Part shown: in pieces, positions 1 through 64,000 of the stretch
Numbering within the stretch: position 1 is the stretch's first letter
Layout of the letters: every line of letters starts with the position of its first letter
Assembly: GCA_963706325.1 (NCBI GenBank)
Contig: CAVPLT010000001.1
Coordinates: forward strand, 864,001 to 928,000
Direction of reading: 5' to 3'
Source of the DNA: an uncultured Nitrospiraceae bacterium
Lineage (GTDB): Bacteria > Nitrospirota > Nitrospiria > Nitrospirales > Nitrospiraceae
DNA: 64,000 bases
The notes under the pieces: generated by a model
What the model saw: only the letters and a program-made list of their open reading frames with translations
The model's database searches: none
Told to the model about the DNA's origin: nothing
Translations under genes and position numbers: made by a program

Positions 1-273
1 GCCGAACAGGCCGGCCGATTAGGGAAAGAGCTTTACGAACGAATGGCAGTTCTGACCGACCACCTCAATGAAATCGGTCAGGCTCTCGGCAAGAGTGTGG
101 GCGCTTATAATAAGGCGGTGGGATCGTTGGAGAGCCGGGTGCTGCCGGCTACCAGAAAGTTCAAGGAACTCGGGATTTCATCAGGCAAAGACATTGCGCT
201 GCTGGAAGCGTGCGACAGCGAACCGAGGGCCGGCCTCTCATTCACCACCGAAGACATGAGGACAAGAGGATGA
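1..273 (+). CDS. rmuC: DNA recombination protein RmuC, C-terminal part (runs off window start)
   Basis: Frame open from base 1: LGKELYERMAVLTDHL..GKSVGAYNKAVGSLESRVLPATRKFKELG, typical RmuC C-terminus. Confidence 0.85.
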   Translation, partial: AEQAGRLGKELYERMAVLTDHLNEIGQALGKSVGAYNKAVGSLESRVLPATRKFKELGISSGKDIALLEACDSEPRAGLSFTTEDMRTRG

Positions 274-698
274 TGGATCCCCAGGCGATGGTGGAGGAAT
301 TTCACCGGAAATTTGACATTGCCGTTGCAGATGGCCCGACCCTACCTGAGGAGGGAACCCGCCAGTTGCGAATGCGGCTGATTCAGGAAGAGTTTGAGGA
401 ACTTAAGGAAGCGATAGCTGCCCAGGACCTCCCGGGCGTGGCAAAGGAATTGGCGGATTTGCTGTACGTGGTCTATGGAACAGCCGTGTCCTATGGGGTG
501 GATATGGATCCCGTGTTTCGAGAAGTCCATCGCTCGAACTTGAGCAAGGTCGGCGGCTATAAACGCGCCGACGGCAAGTGGGTAAAACCGTCCAGTTATT
601 CTCCAGCGCAAGTGGAGGCCCTTCTTGCCGCGCAGTCGGCAAAAAGCGATTCGTCAGCCCAATTTGTCGCAACAGAAATGACGGAGTCAGAATCATAG
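270..698 (+). CDS. MazG-like / all-alpha NTP pyrophosphohydrolase
   Basis: EEFEEL..KELADLLYVVYG..VHRSNLSK motifs; ATGA overlap with the rmuC stop at 270-273. Confidence 0.8.
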   Translation: MMDPQAMVEEFHRKFDIAVADGPTLPEEGTRQLRMRLIQEEFEELKEAIAAQDLPGVAKELADLLYVVYGTAVSYGVDMDPVFREVHRSNLSKVGGYKRADGKWVKPSSYSPAQVEALLAAQSAKSDSSAQFVATEMTESES

Positions 699-699
699 G

Positions 700-1209
700 A
701 TGAAAGAGCTTCATTGTCCGGCGTGCGGCACGCCGTGTGTCAGAGTCTCATCAAGGTCCGGCTTCATTGAAAAGCTGTTGAATCAGTTGCACATCTTTCA
801 ATTTCGTTGCCAGCTTTGCACCACCCGTTTCCAAGCTCGCAGGCCTGGAAATAGACAGACTTCACAGGAGTTCGATCGACGCGAATATCGGCGACTACGA
901 ACGAATTTGGCTGCATCGTTGATCTTGGATCCTCCCTCCTTGGACGGCCTGGTGTCCGACATTTCGATGGGGGGGTGCACGTTGCAAGTTACCACGGCAC
1001 TTCCGCGGGGTACATTCGTGAAAGTGGTATTGCATGCTCCCGGCGGACAGCCTGACATCAAGATCGATGCGGCTATGATTTCTTCGATTCAGCCACTCTC
1101 GATCGGTGTAAAGTTTCTAGAATTTCAGCCAGAAGATAAACAGCGGATGGGTCAATTAGTTCTCGAACTCCTCGCCTATCAAAACACCGCTCCCCGTGTC
1201 AGCGCCTAG
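700..1209 (+). CDS. Zn-ribbon + PilZ domain protein
   Basis: CPACG..CQLC at N-terminus; PilZ motifs RREYRR and DISMGG. Confidence 0.8.
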   Translation: MKELHCPACGTPCVRVSSRSGFIEKLLNQLHIFQFRCQLCTTRFQARRPGNRQTSQEFDRREYRRLRTNLAASLILDPPSLDGLVSDISMGGCTLQVTTALPRGTFVKVVLHAPGGQPDIKIDAAMISSIQPLSIGVKFLEFQPEDKQRMGQLVLELLAYQNTAPRVSA

Positions 1210-1317
1210 CCTCGTCTCTTTCTGAATGCTGCCTCCGTTGTGCTTGAAAACGGCACCGATAGTCGAGCTGCGATCGACGGGTTGCCGTCCGCTTCAGAAG
1301 CATTGCCGACAAAAACA

Positions 1318-2172
1318 TTAGGCCCTACGAACTAAAACCAGTCTATTGTCGAGTAAGCGCACGTCCCCAATCCGGAGCGCGCCGAGAAGCACGGTCTTGC
1401 GGTGGACTGTCGTGAGGGGTTCCAGGGTGAGGGGATCACAAACCGCCAAGTATTCCGTTGTCGCGAGGGGTTCCTGCGCGACCACCCGAGCCATGCGACG
1501 TTGAATTTGTGGGCCACGCCTTTCTCCGGCACGAATAGCCGCCGCCCCGGCTTGGAGTGCGCGGTACAGCACAGGAGCAACCTGACGAGAAGAGGCGGAT
1601 AGGTAGATATTGCGCGAGCTCATGGCGAGCCCATCTGGCTCACGCACCGTGGGATGGACGATCAGTCGGCCGGGAAGGTTGAGATCCGTTACCAGCTGTC
1701 GGACTAAGGCCGCTTGCTGATAGTCTTTCTGTCCAAACCAAGTATTGTCGGGTTGGACCAGGCACAGTAGCTTGGTGACGACGGTCGCCACACCTTGAAA
1801 ATGATGCGGTCGAGCCTCGCCCTCCCAACGTCTGGCAATGGTCGGCACCGTCACGACGGTTTGAGCGCCCGGAGAGTACATCGCCTGTCGCTCCGGTGCG
1901 AAGATCACATCGACACCTTCTGCCAGGCAGAGCGCCCGATCGAGTCGGAGCTGGCGCGGATATTTAGAGAGGTCTTCCGTCGGACCGAACTGCGTCGGGT
2001 TCACGAAGATACTCACGACTACCGCATCGCAGGCCAATCGAGCGGCACGGATCAAGGCGCGATGGCCCCCATGCAACGCTCCCATCGTTGGGACGAACCC
2101 GATCGTCACCCCTTCACGACGGAGCCGTCGGCTCCACGCAGCCATCGTCCTCGGTGTGCGGATGGTCCTCAT
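1318..2172 (-). CDS. panC: Pantoate--beta-alanine ligase
   Basis: FVPTMGALHGGH, SIFVNPTQF, FGQKDYQQ, GLAMSSRN motifs. Confidence 0.97.
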   Translation of the reverse strand: MRTIRTPRTMAAWSRRLRREGVTIGFVPTMGALHGGHRALIRAARLACDAVVVSIFVNPTQFGPTEDLSKYPRQLRLDRALCLAEGVDVIFAPERQAMYSPGAQTVVTVPTIARRWEGEARPHHFQGVATVVTKLLCLVQPDNTWFGQKDYQQAALVRQLVTDLNLPGRLIVHPTVREPDGLAMSSRNIYLSASSRQVAPVLYRALQAGAAAIRAGERRGPQIQRRMARVVAQEPLATTEYLAVCDPLTLEPLTTVHRKTVLLGALRIGDVRLLDNRLVLVRRA

Positions 2173-2174
2173 TG

Positions 2175-2732
2175 TCAGGGTTCTGGCGTGATAGAGGAAC
2201 TGCAGGCGGGCCGTGATCCGTACCGAGAATTCGGCTGAGGGTCGAGGCGTCGCACGACCGACTGATCGACCAGCGTCCGCAAGAGCTCACGCAGGCTCTG
2301 TGCGAAGACCGGATGTTGCCGGTTGGGAGCCAGTTCGACGAGCGGGGCGAGGACAAATCGGCGCTGATGCAATCGCGGATGGGGAATTGTGAGTGCAGGG
2401 TCGTTGATCACGCAGTCATCGTACAATAAGAGGTCGAGATCGAGTGTCCTAGGGCCCTTGCGATTTTGGGGATCGCGCCCGAGAGCCCGTTCGATTTCGC
2501 GGCAAATCTCCAGCAGGCTGTTCGGCGCGATGTTAGTTTCGATTTGTGCGACGCCGTTCAGGAACCATTCCGGGCCTGGTGCCGCTCCATCGTTGACTGG
2601 TTCGGTCTCATAGAGAGAGGACACCGCATCGAGCCGTGAGTGCGGCAGGAGGCTGAGCAACGTCACCGCTCGGTCGCAAAAATCGATTCGGTTGCCGATG
2701 TTGGAACCAAAGCCAATAAACGCTGTCGCCAT
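2175..2732 (-). CDS. folK: 2-amino-4-hydroxy-6-hydroxymethyldihydropteridine diphosphokinase
   Basis: GSNIG, SSLYETEP, GPRTLDLDLLLY, IPHPRLHQRRFVLAPL. Confidence 0.97.
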   Translation of the reverse strand: MATAFIGFGSNIGNRIDFCDRAVTLLSLLPHSRLDAVSSLYETEPVNDGAAPGPEWFLNGVAQIETNIAPNSLLEICREIERALGRDPQNRKGPRTLDLDLLLYDDCVINDPALTIPHPRLHQRRFVLAPLVELAPNRQHPVFAQSLRELLRTLVDQSVVRRLDPQPNSRYGSRPACSSSITPEP

Positions 2733-2801
2733 AAGTTTGCCAGTCAGGCGTTCGGCGTAAGGCGGGTAGGGAGAAACTTGGTCAGCTCACCCCGCACGAC
2801 C

Positions 2802-3977
2802 TTAGAACCCCGCCTTCTTGATGCGCTCGACCGCTTCTGCGAGCCGCTCCTTCGTGGTGCATACGGTCATTCGAATGTAGCCTTCGCCTGGCGCGCCGAA
2901 ACCGTTCCCCGGTGTGGTGACGATGCCGGCCTTCTCCAGGAGGTGTGCGGTGAACGAGGCAGAGGAGTAGCCCTTCGGCACGGTCACCCAGATGTAAAAC
3001 GCGGCAGGGGGAGGATCGACTTCCAAGCCCAGTTTCCTCAAACCTGGCACCAGCGTATCCCGGCGTTCTTGATACACCTTTCGGAGGCCGTCGGTGACTG
3101 CATCGTCGAGGCCTAGCGCCGTGATGCCGGCGGCTTGCACCGCCTCGAATACACCGGAGTCCAATTGGCTCTTCACCTTGCCGAGCCCAGTCAAGACATT
3201 TTTGTTGCCGACCACGAACCCGATGCGCCAGCCTGTCATGTTGTATGTTTTGGAGAGCGAGTGGAACTCAACGCCGACCTCTTTAGCCCCATCTACTTCG
3301 AGAAAGCTCGTCGGGCGCTTGCCGTCGTAATAGATTTCAGAGTATGCCGCGTCATGACAGACGATGACGTGATGTTCTTGCGCAAACTCCACGACGCGCT
3401 TGAAGTACTCTTTGGTCATGATGACCGAGGTGGGATTGTTCGGTGAATTGAGCCACATCAGCTTGGCCTTCTTGGCCACGTCTTTTGGAATCGCGTTCAA
3501 ATCAGGAAGAAAGCCATTCGCCTTCGTGAGCGGCATGATGTGCGAGACGCCACCGGAAAAGCTCGTCCCGACCGGATAGACCGGATAACCGGGACTGGGT
3601 ACCAAGACAATATCACCCGGATCGACGAACGCGAGGTGGACGTGGCCGATCCCTTCTTTCGAGCCGATCAACGTCAGTACTTCGTTGGACGGATCGAGTG
3701 TGACGTCGAATCGGCGCTTGTACCAGTCTGCCACCGCTTTGCGAAACGACAGCATGCCTTCGTACGAAGGATATTGATGGTGTTTTGGATTCTTAGCCGC
3801 TTGGGCCAGGCTGTCGATGATAGGCGCCGGCGTCGGCAGATCAGGATCGCCGATGCCAAGATTAATGATATCGACGCCGCGTGCGACAGCTTCTTGCTTC
3901 ATCTTATCGATGGCGGCGAATAGATAGGGCGGCAGTGTTTTGATGCGGGTGGCGTATTCGATCGAGAAACCGGACAT
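2802..3977 (-). CDS. dapL: LL-diaminopimelate aminotransferase (class I/II PLP aminotransferase)
   Basis: LPPYLFA, LGIGDPD, GSKEGI, HSLSKTYNMTGWRIG. Confidence 0.85.
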   Translation of the reverse strand: MSGFSIEYATRIKTLPPYLFAAIDKMKQEAVARGVDIINLGIGDPDLPTPAPIIDSLAQAAKNPKHHQYPSYEGMLSFRKAVADWYKRRFDVTLDPSNEVLTLIGSKEGIGHVHLAFVDPGDIVLVPSPGYPVYPVGTSFSGGVSHIMPLTKANGFLPDLNAIPKDVAKKAKLMWLNSPNNPTSVIMTKEYFKRVVEFAQEHHVIVCHDAAYSEIYYDGKRPTSFLEVDGAKEVGVEFHSLSKTYNMTGWRIGFVVGNKNVLTGLGKVKSQLDSGVFEAVQAAGITALGLDDAVTDGLRKVYQERRDTLVPGLRKLGLEVDPPPAAFYIWVTVPKGYSSASFTAHLLEKAGIVTTPGNGFGAPGEGYIRMTVCTTKERLAEAVERIKKAGF

Positions 3978-4289
3978 GCGTGAGGGCTCCTTTGTTGGCT
4001 TGAGCGGCGGTGCTCAGCAATGTGTGATGCGTGAGCGGTTGCCCGCCAGTGCGTATATCAGTGAAGGTAGGGTACCGCAGGACCGGTTCTGCAATCAACG
4101 GAAAGGAAGTGAGCGAGCGGTGCCACGAGTGGGTGCCTGCTCGCTTCGATGATGTCTCAGGGTCTGCCGAATCGGTGGGTGCGACCCTTTGGGTTAGGTT
4201 GACAGGATAGGAAATTCGAACTAGGGTTGCTGATCTCCAGCCACCCATGCCATGAGACATGGAGGCTGTTTTGTGAGAGAGATTGACCC

Positions 4290-4736
4290 ATGTCAGTGCT
4301 CTCCCATGTCCACGCCCTCTGTGAGACAATTCGCCATCGGGTGACCATTCCAGTGCTGCTGGGACGACCCGATTTGGCGGTTCCTGGCCTGTATGTCTGG
4401 CCGTGGCGTATGGAGATCAGCGCCGAACGGTCAAATGATCGCCCTGGACCACCGATGGGTGAGGGAAGATCGTTGGTCGACCAGCCGACATGCCGCACCC
4501 ATATTCTCCTCCTTCCAATGCCTGCACTGTCCGTTGAAGGTTGGACGAGTCTGGAGAAGGCGCAGCTCGCATTCCATGATCACCCCGTGCTCACGGTTGA
4601 TGGAAACATCTTGCGCATCATCCCTGAGGCGAGCTTCTCGGTCGAAGAATTGGCCGCGCTGTTCATCGCGGCGCAGATGCCGCTGTCCGTCTGCGCGGCG
4701 TGTGTCCTCTCGGGACCACTGCTGCCGATGGCCTAG
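4290..4736 (+). CDS. Hypothetical protein resembling the DUF4255/Pvc16 N-terminal domain
   Basis: LYVWPWR..P..HILL..FHDHPVL..SVEELAALF..LSV pattern recalls Pvc16/DUF4255; recognised by eye only. Confidence 0.45.
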   Translation: MSVLSHVHALCETIRHRVTIPVLLGRPDLAVPGLYVWPWRMEISAERSNDRPGPPMGEGRSLVDQPTCRTHILLLPMPALSVEGWTSLEKAQLAFHDHPVLTVDGNILRIIPEASFSVEELAALFIAAQMPLSVCAACVLSGPLLPMA

Positions 4737-5075
4737 CACTGACACAACCATAAGAACGGAAGGCCATGCAGCCGGAGGTATGGCTCCCGGTGGCGAGGGG
4801 GGATCTCATGCAATTTCGGCCGGCGCCCAAGGGAGTGGACCGTTTCGACGGCGACACTCGTTTGAAGGCCTCTCCCAAGACATCATTCCTCTGTGTCTCC
4901 GTAGCTGAACCTCAGGCAGTCTGTGTCCCTGGCCGATATGAGTGGCCCTCAAGGCTAGCGGCTTGGTACGGCCTACGATGTGGCGTTTCGTGACGATACA
5001 TCTTCCCTGTGGCCTACTGATATACAGAGGTCGCGACTTGGTAAGCATCGGAATGAAACTCATGGAGAGAATACG

Positions 5076-5432
5076 ATGAAGCAATTGTCTCCCTGTCCAT
5101 CAAGTCCCAACTGCGTGTCAACCCAGGCAGAAGATCAGAAGCACTCGATCGCGCCCTTTCGCTATCAGAAAAAGTTGCCCGAAGCGATAGGCGCCCTAAA
5201 GACTATTGTGCTCTCGCTCCCTCGCGCGGTACTCGTTGAAGAAGAGGGGGCCTATCTGCGTGTGGAGGTCACGAGTTTCTTGCTGCGATTCGTCGACGAT
5301 GTGGAATTCGTGTTCGACGATAACAGCAAAACCGTGCAGTTTCGTTCCGCTTCCCGAACCGGCTACAGTGATCTTGGGGTGAACCGCAAGCGGATGGAAG
5401 CGATCCGTGTTCTGGCTGAAGGAAAACTATAG
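5076..5432 (+). CDS. DUF1499 family protein
   Basis: LSPCPSSPNCVST, FVDDVEF, RSASRTGYSDLGVNRKR; ATG at 5076 after GGAGA. Confidence 0.9.
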   Translation: MKQLSPCPSSPNCVSTQAEDQKHSIAPFRYQKKLPEAIGALKTIVLSLPRAVLVEEEGAYLRVEVTSFLLRFVDDVEFVFDDNSKTVQFRSASRTGYSDLGVNRKRMEAIRVLAEGKL

Positions 5433-5599
5433 CCCGGACTTGATAAAACGTGCTGGGAACCATGCGTTCGGACGTTCGGAAGTGTCTGGATATCTACGCA
5501 GCCATTCATTTATAGTTGAATTGGGTGCCCTAACGAGTCAAGATGCCTATAAGATAGAGCAAGCTGAGCGGTTACTGTGACACTCGAAAGAGTTTTCTC

Positions 5600-6121
5600 A
5601 TGACACCACTATTCCGCCTCTTCGTGATATCCATGTTGGCGCTGTTCACTGGCTGTGTATCGGTACAGGTCGATCCCTTGACCGGTAAGGCTTTTGAGCC
5701 TCGCGTGGGGGGAGATGACGTAAAGATTTTGCAGCGTGAGCCCAATCGCGGATATGTACAGATCGCCCGCATTGTGGCGACGAGTGAACATGCCACAGAA
5801 GAGACGCTGCGGGATCGTATTCTCTCTCGAGCGAAGGAGTTGGGGGCTGATGCCGTGGTGCTTGGAGAGGCGGATGTGCGTCGTCTCGCCGATCGCGGCC
5901 CTACGTTTCAGTCGACCATGGGTTCTGGCATTCAGGGCGCCACGTCGGCTACCAACTATCGCAGCGGGTATTGGAACCCATTCCGGATGGATGCCTGGAG
6001 TTTCGCTCAAGGAGCCGGCGGCGGACAAGGCTGGATGCTTCACATGTCTGGCTTGGCCATTCGTTATGTGTCTGATGAAGAGCTGCGTGCCGCTCCCTCG
6101 CAAGTGCCAGCCGTGCCCTAA
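5600..6121 (+). CDS. Putative lipoprotein, unknown function
   Basis: Signal peptide with LFTGC lipobox; RAKELGADAVV motif. Confidence 0.65.
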   Translation: MTPLFRLFVISMLALFTGCVSVQVDPLTGKAFEPRVGGDDVKILQREPNRGYVQIARIVATSEHATEETLRDRILSRAKELGADAVVLGEADVRRLADRGPTFQSTMGSGIQGATSATNYRSGYWNPFRMDAWSFAQGAGGGQGWMLHMSGLAIRYVSDEELRAAPSQVPAVP

Positions 6122-6592
6122 CCCATCCTTATCATCGACTCATGTACGCATAAAAGTCCTAGCCGCCGGGCCTAGATCCTTTTGCCTCAGGCAGGTTCTT
6201 GCTGAGCATTATACAAGTCGCTCCATTGCATCTGCTCGGCGATGCATCGGAGGGTCCAGACGTCGGCCTATCAGTCACCTGGTTACGCGGGGAATCGTCT
6301 GTTCACCCCACTTTGACGCCTTGCCTGGTAGGCGGCGAACCTACGAGGTGGGAAGTAATGGGAGAAGAACATGAATTCCTTGACCCTCCAGAATAACTTT
6401 GACATAAAAGTTGAAGGGCCGTCGGAGTGAGTGTTAAAGACCTCTGCTTCTTGAGGATATCCGATCGTCATTTCAGGCAGGCTGGACGGTCGGTCGGCAA
6501 GATACATGAATCTGCATACGGCTCGCCGGTGGTGTATCAGCATCACAGGTGGTTGATGTTTGTACCCTGGAAGGCATTGTAGGAAGGGATAT

Positions 6593-7456
6593 ATGGCAAT
6601 GTCGGGGCTGAATGTCGACCAGCAGCATCCGGTTGCGTTGACCCACGTTCAAATTAGGCCTGCCAAAGGCCTGTTGGATTTGGATTTGTCGAGCTTATGG
6701 CATTATCGGGAGTTGATTTACATTTTAGTCTGGCGCGATGTGACTGTGCGGTACAAGCAAACTGTACTGGGCGTCGCCTGGGCCATGTTCCAGCCAGTCG
6801 CGACCATGCTTATTTTTACGGCTGTATTCAGTGTAATGGGAAAGATCCCTTCGGATGGTGCTCCCTATCCCGTATTCCTGTACGCAGGCTTGCTGCCATG
6901 GTTTTATCTGTCGCAAGCCTTGAATCGGGGAGGGACCAGTTTGGTCGGAGAGGCCCCGCTTATCAGTAAGGTCTATTTCCCTCGACTCATTCTGCCCCTC
7001 TCGGCAACACTTGCGCCATTGGTCGATCTTCTGCTCGCATTCCTCGCATTCGTTGGCTTGATGGCATGGTTCCATGTCATGCCGACCTGGCGCGTCCTGC
7101 TGTTGCCTCTATTCGCCGGCCTGGCTGCAACCGTGACTTTCGCGGGGGGACTTTGGATCTCTGCGCTCTACGTCAAGTATCGCGATGTGGGGCATATCCT
7201 ACCCATGTTTATCCAGCTGGGAATGTTTGTGTCGCCCATCCTGTACCCCGTCAGCAAGGTGCCTGAGTCTTGGAGAGGGATCTATGCATTGAATCCGGTC
7301 GTGAGTGTGGTTGAGGGATTTCGATGGGCGCTCATTCCAGGATTCCAGGTGGATTTTTCAATGATCCTGCCGAGTCTGGGCATTGTCGGCCTCGTCCTCG
7401 TCGGTGGGTTGATCTATTTTCGTTCTATGGAACGCACCTTCGCGGATGTGATTTAA
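6593..7456 (+). CDS. wzm: Polysaccharide ABC exporter permease (Wzm/RfbA-type)
   Basis: RDVTVRYKQTVLG, LISKVYFPR, YRDVGH, LNPV motifs; multiple TM segments. Confidence 0.9.
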   Translation: MAMSGLNVDQQHPVALTHVQIRPAKGLLDLDLSSLWHYRELIYILVWRDVTVRYKQTVLGVAWAMFQPVATMLIFTAVFSVMGKIPSDGAPYPVFLYAGLLPWFYLSQALNRGGTSLVGEAPLISKVYFPRLILPLSATLAPLVDLLLAFLAFVGLMAWFHVMPTWRVLLLPLFAGLAATVTFAGGLWISALYVKYRDVGHILPMFIQLGMFVSPILYPVSKVPESWRGIYALNPVVSVVEGFRWALIPGFQVDFSMILPSLGIVGLVLVGGLIYFRSMERTFADVI

Positions 7457-8758
7457 ATGGGTAATATCGCGATTCGAGCGGAGCAGCTGTCAAAACAGTA
7501 TCAGTTGGGCGCGGGAAGCGTCCAACACAATACTCTGCGCGATCACCTGATGCACGGCCTAAGAATTCTCACGCGACGGACAACCCCTGCATCCGATTCA
7601 GACCCGCTGTTCTGGGCGTTGAGGGATGTTTCATTTGAGGTCAAGCGGGGTGAGGTGCTGGGGATCATCGGTCATAACGGTGCAGGCAAGAGTACCTTGC
7701 TCAAAATTTTATCCCGGATCACTCAGCCGACCACGGGGACGGCAGATATTTATGGACGTGTGAGCTCCTTGCTTGAGGTTGGAACGGGTTTCCATTCTGA
7801 GCTCACAGGGCGAGAGAACATTTTCCTGAACGCGGCCATGCTGGGTATGCGCCGCCATGAAGTGTTGCGAAAATTCGATGAGATTGTCGCCTTTTCAGGC
7901 GTCGAGGACTTCATCAATACGCCAGTGAAACGTTATTCCAGTGGCATGTATGTGCGACTTGCGTTCGCCGTGGCGGCACACCTCGAACCCGAAATTTTGA
8001 TCGTGGACGAGGTTCTCGCCGTCGGGGACGCCACCTTCCAGCAAAAGTGCTTGGGCAAGATGGAAGAGGTCAGTCGAAGTGGAAGGACGGTCCTCATCGT
8101 CAGTCATAACATGACGGTGATCGAGGGGCTCTGCGAGCGGGCGATTCTTCTCGAGAAAGGGCAAGTGGCGAAAGTCGGTCAGACTCACACGGTGGTTGAA
8201 GAATATGCCGATGGGATTCGGACGATGGCCGGAACGGCAATCGAGGCTCGCCGAGATCGGGAAGGACTTGGCGAAATCCTGCTGACTCGTATCGAGGTGT
8301 TGGATAGTGACCGACAGGCTGTCGCCGCCGCGATTACCGGACGTGATACGGTGATTCGCCTGTATTATCGATGCACCTCGGGGAAAGAGTTTGCGAATTG
8401 CCGGGTCAGCATTTCCGTGAATGGCCGCAAGGGACAGGATTTGTTTGTACTATCAACGGATATTGTAGATCCCACGCCGTTGACCTTGCGCGGAGAGGGG
8501 CATGTCGATTTCATCGTCCCTCAGTTGCCGTTAACAGGTGGCGCGTATTTTTTTCAATCCTACATCGAATCGAATGGACACGCCCAAGATTGGGTCAAAA
8601 ACGTCGCGCCATTTTCCGTGCTCGACGGTGACTACTACGGAACGGGCAAGCTTTGCCCGCCGGGTTGGGAAGCCAACGGCGTGCTGATTCCGTATCGCTG
8701 GGAGTGCAGCAAAGACCTCCGAGCCAATGCATTGCCATCCCCCGCCGGCCTGAACTAA
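7457..8758 (+). CDS. wzt: Polysaccharide ABC exporter ATPase (Wzt) with C-terminal carbohydrate-binding domain
   Basis: FWALRDVSF, GHNGAGKST, YSSGMYVRLAF, VDEVLAVGD; beta-rich C-terminal extension. Confidence 0.9.
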   Translation: MGNIAIRAEQLSKQYQLGAGSVQHNTLRDHLMHGLRILTRRTTPASDSDPLFWALRDVSFEVKRGEVLGIIGHNGAGKSTLLKILSRITQPTTGTADIYGRVSSLLEVGTGFHSELTGRENIFLNAAMLGMRRHEVLRKFDEIVAFSGVEDFINTPVKRYSSGMYVRLAFAVAAHLEPEILIVDEVLAVGDATFQQKCLGKMEEVSRSGRTVLIVSHNMTVIEGLCERAILLEKGQVAKVGQTHTVVEEYADGIRTMAGTAIEARRDREGLGEILLTRIEVLDSDRQAVAAAITGRDTVIRLYYRCTSGKEFANCRVSISVNGRKGQDLFVLSTDIVDPTPLTLRGEGHVDFIVPQLPLTGGAYFFQSYIESNGHAQDWVKNVAPFSVLDGDYYGTGKLCPPGWEANGVLIPYRWECSKDLRANALPSPAGLN

Positions 8759-8910
8759 TCCCCACGCAGCCTATTCGCCCCACGGAATCGATGGATCCCG
8801 CCGTCTTCTGCACCCCTCTGTCGATTATTTACTTATCACTCCGCAACGAACCGCGAGTGGGGTACGATTCTGCCTAACAGTGGCGGCTGAGGATCGACTG
8901 AGGCGTACAC

Positions 8911-9114
8911 ATGGGTTTCGGGTTCGATGACGGACGACAGGCACAGCTGGAGCTGGCTGGGTTAAAGCGCACGCTTGATTGGACCAACATCCAACGCGAA
9001 CAGTTGTTGGATCGCCTCGATCTTCTGCGTCTGGACAATCAGCGGCTGCAGGAACGTGTGGACGATCTGGAACGCCGACTGGCTGAACTCAAGCAGCAAG
9101 AGCCGCTGTTCTAA
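8911..9114 (+). CDS. Small coiled-coil hypothetical protein
   Basis: 67 aa with leucine heptads; GAGG upstream. Confidence 0.6.
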   Translation: MGFGFDDGRQAQLELAGLKRTLDWTNIQREQLLDRLDLLRLDNQRLQERVDDLERRLAELKQQEPLF

Positions 9115-9246
9115 CACCAGCACCGCATTACCTCAGATTCTCTTCTCTCCGCCTCTCGTCGTCCTGTCTCCGGCTCCATCGGCGTGATAAGGTATCCTAT
9201 TCGCGATGTCGGTCGATAGCCGCACGAACAAAGGGCTCGAGCAACG

Positions 9247-10065
9247 ATGACCCATACGATCAAAACGATGGACGATCTCCGTTGGTTTCTCTCGCACACC
9301 CAAGGATTTCGTGGCGGGCAGGTAACAGATGTGCACGTGGCCAAGCGCCGGATCTTCGATGAAGAGAGCGGGCGCGAGATCCTGGCAGGGAACACGGTGA
9401 CAGTGGTAGTCCGCTACCCGGCGGAGGGCATTTTACGGATCGCCAAGTTGACGATGCAGGGGGTTTCAGACCTGTCCATCTTTGAGCAGGAGGGTGCTGA
9501 TCCTTCACGCCTAGGCGTGATCCAGGTGGAGTTCAACGCAGGGAGGTTCCGTTTCTGGTTCGATCCGCATGGTGAACTCTACGTGGTTTGCGAGGAAGCC
9601 CTGCTCGAAGAGGTCTCGCTGCCCCAGAGCGATGCGGACATGGGCGGTGCGGTGGCGCAATGGACGTTTCAGGCTGATTGCGGCGAGGCCCCCACCGTAG
9701 CCTGGTTACTGGATCAGCTGGATCAGGCGGGAGCGCCCTGCATCTGGAAAGCGGCAAGATCTCGGCCGACGCAGGATCGAGTGATGTGCTGGGAAGGCGA
9801 ACTCGTGGCCGCAGTAGATGTGAACGCGGGACCTGCCGCGGCAGTCGAAGTGCAGATCTACGGACCGATCGACGGTGCGGGGTTTGGAATGCGCATGCGC
9901 CTCCATCACCTTGCCGCTCGGTCAGGCGGCCGTTTACTAAACTTGGTGACCGATCTGGTCACGCAATCCTTTGCCGGAACCTGCCTTGTGGGCCAGATGT
10001 TCCTTTCGCACGACGACTGGGCTAGCTGGAAATCGCTGGGCCGCGCGTATCAGGCGCGCTCGTGA
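9247..10065 (+). CDS. Hypothetical protein
   Basis: 272-aa ORF with protein-like composition; no recognised motif. Confidence 0.65.
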   Translation: MTHTIKTMDDLRWFLSHTQGFRGGQVTDVHVAKRRIFDEESGREILAGNTVTVVVRYPAEGILRIAKLTMQGVSDLSIFEQEGADPSRLGVIQVEFNAGRFRFWFDPHGELYVVCEEALLEEVSLPQSDADMGGAVAQWTFQADCGEAPTVAWLLDQLDQAGAPCIWKAARSRPTQDRVMCWEGELVAAVDVNAGPAAAVEVQIYGPIDGAGFGMRMRLHHLAARSGGRLLNLVTDLVTQSFAGTCLVGQMFLSHDDWASWKSLGRAYQARS

Positions 10066-10084
10066 TGGTCAAGCGGCATACACA

Positions 10085-10759
10085 TTAGCTGTGGTGACTA
10101 TTTCTTCCGTTCCCGTTTCCATTCATGCTGACATGCTTACCCGCCTTATGGTTGACACACTCCACCAAATGCCAAAATTTCATCGGGTTCACTTTTTCCT
10201 TGCGGGCGACATGCAGGTCGGTACCTTCAAGCACCGTGGTCAAGGAGAGATCGGTGCGGAAGCCGATATGTTTACAGAGAGGAGAGATTACCTTTTCTAC
10301 GGCGGCGATTAACTTATTGCCGTTGCTGAAGTGGTTCAGCATGATGATGCGGCCACCGGGTTTGCATACTCGAATCATTTCATTCACGACTTTGCGATAG
10401 TCGGGCACGGCGGTCACGACATACGCCGCCATCACCGTGTCGAAGCTATCGTCGGCAAAATCCATTTTTCCTGCGTCCATCAGCATGAGACGCACATGGT
10501 CCAGGTGATAGTGAGATTGGCGTTGCCGGGCCTTCGCCAGCATGCCTGAGGAGAGGTCGATGCCGATGATGTCGCAGTTCTTCGGGTAGTACTCCAGGGC
10601 AATACCTGTGCCGACTCCGACTTCCAGAATTTTTTCTTCGGGGCGGATTCTGAGGTTACGGACTGCGGACTCGCGCGACTGGTGGAAGATTTTTCCAAAA
10701 ATATGATCATAAACGCCGGAATAATTGGTATACACTCGCTCGACTTTGGCGATATCCAT
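10085..10759 (-). CDS. Class I SAM-dependent methyltransferase, phosphatidylethanolamine N-methyltransferase (PmtA)-like
   Basis: YDHIFG, LEVGVGTG, GIDLSSGML, RVCKPGG..NHF. Confidence 0.8.
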   Translation of the reverse strand: MDIAKVERVYTNYSGVYDHIFGKIFHQSRESAVRNLRIRPEEKILEVGVGTGIALEYYPKNCDIIGIDLSSGMLAKARQRQSHYHLDHVRLMLMDAGKMDFADDSFDTVMAAYVVTAVPDYRKVVNEMIRVCKPGGRIIMLNHFSNGNKLIAAVEKVISPLCKHIGFRTDLSLTTVLEGTDLHVARKEKVNPMKFWHLVECVNHKAGKHVSMNGNGNGRNSHHS

Positions 10760-11014
10760 CGTCCCTCCGCAAAATCACGCCTCTCCGTCCGGCACACTCC
10801 GCAGTGCGGAAGTGCCGACGATAAGAACTATAGCGTGGAAAAATCTATGAAGGCGGGACTGTGAACTGGAAGATTCGTCCTCACCCGCCGGATAAGAACA
10901 TCTTAATGTAGCCAAAGCACTCATGGGGAGTCAACAAATTCCTCTAGGTAGGGGGCCTGGCCGCATGGTATCCGGGCTTGCTTCTCCGCAAGGCCCTATG
11001 GGAAGTTTGGCCGT

Positions 11015-11635
11015 ATGGTACTAGCCGGGGCGTTTGCCATCGTATTGTTCGTGGGGTTGATTATCGGAGATTGGGTGTACTTTAGCCGTCTTTCCTCCGA
11101 CGCCGCCCGTTATGGGTACGGGCTCGGTCGGGTGCAAGACCAGGTTGCGTCCTTGGGCGTCCAGAAGCTGATGCGGCGCTTCGATACGAACGGCTTTCTC
11201 GCTTTGCCTCATGGGGTTGCGCGGATCTTTCCGGGGGCGAATCGGCTGGTCATCCGTCCGAGTTATCGGCTGTTCTCCATGCGGTTCCGCACGGCTTGGC
11301 CGCTGAAGGGCTCTATTCAATGGTCATCTGACGTGGATGGTCTTACATTGGTCTGCACGAAGCGGATGCCTTGGTCGTCCTCCATCCTCACCCTCTTGTG
11401 GTTCAGTCTCGTAGGGGTTGGCACACTCGGATTTCTGCTGACGTATTTGTTTGAGGGAGGATTCGAGTCGTTGGGAGGGTTGCTGTTGGGAGTCGGTGTC
11501 ACTGCGGTGGGATTGATCGTAGTCGCCTTCGGCCTCTTGACTGTGACAGTAGCGTACCGAATCGAAAACACAAGGTTGATGCAGGTATACACGGAACTCC
11601 GAGCCCTGGCATTGGACGAGGCCAGCAAGGCCTAA
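11015..11635 (+). CDS. Membrane protein, unknown function
   Basis: Three hydrophobic segments. Confidence 0.65.
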   Translation: MVLAGAFAIVLFVGLIIGDWVYFSRLSSDAARYGYGLGRVQDQVASLGVQKLMRRFDTNGFLALPHGVARIFPGANRLVIRPSYRLFSMRFRTAWPLKGSIQWSSDVDGLTLVCTKRMPWSSSILTLLWFSLVGVGTLGFLLTYLFEGGFESLGGLLLGVGVTAVGLIVVAFGLLTVTVAYRIENTRLMQVYTELRALALDEASKA

Positions 11636-11976
11636 CGCGGGGAGATGTACAGATCGAGCAGATGATCGAATTCCGGCGGTAGATCGAGTGATTGTCGGGA
11701 GCGTGCCAAGCCGGCGATGATCCCGCGATGTTTCAAGCTCAGGCCGGATTCGATGAATGCCTGTCGAAAGTGCGCCCATCGTTGCGATCCGTCCGTGGAG
11801 AGCATTGCAAGCTCCTCTGGCGACAGGGCGTTGAGCGTCGTAACAAGGCTGCCCAAAGCCTTTTCGACCGAGTCATAGGGGGCGGCCAGTTTGAGTCGGC
11901 CGTAAAACACCTCGAGATGTTCCCGGAACTCGTTCCGAAGGGATTCCACTGGACCAGTCCCGCGATTGTGCCCCAT
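11632..11976 (-). CDS. Hypothetical protein (start uncertain)
   Basis: Helical protein-like ORF converging on the preceding gene with a 4-nt overlap. Confidence 0.55.
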   Translation of the reverse strand: MGHNRGTGPVESLRNEFREHLEVFYGRLKLAAPYDSVEKALGSLVTTLNALSPEELAMLSTDGSQRWAHFRQAFIESGLSLKHRGIIAGLARSRQSLDLPPEFDHLLDLYISPR

Positions 11977-12100
11977 ATGGCTGCCCATGCCGATGCTCCT
12001 CAGCCGTGCGATGACTGGGGAGAAGCTTACGGCAGGCACGGCATGACACGCAACGCGATTTTACTCGGACGAGGATTTTTTATTTTGTTTGGAGGTCGAG

Positions 12101-12589
12101 ATGAGCCGTCGGTACCTGATGCTTCTCAGCGGAATACTTCTGGTTCTGTTCACTGGTTGTTCGTCCCATCATCACGGGAATTATAGCCGCGCACAGGGCG
12201 ACTATTGGAACAAGGCCGGCCAGGATGCGAGCGGGCTGGTCGAGAAACATGTTCATGACCCCGAAAAAGTAAAACGAGTGAATGTGGTGATGGGGGAGAT
12301 TATCACGGAGATCAAGTCGGCGCGAGAACAACATCGCCAGTACCATCGCGCCCTCTACGAATTGAATGCGAACTACGCGGCGTCGCCGGACGAGTTCACA
12401 CACATTCTGGATGAGTTGAACAATAGCCGCATGCGTTCTTCTGCCAAGATCTTGGGCCTTCGCTTCAAGTTGAAGGGGCTCTTGACGGCCCAAGAATGGG
12501 CTGGGCTCTCCGAGGAGCTGCAGAACTACGGCAGTCGCTATTACGGAAAGAAGACAGATTCGGTAGCCCCGGCAGTGTCCCAACCCTAA
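12101..12589 (+). CDS. Putative helical lipoprotein
   Basis: GGAGG RBS; LFTGC lipobox followed by SSHHHG. Confidence 0.7.
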   Translation: MSRRYLMLLSGILLVLFTGCSSHHHGNYSRAQGDYWNKAGQDASGLVEKHVHDPEKVKRVNVVMGEIITEIKSAREQHRQYHRALYELNANYAASPDEFTHILDELNNSRMRSSAKILGLRFKLKGLLTAQEWAGLSEELQNYGSRYYGKKTDSVAPAVSQP

Positions 12590-12605
12590 GCGGCCTGTGC
12601 GGTTC

Positions 12606-13214
12606 TCATAGAAGCCGGTCAATGCCTGGCCTATGATTGAGGAACAGCAGTTGCGCGGAGTGGTCCGTCAGTTCCAGCCCACTGACGGAGACATGATCGA
12701 TGGTGGCATGGCGGATCATGGCCAAATCGAGGTGCAGATAATGGGCGAGAACCGCCCGAATGACGTCGCCGTGAGAGACGAAGACGTAAGGCCTCTCTTG
12801 TGGGGCCTCAATGACTCGTTCCACCGCCAAGACCGCACGGCGTTGCACCTCACGCAACGTTTCCCCGCCGGAGGGACGCGCCACGTCGGGTTGAGTGTAC
12901 CAATCCCGCTTCGCTGGGTCATCGGCGAAGTCTCGCCAGTACCGATTCAGCCAATCGCCGACTCCTATCTCACGTAGCTCTGATACAAGTTGCAGCGGCA
13001 TCTCGTGTCCCTGACGCAAAATCTCGGCCGTTTGCACGGCGCGTAGGACAGGGCTTGTGAAGATCCCGGTGATCGGAGTGCGGGACAAGACTTCGGCGCA
13101 GGCCTGAGCCTGGCGTTCGCCGGCTTGGTTCAACGGAATCGATTGATCCCCCATGACGCGGCCGGATCGGTTCCAGTCAGTTTCTCCATGGCGAATGAGT
13201 AGCAGAATCGGCAT
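12606..13214 (-). CDS. Histidine phosphatase family protein (phosphoglycerate mutase-like)
   Basis: RHGETDWN, SPVLRAVQTA, VSHGDVIR. Confidence 0.92.
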   Translation of the reverse strand: MPILLLIRHGETDWNRSGRVMGDQSIPLNQAGERQAQACAEVLSRTPITGIFTSPVLRAVQTAEILRQGHEMPLQLVSELREIGVGDWLNRYWRDFADDPAKRDWYTQPDVARPSGGETLREVQRRAVLAVERVIEAPQERPYVFVSHGDVIRAVLAHYLHLDLAMIRHATIDHVSVSGLELTDHSAQLLFLNHRPGIDRLL

Positions 13215-13232
13215 CGGTGACGCTCGTCGGGC

Positions 13233-14276
13233 CTATGGAGTGGTCAGGAGGGAGGCGGTGAGCGGAATTGCTGACCAATGCTCCCCGCCGTCGGTCGAAC
13301 GATACAGCCCGCTTCCATTCGTCCCGACATAGAGGAGCTGAGGATCGGTTGCGCTGATGGCGATCGTGCGCACGTTCAAGGTGGCGAGCCCCTGATTGTG
13401 AGGCTGCCAACTTTTTCCGCTATCGATCGTCTTGAGGACGCCGGCCGGCCCGCCGATATAGAGAACGCCGGGGTTTGTCGGATGCACGACCACGCTACTG
13501 ATAAATTGAGCAGACAGTCCCTGTCCGATCTGTTCCCAATACTCCCCCCGGTTGGTCGTTCGAAAGAGTCCCTTCGTGGTGGCGGCGTACACGATACCGG
13601 AATTCAGCGGATCGACTGCCAAGACATTCACTCCCAGCGCCATGGCGGCATTCAGGACCTCATCGGGGATGAGCCCGCTATTCTTTTTTTGCCAGCTCCC
13701 GCCGCCATCCTCGCTGCGGTAAGTGCCGCCGGTCGTTCCGGCGTAGAGCACGCGCGGGTGCTTAGGGTCCATGGTGATGCAGGTGACGATGTGCACTTCC
13801 TTCATGCCCGCCATCCGTTCCTCCCACTCCCGGCCACCGTTTTTCGTGACGAACGCGCCGACCGTGGTGGCGAGGTAGATGATCTCGGTATTGTCGGGGT
13901 GGAAAATGATCTCGTTGACGAATGAGACGTGTTCTTTCAGACCGACGTTGTGCGATAGCCAATGCTGGCCGCCGTCCGGACTTTTGTAGATGGCATCCCC
14001 CATGGTGCCGGCGTAGACGGTGGCAGGGAGCTTGGGATCGATGGCCAAAGTGGTCACGCGACGGGCGGTGAAGCTGGAAAACTGCTCCCAGGTTGCGCCG
14101 CCGTCCCTGGTCTTATGCACCGCTTCGTTCGTGGCGACGTAGACGATATTGGGATTGGAGGGATGGAGCGCGATTGAGACGACGGCTGCTTCCCGCGTTC
14201 CACAGGCCAATAAGAACAGGCCGAGCAGAAAAATGAACGGTCCGACGATGGCACGAGTGGGATTGCCTGACGACAT
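13233..14276 (-). CDS. BNR/Asp-box beta-propeller lipoprotein
   Basis: Repeated (S/T)xDGGxxW Asp-boxes; LLAC lipobox. Confidence 0.85.
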   Translation of the reverse strand: MSSGNPTRAIVGPFIFLLGLFLLACGTREAAVVSIALHPSNPNIVYVATNEAVHKTRDGGATWEQFSSFTARRVTTLAIDPKLPATVYAGTMGDAIYKSPDGGQHWLSHNVGLKEHVSFVNEIIFHPDNTEIIYLATTVGAFVTKNGGREWEERMAGMKEVHIVTCITMDPKHPRVLYAGTTGGTYRSEDGGGSWQKKNSGLIPDEVLNAAMALGVNVLAVDPLNSGIVYAATTKGLFRTTNRGEYWEQIGQGLSAQFISSVVVHPTNPGVLYIGGPAGVLKTIDSGKSWQPHNQGLATLNVRTIAISATDPQLLYVGTNGSGLYRSTDGGEHWSAIPLTASLLTTP

Positions 14277-14349
14277 CACGATGGCCGCAGACCTAACCAC
14301 AGCGGGGTGAGCGAGTCAAGGTCACGCATTCTGAAGTTACGAGGAGCGG

Positions 14350-15489
14350 TTATAACCGTGGGGTGAATCGTTCAGCGTATCCTGTCAGTTCGACATAACC
14401 TCGTCCTGTGACAGGCCTGTCCCCCGCCTGACCGGTGGCGGACACCGCTCCTTCCCAATATATGACATGGGTGCTGTGGGCCGTGTCCAATTCTTGGTCC
14501 GGGAGCAACGACACGACATCCAGGTTCAGACCGAACGTAGGAGCGGAAAGCCGCCAGCGTTGCGGGTAGCGCGCGTGAGAGCGCGGACTGGTCCAATAGG
14601 AGACCGGCTCAATGGTGAGATCCTGCGCGTTGAGAGCCCGCGTGTGTCCATCGGCGAAGACGAACGTCCCGCTCGACACCGGATCGGCCGAGCCATCAGC
14701 TCGTCGCAAGGAATACCACATCAGCTCGGTGGAGTCGCTTAAATGCAGGCTGAACCAGTCCCATCCCACCACGTCCCGGCCGAGGTCGGCGGATCCGAAC
14801 TCGTGATCCATCCAGCTCAGACCGGTGACGGTCAAGGTGTCCGTCCCGATCCGGATCTTCCCATCGGTCGCGAGATGCGTGAGCGAGTAATAGTGCGAAG
14901 CCTGCTCCGGCGCGGCGCCTTTGCGGCTGATTCCCCCCTGACCATGCAGCACGGGAGGCTTCCGCGGGAGCATCTGTAGGTCGATCGCAAAGTCGTCGGT
15001 CGCGGCTTGAAGCCTCTGCCGATTTGGGGTGTGAGGCTCCATCGAGACCGACCAGCGATTGATCCACACATGCAATTGGTCCCTCTCGGCTCCCGCTTTG
15101 CCCAGCCCGGCGCGGCTGACGGTGTCGGCATAGAGAAATCGTTCGTGCTCAAGGTCCGTGACGGCGAAGTGGGCAAGATAGAGTTGATGAATCGACCATT
15201 TCGACGGCTCCGTTTTGACCTGATCAGGCGGAATGCCGCGGCGAAAGAATGTGAGTTGAAAGCCGAATGTTCTGCCACTGGCCGCCGTGAGATGGCCGGT
15301 GTAATACCACCACTCCGTGCGAAATGGTTCGTGCGCGCCATGGTCTCGAGGGAAGTGGTACTGATAACCAGGCGTGGCGATAGAGAAGGACTGGTCGCCC
15401 TTCTCTGTGGCGATAGCGTGGCTTCCGAGCGGGAACAACATGACCGCCAACGCCCATGACGCGAAGGAGAAAGCGCGAATTTTCGTCAT
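14350..15489 (-). CDS. Lipocalin-like AttH/CrtC (carotenoid 1,2-hydratase-like) secreted protein
   Basis: FPRDHGAH..EWWYYTG, WMDHEF, GWDWFSL, YWEG, GYVELTGY. Confidence 0.88.
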   Translation of the reverse strand: MTKIRAFSFASWALAVMLFPLGSHAIATEKGDQSFSIATPGYQYHFPRDHGAHEPFRTEWWYYTGHLTAASGRTFGFQLTFFRRGIPPDQVKTEPSKWSIHQLYLAHFAVTDLEHERFLYADTVSRAGLGKAGAERDQLHVWINRWSVSMEPHTPNRQRLQAATDDFAIDLQMLPRKPPVLHGQGGISRKGAAPEQASHYYSLTHLATDGKIRIGTDTLTVTGLSWMDHEFGSADLGRDVVGWDWFSLHLSDSTELMWYSLRRADGSADPVSSGTFVFADGHTRALNAQDLTIEPVSYWTSPRSHARYPQRWRLSAPTFGLNLDVVSLLPDQELDTAHSTHVIYWEGAVSATGQAGDRPVTGRGYVELTGYAERFTPRL

Positions 15490-15632
15490 GGCAAACTCAT
15501 TGGTCGACGTATGTGATGGACATGGGAAAACGCCTGAGACGCTCCGGTGTTTGTCTATGCGAAGTGGAAGGAAACTCAATATTCATCATGGTTTTGAGGG
15601 TATTGACGCAGTTGCGAGTCGACATGACGGCG

Positions 15633-15662
15633 TTGACAATTTTGCAAAGCATAAGCTATCGT
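15633..15662 (+). promoter_or_regulatory. Putative sigma70 promoter immediately before the LON-domain gene
   Basis: TTGACA-N18-TATCGT ending 5 nt before ATG 15668. Confidence 0.45.
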
Positions 15663-15667
15663 GAGCC

Positions 15668-16357
15668 ATGTTTCTTGAACCGGAACGTGATCAGCCTCAC
15701 CGTGAGCTGTCGGGAAAAGCCCCATCGTTTCCCATTCCGAAGCGCATTCCGGTGTTTCCACTGCCGAACGTCGTGTTCTTTCCCAAGACCTATCTTCCGC
15801 TCCATATATTCGAGCCGCGTTACCGTCAGATGGTAGCGGATGCGGCGGCAGGAGGGCAATGTATCGGCATGGCTCTCCTGAAGGAAGGGTGGGAAGAGCA
15901 ATATGACGGGAACCCGCCCATCTTCTCGGTGGGCTGTGTCGGGCGTCTGGCCAGTGTCCAGGCATTACCTGATGGCCGCTCGAACATTTTGCTTCAGGGC
16001 CTTGATCGGTATGAAGTGCATGAAGAATTCCATGAAAAAAGTTATCGCGAAGCGCGCGTGAGTCTCAAGCCCCGGCTCCGGGACTTCTCGATGGATCCGC
16101 CGTTACGTCGATATTTGATGGATATCCTCGATGAATATCTCCAGGCGGACGAAGAGGCCTCGCCCCTGCATAGTCTCGCGCGTCCAGACGTCACCGACGA
16201 GGTGTTCGTCAATTCTCTTTCGACCTATCTTGATTGTACTCCGCTTGAAAAACAGTTCTTGTTGGAGGCCGAACATTTACCGCAACAGGCCAGGAGACTG
16301 AGTGATTTGATCCAATTCAAGCTGGCGGAGCGGCGCGGCGCCGGAGGGTGGGGGTAA
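15668..16357 (+). CDS. LON peptidase N-terminal (substrate-binding) domain protein
   Basis: IPVFPLPNVVFFP..LHIFEPRYRQM, PDGRSNI, EKQFLLE. Confidence 0.9.
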   Translation: MFLEPERDQPHRELSGKAPSFPIPKRIPVFPLPNVVFFPKTYLPLHIFEPRYRQMVADAAAGGQCIGMALLKEGWEEQYDGNPPIFSVGCVGRLASVQALPDGRSNILLQGLDRYEVHEEFHEKSYREARVSLKPRLRDFSMDPPLRRYLMDILDEYLQADEEASPLHSLARPDVTDEVFVNSLSTYLDCTPLEKQFLLEAEHLPQQARRLSDLIQFKLAERRGAGGWG

Positions 16358-17331
16358 TGTCGCGGGCGGTCGCTATCGAGGTGTCGCATCTCGGAAAAAC
16401 GTACGACAAGATCCAGGCCGTCGATGATCTGTCGTTTCAGGTGTATGCCGGAGAGATATTCGGTTTGCTGGGACCGAACGGCGCCGGCAAAAGTACGACC
16501 CTTCGCATTCTGATCACTCTGCTCCACCCGACCTCGGGGTCCGCCACCATTTTCGGGCTGGATTCTGTGAAAGACGCAGACCTGGTGCGGCAGACGATCG
16601 GGTATGTGCCACAAGAGCGCGCCATCGATCGTTTTCTGACTGGGCGGGAACATCTCGAACTCCTCGCTGATCTGTATCACCTCTCCGCCGAAGAAGCATC
16701 CACCCGCATTCCTCAACTGCTGAAGCTGGTCGAACTGGAGCCACAGGCCGACCGCCCGGCCAAGACCTATTCCGGGGGCATGAAGCGGAAGTTGGATATC
16801 GCCTGTGGGTTACTGCCGGATCCCAAGATTCTCTTTCTGGATGAACCGACACTCGGCCTGGATGTGCAAAGCCGATTCCGTATTTGGGACCATGTGCGGG
16901 CCATGCGGGATCGAGGCATCACCGTGGTCATGACGACCAACTATCTGGACGAGGCCGATCAGCTCTGTGATCGCATTGCGATTATCGACGGTGGCCGGAT
17001 TAAGGCTTTGGGGTCGCCGACGGAATTGAAAGTTGGATTGGGTGGCAATTTGGTGTCGCTGACGGTGCGCGAACACGATCGCATCGACGCATTGGCGGCG
17101 GCAGTGAAAAATTTACCGGCTATCCGCGCAGTGATGATCAAGCCGAACGGGTTGGATATTCGAGTCGATTCTCCCGAGAAGGCCTTGCCGGCCATCCTCG
17201 ACGCAGCCAGCCGCCTGACCTGCCAGCTCGAATTCATCGACTATCACCGGCCTCGGTTGGATGACGTGTTTATTGCCCATACCGGTCGGTCGATCAAGGA
17301 TGATCAGCCGAAAGAAGACGATCAATCATAA
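16357..17331 (+). CDS. ABC-2 type transporter ATP-binding protein (DrrA-like)
   Basis: GPNGAGKST, YSGGMKRKL, LDEPTLGLD. Confidence 0.92.
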   Translation: MSRAVAIEVSHLGKTYDKIQAVDDLSFQVYAGEIFGLLGPNGAGKSTTLRILITLLHPTSGSATIFGLDSVKDADLVRQTIGYVPQERAIDRFLTGREHLELLADLYHLSAEEASTRIPQLLKLVELEPQADRPAKTYSGGMKRKLDIACGLLPDPKILFLDEPTLGLDVQSRFRIWDHVRAMRDRGITVVMTTNYLDEADQLCDRIAIIDGGRIKALGSPTELKVGLGGNLVSLTVREHDRIDALAAAVKNLPAIRAVMIKPNGLDIRVDSPEKALPAILDAASRLTCQLEFIDYHRPRLDDVFIAHTGRSIKDDQPKEDDQS

Positions 17332-17354
17332 CCGCCGGAAGCCGACGGAATGTC

Positions 17355-18134
17355 ATGAAAGAATATTGGCAGGAAATTCGAGCGTTGACGATGCGATGGG
17401 TGCGGCGGTTGAGCCGTGAAAAGTTCAGCATGCTCTTTACCCTGGTGCAGCCAATGTTGTTTTGGCTGATCTTTTTCGGCAACTTGTTTCAACGCGCCGC
17501 CGACATGCAGGTGACCCAAGCGTCGAGCTATATCAGTTTCCTCACCGCCGGCGTGGTGGTGATGACCGTACTCAATAACGGGTTGGCGGGAGGTGTCGAC
17601 CTGCTCTTCGATAAGGAGAACGGGTTCCTCGAGCGGCTGATGTCCACGCCCATTCACCGAAGCTCCGTCATTCTGAGCCGGTTTATTTTTGTGATGACCA
17701 TCACGTCGATGCAGGTGTTAGCCATCCTGGGTGTGGCTTGGTTGTTCGGTGTGCAGCCCGTGACCGGATTGCTGGGAGTGGCGGCGATTCTATTCATCGG
17801 TATGATGTTCGGTGTCGGGCTGACGGCGATTTCCATGGCGATGGCCTTTTCCGTGAAAAGCCACGGCGACTTCTTTTCCGTCCTCGGGTTCCTGTCCTTG
17901 CCGATGATTTTCTTGAGTTCCGCCCTCGTGCCACTAGCCGCCATGCCGGGCTGGATGGGATTCTTGGCGCAGTTTAATCCCATGACCTGGGCCATCGATG
18001 CGGTGCGTCCATTGATTCTCCAGGGATGGGCGGAAGCGTTGCCCCACGTCGGAATGGTGATCGTGGTGATGGTCGTATTTGATGCATTGTGCCTCTATGG
18101 GGGAGCGCGCGCATTCCGTCGGGCAATCGGGTGA
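17355..18134 (+). CDS. ABC-2 type transporter permease
   Basis: About six TM helices; NPMTWAIDAVR. Confidence 0.9.
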   Translation: MKEYWQEIRALTMRWVRRLSREKFSMLFTLVQPMLFWLIFFGNLFQRAADMQVTQASSYISFLTAGVVVMTVLNNGLAGGVDLLFDKENGFLERLMSTPIHRSSVILSRFIFVMTITSMQVLAILGVAWLFGVQPVTGLLGVAAILFIGMMFGVGLTAISMAMAFSVKSHGDFFSVLGFLSLPMIFLSSALVPLAAMPGWMGFLAQFNPMTWAIDAVRPLILQGWAEALPHVGMVIVVMVVFDALCLYGGARAFRRAIG

Positions 18135-18160
18135 TTCTACTTTCGCATCAAGGACCGTAC

Positions 18161-19021
18161 ATGTTCGTGAATGAAAGCCAAATCCGCGCATTGATCCGGC
18201 TCCTCGGCGATGAGGATGAACGAATCGTCAGAACCATCAGCGGAAAACTCATCGATTTCGGCGACTCGGCCGTACCGTTGCTGCAAGAGGCTGAGATCGA
18301 ACGGCCGGACATGGCCGACCGCATCGTCACCGTATTGGAAGAAATTCGCGGGACGAAGCTGGAGGAAGAGCTTCGCGACCTCATCGCGTCACCAGAAGAC
18401 CAAGTCGATCTTGAAGCGGGAGCCTTTCTCCTGGCGCGCTATGCCTATCCCCTGCTCGATGTGCAGGCCTACCGGCATCAGTTAGATCGCATGGCGCAGG
18501 ATGTGCGCGAGCAGATTGGGTCTCGGGTCTCGGGCGAAGAAACCGTGAAGGCGCTCAACCGCTACCTGTTCACGGAAGCCGGTTTTAAAGGGAACACCAA
18601 GAACTACTATGAGATCGAAAACAGCTATCTCAATTGTGTGATCGACCGCCGGACAGGCATCCCTATCAGTCTGTCGACTGTGTACCTCCTCATCGGGCGG
18701 CGGTTGCAGCTGCCGGTTCAGGGGATCGGCATGCCGGGCCATTTCCTCGTCAAGTTCGACTCGGAGAAGTACAAGATTTTTATCGATTGTTTCAACGGGG
18801 GTGCGCTGCTCACGGAAAAAAACTGCGCGCGTTTTCTTACGGAAGCCGGTTATGGGTTCGAGGACCGATTTCTGCAGAAGAGCCCCACGCGCGCAATTTT
18901 GGCCCGGATGATCAAAAATTTGTTGGCCATCTACAGCAAGCTGGATGAGCCGTTGAAAAAAACACGCCTGCCACGGTTCCTTGAGATTTTAGGCTGCGAG
19001 CAGCGAGAAGAGGGACTCTAG
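18161..19021 (+). CDS. SirB1 / transglutaminase-like domain protein with N-terminal HEAT-like helices
   Basis: GFKGNTKNYY..NSYLNCVIDRRTGIPISL, GIGMPGHFLV. Confidence 0.88.
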   Translation: MFVNESQIRALIRLLGDEDERIVRTISGKLIDFGDSAVPLLQEAEIERPDMADRIVTVLEEIRGTKLEEELRDLIASPEDQVDLEAGAFLLARYAYPLLDVQAYRHQLDRMAQDVREQIGSRVSGEETVKALNRYLFTEAGFKGNTKNYYEIENSYLNCVIDRRTGIPISLSTVYLLIGRRLQLPVQGIGMPGHFLVKFDSEKYKIFIDCFNGGALLTEKNCARFLTEAGYGFEDRFLQKSPTRAILARMIKNLLAIYSKLDEPLKKTRLPRFLEILGCEQREEGL

Positions 19022-19022
19022 C

Positions 19023-19781
19023 TCAACCACGTAGCTTGAGCAGGTCCCGAGCCTTCCGAATCTTCCCCGCGAAGTAGTTCGCCGCCTGTGCGCACACATC
19101 ATACTGTTCAGCAATCGGATAAAAATGCGAAAGCACGAGCTGGTTGACCCCCGCTTCCTGCGCTACCCGACCACAGAGTCCGGCATGCAAATGCCCGGCT
19201 CCCGGGCGGTTTTCTGGAAAGGAACAGTCCAGGATTGCCAGATTGGCTTCGCTGCAGAGACGAACCAGACTGTCGCAATAGAGCGAATCGCCGGAATAGG
19301 AGACGACGTGGTCCTGATATTCAATCCGGTAGCCTACGCAGTGGAGACGGGGCGCGTGAGTGACAGTCGCGGGCCGAATGCGGGTGTCACCCAAGCGGAA
19401 GCTGCGATCGGAGACTTCGCGAATCGTCACGCGAAACGGCGCTGCGTTGAAACTTGGGAACGTGGTTAGCATGGCTCGCATCAGGCGTGTGGTTCCCCGT
19501 GGTCCGATAAGAGTCAGTGGCGGTCTCGTGCCGCCCTGATATTTGCAAAAAATGACGGCATCGAAAAAAAATGGGATAAAGTCGGCGAAATGGTCGGCAT
19601 GGAAATGGGAAAACAGAATGTGTGTGATGCGGTGGCGATCGACACCGGTCTGAATCAAGTTGGAGAGGGTGCGGGGCCCGAAGTCGAGGAGGAACGTGTG
19701 ATCGGTTTCAACCAGATATCCGGCAGCGGCCCTAGTGGGATGCACATTTGTTCCTGAGCCCAGGACGGTGACTCGAATCAT
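19023..19781 (-). CDS. MBL-fold metallo-hydrolase (RNase Z/BN-like)
   Basis: SHFHADH, YSGDS, LVLSHFY. Confidence 0.88.
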   Translation of the reverse strand: MIRVTVLGSGTNVHPTRAAAGYLVETDHTFLLDFGPRTLSNLIQTGVDRHRITHILFSHFHADHFADFIPFFFDAVIFCKYQGGTRPPLTLIGPRGTTRLMRAMLTTFPSFNAAPFRVTIREVSDRSFRLGDTRIRPATVTHAPRLHCVGYRIEYQDHVVSYSGDSLYCDSLVRLCSEANLAILDCSFPENRPGAGHLHAGLCGRVAQEAGVNQLVLSHFYPIAEQYDVCAQAANYFAGKIRKARDLLKLRG

Positions 19782-20236
19782 GACACCGGCGCCTCCTGGA
19801 AACTCTGCCGCAAACGAATGAGCAGCCGGCGTAGCTGATCGGCCTCCGCAGGGCTGAACGCGCGTTCGAAGAATGGGCGAATGAAGGCGATATGTGCTGT
19901 GAAAGTCTTTCGAAACAACCGATCGCCTTTGTCGGTCAGACAGATAAGCGTGCTTCGTCGGTCGGCAGCCACTGGGATTCGGCGAATCAACCTCTTGGCC
20001 TCCAGACGATCCAGTACGCCGGTCAAGGTTCCCTTCGTGACCAGCGTGGCAGATGACAGTTCGGCGCAGGTCAGGCCGTCTGTATCGCCCAAGGTCGCAA
20101 TCACGTCGAACTGCGAAGGGGTGAGGCGCAAGGAACGCACATGCCGGCTGTCTGTGCGCCAGAACGCAAGATAGGCCTCAACCAGCGGGCGTAAAACTTT
20201 GAGATGGGAATCGTCTTTGAGATGGGGACTGTCCAC
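19778..20236 (-). CDS. MarR family transcriptional regulator
   Basis: LTPSQFDVI, LTGVLDRLE, DRRSTLICLT. Confidence 0.92.
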   Translation of the reverse strand: MDSPHLKDDSHLKVLRPLVEAYLAFWRTDSRHVRSLRLTPSQFDVIATLGDTDGLTCAELSSATLVTKGTLTGVLDRLEAKRLIRRIPVAADRRSTLICLTDKGDRLFRKTFTAHIAFIRPFFERAFSPAEADQLRRLLIRLRQSFQEAPVS

Positions 20237-20245
20237 AGCGCAGGC

Positions 20246-20275
20246 AGCGTAGTCACCGCATCAGGCGCCTGTCAA
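20246..20275 (-). promoter_or_regulatory. Putative sigma70 promoter of the marR-MBL operon
   Basis: Minus strand TTGACA-N18-TACGCT, 9 nt before GTG 20236. Confidence 0.45.
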
Positions 20276-20335
20276 GAGTTGCTGAGGATGTCGCGTTGAC
20301 GCCGTGAGGACCGGCCCCCTATCATGTCGCCTGCC

Positions 20336-20968
20336 ATGTACCGTCATCCAGAATCCGGCCAAGCCAATCTGACTGCCATTTTGCTCCTGTTGGGCCTCGT
20401 CGTCTCGGGCGTATGGGTATGGAAGCGTCTGACACTAGACGTACAGGACTTCATCATCGATCAAGCCGTTCCTTTGGCCGCCCTATCGCTGATGGCGCTG
20501 ACAGCGATAGGGATCATCATAGGAAAGGTCAGGAAACGGCTTGATAGGCGCAAGGAACGCGCGCGCTTGATTGCGTTGCTGGAGAAGCAGACCTCATCAC
20601 CGAAACGACTTGAATTGGCTTTCACGATGATCGAAGTGAACGAATATCGCCGCGCTGGCCTGGAGGTCATCGCGCCGCAGCTCCAGGAATTATTTGTAAC
20701 GACCTTGCAGCGGGCCTTGGGAGAGAAGCAACATCGGGTGCGGGGAATGGCGGCCAGCCACTTGGGAGTAATCGGCGATGATCAAGCAGTGACTCATCTG
20801 CTGGCGGCGTTGGAGGATGACCATGCTTACGTGCGTTCCAGCGCAGCGCTCGGTCTCGGGCGATTGCGCGCACCCGCCGCGAAGGACAAGTTGGCCTATG
20901 TCAGCAAGGAAGACTGGGACCAAACCGTGCGGAGCCGAGCTCGCGAGGCGTTAGAGCGCATCCGATGA
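20336..20968 (+). CDS. Membrane-anchored HEAT repeat protein
   Basis: Two TM segments then VRGMAASHLG, VRSSAALGLG, VRSRAREAL; ATG 20324 overlaps a TATCAT -10 box, so 20336 is preferred. Confidence 0.8.
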   Translation: MYRHPESGQANLTAILLLLGLVVSGVWVWKRLTLDVQDFIIDQAVPLAALSLMALTAIGIIIGKVRKRLDRRKERARLIALLEKQTSSPKRLELAFTMIEVNEYRRAGLEVIAPQLQELFVTTLQRALGEKQHRVRGMAASHLGVIGDDQAVTHLLAALEDDHAYVRSSAALGLGRLRAPAAKDKLAYVSKEDWDQTVRSRAREALERIR

Positions 20969-21005
20969 CTGTGAGGGACGGAGATGGAGAGCAGCGACAG
21001 ACGGG

Positions 21006-21839
21006 TCAGCCAGTCCACTCGAGCACGACGATTTCAGGCGTGCAATTCACACGAATGGGAATGACCGACCAGCCTAGGCCGCGGTTGACGTACAGGCGGT
21101 GGTTGTCCTTGCTGTAGAGTCCATTGGTCCGGCCGTGACAGCCTGGCGGCAGCCAGAATGTCGGGACGTAGGGAATGCGCCATTGACCGGCATGGCTGTG
21201 CCCGCAGAGGGTGAGATCGACATGGTGGCGAGCCGTCAGCTGATCCAGGATGTTGGGTGCATGGGCCAGCACCAGCGTGAACCGCCCAGGTTGCGGCGAA
21301 GGAATACACCGGAGATCGGCGCGGTGAAGTGAAGGGTCGTCGAGCCCCACGATTGCCAACTCGCCCGTCTTCATGGGAAGAAACGTGACTTGATTGACCA
21401 GGAGTACCACCTTGCGGCGGTCGAAGTGTTCGGCGAATTCATCGATCCGCACCCCACTGTAGTGGTCGTGGTTGCCGAGGGTGACGAACACCGGAGCCAG
21501 ACGTCGCAACTCTGTCAAAAAACGAAGGGTGTGCGGGAGGCCGCTCCGAACGTTCAGCAGATCGCCCGTAATAAAGATCCAATCAGGCGCCAGTTCGGCC
21601 ACTTGGCGAACGATGGCGCGATGTCGTGGTCGATAGCGATCCAAATGCAGGTCGCTCAGATGCACGGCGCGACGTCCGGCCAGCGGGGCATGGACGAGAG
21701 GAACGCGCGTAATGCTTGGGGTGGATAGCCCGAGTTCAATGCCGGGCATGAGATTGAACAGATGGTGGAAGGGGCGACTCAACCAGTGGCCGACCCAAAC
21801 CCGCGCCAGTTCCTGCCACCGAATCAGCGTGGCGATCAT
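21006..21839 (-). CDS. Calcineurin-like metallophosphoesterase
   Basis: SDLH, GD, GNHD, AH, GHSH motifs. Confidence 0.92.
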   Translation of the reverse strand: MIATLIRWQELARVWVGHWLSRPFHHLFNLMPGIELGLSTPSITRVPLVHAPLAGRRAVHLSDLHLDRYRPRHRAIVRQVAELAPDWIFITGDLLNVRSGLPHTLRFLTELRRLAPVFVTLGNHDHYSGVRIDEFAEHFDRRKVVLLVNQVTFLPMKTGELAIVGLDDPSLHRADLRCIPSPQPGRFTLVLAHAPNILDQLTARHHVDLTLCGHSHAGQWRIPYVPTFWLPPGCHGRTNGLYSKDNHRLYVNRGLGWSVIPIRVNCTPEIVVLEWTG

Positions 21840-22501
21840 TCCATGACCCGATTCAAGCGGGCTCTGTCGGCGGTGGTTGCGCGATACCCTTGATCGTACA
21901 GCTTGCCCATGCCGGTCATCAGCGATTCCATGCCTTTGGCATTATGCAGCGTATCGAATTTCGAAATGAGCGCGAGGAGATGGGCAGTGGATCCCAACGA
22001 GGGTTCAGACGACAGATCGAGGGCGATGAGGATGTCTCGAAGTTCACGGTTGTTATATACGGCATTGTCATCGCCATCACCCACCAGGGCGAACTCATAA
22101 AAGGTCAGGCTGAGAGACAACAGCGATTGGGTGCGCTGAAAATCAGTTCGGACGGCATCAATTCCTTCGGGATACCGTGAGCGGCAGTCCGATGCCTGTT
22201 GCTCCGATGATTCTGCCACACCCCAGGGTGATTCGGCCTGCCCAGTCCAGGCGATGCGCTGCACTGCAGGAGGAGCCGGCTTTTGCCGTTGTTGTTTGTA
22301 AAACCAGTTCATGCACTGGCTCGCGATGGCAAAGGCCCGTTTGTCCGTCTCGGCCTGTCGCTGGATATGTTGGGTGAAGCGACTGAAGATATCGATGGCG
22401 GTCAGTTGGGGGGCAGCCATCGGTGAAGGGGCCAAGGTAGCGGTGACCGAACAAAATACTACCCCGGCAGCAAGATACCTATGGATGGATTTCATTCGCA
22501 T
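21836..22501 (-). CDS. Exported hypothetical protein
   Basis: Signal-peptide-like N-terminus; acidic DGDDNAVY loop. Confidence 0.65.
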   Translation of the reverse strand: MRMKSIHRYLAAGVVFCSVTATLAPSPMAAPQLTAIDIFSRFTQHIQRQAETDKRAFAIASQCMNWFYKQQRQKPAPPAVQRIAWTGQAESPWGVAESSEQQASDCRSRYPEGIDAVRTDFQRTQSLLSLSLTFYEFALVGDGDDNAVYNNRELRDILIALDLSSEPSLGSTAHLLALISKFDTLHNAKGMESLMTGMGKLYDQGYRATTADRARLNRVME

Positions 22502-22603
22502 CGGTTTAGTTCTGGACTCCGCTGAGGTACCGTAGAGCCTCTATCGAGTATAACACGACTGGTGTCCCACTGTCGGCAATGTCACCCTCACCCATGATAA
22601 GGA

Positions 22604-23662
22604 ATGCGCATGCCAACCCCGCCCTGGCTCGATGACACCTCCCCCTACCTGACTGCGGCAGTTCCCGCGATCGGCGGCCGGATTCGCAGTTCACCGGAAG
22701 ATTTTCGTGTTGAGGAACGACCGCTCTACTTGCCCTGTGGCGAAGGCGAACACCTGTATATTCGGGTGACCAAGCGCGGTCTGTCCACTCCCGATCTGCT
22801 TCTCCGACTCTCTTCGCAGCTCCATGTCAGAGCGCAATCTATCGGCGTGGCCGGGCTGAAGGACGCCCAAGCCGTCACGACGCAGATGATTTCCTTGCAG
22901 GGGGTGAAGGCAGAGGCGGTAGCGGCCTTGTCTACCGACGAGCGTTTGCTGGCTCTGGACATATTGGGACGTCATCGCAACCGCCTCCGGAAGGGACACC
23001 ATGCCGGCAATCATTTCCGGCTGGTGATACGGGATGTCAGAGAGGGTGCGGAGGCGCACGTGAGACAGGTGTTCGATGAGTTACTGCGCCGGGGCGTGCC
23101 GAACTATTTCGGGCCTCAGCGACAAGGGAGGTCGGGAACGAATTTTCAATTGGGCGCCGAGTTGTTGCAGGATGCCGCGCGCCGCAACAAGATGAGCCGT
23201 GCCAAGCGTATCTGGTTCATGAACGCCTATCAATCTCACGTGTTCAATCAGATCGTGGCCAAACGGATCGCGAGCCTGGATCGCGTGTTGCTGGGTGACT
23301 GGGCCATGAAGATGGACAATGGGGCCTGTTTTCCCGTGGAACAACCCGAGGTGGAACAGCCGCGCGCGGACCGGTTTGAGATCAGCCCCACTGGGCCCCT
23401 CTTTGGTTCACGTGCACCGTGGGCCACGGGGTTCGCGGGGGAGATTGAACGGGCGGTGGTGGCTGACCTCGGAAGCACCCCGGAGTTATTGTCCCAGGCG
23501 GGGACCGAATGCGGATTCAGGGGTGAACGACGGGCGCTTAGAATCCGTCTCAATGAGCTCACCTGGTCGCTTGAAGGCTCTGTGTTGACTCTGGCCTTTT
23601 GGCTGCCCCCTGGGTCCTACGCTACCAGTGTGCTCCGGGAAGTGGTGAAGGCAAATTCCTAG
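22604..23662 (+). CDS. truD: tRNA pseudouridine(13) synthase
   Basis: PEDFRVEE, AGLKDAQAVTTQ, PNYFGPQR, LPPGSYAT. Confidence 0.95.
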   Translation: MRMPTPPWLDDTSPYLTAAVPAIGGRIRSSPEDFRVEERPLYLPCGEGEHLYIRVTKRGLSTPDLLLRLSSQLHVRAQSIGVAGLKDAQAVTTQMISLQGVKAEAVAALSTDERLLALDILGRHRNRLRKGHHAGNHFRLVIRDVREGAEAHVRQVFDELLRRGVPNYFGPQRQGRSGTNFQLGAELLQDAARRNKMSRAKRIWFMNAYQSHVFNQIVAKRIASLDRVLLGDWAMKMDNGACFPVEQPEVEQPRADRFEISPTGPLFGSRAPWATGFAGEIERAVVADLGSTPELLSQAGTECGFRGERRALRIRLNELTWSLEGSVLTLAFWLPPGSYATSVLREVVKANS

Positions 23663-23787
23663 CAGGATGCTGAAAAAGTCAGCCATCTGCGGGCTCGCCT
23701 CGTTCAGACCCTCAACGTAAAGCCAGAGTATACTCTTCAGGTCTTCACTCGCTGCGACCTAGCTGAACGGCCTTAGTAATCATCTGC
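23659..23787 (+). mobile_element. MITE/REP-like intergenic element, degenerate copy
   Basis: Begins CTAGCAGGATGCTGAAAAAGTC on the truD stop; ends CTCGCTGCGACCT..ACGGCCTTAGTAATCATCTGC; collinear with 37137-37266. Confidence 0.75.
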
Positions 23788-23965
23788 GTGGCCACTCATG
23801 TGAAATTTTGAATCTTCTGACGATTACTTGAACCGCAAAACGCCTTTTCTCCACCAGGTGGGCTCTACGGATCATTTTTTCTTCCAAATGGTAGAATCTA
23901 CATAGTGCAACTCATCGCTTCCGGGCGCGTTTCTTTCCGAGGGGAAATTCACTTGAGGTTTATTT

Positions 23966-25210
23966 ATGACAGGATCGCAGGAAACGGTCTTTCTGCAGGG
24001 CCACATCATTGATTCGTTGATCCTGGCCAAAGTTCTGGACACCATCTTGATGATGGGCGGTAGTTTTGACCTGCAGGATGTGAACATCGGCGCGACCAGA
24101 GAGGCCGCCTCCAAGGCGCGGATCGTCGTGCAGGCGCCTTCCAGCCGTGTGCTGGGAGAGATTCTACGGGCCATCCAGCCCCATGGCGCTACCATCGAGC
24201 GCGAAGCCGATTGCCGATTTGAGCCCGCCCCGTCGCGGGGGGTGTTTCCTGAAGAGTTCTATGCCACGACGCATCTCCCGACTCAAATTCGTCTCGATGG
24301 CGAGTGGGTGAACGTGGAGAACATGGAAATGGACCTTGGCATCTGTGTGGATCCGGCCAAGGCCCGCGCTCGAACCGTTCCGATGGGTGCCGTGACCGCG
24401 GGAGATCTGATCGTGATTGGTCGAGACGGTATCAGGGTGACGCCACTTGTTCGTCCGGCCGAGCGCGATGTGTTTGGGTTCATGGAATCCGTGGTGTCCT
24501 CGGAGCGTCCGCATCAGCCGGTGATTGCCGATATCGCGAAGCGGATGCAGAAGTTACGCGAGTGGCATCGGGAGGGCCGCGCCGGGGCAAAGGTGCTGTT
24601 GGCAGGAGGTCCGGCAATCGTGCATGCGGGCGGCCGAGACGCATTGGCCTGGTTGATCGAAGCTGGCTACATTCAACTATTGTTTTGCGGTAATGCCCTC
24701 GCCGCGCATGACATGGAGGCGGGGCTGTATGGCACCTCGCTCGGTTACGGCTTGGCCGCCGGGCGCTCAGTGCCGCATGGGCATGAACATCATCTCAGGA
24801 CCATCAACCGGATTCGTGCCATCGGGAGCATTCAAGCGGCCGTGCGGTCGGGGTTCATAACCGATGGAATCATGGCGGCGTGCGTGCGGCGCGGGGTGAC
24901 AATGGTCATGGCGGGTACCATTCGCGACGACGGTCCGCTGCCCGGTGTGGTGACGGACTCGATGCAGGCCCAGCAGGCGATGCGGGCGGAAATCTACGGA
25001 GTCGGCCTCGCGCTGCTGGTGGCGTCCACGCTCCATGCGATTGCCACGGGTAATTTGCTACCGGCCGCCATCCCCACCGTCTGCGTTGATGTGAATCCGG
25101 CCGTTCCGACGAAACTGGCCGATCGTGGCAGCTTTCAAGCGGTTGGTCTCGTGATGGATGCCGCCTCGTTTCTCACGGAGCTCGCGCGTGAACTTGGGTG
25201 GCGCCCATGA
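23966..25210 (+). CDS. TIGR00300 / LOR-SDH-domain protein, putative ornithine cyclodeaminase (AgrE/ArgZ C-terminal-like)
   Basis: LQGHIIDS, FYATTH, FGFMESVVSSERP, GNALAAHD, GTIRDDGPLP, KLADRGS. Confidence 0.85.
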   Translation: MTGSQETVFLQGHIIDSLILAKVLDTILMMGGSFDLQDVNIGATREAASKARIVVQAPSSRVLGEILRAIQPHGATIEREADCRFEPAPSRGVFPEEFYATTHLPTQIRLDGEWVNVENMEMDLGICVDPAKARARTVPMGAVTAGDLIVIGRDGIRVTPLVRPAERDVFGFMESVVSSERPHQPVIADIAKRMQKLREWHREGRAGAKVLLAGGPAIVHAGGRDALAWLIEAGYIQLLFCGNALAAHDMEAGLYGTSLGYGLAAGRSVPHGHEHHLRTINRIRAIGSIQAAVRSGFITDGIMAACVRRGVTMVMAGTIRDDGPLPGVVTDSMQAQQAMRAEIYGVGLALLVASTLHAIATGNLLPAAIPTVCVDVNPAVPTKLADRGSFQAVGLVMDAASFLTELARELGWRP

Positions 25211-26007
25211 GTCGGCTCTTGGTCTGTCCGCCAGACTATTTTCGGATCAATTACGAAATCAATCCATGGATGCGACGCGCGAACGCGGTCGACTCGGCAC
25301 GCGCAATGAGTCAGTGGCACGCGCTGATGGACGTCTTATCTCAGGATGTCGGGGCTGGTATTGAGCAGATGCCGGCTGTCGAAGGTCTCCCTGATATGGT
25401 CTTTACGGCCAATGCGGGCGTGGTGGTCGGGCGTCGCGCCCTGGTAAGCCGGTTTCGTTACCCAGAGCGCCAACGAGAGGAAGTCCACTTCGAACGGTGG
25501 TTTCGCGAACAGAAGTACGAAGTGTTGACGATGGACAAGACCCTCTATTTTGAAGGGGCCGGTGACCTGTTGGGGTTTCAGGATGCGTGGTTCGGGGGAT
25601 ACCGGCAGCGGTCCGACATTCGAGCTTTTCCCAAGGTGGGTGACATGTTCCAGCGGGAAATTATTCCGCTCGAATTAATCGATCCCCGGTTCTATCATCT
25701 CGACACCTGCTTCTGTCCTTTGAGCGGTGGGGAGTTGCTCTACTTTCCGCCGGCGTTCGATGCGTACGGACAAGCGGCCATTGCTCAACGGATTCCAGAC
25801 ACTCGTCGGTTGACCGTGCCCGAGGACGAAGCTCTGCGGTTCGCCTGCAATGCGGTATGCATCGGCAAACACATCGTCATCCCAGCCGGTTGCCCTCGCA
25901 CGACGCAACTGCTGGAGGCGCGCGGTTACCGCACGTACGCCGTTCAGCTGGACGAATTTATGAAGTCCGGCGGCGCAGCCAAGTGTCTCACCCTGGCTCT
26001 TGATTGA
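25207..26007 (+). CDS. Amidinotransferase/dimethylargininase family, arginine dihydrolase-like
   Basis: YEINPWM, PDMVFTANAG, FEGAGD, FYHLDTCF, EFMKSGGAAKC; ATGA-coupled to the upstream gene. Confidence 0.88.
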   Translation: MSRLLVCPPDYFRINYEINPWMRRANAVDSARAMSQWHALMDVLSQDVGAGIEQMPAVEGLPDMVFTANAGVVVGRRALVSRFRYPERQREEVHFERWFREQKYEVLTMDKTLYFEGAGDLLGFQDAWFGGYRQRSDIRAFPKVGDMFQREIIPLELIDPRFYHLDTCFCPLSGGELLYFPPAFDAYGQAAIAQRIPDTRRLTVPEDEALRFACNAVCIGKHIVIPAGCPRTTQLLEARGYRTYAVQLDEFMKSGGAAKCLTLALD

Positions 26008-26026
26008 TCCTGTCAGTGTCTTCTCC

Positions 26027-26383
26027 CTACCGTGAGCGAAAAAGAAACGACAGATAGAGACCCGCGATGGCGGTAGTCGTGAGCTCAATCGTGAGCAGCA
26101 AGCGACTGACGATGGCGTCTGGCTGCGGGGGCGAGAGAATGAAATGGAAGCCCAGGAATGCCGCCGGCTGTGAGGGAGGAGACTCCCACGGTGGCATCAG
26201 GAGAGAGACCACCAGCACCGTCACCATGCCGTAGAGAATGTTCAAGTTCAGTTGCTCGGTCGCCGACCTAATTTTTGTCGGCGCGGCGGCCGCTGGGATG
26301 TGTGATTCGAGCGCGGCGCCGCAATCGGTGCAGTACCGGTTGATCTCAGGAAGGGCACGTCCGCAGGAAGGGCAGGGTTTCAT
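26027..26383 (-). CDS. Zinc-ribbon membrane protein
   Basis: CPSCG..YCTDCG plus two TM segments. Confidence 0.75.
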   Translation of the reverse strand: MKPCPSCGRALPEINRYCTDCGAALESHIPAAAAPTKIRSATEQLNLNILYGMVTVLVVSLLMPPWESPPSQPAAFLGFHFILSPPQPDAIVSRLLLTIELTTTAIAGLYLSFLFRSR

Positions 26384-26495
26384 ACGAGAGATTCCCGATG
26401 GAGCCTGCAGCCTAGCGCGAGTGCGAAAAGAATTCCAGCGTCAAGATCGAGATGCGTGATGAGTCGACGAAGCTGACAGTCCGCGGATCGATTCG

Positions 26496-26525
26496 TTGAC
26501 AGGTTTCAAAGCCCCTTCCTATAAT
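26496..26525 (+). promoter_or_regulatory. sigma70 promoter of gpsA-larB
   Basis: Perfect TTGACA-N18-TATAAT, 8 nt before ATG 26534. Confidence 0.7.
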
Positions 26526-26533
26526 CCGCGTCC

Positions 26534-27559
26534 ATGACGAGTTCATCCATTCAACGTGTGGCAGTCATCGGCGCCGGCGCCTGGGGAACGGCGTTGGCTC
26601 GGCACTTGGCCGAGAAGCAACTCTCAGTCAGACTGTGGGCCCACGAGCCTGAGGTCGCCCGGGCGATCCAAAGCCGGCGCGAAAACCAGCTGTTTTTACC
26701 CGGAATCTCGCTTCCACCGACCTTGTCTGCGACTAACAGCCTGGCGGAAGCCGTGGCGGGAGCCGATTGCCTGATCTTTGCCGTGCCTTCGCATGTTGCA
26801 AGGCCTGTTCTGGGACAGATCGCCCTGGTCCTTCCGAATCCGATCCCGTTGGTTAGTGCCACAAAAGGAATTGAAGAAGATACCCTTCAACTCGTGACGC
26901 AGGTCATGGAGGATATGCTCCCGGCCCATATGCAGGGGTCCTTACTGGTGTTGTCGGGACCGAGCTTTGCGACTGAGGTGAGTCGGGGGCGGCCGACGGC
27001 GCTTTGTCTCGCCGGGCAGAATGCGCAGCTCGTCAAGACGGTTCAGAGTCTCCTCATGACCCCCAAGTTCCGCGTGTATGCGGATGATGACCTGATCGGC
27101 GTGCAACTCGGCGGCGCGTTGAAAAACGTGATGGCGCTGGCAGCCGGCGTGGTTGACGGACTGGAACTCGGACATAATGCCCGTGCCGCACTCATAACCA
27201 GGGGATTGACCGAGATGGTTCGCCTCGGTGTAGCGATGGGCGCGGATGCGCGCACGTTTTACGGGCTGTCCGGGGTCGGCGATCTCATCCTCACCTGCAC
27301 CGGCCTGTTGAGTCGCAATCACTCGGTGGGGGTGCGATTAGGAAAGGGTGAGCGCCTCCAGACCATTCTTGCCGGCATGCAGGCGGTAGCGGAAGGCGTC
27401 CGGACGGCGAAAGCGGCTCTGGGACTTGCCCTGCGGTGCGGCGTAGACATGCCGATCGTGCGTGAAGTGCATGCAGTGCTCTTTGCCGACAAATCGTGCC
27501 GCCAGGCGGTCGGCGATCTCATGGAGCGAGTAGCCAAAGAGGAGAAAAGCCTGTCGTGA
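26534..27559 (+). CDS. gpsA: NAD(P)H-dependent glycerol-3-phosphate dehydrogenase
   Basis: GAGAWGTAL, SGPSFA, GGALKNV, GLSGVGDLILTC, SRN. Confidence 0.97.
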   Translation: MTSSSIQRVAVIGAGAWGTALARHLAEKQLSVRLWAHEPEVARAIQSRRENQLFLPGISLPPTLSATNSLAEAVAGADCLIFAVPSHVARPVLGQIALVLPNPIPLVSATKGIEEDTLQLVTQVMEDMLPAHMQGSLLVLSGPSFATEVSRGRPTALCLAGQNAQLVKTVQSLLMTPKFRVYADDDLIGVQLGGALKNVMALAAGVVDGLELGHNARAALITRGLTEMVRLGVAMGADARTFYGLSGVGDLILTCTGLLSRNHSVGVRLGKGERLQTILAGMQAVAEGVRTAKAALGLALRCGVDMPIVREVHAVLFADKSCRQAVGDLMERVAKEEKSLS

Positions 27560-28338
27560 ATCAAGATCAATTGCAGGCGTTACTCACCCAAGTTCAGCGT
27601 GGCGTCCTCGACGTGCCGGATGCGCTGCATCAGCTGCGGACCATGCCGTACGAAAGTTTGGGGTTCGCCTCGCTCGATCACCACCGAGCGCTTCGCCAGG
27701 GATTTCCGGAAGTGATTTTTTGCGAAGGGAAAACGGAACGTCAGGTCGTGGCCATTGCCAAGACGTTGCTCCTGAACACGAACTCGTTATTGGCCACGCG
27801 GGTGGAGCCGTCGGTCGCCCGGGCGCTGCTGCGTATCAGCAAGCGCGCGGTCTATCACGAGGCGGCGCGGGTGGTGGCGATCGCGCCCCCCAAGTTGGTG
27901 CGGCGCGGGTCGGTGTTGATCGTGACGGCCGGGACGGCCGATATCCCGGTGGCGGAAGAGGCGCGCGTGACCGCCGATGCTATGGGGAGCCGAACGGACA
28001 CCTTGTATGACGTGGGGGTGGCCGGCCTCCATCGTTTGCTCGGTCAACAGGATCGTTTGCATGAGGCTCGAGCCTTGGTGGTGGTGGCGGGGATGGATGG
28101 CGTGCTGCCGAGCGTCGTAGGCGGGCTCGTGCGACAGCCGGTGATTGCCGTGCCGACGAGTCGCGGCTATGGGGCGCACTTCGGCGGTTTAGCGGCATTA
28201 TTGACCATGTTGAATTCCTGCGCAGCGGGAGTCGGGGTGATGAATATCGACAACGGCTTCGGGGCCGGTTGCATGGCCCATCGGATCAATATGGTGGGGG
28301 AAGTAGAAGGTGCGGCTCCAACAGGCAAGAAAGATTGA
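27556..28338 (+). CDS. larB: Nickel-pincer cofactor biosynthesis protein LarB
   Basis: LDHHRALRQGFPEVI, AGTADIPVAEEA, DVGVAGLHRL, PTSRGYG, NIDNGFGAG; GTGA overlap with gpsA. Confidence 0.93.
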   Translation: MNQDQLQALLTQVQRGVLDVPDALHQLRTMPYESLGFASLDHHRALRQGFPEVIFCEGKTERQVVAIAKTLLLNTNSLLATRVEPSVARALLRISKRAVYHEAARVVAIAPPKLVRRGSVLIVTAGTADIPVAEEARVTADAMGSRTDTLYDVGVAGLHRLLGQQDRLHEARALVVVAGMDGVLPSVVGGLVRQPVIAVPTSRGYGAHFGGLAALLTMLNSCAAGVGVMNIDNGFGAGCMAHRINMVGEVEGAAPTGKKD

Positions 28339-28440
28339 GGCTGCGACGTTTCCTCGGCCGACTAGCGGGCCGTTTGAAAAGGCATTTCGCTGTCCCCGAA
28401 AAAGTGTGATGCGTGAACCTGGGGAGCTATACAGAACGCC

Positions 28441-28680
28441 CGCAGGATGGTCAAAAGGGTCGTTTAGCGCGGCTGCGGCGATGTCAGGGAGCGGAGGCCA
28501 CAGCGTTCTTACCTACCCTGAGTCTTCCGGGACAGGCTCTTTTGCCCCTGTGCGGCACCCTGAGTCTCGGAGGTTCACGACGCGACGAATAAGGAGCGTC
28601 ACGCTTGTGAACGCCGCCGAGATGTGAGGCGGCAGTGTCTTCGCGAGAACAAAGCCGACGGCCTCTTCAATATCCTGCTA
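28441..28680 (-). mobile_element. MITE/REP-like element, long variant (possibly extending left to CTAG at 28362)
   Basis: Minus strand begins TAGCAGGATATTGAAGAGGCC..TTTGTTCTCGC on the adjacent gene's stop; the other end reads GCAGGATGGTCAAAAGG on plus. Confidence 0.7.
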
Positions 28681-29250
28681 TTCCTTAACCACAAATTTGC
28701 CGCGTTTGGGCCACGACAACATTTGAGTCCGCTGGCCTTTCTCCCCGTTGCTGAGCAATTTCACTCGCACTTCATATTCGTACGATCCGATCGGAACTTG
28801 GAGTTTGTTGTGGTCGAGTCCGTCCCAGGCGAGGTCGATGTGCACGCGTTTTTGTGCGGGGTCCCCGCTGCCATTCGTGTCCGACAGAACGTGTTCATTC
28901 ACCGGTTGACGGATGGAGAGGAAGCGCAAGGACGTCATAGAGGAGGACATGACCAGGGCAGAGACCTCCAGCATCAATTGCTCATTGATGTCTTTAGGCA
29001 ATTGCACCGTGGCGATGAAATGAAACGGTCCATCTTGTGGGCGATAGGGCATCGGCGCAGCGTGCAGGGTGAGGATCTTCAATTCAGGCTCAGGTCGGGG
29101 GACCAACGATTTGCCCTTAGTCTTGGCCAGCACATCCACGCTCTGTCCTGCCAGCATGAAGACAATACTCAACAAGATGAGTAGGCCGAACCGTCTTTTC
29201 TGTGGTGTGCGCAAGTCGGTGGTATTGGTGAGCCGGCTGGAATTGATCAT
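28678..29250 (-). CDS. Exported hypothetical protein with FlgD-like Ig motif
   Basis: Hydrophobic signal segment; WDGLDHNKLQVPIGSYEY resembles the FlgD Ig WDG motif. Confidence 0.65.
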   Translation of the reverse strand: MINSSRLTNTTDLRTPQKRRFGLLILLSIVFMLAGQSVDVLAKTKGKSLVPRPEPELKILTLHAAPMPYRPQDGPFHFIATVQLPKDINEQLMLEVSALVMSSSMTSLRFLSIRQPVNEHVLSDTNGSGDPAQKRVHIDLAWDGLDHNKLQVPIGSYEYEVRVKLLSNGEKGQRTQMLSWPKRGKFVVKE

Positions 29251-29421
29251 CGGTTGTCGACGTCGCACGAAGTGAGTTGACGAACTGATCGGATGTAAGT
29301 GTTTACTGGGGATAACACAGCTTCGCAGGGCTGTCAACGAAGGAGCGGAATGATTGCTGTCTGGATGCGGCTCCGGTAAGATGCCGCTCGATCGCGCACG
29401 AAAGCGCATGGTAGGAGCGAT

Positions 29422-30633
29422 GTGGTGAAGCACCTTCATTTCGACTGTTTCTCGGGCGTCAGCGGCGACATGATTTTGGGTGCGCTGGTGCATGCGGGCT
29501 TGCCGTTCAAGGACTTGGTACGCGGTCTTGCCCGGTTGCAAATCGAAGGGTTTCGTCTCACGCAGAAGTCGGTGGAACGCGGGGCTCTTTCGGCGATGAA
29601 AGTCGATGTGCTGATCGACAAAGGCTTTCGAGCTCCGTTGACGCTGGCGCAAATCAAACGGATTCTTCAGAAAAGCGGATTGCCTGCCGTCGTTAAAGAA
29701 CAAAGCCAGGCGGTGTTCGATCGATTGGCCGATGCCGAGGGAAAGGCCCACGGCGTTGAGCCGTCGAAGGTGCATTTTCACGAGGTAGGCGTCATCGATT
29801 CTTTCGTCGATGTCGTCGGCGGTGTCCTGGGTCTGCACCTGATGGGGATTCAGCGCGTGACGGCCTCCGCAATCAATGTGGGATCCGGTACCCTCACGTC
29901 AGCCCACGGTTCCTTGCCTGTGCCGGGACCGGCGGTCGCCGCGCTCGCTGTCGGACTTCCCATTTATGCTCAAGGCCCAGCACGTGAGCTCGCGACGCCG
30001 ACCGGCGTCGCATTGGTGCGTACCTTGGCTACAGAATTCGGTTCCTTGCCTCGAATGCAGGTGCGTCATGTTGGATATGGAGCCGGCACGGCCGATCCGG
30101 CTCAGTGGCCGAACGTGTTACGAGTCTTTGTCGGCGACGCAGCGGACAGGGAGGTCGGTTCAGTGGAGACGATCGTGGAACTTCAGACGAACATCGACGA
30201 CCTCAACCCGCAAGTCTACGAGACCGTGTTCGAGCGGGTGTTTGCGGCCGGCGCCGTGGATGTCACGCTCGCGCCCGTGATGATGAAAAAGGGTCGACCC
30301 GGCAATGTGTTGTCCGTACTGGCGCCTCGCGAGAAGGCCGAGGCCGTGTTAGCGGTGTTGTTCGCCGATACGACGGCATTGGGCATTCGGACCCAGGAGG
30401 TGCAGCGACGGGTCTTGCCGCGTCGGTTCACCTCGGTCCAAGTGGAGGGGCACGATGTTCGCATCAAATTGGCGGACCAGGAGCCGGGGCGCGTCAAGGC
30501 GTTACCTGAATACGAAGATTGCCGACGCATTGCGGAACAAAGCGGGCGTCCGGTGAAGGATATTCTCGAGACGGCGATGCGGATATATCGTCAGTCGCAA
30601 GACAAACGGCGAAGGGTCAAAGTGAGCAAGTGA
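29422..30633 (+). CDS. larC: Nickel-pincer cofactor nickel insertase LarC
   Basis: DCFSGVSGDMILGAL, VHFHEVG, ELATPTG, QTNIDD, MKKGRPG, PEYEDC. Confidence 0.95.
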   Translation: MVKHLHFDCFSGVSGDMILGALVHAGLPFKDLVRGLARLQIEGFRLTQKSVERGALSAMKVDVLIDKGFRAPLTLAQIKRILQKSGLPAVVKEQSQAVFDRLADAEGKAHGVEPSKVHFHEVGVIDSFVDVVGGVLGLHLMGIQRVTASAINVGSGTLTSAHGSLPVPGPAVAALAVGLPIYAQGPARELATPTGVALVRTLATEFGSLPRMQVRHVGYGAGTADPAQWPNVLRVFVGDAADREVGSVETIVELQTNIDDLNPQVYETVFERVFAAGAVDVTLAPVMMKKGRPGNVLSVLAPREKAEAVLAVLFADTTALGIRTQEVQRRVLPRRFTSVQVEGHDVRIKLADQEPGRVKALPEYEDCRRIAEQSGRPVKDILETAMRIYRQSQDKRRRVKVSK

Positions 30634-30691
30634 AAGTCGCGACTGTCGTCGTCTCCGTGTTCCTGCGCCCTTCCCTCTCACGAGGCCTCCG

Positions 30692-31705
30692 GTGACAATC
30701 CTCTTCTATGCGGGATTGTTTCTGGCCTCGGTCATCATCACCCTCGCGGGATGCCATCTCTTCACGAATGGAATCGAATGGCTGGGGAAGCGACTGAACA
30801 TTTCCGAGGGCGCGGTAGGGAGTGTGTTTGCGGCGGTGGGGACGACTCTGCCGGAGACTTCAATACCGATCATCGCGATTTTTTTCGGGGCCGGTCGCGA
30901 GCAGGCGGAAGTCGGGTTAGGAGCGATACTCGGGGCGCCGTTTATGCTCAGCACGCTGGTCTTGCCGATTCTGGCGTTCCTGCTGTTGCTCTATGCCAGA
31001 ATTGGGAAACGGACCGCGACCTTCAAGCTCAACTATGGCGACGTGCGGGTCGATATCATATTTTTTCTCATCGCGTATGTCCTGGCGTTAACCTGTGCTT
31101 TCAGTCCCTCGCGTCTGCTTCATGCAGTCGTTGCGATCGCCCTGATCGGCCTCTACGTGTACTATATGAAACTCAAATTCTCGGCGGAGGATGAGGAATC
31201 CGAGGGGGGTGGTGCACTCGAGCCGTTGCTGTTTGCGCGCAGGTCGCCTCGTCCGACATATGTCGTGATCGCGGCGCAAGGTATAGTCGGACTGTTGGGG
31301 TTGGTCGGAGGAGCGCACCTGTTCGTGACTGCGGCGAATTCCATTTCAACGGAAATGCAAGTCTCGCCGCTGATCCTCGCATTACTGATCGCGCCCTTGG
31401 CTACCGAGTTGCCGGAAATGTCCAATAGCTTTCTCTGGCTCTATCGCAAGAAGGATCGGTTGGCTGTCGGTAATGTCACCGGCGCTATGGTCTTTCAGGG
31501 CATGATTCCCGTGTCGGTCGGATTGCTTGGTACCGAATGGGTGCTGGGAACAACGGCGGTGGCGACCATGGTCCTGGCCGTATTCGCTATGGGGATGAAT
31601 TTGCTGCAAGTGCTATGGTCCGGTCAGTGGCGCCCCTGGTTGCTGAGCGCCAGCGCCATCCTGTACCTTGGGTACACACTGTTTCTGTACACACATGGCT
31701 CATAA
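30692..31705 (+). CDS. Sodium:calcium antiporter (CaCA family)
   Basis: Alpha repeats AVGTTLPE and LATELPE; about 10 TM segments. Confidence 0.88.
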   Translation: MTILFYAGLFLASVIITLAGCHLFTNGIEWLGKRLNISEGAVGSVFAAVGTTLPETSIPIIAIFFGAGREQAEVGLGAILGAPFMLSTLVLPILAFLLLLYARIGKRTATFKLNYGDVRVDIIFFLIAYVLALTCAFSPSRLLHAVVAIALIGLYVYYMKLKFSAEDEESEGGGALEPLLFARRSPRPTYVVIAAQGIVGLLGLVGGAHLFVTAANSISTEMQVSPLILALLIAPLATELPEMSNSFLWLYRKKDRLAVGNVTGAMVFQGMIPVSVGLLGTEWVLGTTAVATMVLAVFAMGMNLLQVLWSGQWRPWLLSASAILYLGYTLFLYTHGS

Positions 31706-32738
31706 ACGTCCGACGAGTCCGCAACGCCCCGTTTTGGGTCTCACCATGGGAGATCCCGCCGGAATCGGACCGGAGGTGATTGCCAAGGCATTGGCCGATA
31801 AGGCGTTGGCGCGCATGTGCTGCCCGGTGGTTGTGGGTTCCCGCGCCGTCATGGAACGAACGATCGCATCCATGCAACTGCCGCTGCAAGTGGTGGACTT
31901 CGATCCGGCGAACATCGCCCGACTGAAAGGTGGGCAGGTCGCGGTCGTAGATGCTTTGAAAAGTCCGCTGCCAAGATTTCGCATGGGTGTGGCGGCGGAT
32001 GTGACAGGAGCCGCCTCCATTGACTTCATTAAGGCTGCGGTCCGGCTTGCGCAGGCGGGCAGTCTGGCGGGAATCGTGACGGCGCCCATCAATAAAGAAG
32101 CCATGAACATGGCCGGTTACCACTACCCGGGGCATACGGAGTTGCTGGCAGATCTGACTCAGACCAAGGAATTCGGGATGATGATTGTCGGCGGGCCGCT
32201 GAAGATCATGTTCACGACTACGCACGTCGCGATCAATGCACTGTCCTCGATGTTGACCACGGAGCGTATTACGAAGGCTATTCGTCTCGCTCATCTTGGG
32301 CTGACGCGTTACTTCGGCATTGCGCGACCGAAAATCGGTGTGGCGGCACTGAACCCCCATGCGGGCGAACACGGGTTATTCGGCAATGAAGAGGCGACCA
32401 GCATCGTCCCGGCCGTGCAACAAGCCCGTGCCGCCGGAATCAAGGCCAGTGATCCGTTGCCGGCCGATACCCTATTTGGGAAGGCGGCCAGAGGCGCCTA
32501 CGATGGCGTCGTGGCGATGTACCATGATCAGGGACTGATCCCCTTGAAGTTGCTCGCCTTCGGGACCTGTGTGAATCTGACGGTGGGGCTGCCGATCATC
32601 CGGACGTCGGTCGATCACGGAACCGCCTACGATATTGCCGGTAAAGGGTTGGCCGAACACGGGAGTCTACTGGAGGCCGTCAAGGTCGCGGCCAGGTTGG
32701 CCCAATCTTGGTCGCCTACCCAGGGCCAGTCTCGGTAA
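31695..32738 (+). CDS. pdxA: 4-hydroxythreonine-4-phosphate dehydrogenase
   Basis: MGDPAGIGPE, TAPINK, GHTE, LNPHAGE, MYHDQG, RTSVDHGTA. Confidence 0.96.
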   Translation: MAHKRPTSPQRPVLGLTMGDPAGIGPEVIAKALADKALARMCCPVVVGSRAVMERTIASMQLPLQVVDFDPANIARLKGGQVAVVDALKSPLPRFRMGVAADVTGAASIDFIKAAVRLAQAGSLAGIVTAPINKEAMNMAGYHYPGHTELLADLTQTKEFGMMIVGGPLKIMFTTTHVAINALSSMLTTERITKAIRLAHLGLTRYFGIARPKIGVAALNPHAGEHGLFGNEEATSIVPAVQQARAAGIKASDPLPADTLFGKAARGAYDGVVAMYHDQGLIPLKLLAFGTCVNLTVGLPIIRTSVDHGTAYDIAGKGLAEHGSLLEAVKVAARLAQSWSPTQGQSR

Positions 32739-32760
32739 ATAAGAGGGAGTACGCATTGCC

Positions 32761-33069
32761 ATGTCAGAAAAGACCGCTTCGATCATCGATCAGCAGGTGA
32801 AGGAATTGGACGCGATTGCGAAGCGAACGGTCCAAGATTTTAATACCGTCTTGGGCGCAGAACGCATGGGGCAATGGAAGATCCGCACAGTGACATTGCT
32901 CCAGCAACTTGCGGGAAAGAAGGAGGCGGATGAACTGGCGAGCAAGGATCCCGGCCCCGCCTTCACCAACGATCTGATCGAGGAATTCACCGACGAAGTG
33001 GAGTGTTATCGTTCTTACCTGGTGGCGCTTGCAAAACGGCTCCGGGCGGCGGTTCCTCCGCAGCCCTGA
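32761..33069 (+). CDS. Hypothetical protein
   Basis: 102-aa ORF between pdxA and rsmA with GAGGGAG upstream. Confidence 0.7.
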   Translation: MSEKTASIIDQQVKELDAIAKRTVQDFNTVLGAERMGQWKIRTVTLLQQLAGKKEADELASKDPGPAFTNDLIEEFTDEVECYRSYLVALAKRLRAAVPPQP

Positions 33070-33085
33070 GAAGTGACGCGAGGCC

Positions 33086-33889
33086 ATGGCTCCCCCTTTC
33101 CCACCAGCACTGAAGCGACTCGGACAGAATTTCCTCATCGATCCGAACATCATCCGTAAAATCTTGACCGCGGCGGCGCTTGGTCCCGATGACCTGGTGC
33201 TGGAGATCGGGCCGGGTCGAGGGGCTCTGACGGCAGGCCTCTGCGCCGAAGCAGGACGGGTCATTGCCGTCGAGATCGATCCGCAGTTGCAGCCTCACCT
33301 TCAGAAAAATCTCGCACATTGCCGAAACCTGGATCTTCGAATTGAGGATGCATTAAAGTTTTCTTTCGACAGCTTGCCACCTCGCACGGTGGTGGTGGCG
33401 AATCTGCCCTACTACGCCTCCACCCCGCTCTTGTTCGCTCTGCTGGATGCCCGCGCTCAAGTGGATCGCATGGTTCTTATGCTACAGACGGAGGTGGCCC
33501 TTCGTCTGACGGCCAAGCCCAACAGCAAAGACTATGGAATTCTCTCGGTGCTGACGCAAGAGGCGGCAGATGTGGAGTTGGCCTTTCGCGTCTCCGCGAA
33601 TTGTTTCCGGCCGCGCCCGACGGTGGGGTCTGCCGTGGTGCGGTTGACTATCAAATCCCATGACGGGTTCGATCCGATTCGTCACGAACGATTTCGTCGG
33701 TTGGTGCGCGCGTCGTTCGCTCATCGTCGAAAAACATTGGTGAACTCGGTGCGTGATGAAGGATTTCCCGCGGATCGAATCGTCCGGGCAATGAATGTGG
33801 CAGGCGTGCCGTTGCAAGCCAGAGCTGAAATGTTGGACCTCGACACCTACCGAACGCTCGCACGCGCATTTGATCCGGATCCCTTGTGA
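33086..33889 (+). CDS. rsmA: 16S rRNA m6(2)A1518/1519 dimethyltransferase
   Basis: LGQNFL, LEIGPGRG, ANLPYY, RRKTL. Confidence 0.96.
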   Translation: MAPPFPPALKRLGQNFLIDPNIIRKILTAAALGPDDLVLEIGPGRGALTAGLCAEAGRVIAVEIDPQLQPHLQKNLAHCRNLDLRIEDALKFSFDSLPPRTVVVANLPYYASTPLLFALLDARAQVDRMVLMLQTEVALRLTAKPNSKDYGILSVLTQEAADVELAFRVSANCFRPRPTVGSAVVRLTIKSHDGFDPIRHERFRRLVRASFAHRRKTLVNSVRDEGFPADRIVRAMNVAGVPLQARAEMLDLDTYRTLARAFDPDPL

Positions 33890-33988
33890 TTTCTGACAAG
33901 TAAGCCTTGAAAGGTGGAGGGTTCAACGGTCTGTGCAACATTTCCCCTTTGTTTGAAAAGCCTTTTTCCCTGTGCTACGATCCGCCGC

Positions 33989-36421
33989 ATGGGTGTATCC
34001 ACCACGGCAAAGCGCGGTGACGCCCGCTCAGCCCCCTCCCGTTCCTCACATGTGAAGCGTGAAGTGATCGGGGTTCTCCTGATCGCAGCCGGCCTTTTGA
34101 TCCTGCTCAGTCTGGTGTCGTTCTTTCCAGGCGATGCCAAATCGATCGCGGCATCCGGATCAGCCGGCAATCAGCCCAAGAACATGATCGGGTCGGTGGG
34201 GGCACTGGTAGCGGCGGCGTCTTTTTATACGATCGGCGGAGCTGCCTATCTCTTTCCCATTCTGCTCGGGCTGCTCGGCGCCCGCTGTTTCATGCCCATT
34301 CCACTCACCGTCCGACTCAGAAATGCAGGCAGCGGTGTGGCGGCGATGGTCTGTTTGAGCGCATTCCTCCATTTGGAAGTCACCGCGGTTCCGACTATTT
34401 CGAGCGGATGGGTGAACCGCGGCATGGCCGGCGGGATAATCGGCCAAGTACTAGCCGACGGCCTTCGGAGTTATTTCGCCAACACCGGCGCACATATTGT
34501 GATCCTCACCGGCCTAGTAGTCGCGTTGCTGTTTACTGTGCCTGTTTCTCTGACCTTGCTGGTCCAGCGACTTCCCGAGTGGTGGGCTGGAGCCCGCGAA
34601 CAAATGGCAGGTTGGTTGCCGGAGTGGCCGACCAGTCAAGAAAGCCCTTCGAAACGGTCGCGTGTGAAGGCGCCCCGTGTGCCGCGTGAGGCTGAAGATC
34701 ACTCGTTCGACCGTGAAGTGGAGGTCGTGGCGGAAGCGGTGGACCAGATAGCAGTCCCCATGATTCCGCCAAAAATTCAGCCTCCGATCAAAGTGGAGAA
34801 ACGCTTGGCGTCTGCCGAAGAACCGGCAGCGGCTGTCGCAATGAGCCCCTCCGTGGCGGACGGATATGTGTTGCCGGATCCGCAAGAATTATTGAGCGAC
34901 CCATCCGGACCTCTCGCCCGCCTCAGCGATGCAGAGATCACGCAGCAATCTGAAATTTTGACCAAGGCCTTAAAAAGTTTCATGATCGACGGACGGGTGA
35001 CGGAAGTGCGACCTGGCCCGGTGGTGACCATGTATGAATTCGAACCGGCACCCGGCACGAAGGTCGCCCGTATCGTCAATCTCGCTGACGATTTGGCTTT
35101 AGCGTTGAAAGCCATCAGCCTGCGCATCGTGGCGCCGCTTCCCGGCAAATCGGTCGTGGGCATCGAAGTGCCGAATCCGCACCGCGAGACCGTCTCGCTC
35201 AAGGAAGTGGTCACTAGCGATTCATTTTCCCGATCTCGATCCAAGCTCAGCTTGGCTCTTGGCAAAGATATTTTTGGCGGCGCCGTCAGCGCGGATCTCC
35301 AGAAGATGCCCCACCTTCTCGTCGCCGGCGCCACGGGAGCCGGCAAGAGCGTGAGTTTGAACACGATGCTGCTCAGCATTCTGTTCAGCGCCAGACCCAA
35401 TGAGGTGAAACTCCTCCTCATCGACCCGAAAATGTTGGAATTCCAAAGTTACGACGGTATCCCGCATCTGTTGCGTCCGGTTATCACCGATCCCAAATCG
35501 GCCGCGCGTGGATTGGGATGGGTGGTGCAAGAAATGGAGCGGCGATACAAACTCCTGGCCGAGGCCGGGGTGCGCAGCATTGAGGCCTATAATCTCAGGA
35601 TCTCCCAGGTTCAAGGGGCAGTCTCGGATGTGTGGCAATCCGGCAAAGCGGAGCAGGTGGAACTGACGTTCCTTCCTGAAGAAGAGCGGCTTTCACAGGG
35701 AGAAAATGCCGAACCAGCGGGTGACAATGGGCCGACTGCTTCGGTCAAGCCTACTCCGCCGGAACCGTTACCCTATATCATGGTTATGATCGATGAGTTA
35801 GCGGACTTGATGATGGTCGCTCCGAAAGATGTCGAGGACAAGATTGCGCGCCTGGCGCAGATGGCCCGCGCGTCCGGGATTCATCTCGTGTTGGCTACTC
35901 AGCGGCCGTCGGTCGATGTATTGACGGGTCTCATCAAGGCGAACTTTCCTGCCCGCATCGCATTCCAGGTCTCCTCCAAGACCGATTCCCGCACTATTCT
36001 CGACGCCAATGGCGCAGAAGCCTTGCTGGGTCGCGGCGACATGCTGTATCTCGCCTCGGGAACCGGGAAATTGATGCGCATTCATGGGTCCTATGTGTCG
36101 GACGATGACGTGCGGCGGGTCGTGGAATTCGTTAAAAAGCAGGCCTTGCCTTCCTATTGCCGTGAGCTGCAATCGCTCAAGCTGGATGAAGCAGAGGAGG
36201 AGCAGGCCAAGGACGATGTGTATGAACAGGCCAAGGAGTTGGTATTGTCGACCGGACAAGCCTCCGCATCGCTGATTCAGCGGCGCCTGCGAGTGGGATA
36301 TCCTCGGGCCGCGCGCATGATCGAACAGATGGAAGCAGAAGGGGTAGTCGGAGCGGCGGGTCGGGATGGACGTCGGGAGGTCCTGGGTCGTCGCGGGCCG
36401 GTCGGAGGAGATGAGGCATGA
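33989..36421 (+). CDS. ftsK: DNA translocase FtsK
   Basis: N-terminal TM domain; PHLLVAGATGAGKS, IDELADLMM, ATQRPSVD, SLIQRRLRVGYPRAAR gamma domain. Confidence 0.97.
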   Translation: MGVSTTAKRGDARSAPSRSSHVKREVIGVLLIAAGLLILLSLVSFFPGDAKSIAASGSAGNQPKNMIGSVGALVAAASFYTIGGAAYLFPILLGLLGARCFMPIPLTVRLRNAGSGVAAMVCLSAFLHLEVTAVPTISSGWVNRGMAGGIIGQVLADGLRSYFANTGAHIVILTGLVVALLFTVPVSLTLLVQRLPEWWAGAREQMAGWLPEWPTSQESPSKRSRVKAPRVPREAEDHSFDREVEVVAEAVDQIAVPMIPPKIQPPIKVEKRLASAEEPAAAVAMSPSVADGYVLPDPQELLSDPSGPLARLSDAEITQQSEILTKALKSFMIDGRVTEVRPGPVVTMYEFEPAPGTKVARIVNLADDLALALKAISLRIVAPLPGKSVVGIEVPNPHRETVSLKEVVTSDSFSRSRSKLSLALGKDIFGGAVSADLQKMPHLLVAGATGAGKSVSLNTMLLSILFSARPNEVKLLLIDPKMLEFQSYDGIPHLLRPVITDPKSAARGLGWVVQEMERRYKLLAEAGVRSIEAYNLRISQVQGAVSDVWQSGKAEQVELTFLPEEERLSQGENAEPAGDNGPTASVKPTPPEPLPYIMVMIDELADLMMVAPKDVEDKIARLAQMARASGIHLVLATQRPSVDVLTGLIKANFPARIAFQVSSKTDSRTILDANGAEALLGRGDMLYLASGTGKLMRIHGSYVSDDDVRRVVEFVKKQALPSYCRELQSLKLDEAEEEQAKDDVYEQAKELVLSTGQASASLIQRRLRVGYPRAARMIEQMEAEGVVGAAGRDGRREVLGRRGPVGGDEA

Positions 36422-37140
36422 TGCGGATGTGTTCTCTGGTCCTACTGTTGCTGTGGAGTGGATTCCTGGTGGCTCCTCGAACGGCGACGGCTGACGAACA
36501 GGCGGTCGATGCGCAGGCATTGCAGGAAGTTCAGGAGGTGGTGAAGAAAATCCAAGTTCGCTATGAAAAGACGAAAGACTTGCAAGCCTCGTTCACTCAA
36601 AAAACGAGAATCGAAGGGTTTTCCACCCCTGTGATTTCAACCGGCCGTTTTTACATCAAGAAGCCGGGCCGTTTGCGCTGGGACTATATCGAGCCGGCAA
36701 CGGAAGAAATTTACGTCAACAAAGACGATGTCAAAATGTACGTGCCGGAGCACAAACAGGTGCTGGTCGGGAAGCTTACCTATATGGCTGCCTCGCAGGC
36801 CCCGTTGCAATTATTGCAGGGCGTGGCCAAACTGGACGAAGAATTTGATATCGAACCCACTGCAAACACAGAGCGTGGGGCGGGGGGCATTCCTCTCGTG
36901 TCTCTGACGCCGAAGCAGGGTCGCGCCGAGCCGGAGCGAGCGATACAGAAAATCGTCATTGAAGTGCAACCCAAGACCTATTTTCTGAAGACCATCGCGT
37001 TGCATGAGGTCAGCGGCAATATCGCCACCTTCGAATTTACAGAACTGAAGCCGAACAGCGGATTAAAAGATGAGCTATTTGATTTCAAGACGCCGGCCGA
37101 TGTAGAAATCGTGAGGGCACCGGTGTTGAGCCGACCCTAG
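36418..37140 (+). CDS. lolA: Outer-membrane lipoprotein carrier protein LolA
   Basis: Signal peptide; KKPGRLRWDY; directly follows ftsK. Confidence 0.88.
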   Translation: MMRMCSLVLLLLWSGFLVAPRTATADEQAVDAQALQEVQEVVKKIQVRYEKTKDLQASFTQKTRIEGFSTPVISTGRFYIKKPGRLRWDYIEPATEEIYVNKDDVKMYVPEHKQVLVGKLTYMAASQAPLQLLQGVAKLDEEFDIEPTANTERGAGGIPLVSLTPKQGRAEPERAIQKIVIEVQPKTYFLKTIALHEVSGNIATFEFTELKPNSGLKDELFDFKTPADVEIVRAPVLSRP

Positions 37141-37266
37141 CAGGATGGTGAAAAAGTCCGCCAGCTTTGTTCTCGCATCGCGCAGAGGCTCAACGTACCG
37201 CAAGGGTACGCCTGCCTCTTTGCTCGCTGCGGCCTCGCCGGACGGCCTTTTTGACCATCCTGCTGG
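37137..37266 (+). mobile_element. MITE/REP-like element with ~24-bp imperfect terminal inverted repeats (best-preserved copy)
   Basis: CTAGCAGGATGGTGAAAAAGTCCG ... CGGCCTTTTTGACCATCCTGCTGG; internal palindrome CGTACC-GCAA-GGGTACG. Confidence 0.85.
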
Positions 37267-37362
37267 CTCTCCGGTTTTTCGGGCAGTGAGATGCTTCGAC
37301 AGTCCGCAGGAAACAGGCAAGACTCAATGATGAATGATGAATTCTGACTTGATGAGGGAAGC

Positions 37363-38121
37363 ATGAACCAGGTCTGCGTGAACAGCGTCACGGAAGCGGT
37401 AGAACGGGCTATTGCGGCGTTGGACCTCGATCGGTTGGAGCGGGACTATTGGGATCAGAACGAATTCCTCTACATTCCGGAGTTTCTGCCGCGAGACTTC
37501 GTGGAGGCGATGCTGGTCCCGCAGGCGCAGGTGCTCAAGTCAGGATTGAACCGCAACTACATCCCCGGGCATAAGAAGGGCGGGAGTGTCAGCTACTATG
37601 CGGTGAGGGGCCAGGCACCGCAATTTATCGAGCTGTATCGATCAGAGGCTTTGCGAGCAATGCTCAACCGGTTGACGAAGGTCAACCTCCTGCTTTGCCC
37701 CGACAATGACCCCCATTCCTGCGCGCTGTATTACTACACGGAAGCCGGTGATCATATCGGGTACCATTACGATACGTCGTATTACAAAGGCGCCCGTTAT
37801 ACCATTTTGATGGGATTGTTGGACCAGTCGAAGCACTGCCGGCTGGTGTGCGATCTATTCAAAGACGTGCCGGGTAAACAGCCCGTTCATCGTGAGATAG
37901 CCACCGCCCCCGGCGATCTGGTGATCTTCAATGGCGATAAGCTCTGGCATGCAGTCACTCCACTTGGAGCCCAGGAGGAGCGGATTGTGCTGACGATGGA
38001 GTACGTCACGAATCCGGACATGGGCGCATTCAAGCGGCTCTATTCCAATCTCAAAGATTCCTTCGCCTACTTCGGATTACGCTCCGTCTTCAAGCGGTCC
38101 GCTCCCGATTCACGCGCATAA
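37363..38121 (+). CDS. Fe(II)/2-oxoglutarate-dependent dioxygenase
   Basis: HYD..H facial triad (IGYHYD..WHAVTP) and distal Arg (ERIVL). Confidence 0.8.
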   Translation: MNQVCVNSVTEAVERAIAALDLDRLERDYWDQNEFLYIPEFLPRDFVEAMLVPQAQVLKSGLNRNYIPGHKKGGSVSYYAVRGQAPQFIELYRSEALRAMLNRLTKVNLLLCPDNDPHSCALYYYTEAGDHIGYHYDTSYYKGARYTILMGLLDQSKHCRLVCDLFKDVPGKQPVHREIATAPGDLVIFNGDKLWHAVTPLGAQEERIVLTMEYVTNPDMGAFKRLYSNLKDSFAYFGLRSVFKRSAPDSRA

Positions 38122-38174
38122 ACTACTCACTAGGGCTGTATGCAAAGCCACTGTCCGCACTGAGCCCTCCACGG

Positions 38175-38624
38175 TCACGCGACGAACTGGTCCTTGAAGA
38201 GCGTGTGGTTATCGACGGCGCATTTCAGGACACGCAGGAGATCCTGCCTGGAAACCGGTTTCACCAAATAGTCTCGCACGCCCATCTTCATCAGAGTGAT
38301 AGCAAGGTCGCAATCCGGATACCCCGTCAGCACAATCACGGGAATCGACGGAAAATGTGTCCTGAAGAAATGGATCGCATCGATCCCATTGATGCGCGGC
38401 ATGCGGATGTCGCACAGAATCGCGTCGACCGTCAGGGGATTGTCTCCGTCGCCCAGGGCGGTGATGGCTTCCCCTCCGTCGCCGGCCTCGACGACTTCAT
38501 AACCTGCTTGCAATAGCGCAATTCGAATCGGCTTGCGAATAGGCAGCTCGTCATCCACGACGAGAATCCGTCCCTCTGATGCACGAGCAGGAAGGTGTAG
38601 GGGTTCAGACATGGCATGCCTCAT
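38175..38624 (-). CDS. Single-domain response regulator
   Basis: LVVDDE, CDIRMP, VLTG, YLVKP. Confidence 0.92.
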   Translation of the reverse strand: MRHAMSEPLHLPARASEGRILVVDDELPIRKPIRIALLQAGYEVVEAGDGGEAITALGDGDNPLTVDAILCDIRMPRINGIDAIHFFRTHFPSIPVIVLTGYPDCDLAITLMKMGVRDYLVKPVSRQDLLRVLKCAVDNHTLFKDQFVA

Positions 38625-38628
38625 TGGC

Positions 38629-41358
38629 TCAGACTATCGCGGGAAACCGCAACCGGAATGTGGTGCCTTGGCGCCCGGTGGTATCCACCGTGATAGTCCC
38701 GTTATGTTTCGTGACAATTTTATGGACGATGCTGAGGCCGAGCCCGGTCCCTTTCCCGGGCTCCTTCGTCGTGAAAAACGGATCGAAAATCTCCGGCAGG
38801 ATAGACGCCGGAATGCCTGGGCCGGTATCGGTAATGGTCACGTCGACCCAATCTGCTTCTTGCGCGATGGCCAGTGTTAAGCGCCCGGTTCCTTCCATCG
38901 CCTGGGCCGCGTTGCTGATCAAATTCACGAACACCTGATCGATTTCCCCTTTTCTCGCACGGATAAAGGCGAGCGTATTGAATTGAGTGACGACGTCCAC
39001 ATAGCCGAAGTGAGGTCCTCGCCGGACCATTTTGACCGCTTCCAGCAGACGCTCCGCCACATCGACTTCCGTTTCGCCATCACGACCCGTTGAACGGGCA
39101 TAGCTCGCAAAATCTCGGACGACGGTGGACACATGGCGCGCATAGTTCACGATATCGGCCGCGAATTCCCTGACCTTGCCGGGGTCCTCTTCTTCCTGAA
39201 TGAGCTCGGCCATGCTGAGAATGGCCTGGGCCGGGTTGTTGATCTCATGCGCCATACCCGACACCATCGTGCCGAGGCTCGAAAGTTTTTCGGCCTGAAT
39301 GAGTTGATCCTGAAGCCGCTTTTCTTCCGTGATATCCCAGAGCACGATGCCGAGCTGATACTGTGATCCCTCACGAGCGGCCACAGGAAAGAATCGATAG
39401 CGATAGACCCGCTTGGCAACTTCGCATTCGCGCTCCGACAAACCTCGCGCCACTTCTGACGATAGGGTGCTCCATTCCTGTGCCAGGCGTTGAGTAGCCA
39501 CATCCGTCAAAGCCAGAAATTGAGACAGGTCATGGCCGAGCAGAGAGCTTCCATCCGGGGCAAAATAGCGATGGGCCAGATCGTTCGCATATTCCACGCG
39601 CAAGTCGCGTCCGCAGAGGAGAACGGCGCCCGGCAAACTGGCCAACAGACTGTGTGTCATGTCATGGCTGGCGAGCAACGCCTGCGCGGCATGCGCTCGT
39701 TCCATGAACTGTCCAATCTTCATGCCCGTATCGGCCATGATCTGGATGAGCGTGTGATCGGTGGGGCGAGAGGTGCCGGAGAACAATTCCAACACGCCAT
39801 GAATCAAGCCGCCGGTGCGGATGGGAATGACACAGGCTCCATGTATTCCCAGTCGCGAGGCAGTCGGGGCACGGGTGAACTGAGGGTGTATCAACGCATC
39901 CGGAATCCAGAGCGGGAGTTTTGTGCTCCAGGCGATTCCAGGAAAGTCGATTCCCTGAGGAAAGACGCTTTTTCGACAGAGCGTGACGAAATCATCCCAC
40001 TGGTAAGCGGGGTGGATCCAGGCTCCATGACAAGTCAGCGTCTCACTTGTCATGGAGTGGTGCCAGAAGAGCCCCATGTCCCAGCGTCCCATCTCGCTGA
40101 CCACCCGAAGGAGTTCCGGCATCGCCTCGTCGATCGTGCCAACCTGAGCGAGAATATGGCTGATGGAAAGCTGCGCCCGCTGCAGGCTCTCCTGCCGCTT
40201 GTTGTCGGTGATGTCTTGAAACACAACTACCACTCCGACCATTCGATCTTGTTCGCGAATTGGACTCGTAGTGTAGTGAACCGGCAATGGAGTGCCGGCC
40301 TTCGTGCGGAAGGAATCATTTTGGATGCGGTGAATCGTGCCGTCGCGGAGCGCTGAGTCCAGAGAAAAGGGATCGGATGTCTGTGAAGCGCCGGAGGCGT
40401 CGAGGCGGTAGAGTAGGGGCGCCATCGCCTTGCCGATCAATTCTGCAGAACTCCAGCCTAGCATGCGCGCTCCAGTAGCATTGACGAACGTTGCGTGTCC
40501 CTGAAGGTCGAGGCCAAAAATACCTTCTCCGGCGCTGTCAAGGATCAAGGCGTTCTGCTGGCTGAGCCGGACGACGGATTCCTCGGCCTCCTTGCGCCGG
40601 GTAATGTCCCGAATGATCCCGCTGAAGAATAGGCCTTCCTTTGCATGCCAGGATGCCAGGGACAGTTCGATCGGAAACTCTTTTCCTGTGCTCGTGAGGC
40701 CCACCAGTTCAGTCGCGGTGCCGATCAACTTGGGTGTCCCACCGTGAGCCAAGCGCGTGATGCCGGCAGTGTGAGCCGATCGGAACCGCTCCGGCATCAA
40801 CATGGTGAGAGGATATCCCAAAGCTTCCCGCTTGCTGTGACCGAACATCCGTTCAGCGGCCCCATTCCACCAAATGATGTGGCCGTTCTGATCAGCGAGA
40901 CAGATGGCGTCGGCTGCAGATTCGACTAACGCTCGAAACCGTTCCTCACTGGCATGCAGAGCCTGCTCCACGTGTTCGGCTCGGACGGCCAGTCCCTTTA
41001 CCGATACGGCGCGGCGAAGAACGGCTTTGAGCTCTTGGGAATTGTAGGGTTTTGTGAGGTACGCGAACGCGCCTTTGGTCAGGGAGCCGATCGTATTTTC
41101 AGGCGTGGCGTTCCCAGTCAGAATGATGATCGGGAGGGAAGGGTCCAATTCCATCATCACCTTGAGGACCGAAAGTCCGTTCAGATCCGGCAGTTGAATA
41201 TCGAGCAGCGCTGCTCCGTATTGTTCCTGCTTTGCATAGCGCAGTGCCTCATTGCCGGTAGCGGCGCCCTGGACCGCATATCCTTCATGCGACAACATGT
41301 CGCCGAGCGATTCACGGATATCGGGATCGTCGTCAACAATGAGGATCGGTGTCTGCAC
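38629..41358 (-). CDS. Cytoplasmic hybrid histidine kinase REC-PAS-PAS-GAF-PAS-HisKA-HATPase
   Basis: ILIVDDD REC domain, PAS repeats, AHEINNP H-box, DPFFTTK..GTGLGL; GTG 41358 is preferred because the ORF-track extension covers the promoter. Confidence 0.9.
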   Translation of the reverse strand: MQTPILIVDDDPDIRESLGDMLSHEGYAVQGAATGNEALRYAKQEQYGAALLDIQLPDLNGLSVLKVMMELDPSLPIIILTGNATPENTIGSLTKGAFAYLTKPYNSQELKAVLRRAVSVKGLAVRAEHVEQALHASEERFRALVESAADAICLADQNGHIIWWNGAAERMFGHSKREALGYPLTMLMPERFRSAHTAGITRLAHGGTPKLIGTATELVGLTSTGKEFPIELSLASWHAKEGLFFSGIIRDITRRKEAEESVVRLSQQNALILDSAGEGIFGLDLQGHATFVNATGARMLGWSSAELIGKAMAPLLYRLDASGASQTSDPFSLDSALRDGTIHRIQNDSFRTKAGTPLPVHYTTSPIREQDRMVGVVVVFQDITDNKRQESLQRAQLSISHILAQVGTIDEAMPELLRVVSEMGRWDMGLFWHHSMTSETLTCHGAWIHPAYQWDDFVTLCRKSVFPQGIDFPGIAWSTKLPLWIPDALIHPQFTRAPTASRLGIHGACVIPIRTGGLIHGVLELFSGTSRPTDHTLIQIMADTGMKIGQFMERAHAAQALLASHDMTHSLLASLPGAVLLCGRDLRVEYANDLAHRYFAPDGSSLLGHDLSQFLALTDVATQRLAQEWSTLSSEVARGLSERECEVAKRVYRYRFFPVAAREGSQYQLGIVLWDITEEKRLQDQLIQAEKLSSLGTMVSGMAHEINNPAQAILSMAELIQEEEDPGKVREFAADIVNYARHVSTVVRDFASYARSTGRDGETEVDVAERLLEAVKMVRRGPHFGYVDVVTQFNTLAFIRARKGEIDQVFVNLISNAAQAMEGTGRLTLAIAQEADWVDVTITDTGPGIPASILPEIFDPFFTTKEPGKGTGLGLSIVHKIVTKHNGTITVDTTGRQGTTFRLRFPAIV

Positions 41359-41404
41359 AGGGTTACCAGTGTGTTTCGGGTCGAAGGCTGTGGCAATGAG
41401 TGGG

Positions 41405-41420
41405 CGCAATACCCATGCCG
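41405..41420 (-). promoter_or_regulatory. sigma54 (-24/-12) promoter
   Basis: Minus strand CGGCATGGGTATTGCG, GG-N10-GC. Confidence 0.65.
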
Positions 41421-41544
41421 CAGTTTCGTACCTGAAGCGCTTGGAATGCAGAGAACAACCCATTGATTCTGTGTAGGGTGTGTGTACGTTGGCGCCCTTC
41501 AAGTGCCAGCGATTGGAGGTACTTTTGTCCAAATGAATGCGTGC

Positions 41545-41562
41545 AATATCGGATCAGATACA
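41545..41562. promoter_or_regulatory. Putative enhancer (UAS) palindrome TGTATC-N6-GATACA
   Basis: AATATC-GGATCA-GATACA; its reverse complement shares the first 15 nt with the site at 51953. Confidence 0.6.
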
Positions 41563-41599
41563 GTCGGGAGCGGGCATGGGCTAGACTGCGGAAAGGAGT

Positions 41600-43900
41600 T
41601 TACAACTTCAGGGACGGCGCGGTTTCGATCGGTAGGGTGAAACAGAACTGAGTACCGACACCCAACTGGCTCTCGACCCAGATCTGCCCCCCATGGAGAC
41701 CGACGAGACTCTTGGTAATGAAGAGGCCGAGCTGGGCCCCTTGTGATGTCGGCATCGCCGATTCCACCTTAGAGAATTCGTTAAACACCTTGGTTATCTC
41801 GTGGGGCGCAATCCCGCACCCGGTATCGGATACTGCAATAAGCACGAACCCGTCGTCCCGGAGCTCACATTTCACGGAGACGTGTCCGGCCTTGGGAGTA
41901 AATTTTATGGCATTGCCGACAAGATTCCAAAGTATCTGTTCGAGTTTATCGCGATCGGCGCGAACCGTGAGGGCCTGGTCACAGGGGACGACCTCCAACT
42001 CCATAGACTTCTCGGCGGCGAGGGTTTGAAAACTTTCTACGACATCCGTCACGAATTCGGCGACGCGTAGCGGTTCGGGTTTGATGTCGATGCGCCCGAC
42101 ATCCAGCCTCGACCAGTCCAATAGCTGATTGATGATTCGGGTGAGACGATCCACATTGTGTTTGATTCTCTGCAGATAATGCCCTTGCCGGTCAGACAGT
42201 TCACCGGTCAGCCCGTCCAACATGTTCTCAACGAATCCCTTAATAGACGTCATCGGCGTGCGCAATTCATGGGAGGCGACCGACACGAACTTCGAACGCC
42301 GTCGATCGTGCTCCTGAAGACGCTCGTTCACCGTCTGTAGTTCATGGGTTCGGTCCTGCACGCGCCGTTCGAGATGTTCCGTCAAGGCGGCCAGTTCAGA
42401 ATAGGCCCGTGCATTGTCCACTGCCACAGCTACGTGGCTGGCAATCGTCGCCAGGAGCTCCAGGTCTTCCTGCGTACAAGGCAGGGTCCTGCGATCGGCG
42501 CCTAAGTATCCGAGTATCCTTTGCTGACTACGGAGCGGTACCCCGACGAAGGAGAAAATTCCCATGTGGCGAAGCAGCGGCAGCACCGTGGGCGAGATGC
42601 GGTCGGCGACCGTGTCCAAGTTCGCCACCAGCAGCGGTTTGCCGTGGGTCAACAGGTCGGCCGCAAGGCCTCCGTCATCGCGGACTGGAATCGTCAATTG
42701 TCGGACCGTCGCTTCGTCCTCGGGCAGCATGCCAAAGACCTGTCCCACCGTCGCAAGTCCGCGCTCGTTATCCCACAGAAACAGGATCATTCTCGCGAAT
42801 CCCAAATTTTTGCTGAGTAACTCCAAGACCGTAGCTAGGAGCCTGTCCAGGTCGAGTGTGGAAGTGAGTGCGGCGCTGGATTGATTCAATGTCGTCAATT
42901 GGGTGACATGTCTTCTGATCGTATCCACGTTGGTGGAGATGGCCTGATCGCGTTCCTGGAGTGATTTGGTCATGAGATTGAAGAGCGTGGTCAATTGGCC
43001 CACCTCGTCCTGCGTCGTCGGCACGACAAAGGTGGAGAGATCGCCCTCCCCGACTTTCCGTGCACCGGCGGCGAGATTGCGCAAGGGAGTAATGATACGG
43101 CGAGCCAGAAAGTTGGTGAGCACGATGCCGGTCGTGATGATGCCCAACGTGAGGAAAAGAAAATTACGAAGGATCTTCGACAATTCGCGCTGCATCGGCA
43201 TCTCGGTCAGGCCGATTTGGACCACGCCGAAGGCTTGCGGGGCCGGCTGAGAGACTCCGCCTTTCCGGGTCTCTTCGTCTTGAAGCGCCAAGGCGTCAAG
43301 ACGAGATTCTGTACGTTTCAGGACAGGAATCGCGAAATCATAAAAGGTTTCCTCTCGAATGCCGGCTGTCGAGAAGGAAAGCGCCGAGTCCTGCTCGGTG
43401 ATCGGAATGGTACCGGAGCCACTGAGTCGGAGGCGCGTGATGATTGGTTCCGTGGGCGGGCGCTTGACCACTAATTCCGCAATGTCAGGACGAGGGTAGA
43501 ACGGCTGCTCGGTCGAGCGAACAGTAACGAGCGGGTTGATGAGTTTGCCCTTGCTTTTTGCGGCGAGGACTTGGCCATCACCGCCGGTGATCATCGCATA
43601 GACCACCTCATCGACTCCCATGACTCCATCAATGAATTGCTCCAGAATGACGCGTTCTTCAATGATGATTCCATACCGCACGTTGTGGGCGAGGTTCTTC
43701 ACCAGCACGGCCCCCAAATCCCTCACACGCTCAGTCATGGCGAGCCGCTTGGTGTAAATGAAGTACCAGCTCATTCCTGAGCAGGTCAAAATAATGATCA
43801 GGCTAAAAAACACCACGAATTTCGTCCGGAGACTGATGAATCGTCCCAATCCGCTCGGGAGAAATGGCGGTTTGATGAGGTGAATGGCGGGGCTCTTCAC
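41600..43900 (-). CDS. Membrane sensor histidine kinase (periplasmic domain-HAMP-GAF-HisKA-HATPase)
   Basis: Two TM helices, DEVGQL HAMP, GAF, SHELRTP H-box, NLVGNAIKF, DTGCGI. Confidence 0.92.
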   Translation of the reverse strand: MKSPAIHLIKPPFLPSGLGRFISLRTKFVVFFSLIIILTCSGMSWYFIYTKRLAMTERVRDLGAVLVKNLAHNVRYGIIIEERVILEQFIDGVMGVDEVVYAMITGGDGQVLAAKSKGKLINPLVTVRSTEQPFYPRPDIAELVVKRPPTEPIITRLRLSGSGTIPITEQDSALSFSTAGIREETFYDFAIPVLKRTESRLDALALQDEETRKGGVSQPAPQAFGVVQIGLTEMPMQRELSKILRNFLFLTLGIITTGIVLTNFLARRIITPLRNLAAGARKVGEGDLSTFVVPTTQDEVGQLTTLFNLMTKSLQERDQAISTNVDTIRRHVTQLTTLNQSSAALTSTLDLDRLLATVLELLSKNLGFARMILFLWDNERGLATVGQVFGMLPEDEATVRQLTIPVRDDGGLAADLLTHGKPLLVANLDTVADRISPTVLPLLRHMGIFSFVGVPLRSQQRILGYLGADRRTLPCTQEDLELLATIASHVAVAVDNARAYSELAALTEHLERRVQDRTHELQTVNERLQEHDRRRSKFVSVASHELRTPMTSIKGFVENMLDGLTGELSDRQGHYLQRIKHNVDRLTRIINQLLDWSRLDVGRIDIKPEPLRVAEFVTDVVESFQTLAAEKSMELEVVPCDQALTVRADRDKLEQILWNLVGNAIKFTPKAGHVSVKCELRDDGFVLIAVSDTGCGIAPHEITKVFNEFSKVESAMPTSQGAQLGLFITKSLVGLHGGQIWVESQLGVGTQFCFTLPIETAPSLKL

Positions 43901-43913
43901 GGAGGTCCTTTCA

Positions 43914-44834
43914 TCAATAAAGCTCGTCGGCCTTACTCTCGAGGTCCTTGGGAATCTCGATTTCAAGGAACTTGGCGGTCTTGAGGTTGAGGCTCATTTC
44001 TATGCGGTTTGGGTGCAAGGGCCGCATGGGCAGCGCGACCTGGCCGTCGATAATCTTGCGGGCGAGAGTGCCGGCTTGGCGTCCGATATCGCCGTAGTTG
44101 ACGGAGAGGCACAGAAAGGCGCCGCTTCTCGCAAATTCACGGGAGAATCCGATGACCGGTACACGTTCTTCCAGGGCCGTGTTCAAGATAAATCGTAGGG
44201 ACTCATCGGTCACGACCGTGGAGTCGGGGACGAGCCACAAAGCCTTCACTGAAGGCAGCAATGCGCGTAACGCGCTGGGGACATCCCGCTCGCTCGTGAC
44301 TTGAGTCGGAACGAGGTCGATACCGTTCGATTTGAGCACGCGCTTGGCCTCCTCGATAAGGAGGGCCGTCTTGGACGGATCATACAGCGTGCCGATATGT
44401 TTCACATTGGGGAGCACTGCCCGGATCGTCGCCAGTTGCCGTTCAATCGGTACCTCCAGGAGAATGCCGGTCATGTTCGGAGTGTTGAGCCCATACTTCG
44501 CCGGGTCCAGTACCATCGAATAGACCACTGGGATGTCGACGATCTCCAGTTGTGCGGCCTTCGCGGCCTTTAACCCGATTGCGAACACGAGGGCAGGATC
44601 GACTGCCCGGATCTTGCGTGCTAATTTCCGGCCCTTCTCCAAATCACCCTGCAAATCATACTCGGAAAGCACGATGCCGCCAGGCAGGGCGGCTTTGAAT
44701 CCGCTGAGCGCCTGGTTATAGGCGGCGATGTCGGATGATTTGAGAATGACAATGTCCGTTGCCGACACCACGGCAGGGCAGAAGAACAACCAGAGGACGA
44801 GCCAGTGGCGTAGTCGCCCAGTCGCACGGGCCAT
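43914..44834 (-). CDS. ABC-type substrate-binding protein (ABC_sub_bind-like), no cognate permease nearby; start may be 44918
   Basis: Signal peptide; IGTLYDP, LWLVPDSTV, LNLKTAKFLEI. Confidence 0.85.
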   Translation of the reverse strand: MARATGRLRHWLVLWLFFCPAVVSATDIVILKSSDIAAYNQALSGFKAALPGGIVLSEYDLQGDLEKGRKLARKIRAVDPALVFAIGLKAAKAAQLEIVDIPVVYSMVLDPAKYGLNTPNMTGILLEVPIERQLATIRAVLPNVKHIGTLYDPSKTALLIEEAKRVLKSNGIDLVPTQVTSERDVPSALRALLPSVKALWLVPDSTVVTDESLRFILNTALEERVPVIGFSREFARSGAFLCLSVNYGDIGRQAGTLARKIIDGQVALPMRPLHPNRIEMSLNLKTAKFLEIEIPKDLESKADELY

Positions 44835-44923
44835 GGTCGCGTGATGGTGTGACCGCACGGGTGTCACGAGTGACGTCCTTGATGAATCCGCCTGTTTCAT
44901 GTGTAGGCGCTGAGTCATACCGG

Positions 44924-47900
44924 CTATCTCGGCCCTTTCGCCTCCTGCACGATGCCAAAGACGCGCATGGCCTGGCCCTTCTGGTCTCGATGGATTCGTC
45001 CGGTCCATGCCAACCAGTACATGGTCCCATTCGGCCTGACAACGCGATGTCGAATGTTGATGGAGGTCTGATCGGACAGACTGTGAGTGATACTTGCCAT
45101 GACCGTGGCTTGATCTTCGAGATACATGGCGTGGATCCATGCGGCGTAGTTCCCCAGGAAGGAACCGGCCGTCAGGCCGAACAGGGCCTCGACCTGTTCG
45201 GACCAATAGACCGCACCGGTGCGCACGTCCCAATCCCAAATGCCGACCTCGCACGCGGTAAGTGCCATCCGCAATCGCTCCTCGCTGACACGTAGTTGCG
45301 TCTCCGATCGTTTTCGCTCCGTGATGTCGGTAGAGATCCCACACATGGCCGAGACGTTTCCGGCCTGGTCGAAGATCGGGACTTTTATGGATAGGTAGGC
45401 ATGGGGGCCGTCGGCGTGCGGTGCGTACTCTTCGATTTCAAACGGTTTGCCGTGTGTGAGGACCCATTGGTCATTGGTTCGAAATGCATCGGCAAAGTCC
45501 TTCGAAAAAATATCGTGATCGGTCTTGCCGATAACCTGGTCGGAGCTGAGATGGAAGATCTGCTCGAATTGCTTGTTGACCATGAGGTATCGCCCGTCGC
45601 GTTGCTTCGCATAGATGGCCGTGGTGGAATTGTTGATGACGGACCGGAGCAGTTCCTCGCTGCGGTGAAGCGCGTTCTCAGCGCGTTTGCGCTCGGTGAT
45701 GCATTGCAGAGAGCCAGCCATGCGTAGGGCTTGGCCCTTTTCGTCGCGCTGCACCACTTCGGCACGAGCATGCACCCATCGATAGTCGCCCTGCTTGTCC
45801 AGCAGACGGTACTCGATGTCGTATGGAGGTCTGCCCGGTTCGAGGCAGGCGGAGAGACGCTGGACCACTCTTCTCCGATCGTCAGGATGCAGTCGAGATA
45901 TCCAGCTCTCTAGAATGTCGGGAAACTCCTGCTGGTTGTACCCCAACATGTCACGCACACGTGGTGACCACCAGACAGGTGTAGACGGTGAGTTCCATGG
46001 TCGTCCCGGCAGCACATGACTGTCCCAGAACCCGTCGGTCGACCCGCGGATGACCGATTCCAGTCGCTCCTCGCTGGCATGTAGGGATTCCTGGACTCGT
46101 TTGTAGTCGGTGATGTCGCGGGAGATGGCCAGCAGGCGGCGGACATGGCCCTTTGCATCGAGCATGGGCGTCACTTGCACGTCCCACCATTTCGCCTCTC
46201 CCGTGGTGGTCGGGCAAAATCCCACGAATTTCCCCATTTCACCGGCCCTTGCCGCTTCCAGGGCAGCGAGCGCGGCATTGCGATCATCGCCTTCCCAAAA
46301 ATCTCCCCAGGGCTTATTGATGTATGTGCTGATGTCCGTGATGCCGAGTAGTGTTTGCCCAGTGTCGTTCATGTACTGTAGCCGTCCATCCAAATCCAGC
46401 ACCTTCATGCAGTCGGCGCTGCTGCGCAGGATTTGATTGGTGAGCTCCTCGCTGTTGCGCAGCGCGAGTTCGGCTTCCTTCATGGCCGTAATGTCCTCGC
46501 ACACCATGAGGAGGACCGGGCCCTGGTGCTCATTCGGGACGCCCTGCGCGGTGATACGCGCCCAGATCACGCGGCCGTCCTTGTGGACTTTGCGCACCTC
46601 CCATCGCCCGGGTTGGCTCATGTCCGAGAGACAAGCCGCGAGATGTCGGCGTACGGCGTCGCCATCGTCCGGATGGAATACATCCATGACCTGCCTCCCG
46701 AGCAGTTCTTCTACTCGGTAGCCAAGCCGCTCAGCCCCGCAGCGGTTCACCGACAGCACCGCGCCTTCTGCGTCCACCATGAAGTACATGGAGGGATTGT
46801 CGTCGAACAGCACCCGGTATCGTTGTTCGCTCTCGATCAGCGCGGCCTCGACGCGCTTGCGATCGGTCACATCCTCGGCCAAGCCTACGATACGGTAGAC
46901 CGTTCCCGAGGCATCGCGAATCGGATACGCTCGGTCCCAGATCCATCGAATCGATCCGTCGGGACGTACAATCCGATACTCTTCGCGATACGTGCCCTGT
47001 CCCTGCCGGGCGACGGCGGTTGTGATGCGCTGCCGGTCCTCCGGATGAATCGCCTCCATCCAAGAATGAGGCGAGGCGTAGACGCTCTCGCAGGAGCGCC
47101 CCCAGGCGTCCTCGTATCCTGGGCTAATGTAGATCATTCGATCTTTGGTGTGATTGGTAATCCAGAACACTTCACTGATGTGTTCCGCCAGCTGACGAAA
47201 CCGCTCCTGGCTTTCCTCGACGGCTTGTTCTGCCTCCTTTCGTTCGGTGATATCGCGGAATACCACGACGGCTCCCGCAACGACACCCTTCTCGATAATC
47301 GGGGTGCAGACATACTCCACGGGCATGCTTGTGCCATCTTTCCGCCAAAAGACGTCGCTTGTAATACGATGGATCAAGCCGTCTCGCAGGGACGTATAGA
47401 TCGGGCACTCCTCGGCCGGATAGGGGCTTCCGTCAGGCCGAGAGTGATGGAGGAGTGCGTGCATCGGTCGTTCGACCAGTTCGGAAGGCTCGTAGCCGAG
47501 CGACCAAGCCGCCGTCGGATTGACGAAAGTCGTCAGGCCGGCGCCATCCAGGCCATAGATTCCCTCGCCTGCTTGCGTAAGAATCACTTCGTGCAAATGG
47601 CGGAGGCGGTCGAGAATTTCTTCAGCTAGGCGGCGTTGAGTGATGTCACGAATGATGCCGCTGTAGAAGACGGCGTCGGCCGTTTTCCATGTGGCCAGCG
47701 ACAGTTCCAGCGGAAATTCGCTCCCGTCCTTTCGTAATCCTTCCAGCTCAACCAAGCGACCGATTAGCCGGGATTGGCCTGCTTCACCGAGGCGGGTCAG
47801 GCCGCGGCCATGGGCCGCGCGGTAGCGCAGGGGCATCAACATGGTGAGGGGATGCCCGACCACTTCTTCATCGGCATATCCGAAAAGCTTCGACGCAGCT

Positions 47901-48412
47901 CGATTCCAGGAGAGAATGTTGCCGTGGTGATCGGCCAGCACAATGGAGTCGGTCGCCGCTTCGACCAGCGACTGAAATCGCGCTTCGCTCTCGCTCAGCG
48001 CATGTTCAGCATGCTCGGCTTTAGCGGCCAAAGCCTGAACGCCCACCGCCCGTTGCAGGATTGCACGCAATTCATCTCGATTGTAGGGTTTCGTAAGATA
48101 AGCGAACGCGCCTTGTGTCAGCGATCCGACTGTACGATCGGTGCTCGTGTAGGCGGTGAGGATGATCACCGGCAGCTGTGGTTGAAGTTCGTGCAAGGTC
48201 CTGAGCACCGAAGATCCGTCTCCATCCGGTAGTCCCAAATCCAGGAGCACGGCGTTATAGTGGTGCTCATGTGCCTGTGAAATTGCCTCGGCGCAGGTGC
48301 CTGCCACGCTGACCTCATAACCGTCGTGATCGAGAAAATCCTGCAGGGCAAGGACGATATCCGGATCGTCATCCACAACGAGAATGGAGTGAGCCAATGT
48401 TGTCGGTGACAT
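44924..48412 (-). CDS. REC + 8 PAS/PAC domain protein without catalytic output domain
   Basis: ILVVDDD REC domain, then eight PAS/PAC units, most starting SExR and ending D(I/V)T; stop right after the last PAS; GGAGG RBS before ATG 48412. Confidence 0.85.
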   Translation of the reverse strand: MSPTTLAHSILVVDDDPDIVLALQDFLDHDGYEVSVAGTCAEAISQAHEHHYNAVLLDLGLPDGDGSSVLRTLHELQPQLPVIILTAYTSTDRTVGSLTQGAFAYLTKPYNRDELRAILQRAVGVQALAAKAEHAEHALSESEARFQSLVEAATDSIVLADHHGNILSWNRAASKLFGYADEEVVGHPLTMLMPLRYRAAHGRGLTRLGEAGQSRLIGRLVELEGLRKDGSEFPLELSLATWKTADAVFYSGIIRDITQRRLAEEILDRLRHLHEVILTQAGEGIYGLDGAGLTTFVNPTAAWSLGYEPSELVERPMHALLHHSRPDGSPYPAEECPIYTSLRDGLIHRITSDVFWRKDGTSMPVEYVCTPIIEKGVVAGAVVVFRDITERKEAEQAVEESQERFRQLAEHISEVFWITNHTKDRMIYISPGYEDAWGRSCESVYASPHSWMEAIHPEDRQRITTAVARQGQGTYREEYRIVRPDGSIRWIWDRAYPIRDASGTVYRIVGLAEDVTDRKRVEAALIESEQRYRVLFDDNPSMYFMVDAEGAVLSVNRCGAERLGYRVEELLGRQVMDVFHPDDGDAVRRHLAACLSDMSQPGRWEVRKVHKDGRVIWARITAQGVPNEHQGPVLLMVCEDITAMKEAELALRNSEELTNQILRSSADCMKVLDLDGRLQYMNDTGQTLLGITDISTYINKPWGDFWEGDDRNAALAALEAARAGEMGKFVGFCPTTTGEAKWWDVQVTPMLDAKGHVRRLLAISRDITDYKRVQESLHASEERLESVIRGSTDGFWDSHVLPGRPWNSPSTPVWWSPRVRDMLGYNQQEFPDILESWISRLHPDDRRRVVQRLSACLEPGRPPYDIEYRLLDKQGDYRWVHARAEVVQRDEKGQALRMAGSLQCITERKRAENALHRSEELLRSVINNSTTAIYAKQRDGRYLMVNKQFEQIFHLSSDQVIGKTDHDIFSKDFADAFRTNDQWVLTHGKPFEIEEYAPHADGPHAYLSIKVPIFDQAGNVSAMCGISTDITERKRSETQLRVSEERLRMALTACEVGIWDWDVRTGAVYWSEQVEALFGLTAGSFLGNYAAWIHAMYLEDQATVMASITHSLSDQTSINIRHRVVRPNGTMYWLAWTGRIHRDQKGQAMRVFGIVQEAKGPR

Positions 48413-48444
48413 GCCATCCTCCCGAGTCCCGGAGGGCTCGTACG

Positions 48445-50472
48445 CTAAAATCTTAGGGTCAACCATCCCATCACCCTGCTGCCGATCGTCTCGCCGAGGG
48501 GGTATTCCTGATGTTTGTCGTTGAGTGCGTTATATGCGGACACGGCCACTTCCGCCTTCTCGTGCCAAAACCGATAACCTGCGCGTAGGTTCAAGAGGTT
48601 GTAGGCCCCGACGTTTGGGTTCGGCAGCGTCACAAGGGAGAGGGGGGCTGAGAAAATGTAGTGAATGATTGCCCCGGTGGATAGCTCGCCGATCCATAAT
48701 AATGAAAGATCGCTTCGGCGTTGAGCCCATTGTCCCATTCGCCCCGCATCCCGATGTTGAATTTGTTGTGAGGGGCGGCCCGTTGGATGCGACCGGTGAA
48801 CGTTTGGTGGATGTCCTGGTACGAGTAGTTCACGAAATCCGGTCAGCCACTTAGTGGCGAGAATTTCAACCCCGACTTCTCCGCCATAGATATCCGCAGA
48901 GTGGTTATCGTTGGTATAGGTTGCCACCGTCGGAGACTGATCGCGTACGCTGATGAGGTCTGAGATATGATTGTAAAAGGCGTCGGCACGAACCAGGATC
49001 CGGTGGCGCCAGTACCATCCTTGGTATCCCAACTCGTAGGAGATGATCTGCTCTGGTGAAAGGCTCTGGCCTCCCACTATTGATGTCGATAGTGGGGGCA
49101 CCGGCGGGTTCGTGTTCACCTGCGCATTCGCCTTCTTTTCGAGAAGCGTTGGAGGTCGATAGGCCACTGAACCGGACACCCGAAAGGTATGATTCGGAGC
49201 TGGTGTATACAGGAGCGCTACGCGAGGACTAACGGTCGAATTAATAAAGGTGTCCATGTCATAACGAAATCCAGCCTGCAAGCTAAGTGGCTGAGCGAGC
49301 TTCCACTCATCCTGGAGAAAGAATCCCAGTCTATTCTCTGTACTGTATTGCGAGATGTCACTGCTCGACAGAGTATTGAGACGGTAGTTCAGACCATAGG
49401 TCACCCGATTGCTAGGTAGCATTTCAAGAGAATGTTGGACGTCAATATTATAGGTATTAGCCAAGAACGATGAGGTCGGCGACCCGTCCCCAGCATTGTA
49501 ACTGAGAAACGGTGCAAGGGGAGGCTGGAACCTCACAATCGATGTGGCGTTGTATTGATTCCAGAACGCTCGCACAAAGAAGTCACGTCGTTCATAGGCA
49601 ACACTGGCGTATCCCTGTACCGGTTTCTGAGAAGTCGTGACATCCTGACTCACACCGAAATTGAACGCATTGGAATCAACGAGTCCGCCTGAGACCTTGA
49701 TCTTTGACTCTGCCGACAGAGCATATTCGGTCAAGACATTGAACAGATTATCCCGAAAGGCCAAGGAACTGCTGTTACTCCAGGAGGCGTTCTGATTGTG
49801 ACCGATGGAAAGACGATAGCCAAACTTGTCCACCGTTCCGGCCTGGATCGCGGAGGCCATGATGGTCCCATAGCTTCCGCCTCCGAATTGCAAAGTGGTC
49901 CCCTTCATATCTTCTGGAGACTTCGTGATGATGTTGATGACTCCATCAAACGCGTTAAATCCCCACACCGCTGCCGCCGGTCCCTTCAACACTTCAATCC
50001 GCTTAATCTCCGGCAGTGTTACCGGCAATGCTTTCCAGTTCACCGTTCCCTGTACGTCGTTATAAATTGATCGTCCATCCACCATGACCAACAGTTTGTT
50101 GGCTCCCGTTTGATTGTCTCCGCGCACACTCACGTTGAAATCTGCGCCATTCATTTGCATGACTTCCATCCCGGGGATGCGCCGGAGCAGGGTTGGTATG
50201 TCGATGGCACCCGAATGCCGGATGTCTTCGTCTGTAATCACATAAACATTCGATGGCGCCTGAGAGATCGGTTGCTCATAGCGACTGGCGATGCTGACCG
50301 TTTCCTCTTCCTTCAGTAGTTCGAGTTCTTGACTCGCCTCAACGGGCACCGGCTCGGGCCTCTCAGGTGCAGCAGATTCTGCCCATGCACTGCCGGTTAA
50401 GCCGACCATCAGTGCCGCCGCGAGCACTGGATGACCTGATCGCTGGAGCTCAGCCTGCATCACATCACTCAC
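48445..50472 (-). CDS. TonB-dependent receptor (contains two compensating indels)
   Basis: Signal peptide, plug domain (IKRIEVLKGP..GVINIITK), C-terminal Phe; ~48640-48836 reads correctly only in an alternative frame. Confidence 0.9.
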   Translation of the reverse strand: MSDVMQAELQRSGHPVLAAALMVGLTGSAWAESAAPERPEPVPVEASQELELLKEEETVSIASRYEQPISQAPSNVYVITDEDIRHSGAIDIPTLLRRIPGMEVMQMNGADFNVSVRGDNQTGANKLLVMVDGRSIYNDVQGTVNWKALPVTLPEIKRIEVLKGPAAAVWGFNAFDGVINIITKSPEDMKGTTLQFGGGSYGTIMASAIQAGTVDKFGYRLSIGHNQNASWSNSSSLAFRDNLFNVLTEYALSAESKIKVSGGLVDSNAFNFGVSQDVTTSQKPVQGYASVAYERRDFFVRAFWNQYNATSIVRFQPPLAPFLSYNAGDGSPTSSFLANTYNIDVQHSLEMLPSNRVTYGLNYRLNTLSSSDISQYSTENRLGFFLQDEWKLAQPLSLQAGFRYDMDTFINSTVSPRVALLYTPAPNHTFRVSGSVAYRPPTLLEKKANAQVNTNPPVPPLSTSIVGGQSLSPEQIISYELGYQGWYWRHRILVRADAFYNHISDLISVRDQSPTVATYTNDNHSADIYGGEVGVEILATKWLTGFRELLVPGHPPNVHRSHPTGRPSQQIQHRDAGRMGQWAQRRSDLSLLWIGELSTGAIIHYIFSAPLSLVTLPNPNVGAYNLLNLRAGYRFWHEKAEVAVSAYNALNDKHQEYPLGETIGSRVMGWLTLRF

Positions 50473-50920
50473 CCAGAACCGTAGCGTGAGCCATCCCAGT
50501 ACCCGCCTGCCGATGATGTCGCCCAGTGGAGGCTCCCAAGGGATCTGATTGGCAAATCGTTGATGCCGCCTCGCGCGCTGACGTTAAAATCGGCGCCGGA
50601 CACCTGCATGATATCCAGACCGGGCACGGGCCGGAGCACGGTGGGAATGTCGGTTGCGCCGGAATGCCGAATATCCTCATCCGTGATGACATAGACGTTG
50701 GAGGGTGACTGGGAAATAGGTTGCTCGTAGCGGGTCGCGATGCTCACGGTTTCTTCTTTGAGAAGTTCGAGCGCGTCGTTCGCACGCCCCTTCTCTGTCG
50801 GGACGGAAAGAGCAGGCGAGTCCTCAGCCTGGGTCGCAATGGCGCTACACAAGGTTAAGATCCCTCCCCAGATGAGGAGGCAGGCAGTGACGAACGGTTG
50901 GTGGTTGGGTGATCATCCAT
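50473..50920 (-). pseudogene. Internally deleted paralog of the TonB-dependent receptor
   Basis: Plug start LELLKEETVSIATRYEQPISQSPSN..VSARG joined out of frame to a C-terminal remnant PLGDIIGRRVLGWLTLRF; no in-frame start before the signal-like segment. Confidence 0.8.
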
Positions 50921-51079
50921 AGGGTATCGATCAGCCTATGACGGAGGGCCTGCGCTGGGTGGAACGATGTGACAGGCCTGCATTCGAGCGCGCATGGCAT
51001 ATCGGGTGCCCCTTACCGACCGTTTCCGAATAGTCTGACGCGCGTCGAGGAACGAGACTTCAGTTTCAAGAAGATCTCT

Positions 51080-51095
51080 CGCAAGAGGCGTGCTT
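51080..51095 (-). promoter_or_regulatory. Degenerate sigma54 promoter upstream of the receptor operon
   Basis: Minus strand AAGCACGCCTCTTGCG (GG changed to AG at -24), ~110 bp from the tandem UAS at 51206-51244. Confidence 0.45.
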
Positions 51096-51198
51096 ATGGA
51101 GTGGGTAAGGAGAGCGAAGGAATAGGCCGTACTATGAGGGAATGTAAGCGATTTTCTACGTCTTCTCGTAGGAAAAGCACAAAGGTCCAGGGCTGGCC

Positions 51199-51492
51199 CT
51201 AGGCGCGTATCTGACTGGATACAGACTGTATATCTTCAGATACAGGTGCCTCGTGAATTTTGCTGGTGCGAGGCCTGCCTGGTTTTAGGTCTTGAAGCCG
51301 GGGCGAAAAGGGCTGGCCATTCTGCGACTCAAGATTATGGAGAAAATCTTGGAGCGCCGATGAGATGAGGCCTGCCATGGTGGTGCCGGAGGTCCAGTAG
51401 GCGGCATCGCGCATACGCTCAAGGAGATCGGTCGGCAGACTCACAGTCATTCGCTGGCGTCTCGGGCTTCTTAAGTAAACAAATCGGTTCAT
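51199..51492 (-). CDS. Small ribbon-helix-helix-like DNA-binding protein
   Basis: RQRMTVSLPTDLLERMRDAAYW..MAGLISSAL; AAAGGAG RBS. Confidence 0.7.
   Translation of the reverse strand: MNRFVYLRSPRRQRMTVSLPTDLLERMRDAAYWTSGTTMAGLISSALQDFLHNLESQNGQPFSPRLQDLKPGRPRTSKIHEAPVSEDIQSVSSQIRA
51206..51244. promoter_or_regulatory. Tandem UAS palindromes embedded in the 3' end of the RHH gene
   Basis: CGTATC-TGACTG-GATACA (51206) and TGTATA-TCTTCA-GATACA (51227), 21 bp apart. Confidence 0.6.
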
Positions 51493-51597
51493 GATGCAAC
51501 TCCTTTACGGGGATGAGCGAAGACAAGCCAATGGGTTCGCATGTTCCCTCACGATCAAGTCACGGAGGGCAGCTGCTCCTTCAGGGTAGCCGCAGGC

Positions 51598-51723
51598 TCA
51601 TACTCCCCCCTGGGGAGAATGGGAATCAGACTGGCGTGAGACGGGATCCTTCCGTACCGCGATGATTAGCAGGGCCAACATGCCGCTGGCTCCAATCAGT
51701 AGGCCACCCAAGACGAGTTCCAT
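51598..51723 (-). CDS. 41-aa single-TM small protein (not in the ORF track)
   Basis: MELVLGGLLIGASGMLALLIIAVRKDPVSRQSDSHSPQGGV*; AAAGGAG RBS; first ORF after a sigma54 box. Confidence 0.6.
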   Translation of the reverse strand: MELVLGGLLIGASGMLALLIIAVRKDPVSRQSDSHSPQGGV

Positions 51724-51799
51724 GTCAGGCTCCTTTCTGTGTCACATGGGTTTTCTGGGCCACCCAAGAGACTTTGAAATATTCTACAGGCAGAAGTGC

Positions 51800-51815
51800 A
51801 GCAACAGCCGTGCCA
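51800..51815 (-). promoter_or_regulatory. sigma54 (-24/-12) promoter, perfect consensus
   Basis: Minus strand TGGCACGGCTGTTGCT. Confidence 0.8.
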
Positions 51816-51931
51816 TTGTCATCTAAAATCCCTCACACCTCCTTCGTGCAAATATTTTGCGAACTTCTGTCTAGCATGGAGCGGGTCAATCAGTGATTGC
51901 GTCTCATGGCGAGCAGGTGCAGGGGAGAAAC

Positions 51932-51970
51932 TGTATCGAATCGGATGCTAGGTGTATCTGATCCGATGCG
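51932..51970. promoter_or_regulatory. Tandem UAS palindromes
   Basis: TGTATC-GAATCG-GATGCT (51932) and TGTATC-TGATCC-GATGCG (51953), 21 bp apart, ~117 bp upstream of the -24 box. Confidence 0.65.
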
Positions 51971-52022
51971 CGACTGCGCTGGGGAAATTTTAGATATTTG
52001 CGGGAAGAGTCAAGAAACGCTG

Positions 52023-52754
52023 CTAGCTGGGCAAGTACACCCCGGTTTGGTGTAACAGATGATCAAGCATTTGGCGCAAGGTATGCTTGTCATCATCATG
52101 CTCGATCAATTCAAGAAGGCAGGAAATAGCGTCATACCATAAGCCCGACTCAGAGTAGCGATAAATCGCCTCTCTACTGCAAGCGGTCCAAGTGCAGGGC
52201 ATGTCGAGGGCGCAAGCTTCGTCAAATGAAATCCGCTCGATCACTCCGCCTGCCACCACATCTCGGGACGGCCGGTTTGGGTCCACCACCAGCGTCACAA
52301 ACCACCGATAGGCCTCCTGCTCTTTGAACTCGACCCCATACTCACGAGGTCTGGTGCAATGAATACCGGCGCGAACAGGCGACGGAAGCGGTCGTTCAAG
52401 GACGGGACGAATTCCGCGTGAATCGACCACGGTGATGGTCATCGGTCGAGAGGTGTGCATGGATAGGTACCAACAGAGGGCTGGATCATTCTTGATCGTG
52501 AACGCAACATGATCTGGCACCAACGCCGTGAGGTGAGGCTCTTCCAGTTCACCGCCTCTGCTCTGTCCGCCAATACGTGCTCGGTGTTCGAAGTCCTGCC
52601 GCGGTTTATACAGGGGCATGGGAACTTCTGGAGAAGTGACGAGATCGGTTGCGTCACCGTGGGGAAGCGTGACCGGAAAAATGGCGATACCATGCCACGA
52701 GGCCAGCCAAATGGCCGTGACAACGAACATGAGCCTGAGCTTTTTAGATATCAT
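52023..52754 (-). CDS. DUF928 domain exported protein
   Basis: Signal peptide; RIGGQSRG, LVPDHV, YRWFVTL, GVIERI, YSESGLWYDAI. Confidence 0.85.
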   Translation of the reverse strand: MISKKLRLMFVVTAIWLASWHGIAIFPVTLPHGDATDLVTSPEVPMPLYKPRQDFEHRARIGGQSRGGELEEPHLTALVPDHVAFTIKNDPALCWYLSMHTSRPMTITVVDSRGIRPVLERPLPSPVRAGIHCTRPREYGVEFKEQEAYRWFVTLVVDPNRPSRDVVAGGVIERISFDEACALDMPCTWTACSREAIYRYSESGLWYDAISCLLELIEHDDDKHTLRQMLDHLLHQTGVYLPS

Positions 52755-52796
52755 CTTCTCGTTCCCGGACCTGTTGAAGCGACGGACTATCAAATC

Positions 52797-53531
52797 TCAC
52801 TCGTGCCGGAGCGCATGAGCCTGCGCCAGATCCCACTCAGCCACTTCATGGAGGCCAACTTGCTTAAGCAAGGCGGCGCGCTGCTTGCGCAGACCCGTAT
52901 CGGCGGGGTCGGCATCAATGAGCTCGCATAAACAGGCCATGGCATCGTACCAAAAACCCTTCGCGGCGCTCATCGCCACAGCCTCAGCCGTGCAGGTCGT
53001 GATGGCACCCAACATCACGCATTCGCTGAACTCGCACCGCTCAATCATTCCCCCCGTCACGATATCGCGTGAGGGCGAGTCCGCGTCTTTGATGACGGAG
53101 ATATACCAGCGGTATTGAACGTTGGTCTGCAGGGCGAAGCCCAGGTCATCGAGTTTGATGGCGTGCACGCCGGCCTGCTTCGGCGCCGCAATGGACTGCT
53201 CAACCAGCCCGCGAATCGATCGCTCGTCGATCAAGGTGAATCTTATCGGTAACGAGGTGTGACTGGAGAGAAACCAATTCAGTGCCGGGTGTTGTTTGGC
53301 GGTGAAGCCGACGTGGTCAGGCACGAGTGCCGCGACTGCGGGGTCTTCCCTGCTGCTACCTCTTAAGGTTCCGCCGATGCGTGCCCTGGGCGTGACCTGC
53401 TGAGGCGCATTGTACACCGGTAATTCGGGCCGTACTTCAGATACTCCGCCACTAGGGTTTACCAGCAGAGCGGCGAGCAGCACCGCCCCGCCTATCCCCC
53501 GGGCTAAGCAGCAATATCTCCAGGTTGACAT
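52797..53531 (-). CDS. DUF928 domain exported protein
   Basis: Signal peptide; RIGGTLRG, LVPDHVG, YRWYISV, GFWYDAM, ALLKQVGL. Confidence 0.88.
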   Translation of the reverse strand: MSTWRYCCLARGIGGAVLLAALLVNPSGGVSEVRPELPVYNAPQQVTPRARIGGTLRGSSREDPAVAALVPDHVGFTAKQHPALNWFLSSHTSLPIRFTLIDERSIRGLVEQSIAAPKQAGVHAIKLDDLGFALQTNVQYRWYISVIKDADSPSRDIVTGGMIERCEFSECVMLGAITTCTAEAVAMSAAKGFWYDAMACLCELIDADPADTGLRKQRAALLKQVGLHEVAEWDLAQAHALRHE

Positions 53532-53635
53532 GGTGTCACCCTCTTCTCATGGGCGTCAGTAGGCTGCGGAACAACTCTGTTGCGATGCCGGCAATTCAAC
53601 CGCTGGCCCGTCTAGCACAATAGAAGAAATATCTC

Positions 53636-53805
53636 CGACGAAGCTCAAAAGGCCGCTAGCAGGGCCGCAATCAACGAACAGGCGACGCATCACATTCTTA
53701 TCAGCCAGGCGAAGAGCCTCCCAACCAGGTTCTTTTCCCCGGGCGGCACGTGAAGCCTCTGAAAAAAAACGAGAACGCCGCGCTGAATTTTCAGCCTCCT
53801 GTTAG
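53636..53805 (-). mobile_element. MITE/REP-like element, degenerate copy
   Basis: Minus strand begins CTAACAGGAGGCTGAAAATT on the CHAT gene stop; GTTCTCG..CAGAGGCTTCACGT and TGCGGCC..CGGCCTTTTGAGC match the 37137 copy. Confidence 0.65.
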
Positions 53806-56144
53806 AGCCAATTGTTCAATAATAGAAATGCCGACCAATAAGCTGGATGTTCATAGAGCCCCTCCGACAGTAGCTTCAGCTGTGCAAGCTGCAAAGCACG
53901 TGCCTTTGATATCGAGGTGTCATGCAGTTGACGATAAAATTCTGACACCAGTTCCGACGACGCTTCATCGTTGATGAACCAAAGCGTGGCAAGGGCACTC
54001 CGAGCTCCCGCCTTCACCGCAACGCCGGCTAGCCCAAGTGCGGCACGGTCGTCCCCGATGCCGGTCTGACAGGCGCTCAAGGTGAGGAGTTCCAAAGGAT
54101 CTTGGCGAAAGCGAAACATGCCCACCAGCTGCTCTAACTGCGTCATGGTCAGTTTATCGTCGAATGTCAGCAAAAATGATTGGTTGACGTCCGTGGCGAA
54201 CTGGCCATGGGTGGCGATATGAAGGATAGTGTAACGGCCATCTTTCAACTCTGCTTCTATCCGTGGCGCGACGAAATTTGTGTCGAGCAGTTCCTCGCCC
54301 TTAAACAGCGAGTGAATATATCCGACTTCCTCAGCGACATGTGGCAGAGGAGGGAAACCCTGCACGGCTTTCGTCAGCCCACTGGACAGGAGTTGGACTC
54401 TGGCTCGATTGATGGGTTGAGGATCAGTCAAATCGAGGCCGGGAGTCATCGCGACGGCGTATTGCGCGATGAGGAATTGGTGGCCGTCATGTAGCGCCGA
54501 CATGGGGATGGTGCGGAGCGGGCCATCCGGTACAAAGACCAATGTGGTGACGTGGAGTCGGCGAAGGTCATTTTCAAGGGGCCGTACCAACCAGTCATAT
54601 AACCGGTTGGCATGGGGCAAGTACTCGCGAGTGGTCCGCTTTTCGAGCATGCGCCGGAAGCTGCGTATCTCCTCAGTCAGCGCTGACGCCGTCACCGGAA
54701 TGGAATGCCGTTTGAGGCCGTCAGGGAAGCTCACCAGCAGTTCGGTGCGATCGCCGAAGATGATCGGGTAAATGATGGCCGTGGAAGGAGAGACGGCATC
54801 CAGCTTGGTAATGCGAGCCTGCATCTGGTCGACGCAGTCATCCCGGAAATAATCCCGAAGCTCGGCCGCCTTGTAAGCCTCAATCGAATCGCGCGCCGCC
54901 TTCAAATAGGGTTCGGCCTGCAGGTCGTCACCCATCAAGGCCGCACGCTGCAACAGCAGATCGGCCGATTCAAAGTACAGTGAGCGGATGGACTGTTGAC
55001 CTGGCTCCAGAGAGGTTTGGGAAGCGAAGGTGACTTCAGCTCGAATCGGTTGCAAGGTGACCGCCGCTTCCTGATAGGCCGACAAGGCATCATCGAGCTT
55101 GCCCAGGCGCGTGAGTAGACGGCCGCTTTGCCACTGCCAACGGTACAGCGATTCGGGTGCGCGAGCTGACTGCGCGGAAAAAATGGCTCGCCGAGTGAGC
55201 TGCAGGGCTTCATCCAAGCGGCGTTCTTGCTCGTAGAGATGTCCGAGGTGTCCATACGCATAAGAGGCCAGGCGTGCACCGCCGGGCGTATCCGCCATCG
55301 CGGCTGCCTCTTGCAGCAGGGTCGCAGCCTGTCTCAGCGAGCGGTCATGAGAGTCCGGCTGAACCGATGCCAGGTCACGATATCCTAAGGCCAGGTTGAC
55401 GAGCCCATCGGCCTTGTCGTGCGAGGCCGGCGCCGGGGAAAGAATTCCGCCGGCGTCATTCAAGGCCGCCGCCGCCTCCTCAAATCGTTTCAATTGAATG
55501 GCCACACGCGCAGCGTTGACACGGGCGCGAACGGCAAGGGCGGGCAGGTTTTCGTCCCGCGCACGCGTGGCGCTGTCTTGAAACGCGGTCAGCGCTTCAG
55601 GGAGCTGGCCCTGTAACGCCCGGACAATACCGAGATCATTTTGCAGCGCCGCCGACAGCGCCCCGAAATTCTGTGACTGCGCAATGACGGCCGCCTGTGA
55701 CAGATAGTCTGAGGCGGTGTCGTATTGATGGCTTGCCACATAGGTTTTGCCAAGCTCCGAAAGTGTCACCGTCAGCCATTTGGGGTCGTCAATCTTGCGC
55801 GCGAGATTCATGGCCAATTCCTGATGCAGGAAGGCCTGGTTGAGGTGGCCCAAGGTGCGGGCGGCGTAGGCGGCATAGGAAAGCGCCTGGATATGATTCT
55901 TGGCCTGGCCGGCCTGGTCGTACAGTTGCGCAGCCTCTTTCCAGGCCACGAGTGCTTCCTCCATCGACCCTTGTTGCGCGGCCGAGTGTCCCCGTTGCAT
56001 GAGCTCGTCGGCCGTAGGCGTGGTTTCCGCCCTGAGCGTACTCACACAGGCGAGCAGGAATATGATGCATAGGACGAATGCCTTGGGGATTTTGGCGCGA
56101 GCCCTCGCGGCCATTGGAACTCGGCTCTCCAGCGGTGTTCTCAT
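53802..56144 (-). CDS. Exported TPR + CHAT (caspase-like) protease
   Basis: Signal peptide, TPR helices, FVPDGPL, catalytic dyad motifs HIATHG and LSACQTG, ATLW, HPAYWSAF. Confidence 0.93.
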   Translation of the reverse strand: MRTPLESRVPMAARARAKIPKAFVLCIIFLLACVSTLRAETTPTADELMQRGHSAAQQGSMEEALVAWKEAAQLYDQAGQAKNHIQALSYAAYAARTLGHLNQAFLHQELAMNLARKIDDPKWLTVTLSELGKTYVASHQYDTASDYLSQAAVIAQSQNFGALSAALQNDLGIVRALQGQLPEALTAFQDSATRARDENLPALAVRARVNAARVAIQLKRFEEAAAALNDAGGILSPAPASHDKADGLVNLALGYRDLASVQPDSHDRSLRQAATLLQEAAAMADTPGGARLASYAYGHLGHLYEQERRLDEALQLTRRAIFSAQSARAPESLYRWQWQSGRLLTRLGKLDDALSAYQEAAVTLQPIRAEVTFASQTSLEPGQQSIRSLYFESADLLLQRAALMGDDLQAEPYLKAARDSIEAYKAAELRDYFRDDCVDQMQARITKLDAVSPSTAIIYPIIFGDRTELLVSFPDGLKRHSIPVTASALTEEIRSFRRMLEKRTTREYLPHANRLYDWLVRPLENDLRRLHVTTLVFVPDGPLRTIPMSALHDGHQFLIAQYAVAMTPGLDLTDPQPINRARVQLLSSGLTKAVQGFPPLPHVAEEVGYIHSLFKGEELLDTNFVAPRIEAELKDGRYTILHIATHGQFATDVNQSFLLTFDDKLTMTQLEQLVGMFRFRQDPLELLTLSACQTGIGDDRAALGLAGVAVKAGARSALATLWFINDEASSELVSEFYRQLHDTSISKARALQLAQLKLLSEGLYEHPAYWSAFLLLNNWL

Positions 56145-57907
56145 TTAGAAAACCTGCGCGACAAGTTGAAGATGGATACCATAATCCTGCAGATTGCCTT
56201 CACCGCTCCGTACGTGATTAAGTTGCTGGCCCCAGTATATTTCAAATCGCGCGCGTTCTTGGGGCAGGATCATCCATCGTACTCCCACACCGACGCTGGC
56301 CAAGGTTTGCAAATCGGGCGTGGGGCCTTTCGCGCTCCAAGCATGTCCGAAATCGACGAATTGTGCAAACTGCAGTCGGTCTTCACCGGATGCAAAGCGC
56401 AATAATGGAAATCGTGATTCAACTGAAGCCAATACGGCATCATCACGCACGAGGGTATTTTCCCGATAGCCGCGCACGGTGAAGCGTCCGCCGACGGGCA
56501 TTTGTTCTAGGGGAAAGAGCCGGTCGCTCGCCATTTGCGCAGCCACACGACCTAATAGCTGAACGCCCCACCAATCATCTAGTCGCTTCACCACTTGCGC
56601 CTGACCCAGCCAGGAGACAAATTGACCGTCGGGTAGAGGTCCATTGTTGATCGTGGCCCCCAGGACGTTCAGGCCGACGCTTACGCGCGAGAGAGCCGCG
56701 AAGACAAAAGATGGAGATCGATGCGTATATTCCTGGCTGAATCGGAGCGCGCTGACGGTAGCCACGCCGGTCGTGGAAGAGCCTGGAATGAACAGCGATG
56801 GGAGCCCGGGGGCGTCGAACGCCGACGTCGTCTTCAGATACAAATGCTCGCCGGTGAGGGCCAGGGCAAACTCGTCGCTGACAGTACGGTACACAGGCTG
56901 GCGCAATGTAAGGCCGATGACTTCGGAATCCACGTTTAGATCCAAGGAGCGAAAAGGATTCTCGACCACCAGGAAGTCATTGCGCCGATAGTTGGCGGTA
57001 AGGGTCGTCTCGTAGGAATTGAGCGGCAGACTATAGGACGTATCGATGATGGGGTTGACGCCGCGTGACCGTCCGTAGGTGAACGAAAATGGATCGCCAT
57101 GACCCGTCACGTTCTGGTGCGCCACCGTCGCTAGGCCCCGCTCAGCTCCGACGACCGGGGTTTGATAGTTATTGAAATCCAGCCAGGCCCTTTAAAGGGG
57201 TTGGCGTCCTTCACGCGCACATTCAGGACGCTTTCACCCCGGATGTCGCCCGGTTTGAGCTCGGCATTGATGCGTTCGATACGAGGATCCTGTTGCAGCA
57301 ATTGAATCCGTTCTTGGAGCGGCTGGATGCTAAGGGGAGTGGACACACCGCGCGCGACACGATCGCGCAGATACGAACTGCGAAACCATTGGTTGCCCTC
57401 CACATCGATGCGCGCGAGTTTGCCTTCAACCATCTGAATGACCACGAGCCCCATCCTGACATCTTGATCGGGAATGATGGCGCCGGAGGTAAGATATCCT
57501 CTATTGACGTACAAGAGGGTGAGCGCGAGACGAAGCCGTTCCAGGTCATCGCTGGTCACTTCACGGTTACGATAGGGAGCGGTGACTTCAGCGAGTTCCG
57601 CGTCCGAAAAGACGGTGCTCCCGGTCACGTGGATGTCATGCACAAATATCCGGATATTTCCCAAACGATTGTCGGCCGGTTTTTGAGGGGTGGTCGGCAC
57701 TTCCGGAAGTATCGAGCTCGGTGGTTCTGTCAGCGGAGCTTTGAACTCCTCCTTGAAGGGGGCAGGCGGTTTTCCCGATTTGCCGGTCGGGTCAAAAATC
57801 GGCGGGAGCGTGGGCGCCACCTGAGCAAGGGCTGGACCTTCGAGGAGCCAGAGGCTCATTAAAAGGCCAACGCACAGAGCCCGGCTATAGAAGATGCTCA
57901 AAGGCAT
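56145..57907 (-). pseudogene. ShlB/FhaC/HecB (TpsB) two-partner secretion transporter, split by one frameshift near 57190 (real or sequencing error)
   Basis: POTRA region (YVNRGYLTS..VEG) in one frame continues as AWLDFNNYQTP..VRGYREN..QVF barrel in another; break at CCCCTTTAAAGGG. Confidence 0.8.
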
Positions 57908-57942
57908 TCATTAACCTGTTCGTCGGTGTGCCGGCTCACCTG

Positions 57943-60900
57943 TCATGATCGACAGCCTGCCGTCCAATCGTGTATGCCTCGTTGGAATAGAGGATTCAGC
58001 TGTTCGATCCACGGTTCCGCTAGCGCTTGTCCCTGTCTCAAGGGATAGAGGGAGTCGCCGCCGACTGGAGAGGGTTGCAGAGAAGGCGTATCGTCTGCCA
58101 TCCATGTCATGGGGCTCATCTGCCATCCACCCGGTTCTGCGGGCAATGAATCCCGGCCCGCGATCACGAGGCTGCTCATGTGGCCATTCACCTGGGCAGC
58201 ACAGCGTTGTCGCATGAGTTGCTGCGCTTGCAGCGGTTGTTGCGGCAATGTGGTCAAGGTGTTACTGAGGCTCGACAGGGGCGATTGAATGTTCACGGCG
58301 CCGCTCAATCCGAATTGCGACGAGGCGCTCACGACGCTGCTTTGATCGGCGAGAAACGTGCCCGCAATGATGTTGATGTTTCCGCCTGACCCCTGCACCG
58401 CTTGCGCGAGCACCTGGCTGTTTTGCAGCGTGACGACGGCTGGGTCGAGGGTAATGTTTCCGCCGGAGGTGTTGGGGCCGCCCTGGACGGAGGTGCTGAG
58501 CTGGCTGTTGACGAGTCGGATTGAGTCGGTGGCCTGGATGAAAATATTGCCGCCGCTCGCCTGGTTCGCTTCCGTCGTGATGGACGAGTTTTGGCTTAGG
58601 AATTGCGGGCCGGCGTTGATGGCAATGTTACCGGCGTTGCCCAAATCGGTACTACTGGCGGAAATGGCCGCTCCGTCGCTCATGGTGACCTGGTCTTGCG
58701 CCTTGATGAAGATGCTCCCACCGCTCTGAGTACCTCGAGACAGGGCCGACACTCGACCTCCCTGCATCAGAAAAGTTCCGGTGGTCAGATCGATATTGCC
58801 CCCTTGCTCCTGCAGGTTGATGGACTGCGGTCTCACATCCGTCACGTTGGCCGAAATAGTGGAGTCGTGCAGTTCGACGGGGCCTCTGACGTTCAGAACG
58901 ATCTTTCCGCCGAGCGCATCGATATTGGTGTCCGTGAGCAGATCAGTTCCGGTGAGATTCACGGAAGTCCCGGGTGTTAAGGGTGCATCTCCCCGCGCCG
59001 GTGGCCTTCGCCCACTGATAGTGATCATCCCCGCACCGCCGCTGCCCGTACTGCTGCTGGAGATGACCACGCGAGCAGGATTATCGGGGTTTAATATTAT
59101 CGGCGAACCCAGAGTCCCTCCTGGCCCAGTTCCAGGCCGGGTGGTCAACTCATCGACTTGCAACTGAATGGTGCTGCCGATACGACTACCCCGGGTGGGT
59201 GCAATGATCCCGCCGCCGGTGATATCCAAGCTTTTCGCGGCGAGGAGAGTGCTGCCCTGGACGCTTCTGCCATCCGAGTTCACGGGGCCCCTTTCGCCCG
59301 CGCCGACGACGTCGATCAGATCACCTGCGCGGGTCCGGACATTGGACACATCGTTGGCTCGCGAGTTCAGGATCGTATGGTCAAGGGTGATGTTGCCGGA
59401 CCTGATTCTGAGATAGCCGGGAAGCCCGGAATGGAGAGCTTCGACCGTGACCTCTGAATTGACGAGATGGACTGTGCCTGTCGGTTTATCAGGGTAAAGG
59501 GTGTCCCAAATGGCGCCTTCGGTGAAATAGTGATCCCCGATGATTTTCGTGAGGCCTGCCTGAGCCCTCCCTCGACTGGTGTTGGTAATAAACGAATTGT
59601 TGGCGGTCACCGAGTTATCAGCCCGCAACCAAATCTCCCCTGCGGTTGGTCCTCCCTGGCACGTAGGGCACGTGCCGATATCCGACACCAGCGCGTCAGC
59701 CTTGACCGTGCTGTCATTCAGGACGATATCCGATGACATAATATCGATGTTACTCAGCCCCTGATATCGCGCGGGTTGACCGTTGGGTTTCGTCCCGTCC
59801 AGGTCGAAGTCTTGCGTCGCGACTGAAACGGTCGTGTCCGTCAACGATACCCGCTCTTGCCCTCGGAGAATTACTTTTCCGCCGGGGGCATTGCTTGTGG
59901 CTTGAGAATGAAGATCCGTACCTTGAAGGTCTATCCGACGGGAAAAATACATGGTCAGCGGATCGGTGCGCCCCAGCTCGGGCGTGAGAATAAAGGAGTA
60001 GTTTCGCGTCACGCTATGCGCGGCATCATGAAGACCTTGGATGGTAATATCGCCCGCTTGCCCGCCGAAACATTGGCTGCCACAGTTGCTGTCACTAGAA
60101 AAAAGAACACGTCCATCAGGTCCCGCGTGCGTCCTCAATGTATTCACATTCAAGGTGATCGCCCCGGCATCCGCCCCGCCGGTGGTGTCGGCCCTCAAGG
60201 AGGTCCCGTTCGCCAGCTCAACCTGTTGCGCCGTGATGACAATGTTGCCGGGGGCCACAGCTGGATCGGCGGTATTGGTGACGCCCGTCTCGATATGGGT
60301 GTTGCTCAGCCTGACCGCGTCAGCCGGTTCCCCTGCTTTTCCCCGAATGGCAATGGACCCAGCTCCGCCCTGGCCCGTGCTGGTACTGGCAATGGTCACT
60401 GGTAAAGCGCCGTTGAGAGCAATGCCGGCCGATCCGACATTGCTGCGGAAGGTGCCCGCCTCAAAGCTGATATCACCGGCCGTTCCGCCGGTGGTGGATG
60501 CGACGACGTTCGATCCATGCGAGAGGGTCACCTCCTCCGCTAGGACAGAAATACCCCCTGTTGCCGGAGCAGAGGGTGCTGCGTTCGGTGAGGTGGCCGT
60601 TGTGCTCGCCTCAAGACGAGCATTGTCCATGGTGAATTGTCCACCGCGGATTGCAATGCGCCCCGCAGTCGGTCCGCTCGTGTTCATCACACTTCCTTGA
60701 ACGAGCGAAATACTTCCCAGCGATGTGAAGCCGCTCAGCATAGACTCCCCGAGAGCCGCTGATGCTGTCGCCGACACTTCGCCGGCCGACGCGACCGCAA
60801 CCAGGGTGACCTGTCCACCCGGAGCGGCAAGCTGTGCCGGTTGGTCCGTGGTATGTTCGAGGACTCCACCGTGAGCGGTCAGATTGCCTCCCACCAAGGA

Positions 60901-61548
60901 CATGCCCTGCCCTTCCGAGACCGCCAGTTGGCCGCCCTGCAGGGTGATGGCCCCGGGGTTTGAGCCCAAGAATCCGAAGGCCGCTACCGGCGCACTCGTG
61001 ATCGAGGCGTCGAGCGATCCTGGAATCGCATTGAACCTGGCTCCATCTGCGAGGCGAAGATAATCAGCCGTTGTAAAACTGACCGATCCTCCGACATTTA
61101 ACGAAGCATTGGGTCCGAACACGATCCCGGCCGGGTTCATCAAAAACAAATTGGCGCTCGCAAAGCCAGTGGTTTGAATGGTCCCGAAGATGTTCGATGG
61201 ATTTCCGCCGGTGACACGGCCCAGAACATTCGACGTGCCGAGCCCCGAGTCGTTGAGAAAATTGGCCACGTTACTCGTGGGTACGCCGAATTCGCCGAAG
61301 CTGTGAAACAGGTTCGGACCGCTGCCAGGACGAGTGCCGCCGGTGATGTCATACACGTTGCCGCTTTTCGTGACGGTCGTATTCAGCCCCGACGAAGTGA
61401 TGGGCGCGGGCGCCTGGGCGCCCGCGCTATCCGGTAGACAAGGCGGGATCAGCCAACAGGCGAGCAGCACAGCAGAAAGATGTGGGCAACACTTATGGCT
61501 AGAACCAGTCAGAAGGCTGGTGAGCATAGGGCCTTTCTCATCAGTCAC
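57943..61548 (-). CDS. Filamentous haemagglutinin-family TpsA exoprotein
   Basis: Signal peptide; TPS domain NLFHSFGEF..NLFLMNPAGIVFG; GGxIxI beta-helix repeats; C-terminal RC..SSLVIAGRDSLP motif. Confidence 0.92.
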   Translation of the reverse strand: MTDEKGPMLTSLLTGSSHKCCPHLSAVLLACWLIPPCLPDSAGAQAPAPITSSGLNTTVTKSGNVYDITGGTRPGSGPNLFHSFGEFGVPTSNVANFLNDSGLGTSNVLGRVTGGNPSNIFGTIQTTGFASANLFLMNPAGIVFGPNASLNVGGSVSFTTADYLRLADGARFNAIPGSLDASITSAPVAAFGFLGSNPGAITLQGGQLAVSEGQGMSLVGGNLTAHGGVLEHTTDQPAQLAAPGGQVTLVAVASAGEVSATASAALGESMLSGFTSLGSISLVQGSVMNTSGPTAGRIAIRGGQFTMDNARLEASTTATSPNAAPSAPATGGISVLAEEVTLSHGSNVVASTTGGTAGDISFEAGTFRSNVGSAGIALNGALPVTIASTSTGQGGAGSIAIRGKAGEPADAVRLSNTHIETGVTNTADPAVAPGNIVITAQQVELANGTSLRADTTGGADAGAITLNVNTLRTHAGPDGRVLFSSDSNCGSQCFGGQAGDITIQGLHDAAHSVTRNYSFILTPELGRTDPLTMYFSRRIDLQGTDLHSQATSNAPGGKVILRGQERVSLTDTTVSVATQDFDLDGTKPNGQPARYQGLSNIDIMSSDIVLNDSTVKADALVSDIGTCPTCQGGPTAGEIWLRADNSVTANNSFITNTSRGRAQAGLTKIIGDHYFTEGAIWDTLYPDKPTGTVHLVNSEVTVEALHSGLPGYLRIRSGNITLDHTILNSRANDVSNVRTRAGDLIDVVGAGERGPVNSDGRSVQGSTLLAAKSLDITGGGIIAPTRGSRIGSTIQLQVDELTTRPGTGPGGTLGSPIILNPDNPARVVISSSSTGSGGAGMITISGRRPPARGDAPLTPGTSVNLTGTDLLTDTNIDALGGKIVLNVRGPVELHDSTISANVTDVRPQSINLQEQGGNIDLTTGTFLMQGGRVSALSRGTQSGGSIFIKAQDQVTMSDGAAISASSTDLGNAGNIAINAGPQFLSQNSSITTEANQASGGNIFIQATDSIRLVNSQLSTSVQGGPNTSGGNITLDPAVVTLQNSQVLAQAVQGSGGNINIIAGTFLADQSSVVSASSQFGLSGAVNIQSPLSSLSNTLTTLPQQPLQAQQLMRQRCAAQVNGHMSSLVIAGRDSLPAEPGGWQMSPMTWMADDTPSLQPSPVGGDSLYPLRQGQALAEPWIEQLNPLFQRGIHDWTAGCRS

Positions 61549-61565
61549 ACGTCTGCGTGCCGCTG

Positions 61566-64000
61566 TTAGGATCGACAGCCGGTTGTCCGGTCGAATACCA
61601 CTCGTTGTGATGACGAACCACGTTGATCAGACCACTGTCTTGAATGCCCCTGGATTTGCGGTGAGAGTTCGATGTCGGCTAAGTGAGCTTGTGGAGTCGG
61701 GACGTCGCCAGCCATCAACGCCATGGGGCTCATGAGCCATCCCCCTGGCTCCATTGGAAGGGAATCGCGCCCTGACACCACGAGGCTGCTCAGGTGACCA
61801 TTCGCCTGTGCGGCACAATGTTGCGTGAGTAGCGGCTGTGCTTGCAGCGGCCGTTGCGGCAGCGTCGCCAACGTGTTGCTCAAGCTCGACAAGGGGGATT
61901 GAATGTTCACGGCACCGCTCAATCCGAATTGAGATGAGGCACTGACGACGCTCGTCGGATCGGCAAGAAACGTCCCCGCGATGATGCTGATGTTGCCGCC
62001 TGCTCCCTGCACGGCTTGCGCGAGCACTTGGCTGTTCTGCAAGGTGACGACGGCCGGGTCGAGGGTAATGTTGCCGCCCGATGTGTTGGGGCCGCCTTGG
62101 ACGGATGTGCTGAGCTTGCTGTTAACGAGGCGGATCGAATCGGTGGCCTGGATGAAAATATTGCCGCCGCTCGCTTGAGCCGCTTCGGTGGTGATGGAGG
62201 AGTTCTGGCCCAGGAACTGCGGCCCGGCGTTGATGGTAATATTGCCCGCGTCGCCAAGGCCGATGCTGCTGGCCGAAACGGAGGCCCCATTATTCAAGGA
62301 GAGTGACTGACCCGCATTGATGGCAATGTCGCCACCGACACGCGTTCCTCTAGAAAGGGCGGAAATCTCTCCGCCCTGCATCGAGATACTTCCGCCCGAT
62401 ATAGCGATATTTCCGGTTTCCGCCTGGATGTTTGCAACGTTCGGTCGAACATCAGTTACGTTGGCTGATACGGTCGAATCGCGCAGTTCTATGGGGCCGG
62501 TCGCCCGCATTTCAATTTTTCCTCCGATTCCAACGCTGTTGGTTTCGGTCAGCACATCGGTTCTATTAAGAATGATGGAGGCCGAGGGCGGATGGGGAAC
62601 ACCGTCAGCTATCGGGACACTTACCCCAGTGATACTGACCAGGCCTGCCCCACCGCTGCCGGTGCTGTTGCTGGAAATCACGACCCTGGTCGGATCAGTG
62701 CCGTCGAGGACCATGGGAGAGGCAAGCGTTCCCGCTGGTCTGGTGCCGGGATGAGTGATCAACTGATCGGCATGCAATTCAATCCGATTGGCGATCCGAC
62801 TGCCCTGCGTAGGCGCGATAATTCCGCCACCGGTGATGTCAAGCACCTTTGCAGACATGTAGAGACTGCCTTGCACGCTTCGTCCATCGGTCACGGTTGT
62901 GCCCGCCTCGCCAGCACCAGCCACATCGATCAGTTGTCCTTGTGAATCTAGGACGTTCGTCACATTGTTTACTTTTGAATTGACGATAGAATGGTCAAGG
63001 CTGATGTTGTCAGCCCTGATTCTGAGATAGCCAGGCAATCCCTCGTGTTGAGACTCCACCGTGACTTCAGAATTCGTGAGCCTCACGGACTCCGCAGGAG
63101 CATCGGGGTATAGTGTGTCCCAGACGGCGCCGAATGAAAAATAATGGTCCTTGATGATCTTCGTGATACCGGCCTGGGCTCGTCCACGACTTCTATTCGC
63201 GATTAAAGAGTTATCCGCCGTTAGTGAGCGTTCCACGCGCAACCAGATTTCGCCGGCGCTCGGTCCTCCCTGACAGTATGGACAGGATCCAATATCAGAG
63301 ACATCGGCGTCGGCCTTAATCGTGCTGTCTTTCAAAACGATATCGTGCGCCATGATATCGATGCGGCTAAAGCCCTGATTATTTGCTGGCTCGCCATTGG
63401 GTTTCAGGCCGTTGATTTCAAAATCTTGTGTCGCGACTGAGACGGCGCTGTCGCTGAACGAAGCCGGTCCGTTCGTTCGCATGATGACCTTGCCGCCCGG
63501 CGCGTTAGCATAAGCGTCCGAATGGATATCGGTGCCTTTAAAGTCAAACTCTTTTGCGAAGTAGTAAGTGATGGGCCTGTTCGGCTCGGCATCTGGCGTC
63601 GTGACGTGGCGATAAATTCGTGTGGTGGGTGGCGTCACGCCTGGCATGCCTTGAATGGTGATGTCAGCCGCTTGTCCCCCCAGGCATTGGCTCCCGCAGT
63701 TGCTGTCGGCCGAAATCAGTACACGGCCATCAGGCCCCGCTTGCGTCTTAAGCGTGTCCAGGTTCAACGTGATCGCCCCGGCATCCGCGCCACCGGTGGT
63801 GTCCGACCGGAGGAGGGTGCCGTTCGTCAACTCCACCTGTTGTGCTGTGATGGCAATGTTTCCAGGTGCAACTCTCGGATTGGCGGCATTGGTGACTCCT
63901 GTCACGATATGGGTGTTGCTCAGGAAGACCTCGTGAGCCGGTCCTCCTGCCGCTCCTGTAATGGAAATCGATCCGGCTCCGCCGTGACCCGTACTTGCGC
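61566..64000 (-). CDS. Second TpsA/FHA-like paralog (5' end beyond the window)
   Basis: Frame open to the window edge; collinear with the 57943-61548 protein, including its C-terminus. Confidence 0.9.
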   Translation of the reverse strand, partial: ASTGHGGAGSISITGAAGGPAHEVFLSNTHIVTGVTNAANPRVAPGNIAITAQQVELTNGTLLRSDTTGGADAGAITLNLDTLKTQAGPDGRVLISADSNCGSQCLGGQAADITIQGMPGVTPPTTRIYRHVTTPDAEPNRPITYYFAKEFDFKGTDIHSDAYANAPGGKVIMRTNGPASFSDSAVSVATQDFEINGLKPNGEPANNQGFSRIDIMAHDIVLKDSTIKADADVSDIGSCPYCQGGPSAGEIWLRVERSLTADNSLIANRSRGRAQAGITKIIKDHYFSFGAVWDTLYPDAPAESVRLTNSEVTVESQHEGLPGYLRIRADNISLDHSIVNSKVNNVTNVLDSQGQLIDVAGAGEAGTTVTDGRSVQGSLYMSAKVLDITGGGIIAPTQGSRIANRIELHADQLITHPGTRPAGTLASPMVLDGTDPTRVVISSNSTGSGGAGLVSITGVSVPIADGVPHPPSASIILNRTDVLTETNSVGIGGKIEMRATGPIELRDSTVSANVTDVRPNVANIQAETGNIAISGGSISMQGGEISALSRGTRVGGDIAINAGQSLSLNNGASVSASSIGLGDAGNITINAGPQFLGQNSSITTEAAQASGGNIFIQATDSIRLVNSKLSTSVQGGPNTSGGNITLDPAVVTLQNSQVLAQAVQGAGGNISIIAGTFLADPTSVVSASSQFGLSGAVNIQSPLSSLSNTLATLPQRPLQAQPLLTQHCAAQANGHLSSLVVSGRDSLPMEPGGWLMSPMALMAGDVPTPQAHLADIELSPQIQGHSRQWSDQRGSSSQRVVFDRTTGCRS

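Follow-up and report, generated by a model that had tools for sequence, protein, structure and literature searches.

Proteins resembling parts of the cassette reported here are known from several systems. The two-partner adhesin CdrA/CdrB of Pseudomonas aeruginosa is held by a cysteine-bearing C-terminal module on which a periplasmic cysteine protease, LapG, acts (PMC13405001). In Myxococcus xanthus, DdvA of the DdvA/DdvS pair is a periplasmic TPR-CHAT protein with a His-Cys dyad and is proposed to be a signal-triggered protease (PMC11506125). Csx29, separase and HetF combine a TPR scaffold with pseudo- and active caspase-fold domains under allosteric control, HetF cutting after Arg117 (PMC9457339), separases likewise after Arg and craspases after Met or Leu (PMC11506125). 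Outer-membrane sensing by NsrA of Sinorhizobium meliloti is relayed to the CHASE2 adenylate cyclases CyaD1, CyaD2 and CyaK (PMC13001267, PMC7529298). The cyanobacterial EACC2-caspase proteins join caspase and CHASE2, occur with sigma and DUF1822, and lie beside this cassette on plasmids; one supplementary row of that study lists Haemagg_act genes followed by a SIG+TPRs+CASPASE gene (PMC8195603).

The present locus departs from each of these. Unlike CdrA/LapG, it has as its protease a TPR-CHAT protein of the caspase clan encoded within the tps operon, a tail motif unrelated to that of CdrA, a dispensable second cysteine and DUF928 as an additional component; Pfam matched no LapG-family protease or LapD receptor among 14 locus proteins, the linked protease being CHAT. 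For DdvA, a membrane anti-sigma factor, self-cleavage is assumed, whereas the CHAT protein here has a leader, no cytoplasmic domain and ties to TPS and DUF928 genes; an anti-sigma domain, a membrane helix and an ECF sigma factor of the DdvA type were all absent, with no sigma factor among the locus proteins scanned. The catalytic domains of Csx29, separase and HetF are cytoplasmic and are activated by RNA-bound Cas7-11 or by removal of securin, with no secretion system in the accounts drawn on. No Cas7-11 or Csx30 ORF was found among the neighbours, and a role in anti-phage defence was set aside after PADLOC, run on five locus proteins, returned nothing but a weak TPR match. TpsA, CHAT and DUF928 are not mentioned in the portions of the S. 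meliloti papers used here, and the present locus has no CHASE2 gene, the single one of this genome sitting elsewhere. The main text of the EACC2 study concerns a cytoplasmic caspase and does not name DUF928, ShlB, haemagglutinin or two-partner secretion; no EACC2-caspase protein is encoded at the present locus, and plasmids of cyanobacteria are the only places where such proteins (identified by architecture) were seen next to the cassette. Our literature search found no description of such a module.

We propose, giving it an even chance, that these genes form a trans-envelope proteolytic switch running from filament tail through CHAT and DUF928 to a receptor, in which binding and cleavage are what we infer. 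A TpsA filament would be threaded through TpsB while its conserved C-terminal tail stays in the periplasm, held there by TPR-CHAT; a change at the filament would activate CHAT, leading to a cut after Arg, for which the flexible DUF928 arm is the likeliest place, and the cut DUF928 would act on an inner-membrane receptor, presumably a CHASE2 protein in most lineages. The proposed type Vb export with a Cys-bearing C-terminus kept in the periplasm follows known families such as CdrA, and the putative allosteric resting state and Arg specificity follow HetF and separase; since craspases cleave after Met or Leu, Arg specificity is not assured. If correct, this reading would provide a substrate and an activator for an exported caspase-clan protease, a function for DUF928 and a candidate input to CHASE2 receptors, within a cassette that nitrifiers, cyanobacteria and soil phyla carry. 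With the residues it names (Cys437, Cys692, tail Cys1116 and DUF928 Arg57), an in vitro trial of the three proteins becomes direct, and homologues in model cyanobacteria (Nostoc punctiforme and Nostoc PCC 7120 plasmids) are open to genetics.

On the minus strand of the window, by which we mean the whole 64,000-nucleotide stretch analysed, ORFs and Pfam matches give the order TpsA, TpsA, TpsB, TPR-CHAT, DUF928, DUF928, all co-oriented (Table 1). The first-pass annotation had described these genes as tightly packed. This is so for the tps genes, with gaps of 17 and 35 bp (below the 40 bp given there) and a TpsB stop that directly abuts the CHAT ATG, as it had noted; it does not extend to the 270 bp between CHAT and the first DUF928 gene. 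Promoter and terminator scans gave fewer sites than shuffled sequence. The single RNA run yielded scattered short contigs, which are not evidence about expression.

Table 1. Features of the locus and of the adjacent block, in window coordinates.
Feature	Position	Strand	Remarks
TpsA-2, C-terminal part	61566..64000	-	cut by window end; whole ORF 1255 aa, to C1:929333
TpsA-2 conserved tail	61566..61889	-	Cys1, SSLV-x2-GRD-x-LP-x2-PGG motif, terminal Cys
TpsA-1	57943..61548	-	1201 aa; signal-like N-terminus, TPS domain (52-298), variable middle, conserved tail
TpsA-1 conserved tail	57943..58275	-	Cys1116 (58201-58203), motif (putative docking), terminal Cys1199 (57952-57954)
TpsB	56145..57907	-	POTRA_2 and ShlB barrel; two ORFs (57131-57907, 56145-57125)
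TPR-CHAT	53802..56144	-	780 aa; hydrophobic leader, TPR superhelix, CHAT (PF12770)
TPR-CHAT residues		-	Cys437 (54834-54836), His646 (54207-54209), Cys692 (54069-54071)
DUF928-a	52797..53531	-	244 aa; leader, flexible arm (Tyr40, Arg51, Arg57), Ig-like sandwich, TPR-like helices
DUF928-b	52023..52793	-	at most 256 aa; 39% identity to DUF928-a, arm motif retained
97-aa conserved ORF	51199..51492	-	no family match; present at 12 loci
Adjacent block	41600..50852	-	TonB-receptor remnant, TonB receptor, receiver-PAS, ABC-type substrate-binding protein, HAMP-GAF histidine kinase

TpsA has the leader and N-terminal TPS domain of a type Vb substrate (PF05860, E 2e-41; TIGR01901), and the linked TpsB has POTRA and ShlB domains, its reading frame broken near 57186 in the present assembly. 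Among 50 other TpsB loci, a single ORF of 571-656 aa is seen at 46, a split gene at two and a gene cut by the locus edge at two. Contigs from runs X1, X2 and X4, all of one study, are two bases shorter at the break, the X4 contig also differing at 12 of 672 other letters; run X3 covers the site with no deletion listed there. The break may be either an assembly error or a strain-level lesion. At locus L217 a single ORF spans TpsB and CHAT; where the two join, the sequence contains an X and a stretch resembling a leader, and this ORF was treated as an artefact.

The CHAT protein is recognized by its domain match (PF12770, E 5.8e-56), its model (pLDDT 82) showing a TPR superhelix followed by the CHAT fold, as in clan CD TPR-CHAT proteins, with Csx29/craspase, DdvA and separase as best fold matches and TPRs similar to those of LGN/Pins. 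A hydropathy heuristic gives CHAT, TpsA, TpsB and the two DUF928 proteins, the five examined, a hydrophobic start, in line with the leaders earlier assigned to CHAT and both DUF928 proteins; in the model the TPRs begin at residue 45, directly behind the leader. A periplasmic location of TPR-CHAT is likely. Reading the leader as a lipoprotein signal was dropped, Cys33 being present in just 11 of 125 CHATs. His646 and Cys692 are each invariant in those 125. The first-pass description of CHAT as being of an exported type, its dyad intact, is supported. A non-catalytic scaffold, in which the CHAT domain merely bridges TpsA, DUF928 and receptor, would fit the report that periplasmic dyad mutants of DdvA have no resting-state phenotype and that activity is not demonstrated for DdvA (PMC11506125), as well as the Thr that replaces Gly after the His in 8/125 CHATs, this genome's second copy among them; yet both dyad residues persist despite 35-57% overall identity between genera, and we regard this explanation as very improbable. 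Cys437, which is non-catalytic, is likewise present in 125/125, and 87 of these CHATs have only two cysteines in the mature protein.

The TpsA genes form an array at 922-935 kb of contig C1, with four TPS domains and four tails, that extends past the window; two more TpsA genes lie upstream of TpsA-2, the farthest in pieces. Identity among paralogues is 86-91% in the TPS domain, 20-62% in the middle and 67-88% in the tail motif, a pattern of constant ends and variable middles with which several paralogues may feed the same pore and the same protease interchangeably. No toxin domain was found in TpsA-1 (1201 aa). Tail Cys1 is present in 168/168 tails that cover the column, a count biased by a profile built on rows with the invariant Cys and drawn from kin that are not independent. 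A later Cys follows in 133 of 167 complete tails and in none of the other 34, all of which keep Cys1 (34/34); this retention suggests an intermolecular disulfide, and conservation points to Cys437 of CHAT as its possible partner.

Genetic linkage of CHAT specifically to the TpsA C-terminus is supported by phyletic counts. The CHAT clade occurs in 55 of 301 genomes of the phylum Nitrospirota and the TpsA tail in 54, every one within those 55, while the TPS domain is found in 87, of which 34 are without the CHAT clade and have no tail (0/34). DUF928 scores above the cut-off in 54/301 genomes, 50 of them with CHAT. Beside CHAT, a TPS component is encoded at 41/44 metagenome loci of at least 8 kb and 47/54 GTDB loci of at least 12 kb; under the same length limits the corresponding figures are 32/44 and 43/54 for DUF928 and 21/44 and 32/54 for CHASE2. 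Judged by these neighbourhood and phyletic counts, the arrangement is more than chance. The gene set is found in about nine phylum-level groups, so the conservation across Nitrospirota and cyanobacteria set beforehand as a check is confirmed and reaches other phyla too. A single CHAT can accompany several TpsA genes, unlinked ones included (an orphan TpsA on contig C4; genome G058). This, together with the strict co-inheritance of CHAT with the tail and not with DUF928 or a receptor, is what would be expected of a biogenesis factor that serves quality control, acting on the TpsA tail as chaperone or trimming enzyme while it is exported, with signalling incidental; we think this improbable, for it leaves the DUF928 and CHASE2 genes of long loci across phyla unaccounted for.

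A natural fusion in the cyanobacterium Acaryochloris, TpsA-tail-TPR-CHAT, places the tail motif right before the TPRs and has, past its leader, exactly three cysteines: the tail Cys, the Cys437 equivalent and the catalytic Cys. It also bears on regulated shedding of the CdrA/LapG type, in which CHAT would cut the TpsA tail and free the filament from a cysteine hook, DUF928 and the receptor steering the protease inside-out with DUF928 as a securin-like pseudo-substrate. The later Cys of most tails recalls the CdrA hook released by periplasmic LapG (PMC13405001), TpsA-1 has both cysteines (1116 and 1199), an Arg stands in the tail in 143/168, and the minimal unit TpsB-TpsA-CHAT occurs without DUF928. 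However, the second Cys is missing from the 34 tails noted above and the Arg from 25/168, which also weakens that Arg as a universal cut site; the motif lies between the two cysteines, so a cut there would leave a ring closed by Cys1 and the terminal Cys; in the Acaryochloris fusion the folded protease would itself be the anchor; and the receptors linked to the cassette, cyclases and kinases, have their input domains on the outer side, in keeping with an outside-in flow. Shedding is, in our judgement, a possible but rather doubtful account.

For the proposed switch, conservation suggests DUF928 as the CHAT substrate. Arg57 (108/110), Arg51 (105/110) and Tyr40 (103/110) are conserved, and the arm bearing Arg57 is a coil region of the DUF928 model, making Arg57 a candidate cut site. 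The same Arg arm is present in G146 and G131, two genomes without the CHAT clade, and may therefore bind another partner. The second locus of this genome, on C4, comprises TpsB, a 432-aa TpsA and TPR-CHAT with neither DUF928 nor a receptor, and five of the 55 CHAT genomes have no DUF928 match, indicating that DUF928 is not the sole CHAT target. DUF928 shares the two-domain, Ig-like plus TPR-like fold of the MtxA C-terminal domain (PDB 4Z29; Z 10.8, rmsd 4.5 over 159 residues, next Z 6.5; Foldseek E 2.6e-5), but at 12-13% identity and with its own conserved Arg arm, and a common fold shows no function; an Atlas match to MtxA families (0.81) is a lead only, and a DUF928 sequence search of the PDB gave no match at E up to 10. 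Conserved stretches in DUF928 are too few for a DUF928-based locus scan.

In most other lineages the gene set also includes a CHASE2 receptor. Here, CHAT had been suggested to feed the adjacent receptor/kinase block, which lies downstream. The block does lie within 13 kb of CHAT in 37/55 CHAT genomes and is never found at one locus with CHASE2; but its binding protein is matched in 132/301 genomes, more widely than the cassette, and the block is still present at locus L089, where the cassette is lost. Because the block also exists without the cassette, the link is weak, and outside a single order the two are hardly ever paired. CHASE2 and TonB-receptor/SBP loci number 35 versus 13 of 80, 9 versus 23 of 55 and 39 versus 16 of 80 in three counts, with both at none. 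What first resembled functional replacement may reflect one ancestral juxtaposition, since of the 16 GTDB loci with TonB receptor/SBP, 15 bear a Nitrospirota title. We keep the binding-protein/kinase pair as a tentative candidate for the receptor partner in this genome. A more specific form of the switch, resembling Notch and working outside-in, would have a set of variable TpsA antennae disulfide-tethered (Cys1-Cys437) to a periplasmic caspase under TpsB, a pull or binding event freeing the active site, and the clipping of the DUF928 Arg arm producing the ligand for CHASE2 receptors, whose place in Nitrospira a binding-protein/kinase pair would have taken; in all this detail we consider it unlikely.

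The 97-aa ORF of Table 1, judged by eye only, has the look of a ribbon-helix-helix protein.

The cassette formed by TpsA genes, TpsB, an exported-type TPR-CHAT protease (CHAT) and two DUF928 genes is a real and widely conserved module, and its best-supported step, common to all four readings weighed here, is that the protease acts on, or together with, the conserved C-terminal module (tail) of TpsA. In one sample of the phylum, with tail and CHAT profiles built from such loci and kin genomes that are not independent, the CHAT clade occurs in 55 of 301 genomes and the tail in 54, every one within those 55; the single CHAT-clade genome lacking a tail has its CHAT match at a contig edge. TPS domains are found in 87 of the 301 genomes, 53 of them with the CHAT clade, and the tail in 0 of the other 34. 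Presence also matches within genera, with both CHAT and tail in 20/29 genomes of g10 and 7/9 of g13. A version of the tail can be recognised in TpsA proteins of cyanobacteria, and on an Acaryochloris plasmid a single gene encodes a fusion that runs from TpsA through tail and TPRs to CHAT. CHAT as a biogenesis factor, improbable in our judgement, would likewise have it work on or with the tail.

The window spans C1:864001-928000 of the source genome G000; named homologues are from Nitrospira, and the bacterium is accordingly taken as Nitrospira-like. G000 encodes six TPS domains, four of them in the array on contig C1. Each full TpsA in this array carries the shared tail, made up of a Cys (Cys1116 in TpsA-1), S-S-(F/L)-V-x2-G-R-D-x-L-P-x2-P-G, a spacer that varies and, in most cases, a terminal Cys; identity among the four paralogues is 86–91% in the TPS region, 20–62% in the middle, 67–88% in the tail motif and 22–34% in the distal spacer. 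At the second locus, TpsA has little beyond TPS domain and tail, and Thr replaces the Gly after the catalytic His of its TPR-CHAT; this minimal locus is the simplest system for testing. The orphan TpsA is probably served in trans.

Features of the cassette, its surroundings and related loci
Feature	Location	Remarks
TpsB - 432-aa TpsA - TPR-CHAT	G000:C4:475499-481217	second locus, no DUF928; syntenic across genus
Orphan TpsA	G000:C4:592743-596006	tail complete; all TpsB and CHAT genes far away
1150-aa CHAT protein	G000:C2:142199-145651	unrelated; hydrolase-like N-terminal half by eye; no TPS neighbours
TpsB site	window 57186	two bases missing in contigs from three runs of one study
Pair of TonB receptors	window 48445-50852	first is a remnant, likewise in compared locus L068
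97-aa ORF	window 51199-51492	conserved, between DUF928 and TonB receptors; no family match
FadL-type outer-membrane gene and GAF kinase	C1 937468-939078	past window; precede TpsA array in several relatives
DUF928 fusions	L086:9485-10621; L087:9765-11135	behind unannotated N-terminal domain; profile start missing
CHASE2 with fused C-terminal CHAT	L108:2190-4550	directly after exported TPR-CHAT

The first tail Cys, a residue favoured by the profile used to find tails, is present in all 168 tails covering its column; among 167 complete tails, 34 have no later Cys, all 34 keep the first, and 29 of these also lack Cys in the 200 residues upstream. Mature CHAT here contains only Cys437 and Cys692 (exactly two Cys in 87/125 homologues), and the Acaryochloris fusion has three past its leader, one in the tail, one equivalent to Cys437 and one catalytic. 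The simplest reading of these sequences is that a disulfide would join tail and protease; alternatively, a Cys437–Cys692 latch may be opened by the tail Cys.

The CHAT model (pLDDT 82) consists of a TPR superhelix and then two caspase-fold lobes, matching Csx29, DdvA and separase. The His646/Cys692 dyad, described as intact in the first-pass annotation, is indeed invariant in 125 aligned homologues, as is Cys437; a scaffold role for CHAT, which we regard as very improbable, has to be set beside this conservation. Acidic residues that lie close to the dyad along the chain are nearly invariant (Asp698 in 124, Asp726 in 123 and Asp540 in 117 of the 125) and may form an Arg pocket. A hydrophobic stretch lies ahead of the first TPR in 115/125 homologues versus 10/125 in an internal control window, and six homologues scored as lacking it are cyanobacterial rows whose longer N-termini do show one. 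The reading we favour, at even chances, is a switch in which a periplasmic caspase would be bound to the TpsA tail, a filament change would lead the protease to cut DUF928, and cut DUF928 would signal to a receptor.

In the DUF928 model (pLDDT 85), the chain up to residue 65 is a coil and the rest comprises an Ig-like sandwich and TPR-like helices; the model matches the C-terminal domain of MtxA. Its best-conserved residues sit in the coil (Arg57 108/110, Arg51 105/110, Tyr40 103/110), and cyanobacterial members keep a Gly-x-x-Arg pattern. With a conserved Arg in its flexible arm, DUF928 may be a substrate or pseudo-substrate of an enzyme that cuts at Arg, which HetF does (PMC9457339). Counting against DUF928 as substrate, the CHAT clade is absent from 4/54 DUF928 genomes and DUF928 from 5/55 CHAT genomes; CdrA/LapG-like shedding, which again has the protease act on or with the tail, we consider unlikely. 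A TonB receptor directly follows one of the two DUF928 fusions, and a WD40-caspase (C14) gene lies near the other.

Usual cassette neighbours elsewhere are CHASE2-cyclase or CHASE2-kinase genes; in the window the cassette adjoins TonB receptors together with genes for a receiver-PAS protein, a binding protein and a HAMP-GAF kinase. The proposed tie to this block gains from the binding protein, which lies no more than 13 kb from CHAT in 37 of 55 CHAT genomes among the matches listed (35 weaker rows left out) and shares no locus with CHASE2, but that protein is matched in 132/301 genomes and retained where the cassette is lost. We hold the link to the binding-protein/kinase block as tentative and rather doubtful.

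On the minus strand the order is TpsA (truncated at the window edge), TpsA, TpsB, TPR-CHAT, DUF928, DUF928. The six genes are co-oriented and the CHAT start abuts the TpsB stop, as first described; tight packing holds for the tps gaps (17 and 35 bp) but not for the 270 bp between CHAT and DUF928. TpsB is present between TpsA and CHAT, but its coding sequence lies in two frames, which had been overlooked. A fourth run covers the site at 57186, and the two-base deletion is not among its listed differences; an X4 contig with the deletion (X4 being a sequencing run) differs at 12 of 672 letters. The second TonB receptor has indels against the runs near its gene end and the farthest TpsA gene of the array is in pieces, so error-prone assembly is a plausible cause of the breaks. 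The 97-aa ORF is possibly a DNA-binding regulator.

The expected neighbourhood conservation was found in both Nitrospirota and cyanobacteria and, by record titles sorted into what we take to be their phyla, in Pseudomonadota, Verrucomicrobiota, Acidobacteriota, Desulfobacterota-type families, Zixiibacteriota, Abditibacteriaceae and Entotheonella. The gene set persists while order and strand vary among loci. The 60 genome regions compared were chosen around CHAT or DUF928 matches rather than at random. A TPS component accompanies 47, DUF928 43 and CHASE2 32 of 54 GTDB loci (those of at least 12 kb among the best 80 of 520), and the first two accompany 41 and 32 of 44 metagenome loci (at least 8 kb, best 80 of 337). 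Eight plasmid records, read out of 112 with a CHAT match, hold a TPS-domain gene or fusion in 7, DUF928 in 7, CHASE2 in 5 and ShlB in 3.

The module, known parts in a new arrangement, is undescribed in the literature searched: a full-text search, with subscription papers and preprint supplements outside its scope, found no description of it, and a single paper that names DUF928 in passing, beside CHASE2. In 12 of the 13 files of the PMC8195603 supplement, a term search returned one row in which haemagglutinin genes precede a signal-TPR-caspase gene.

A third variant (L051-L058 and L060, from genomes G005, G029, G032 and G033) has no DUF928 and carries DUF4384, an OmpA/Pal-like protein and a cyclase, PP2C or Ser/Thr kinase; some of these loci also have FecR and a second, unrelated TPR-CHAT. 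The arrangement at L108 would give each side of the membrane its own protease.
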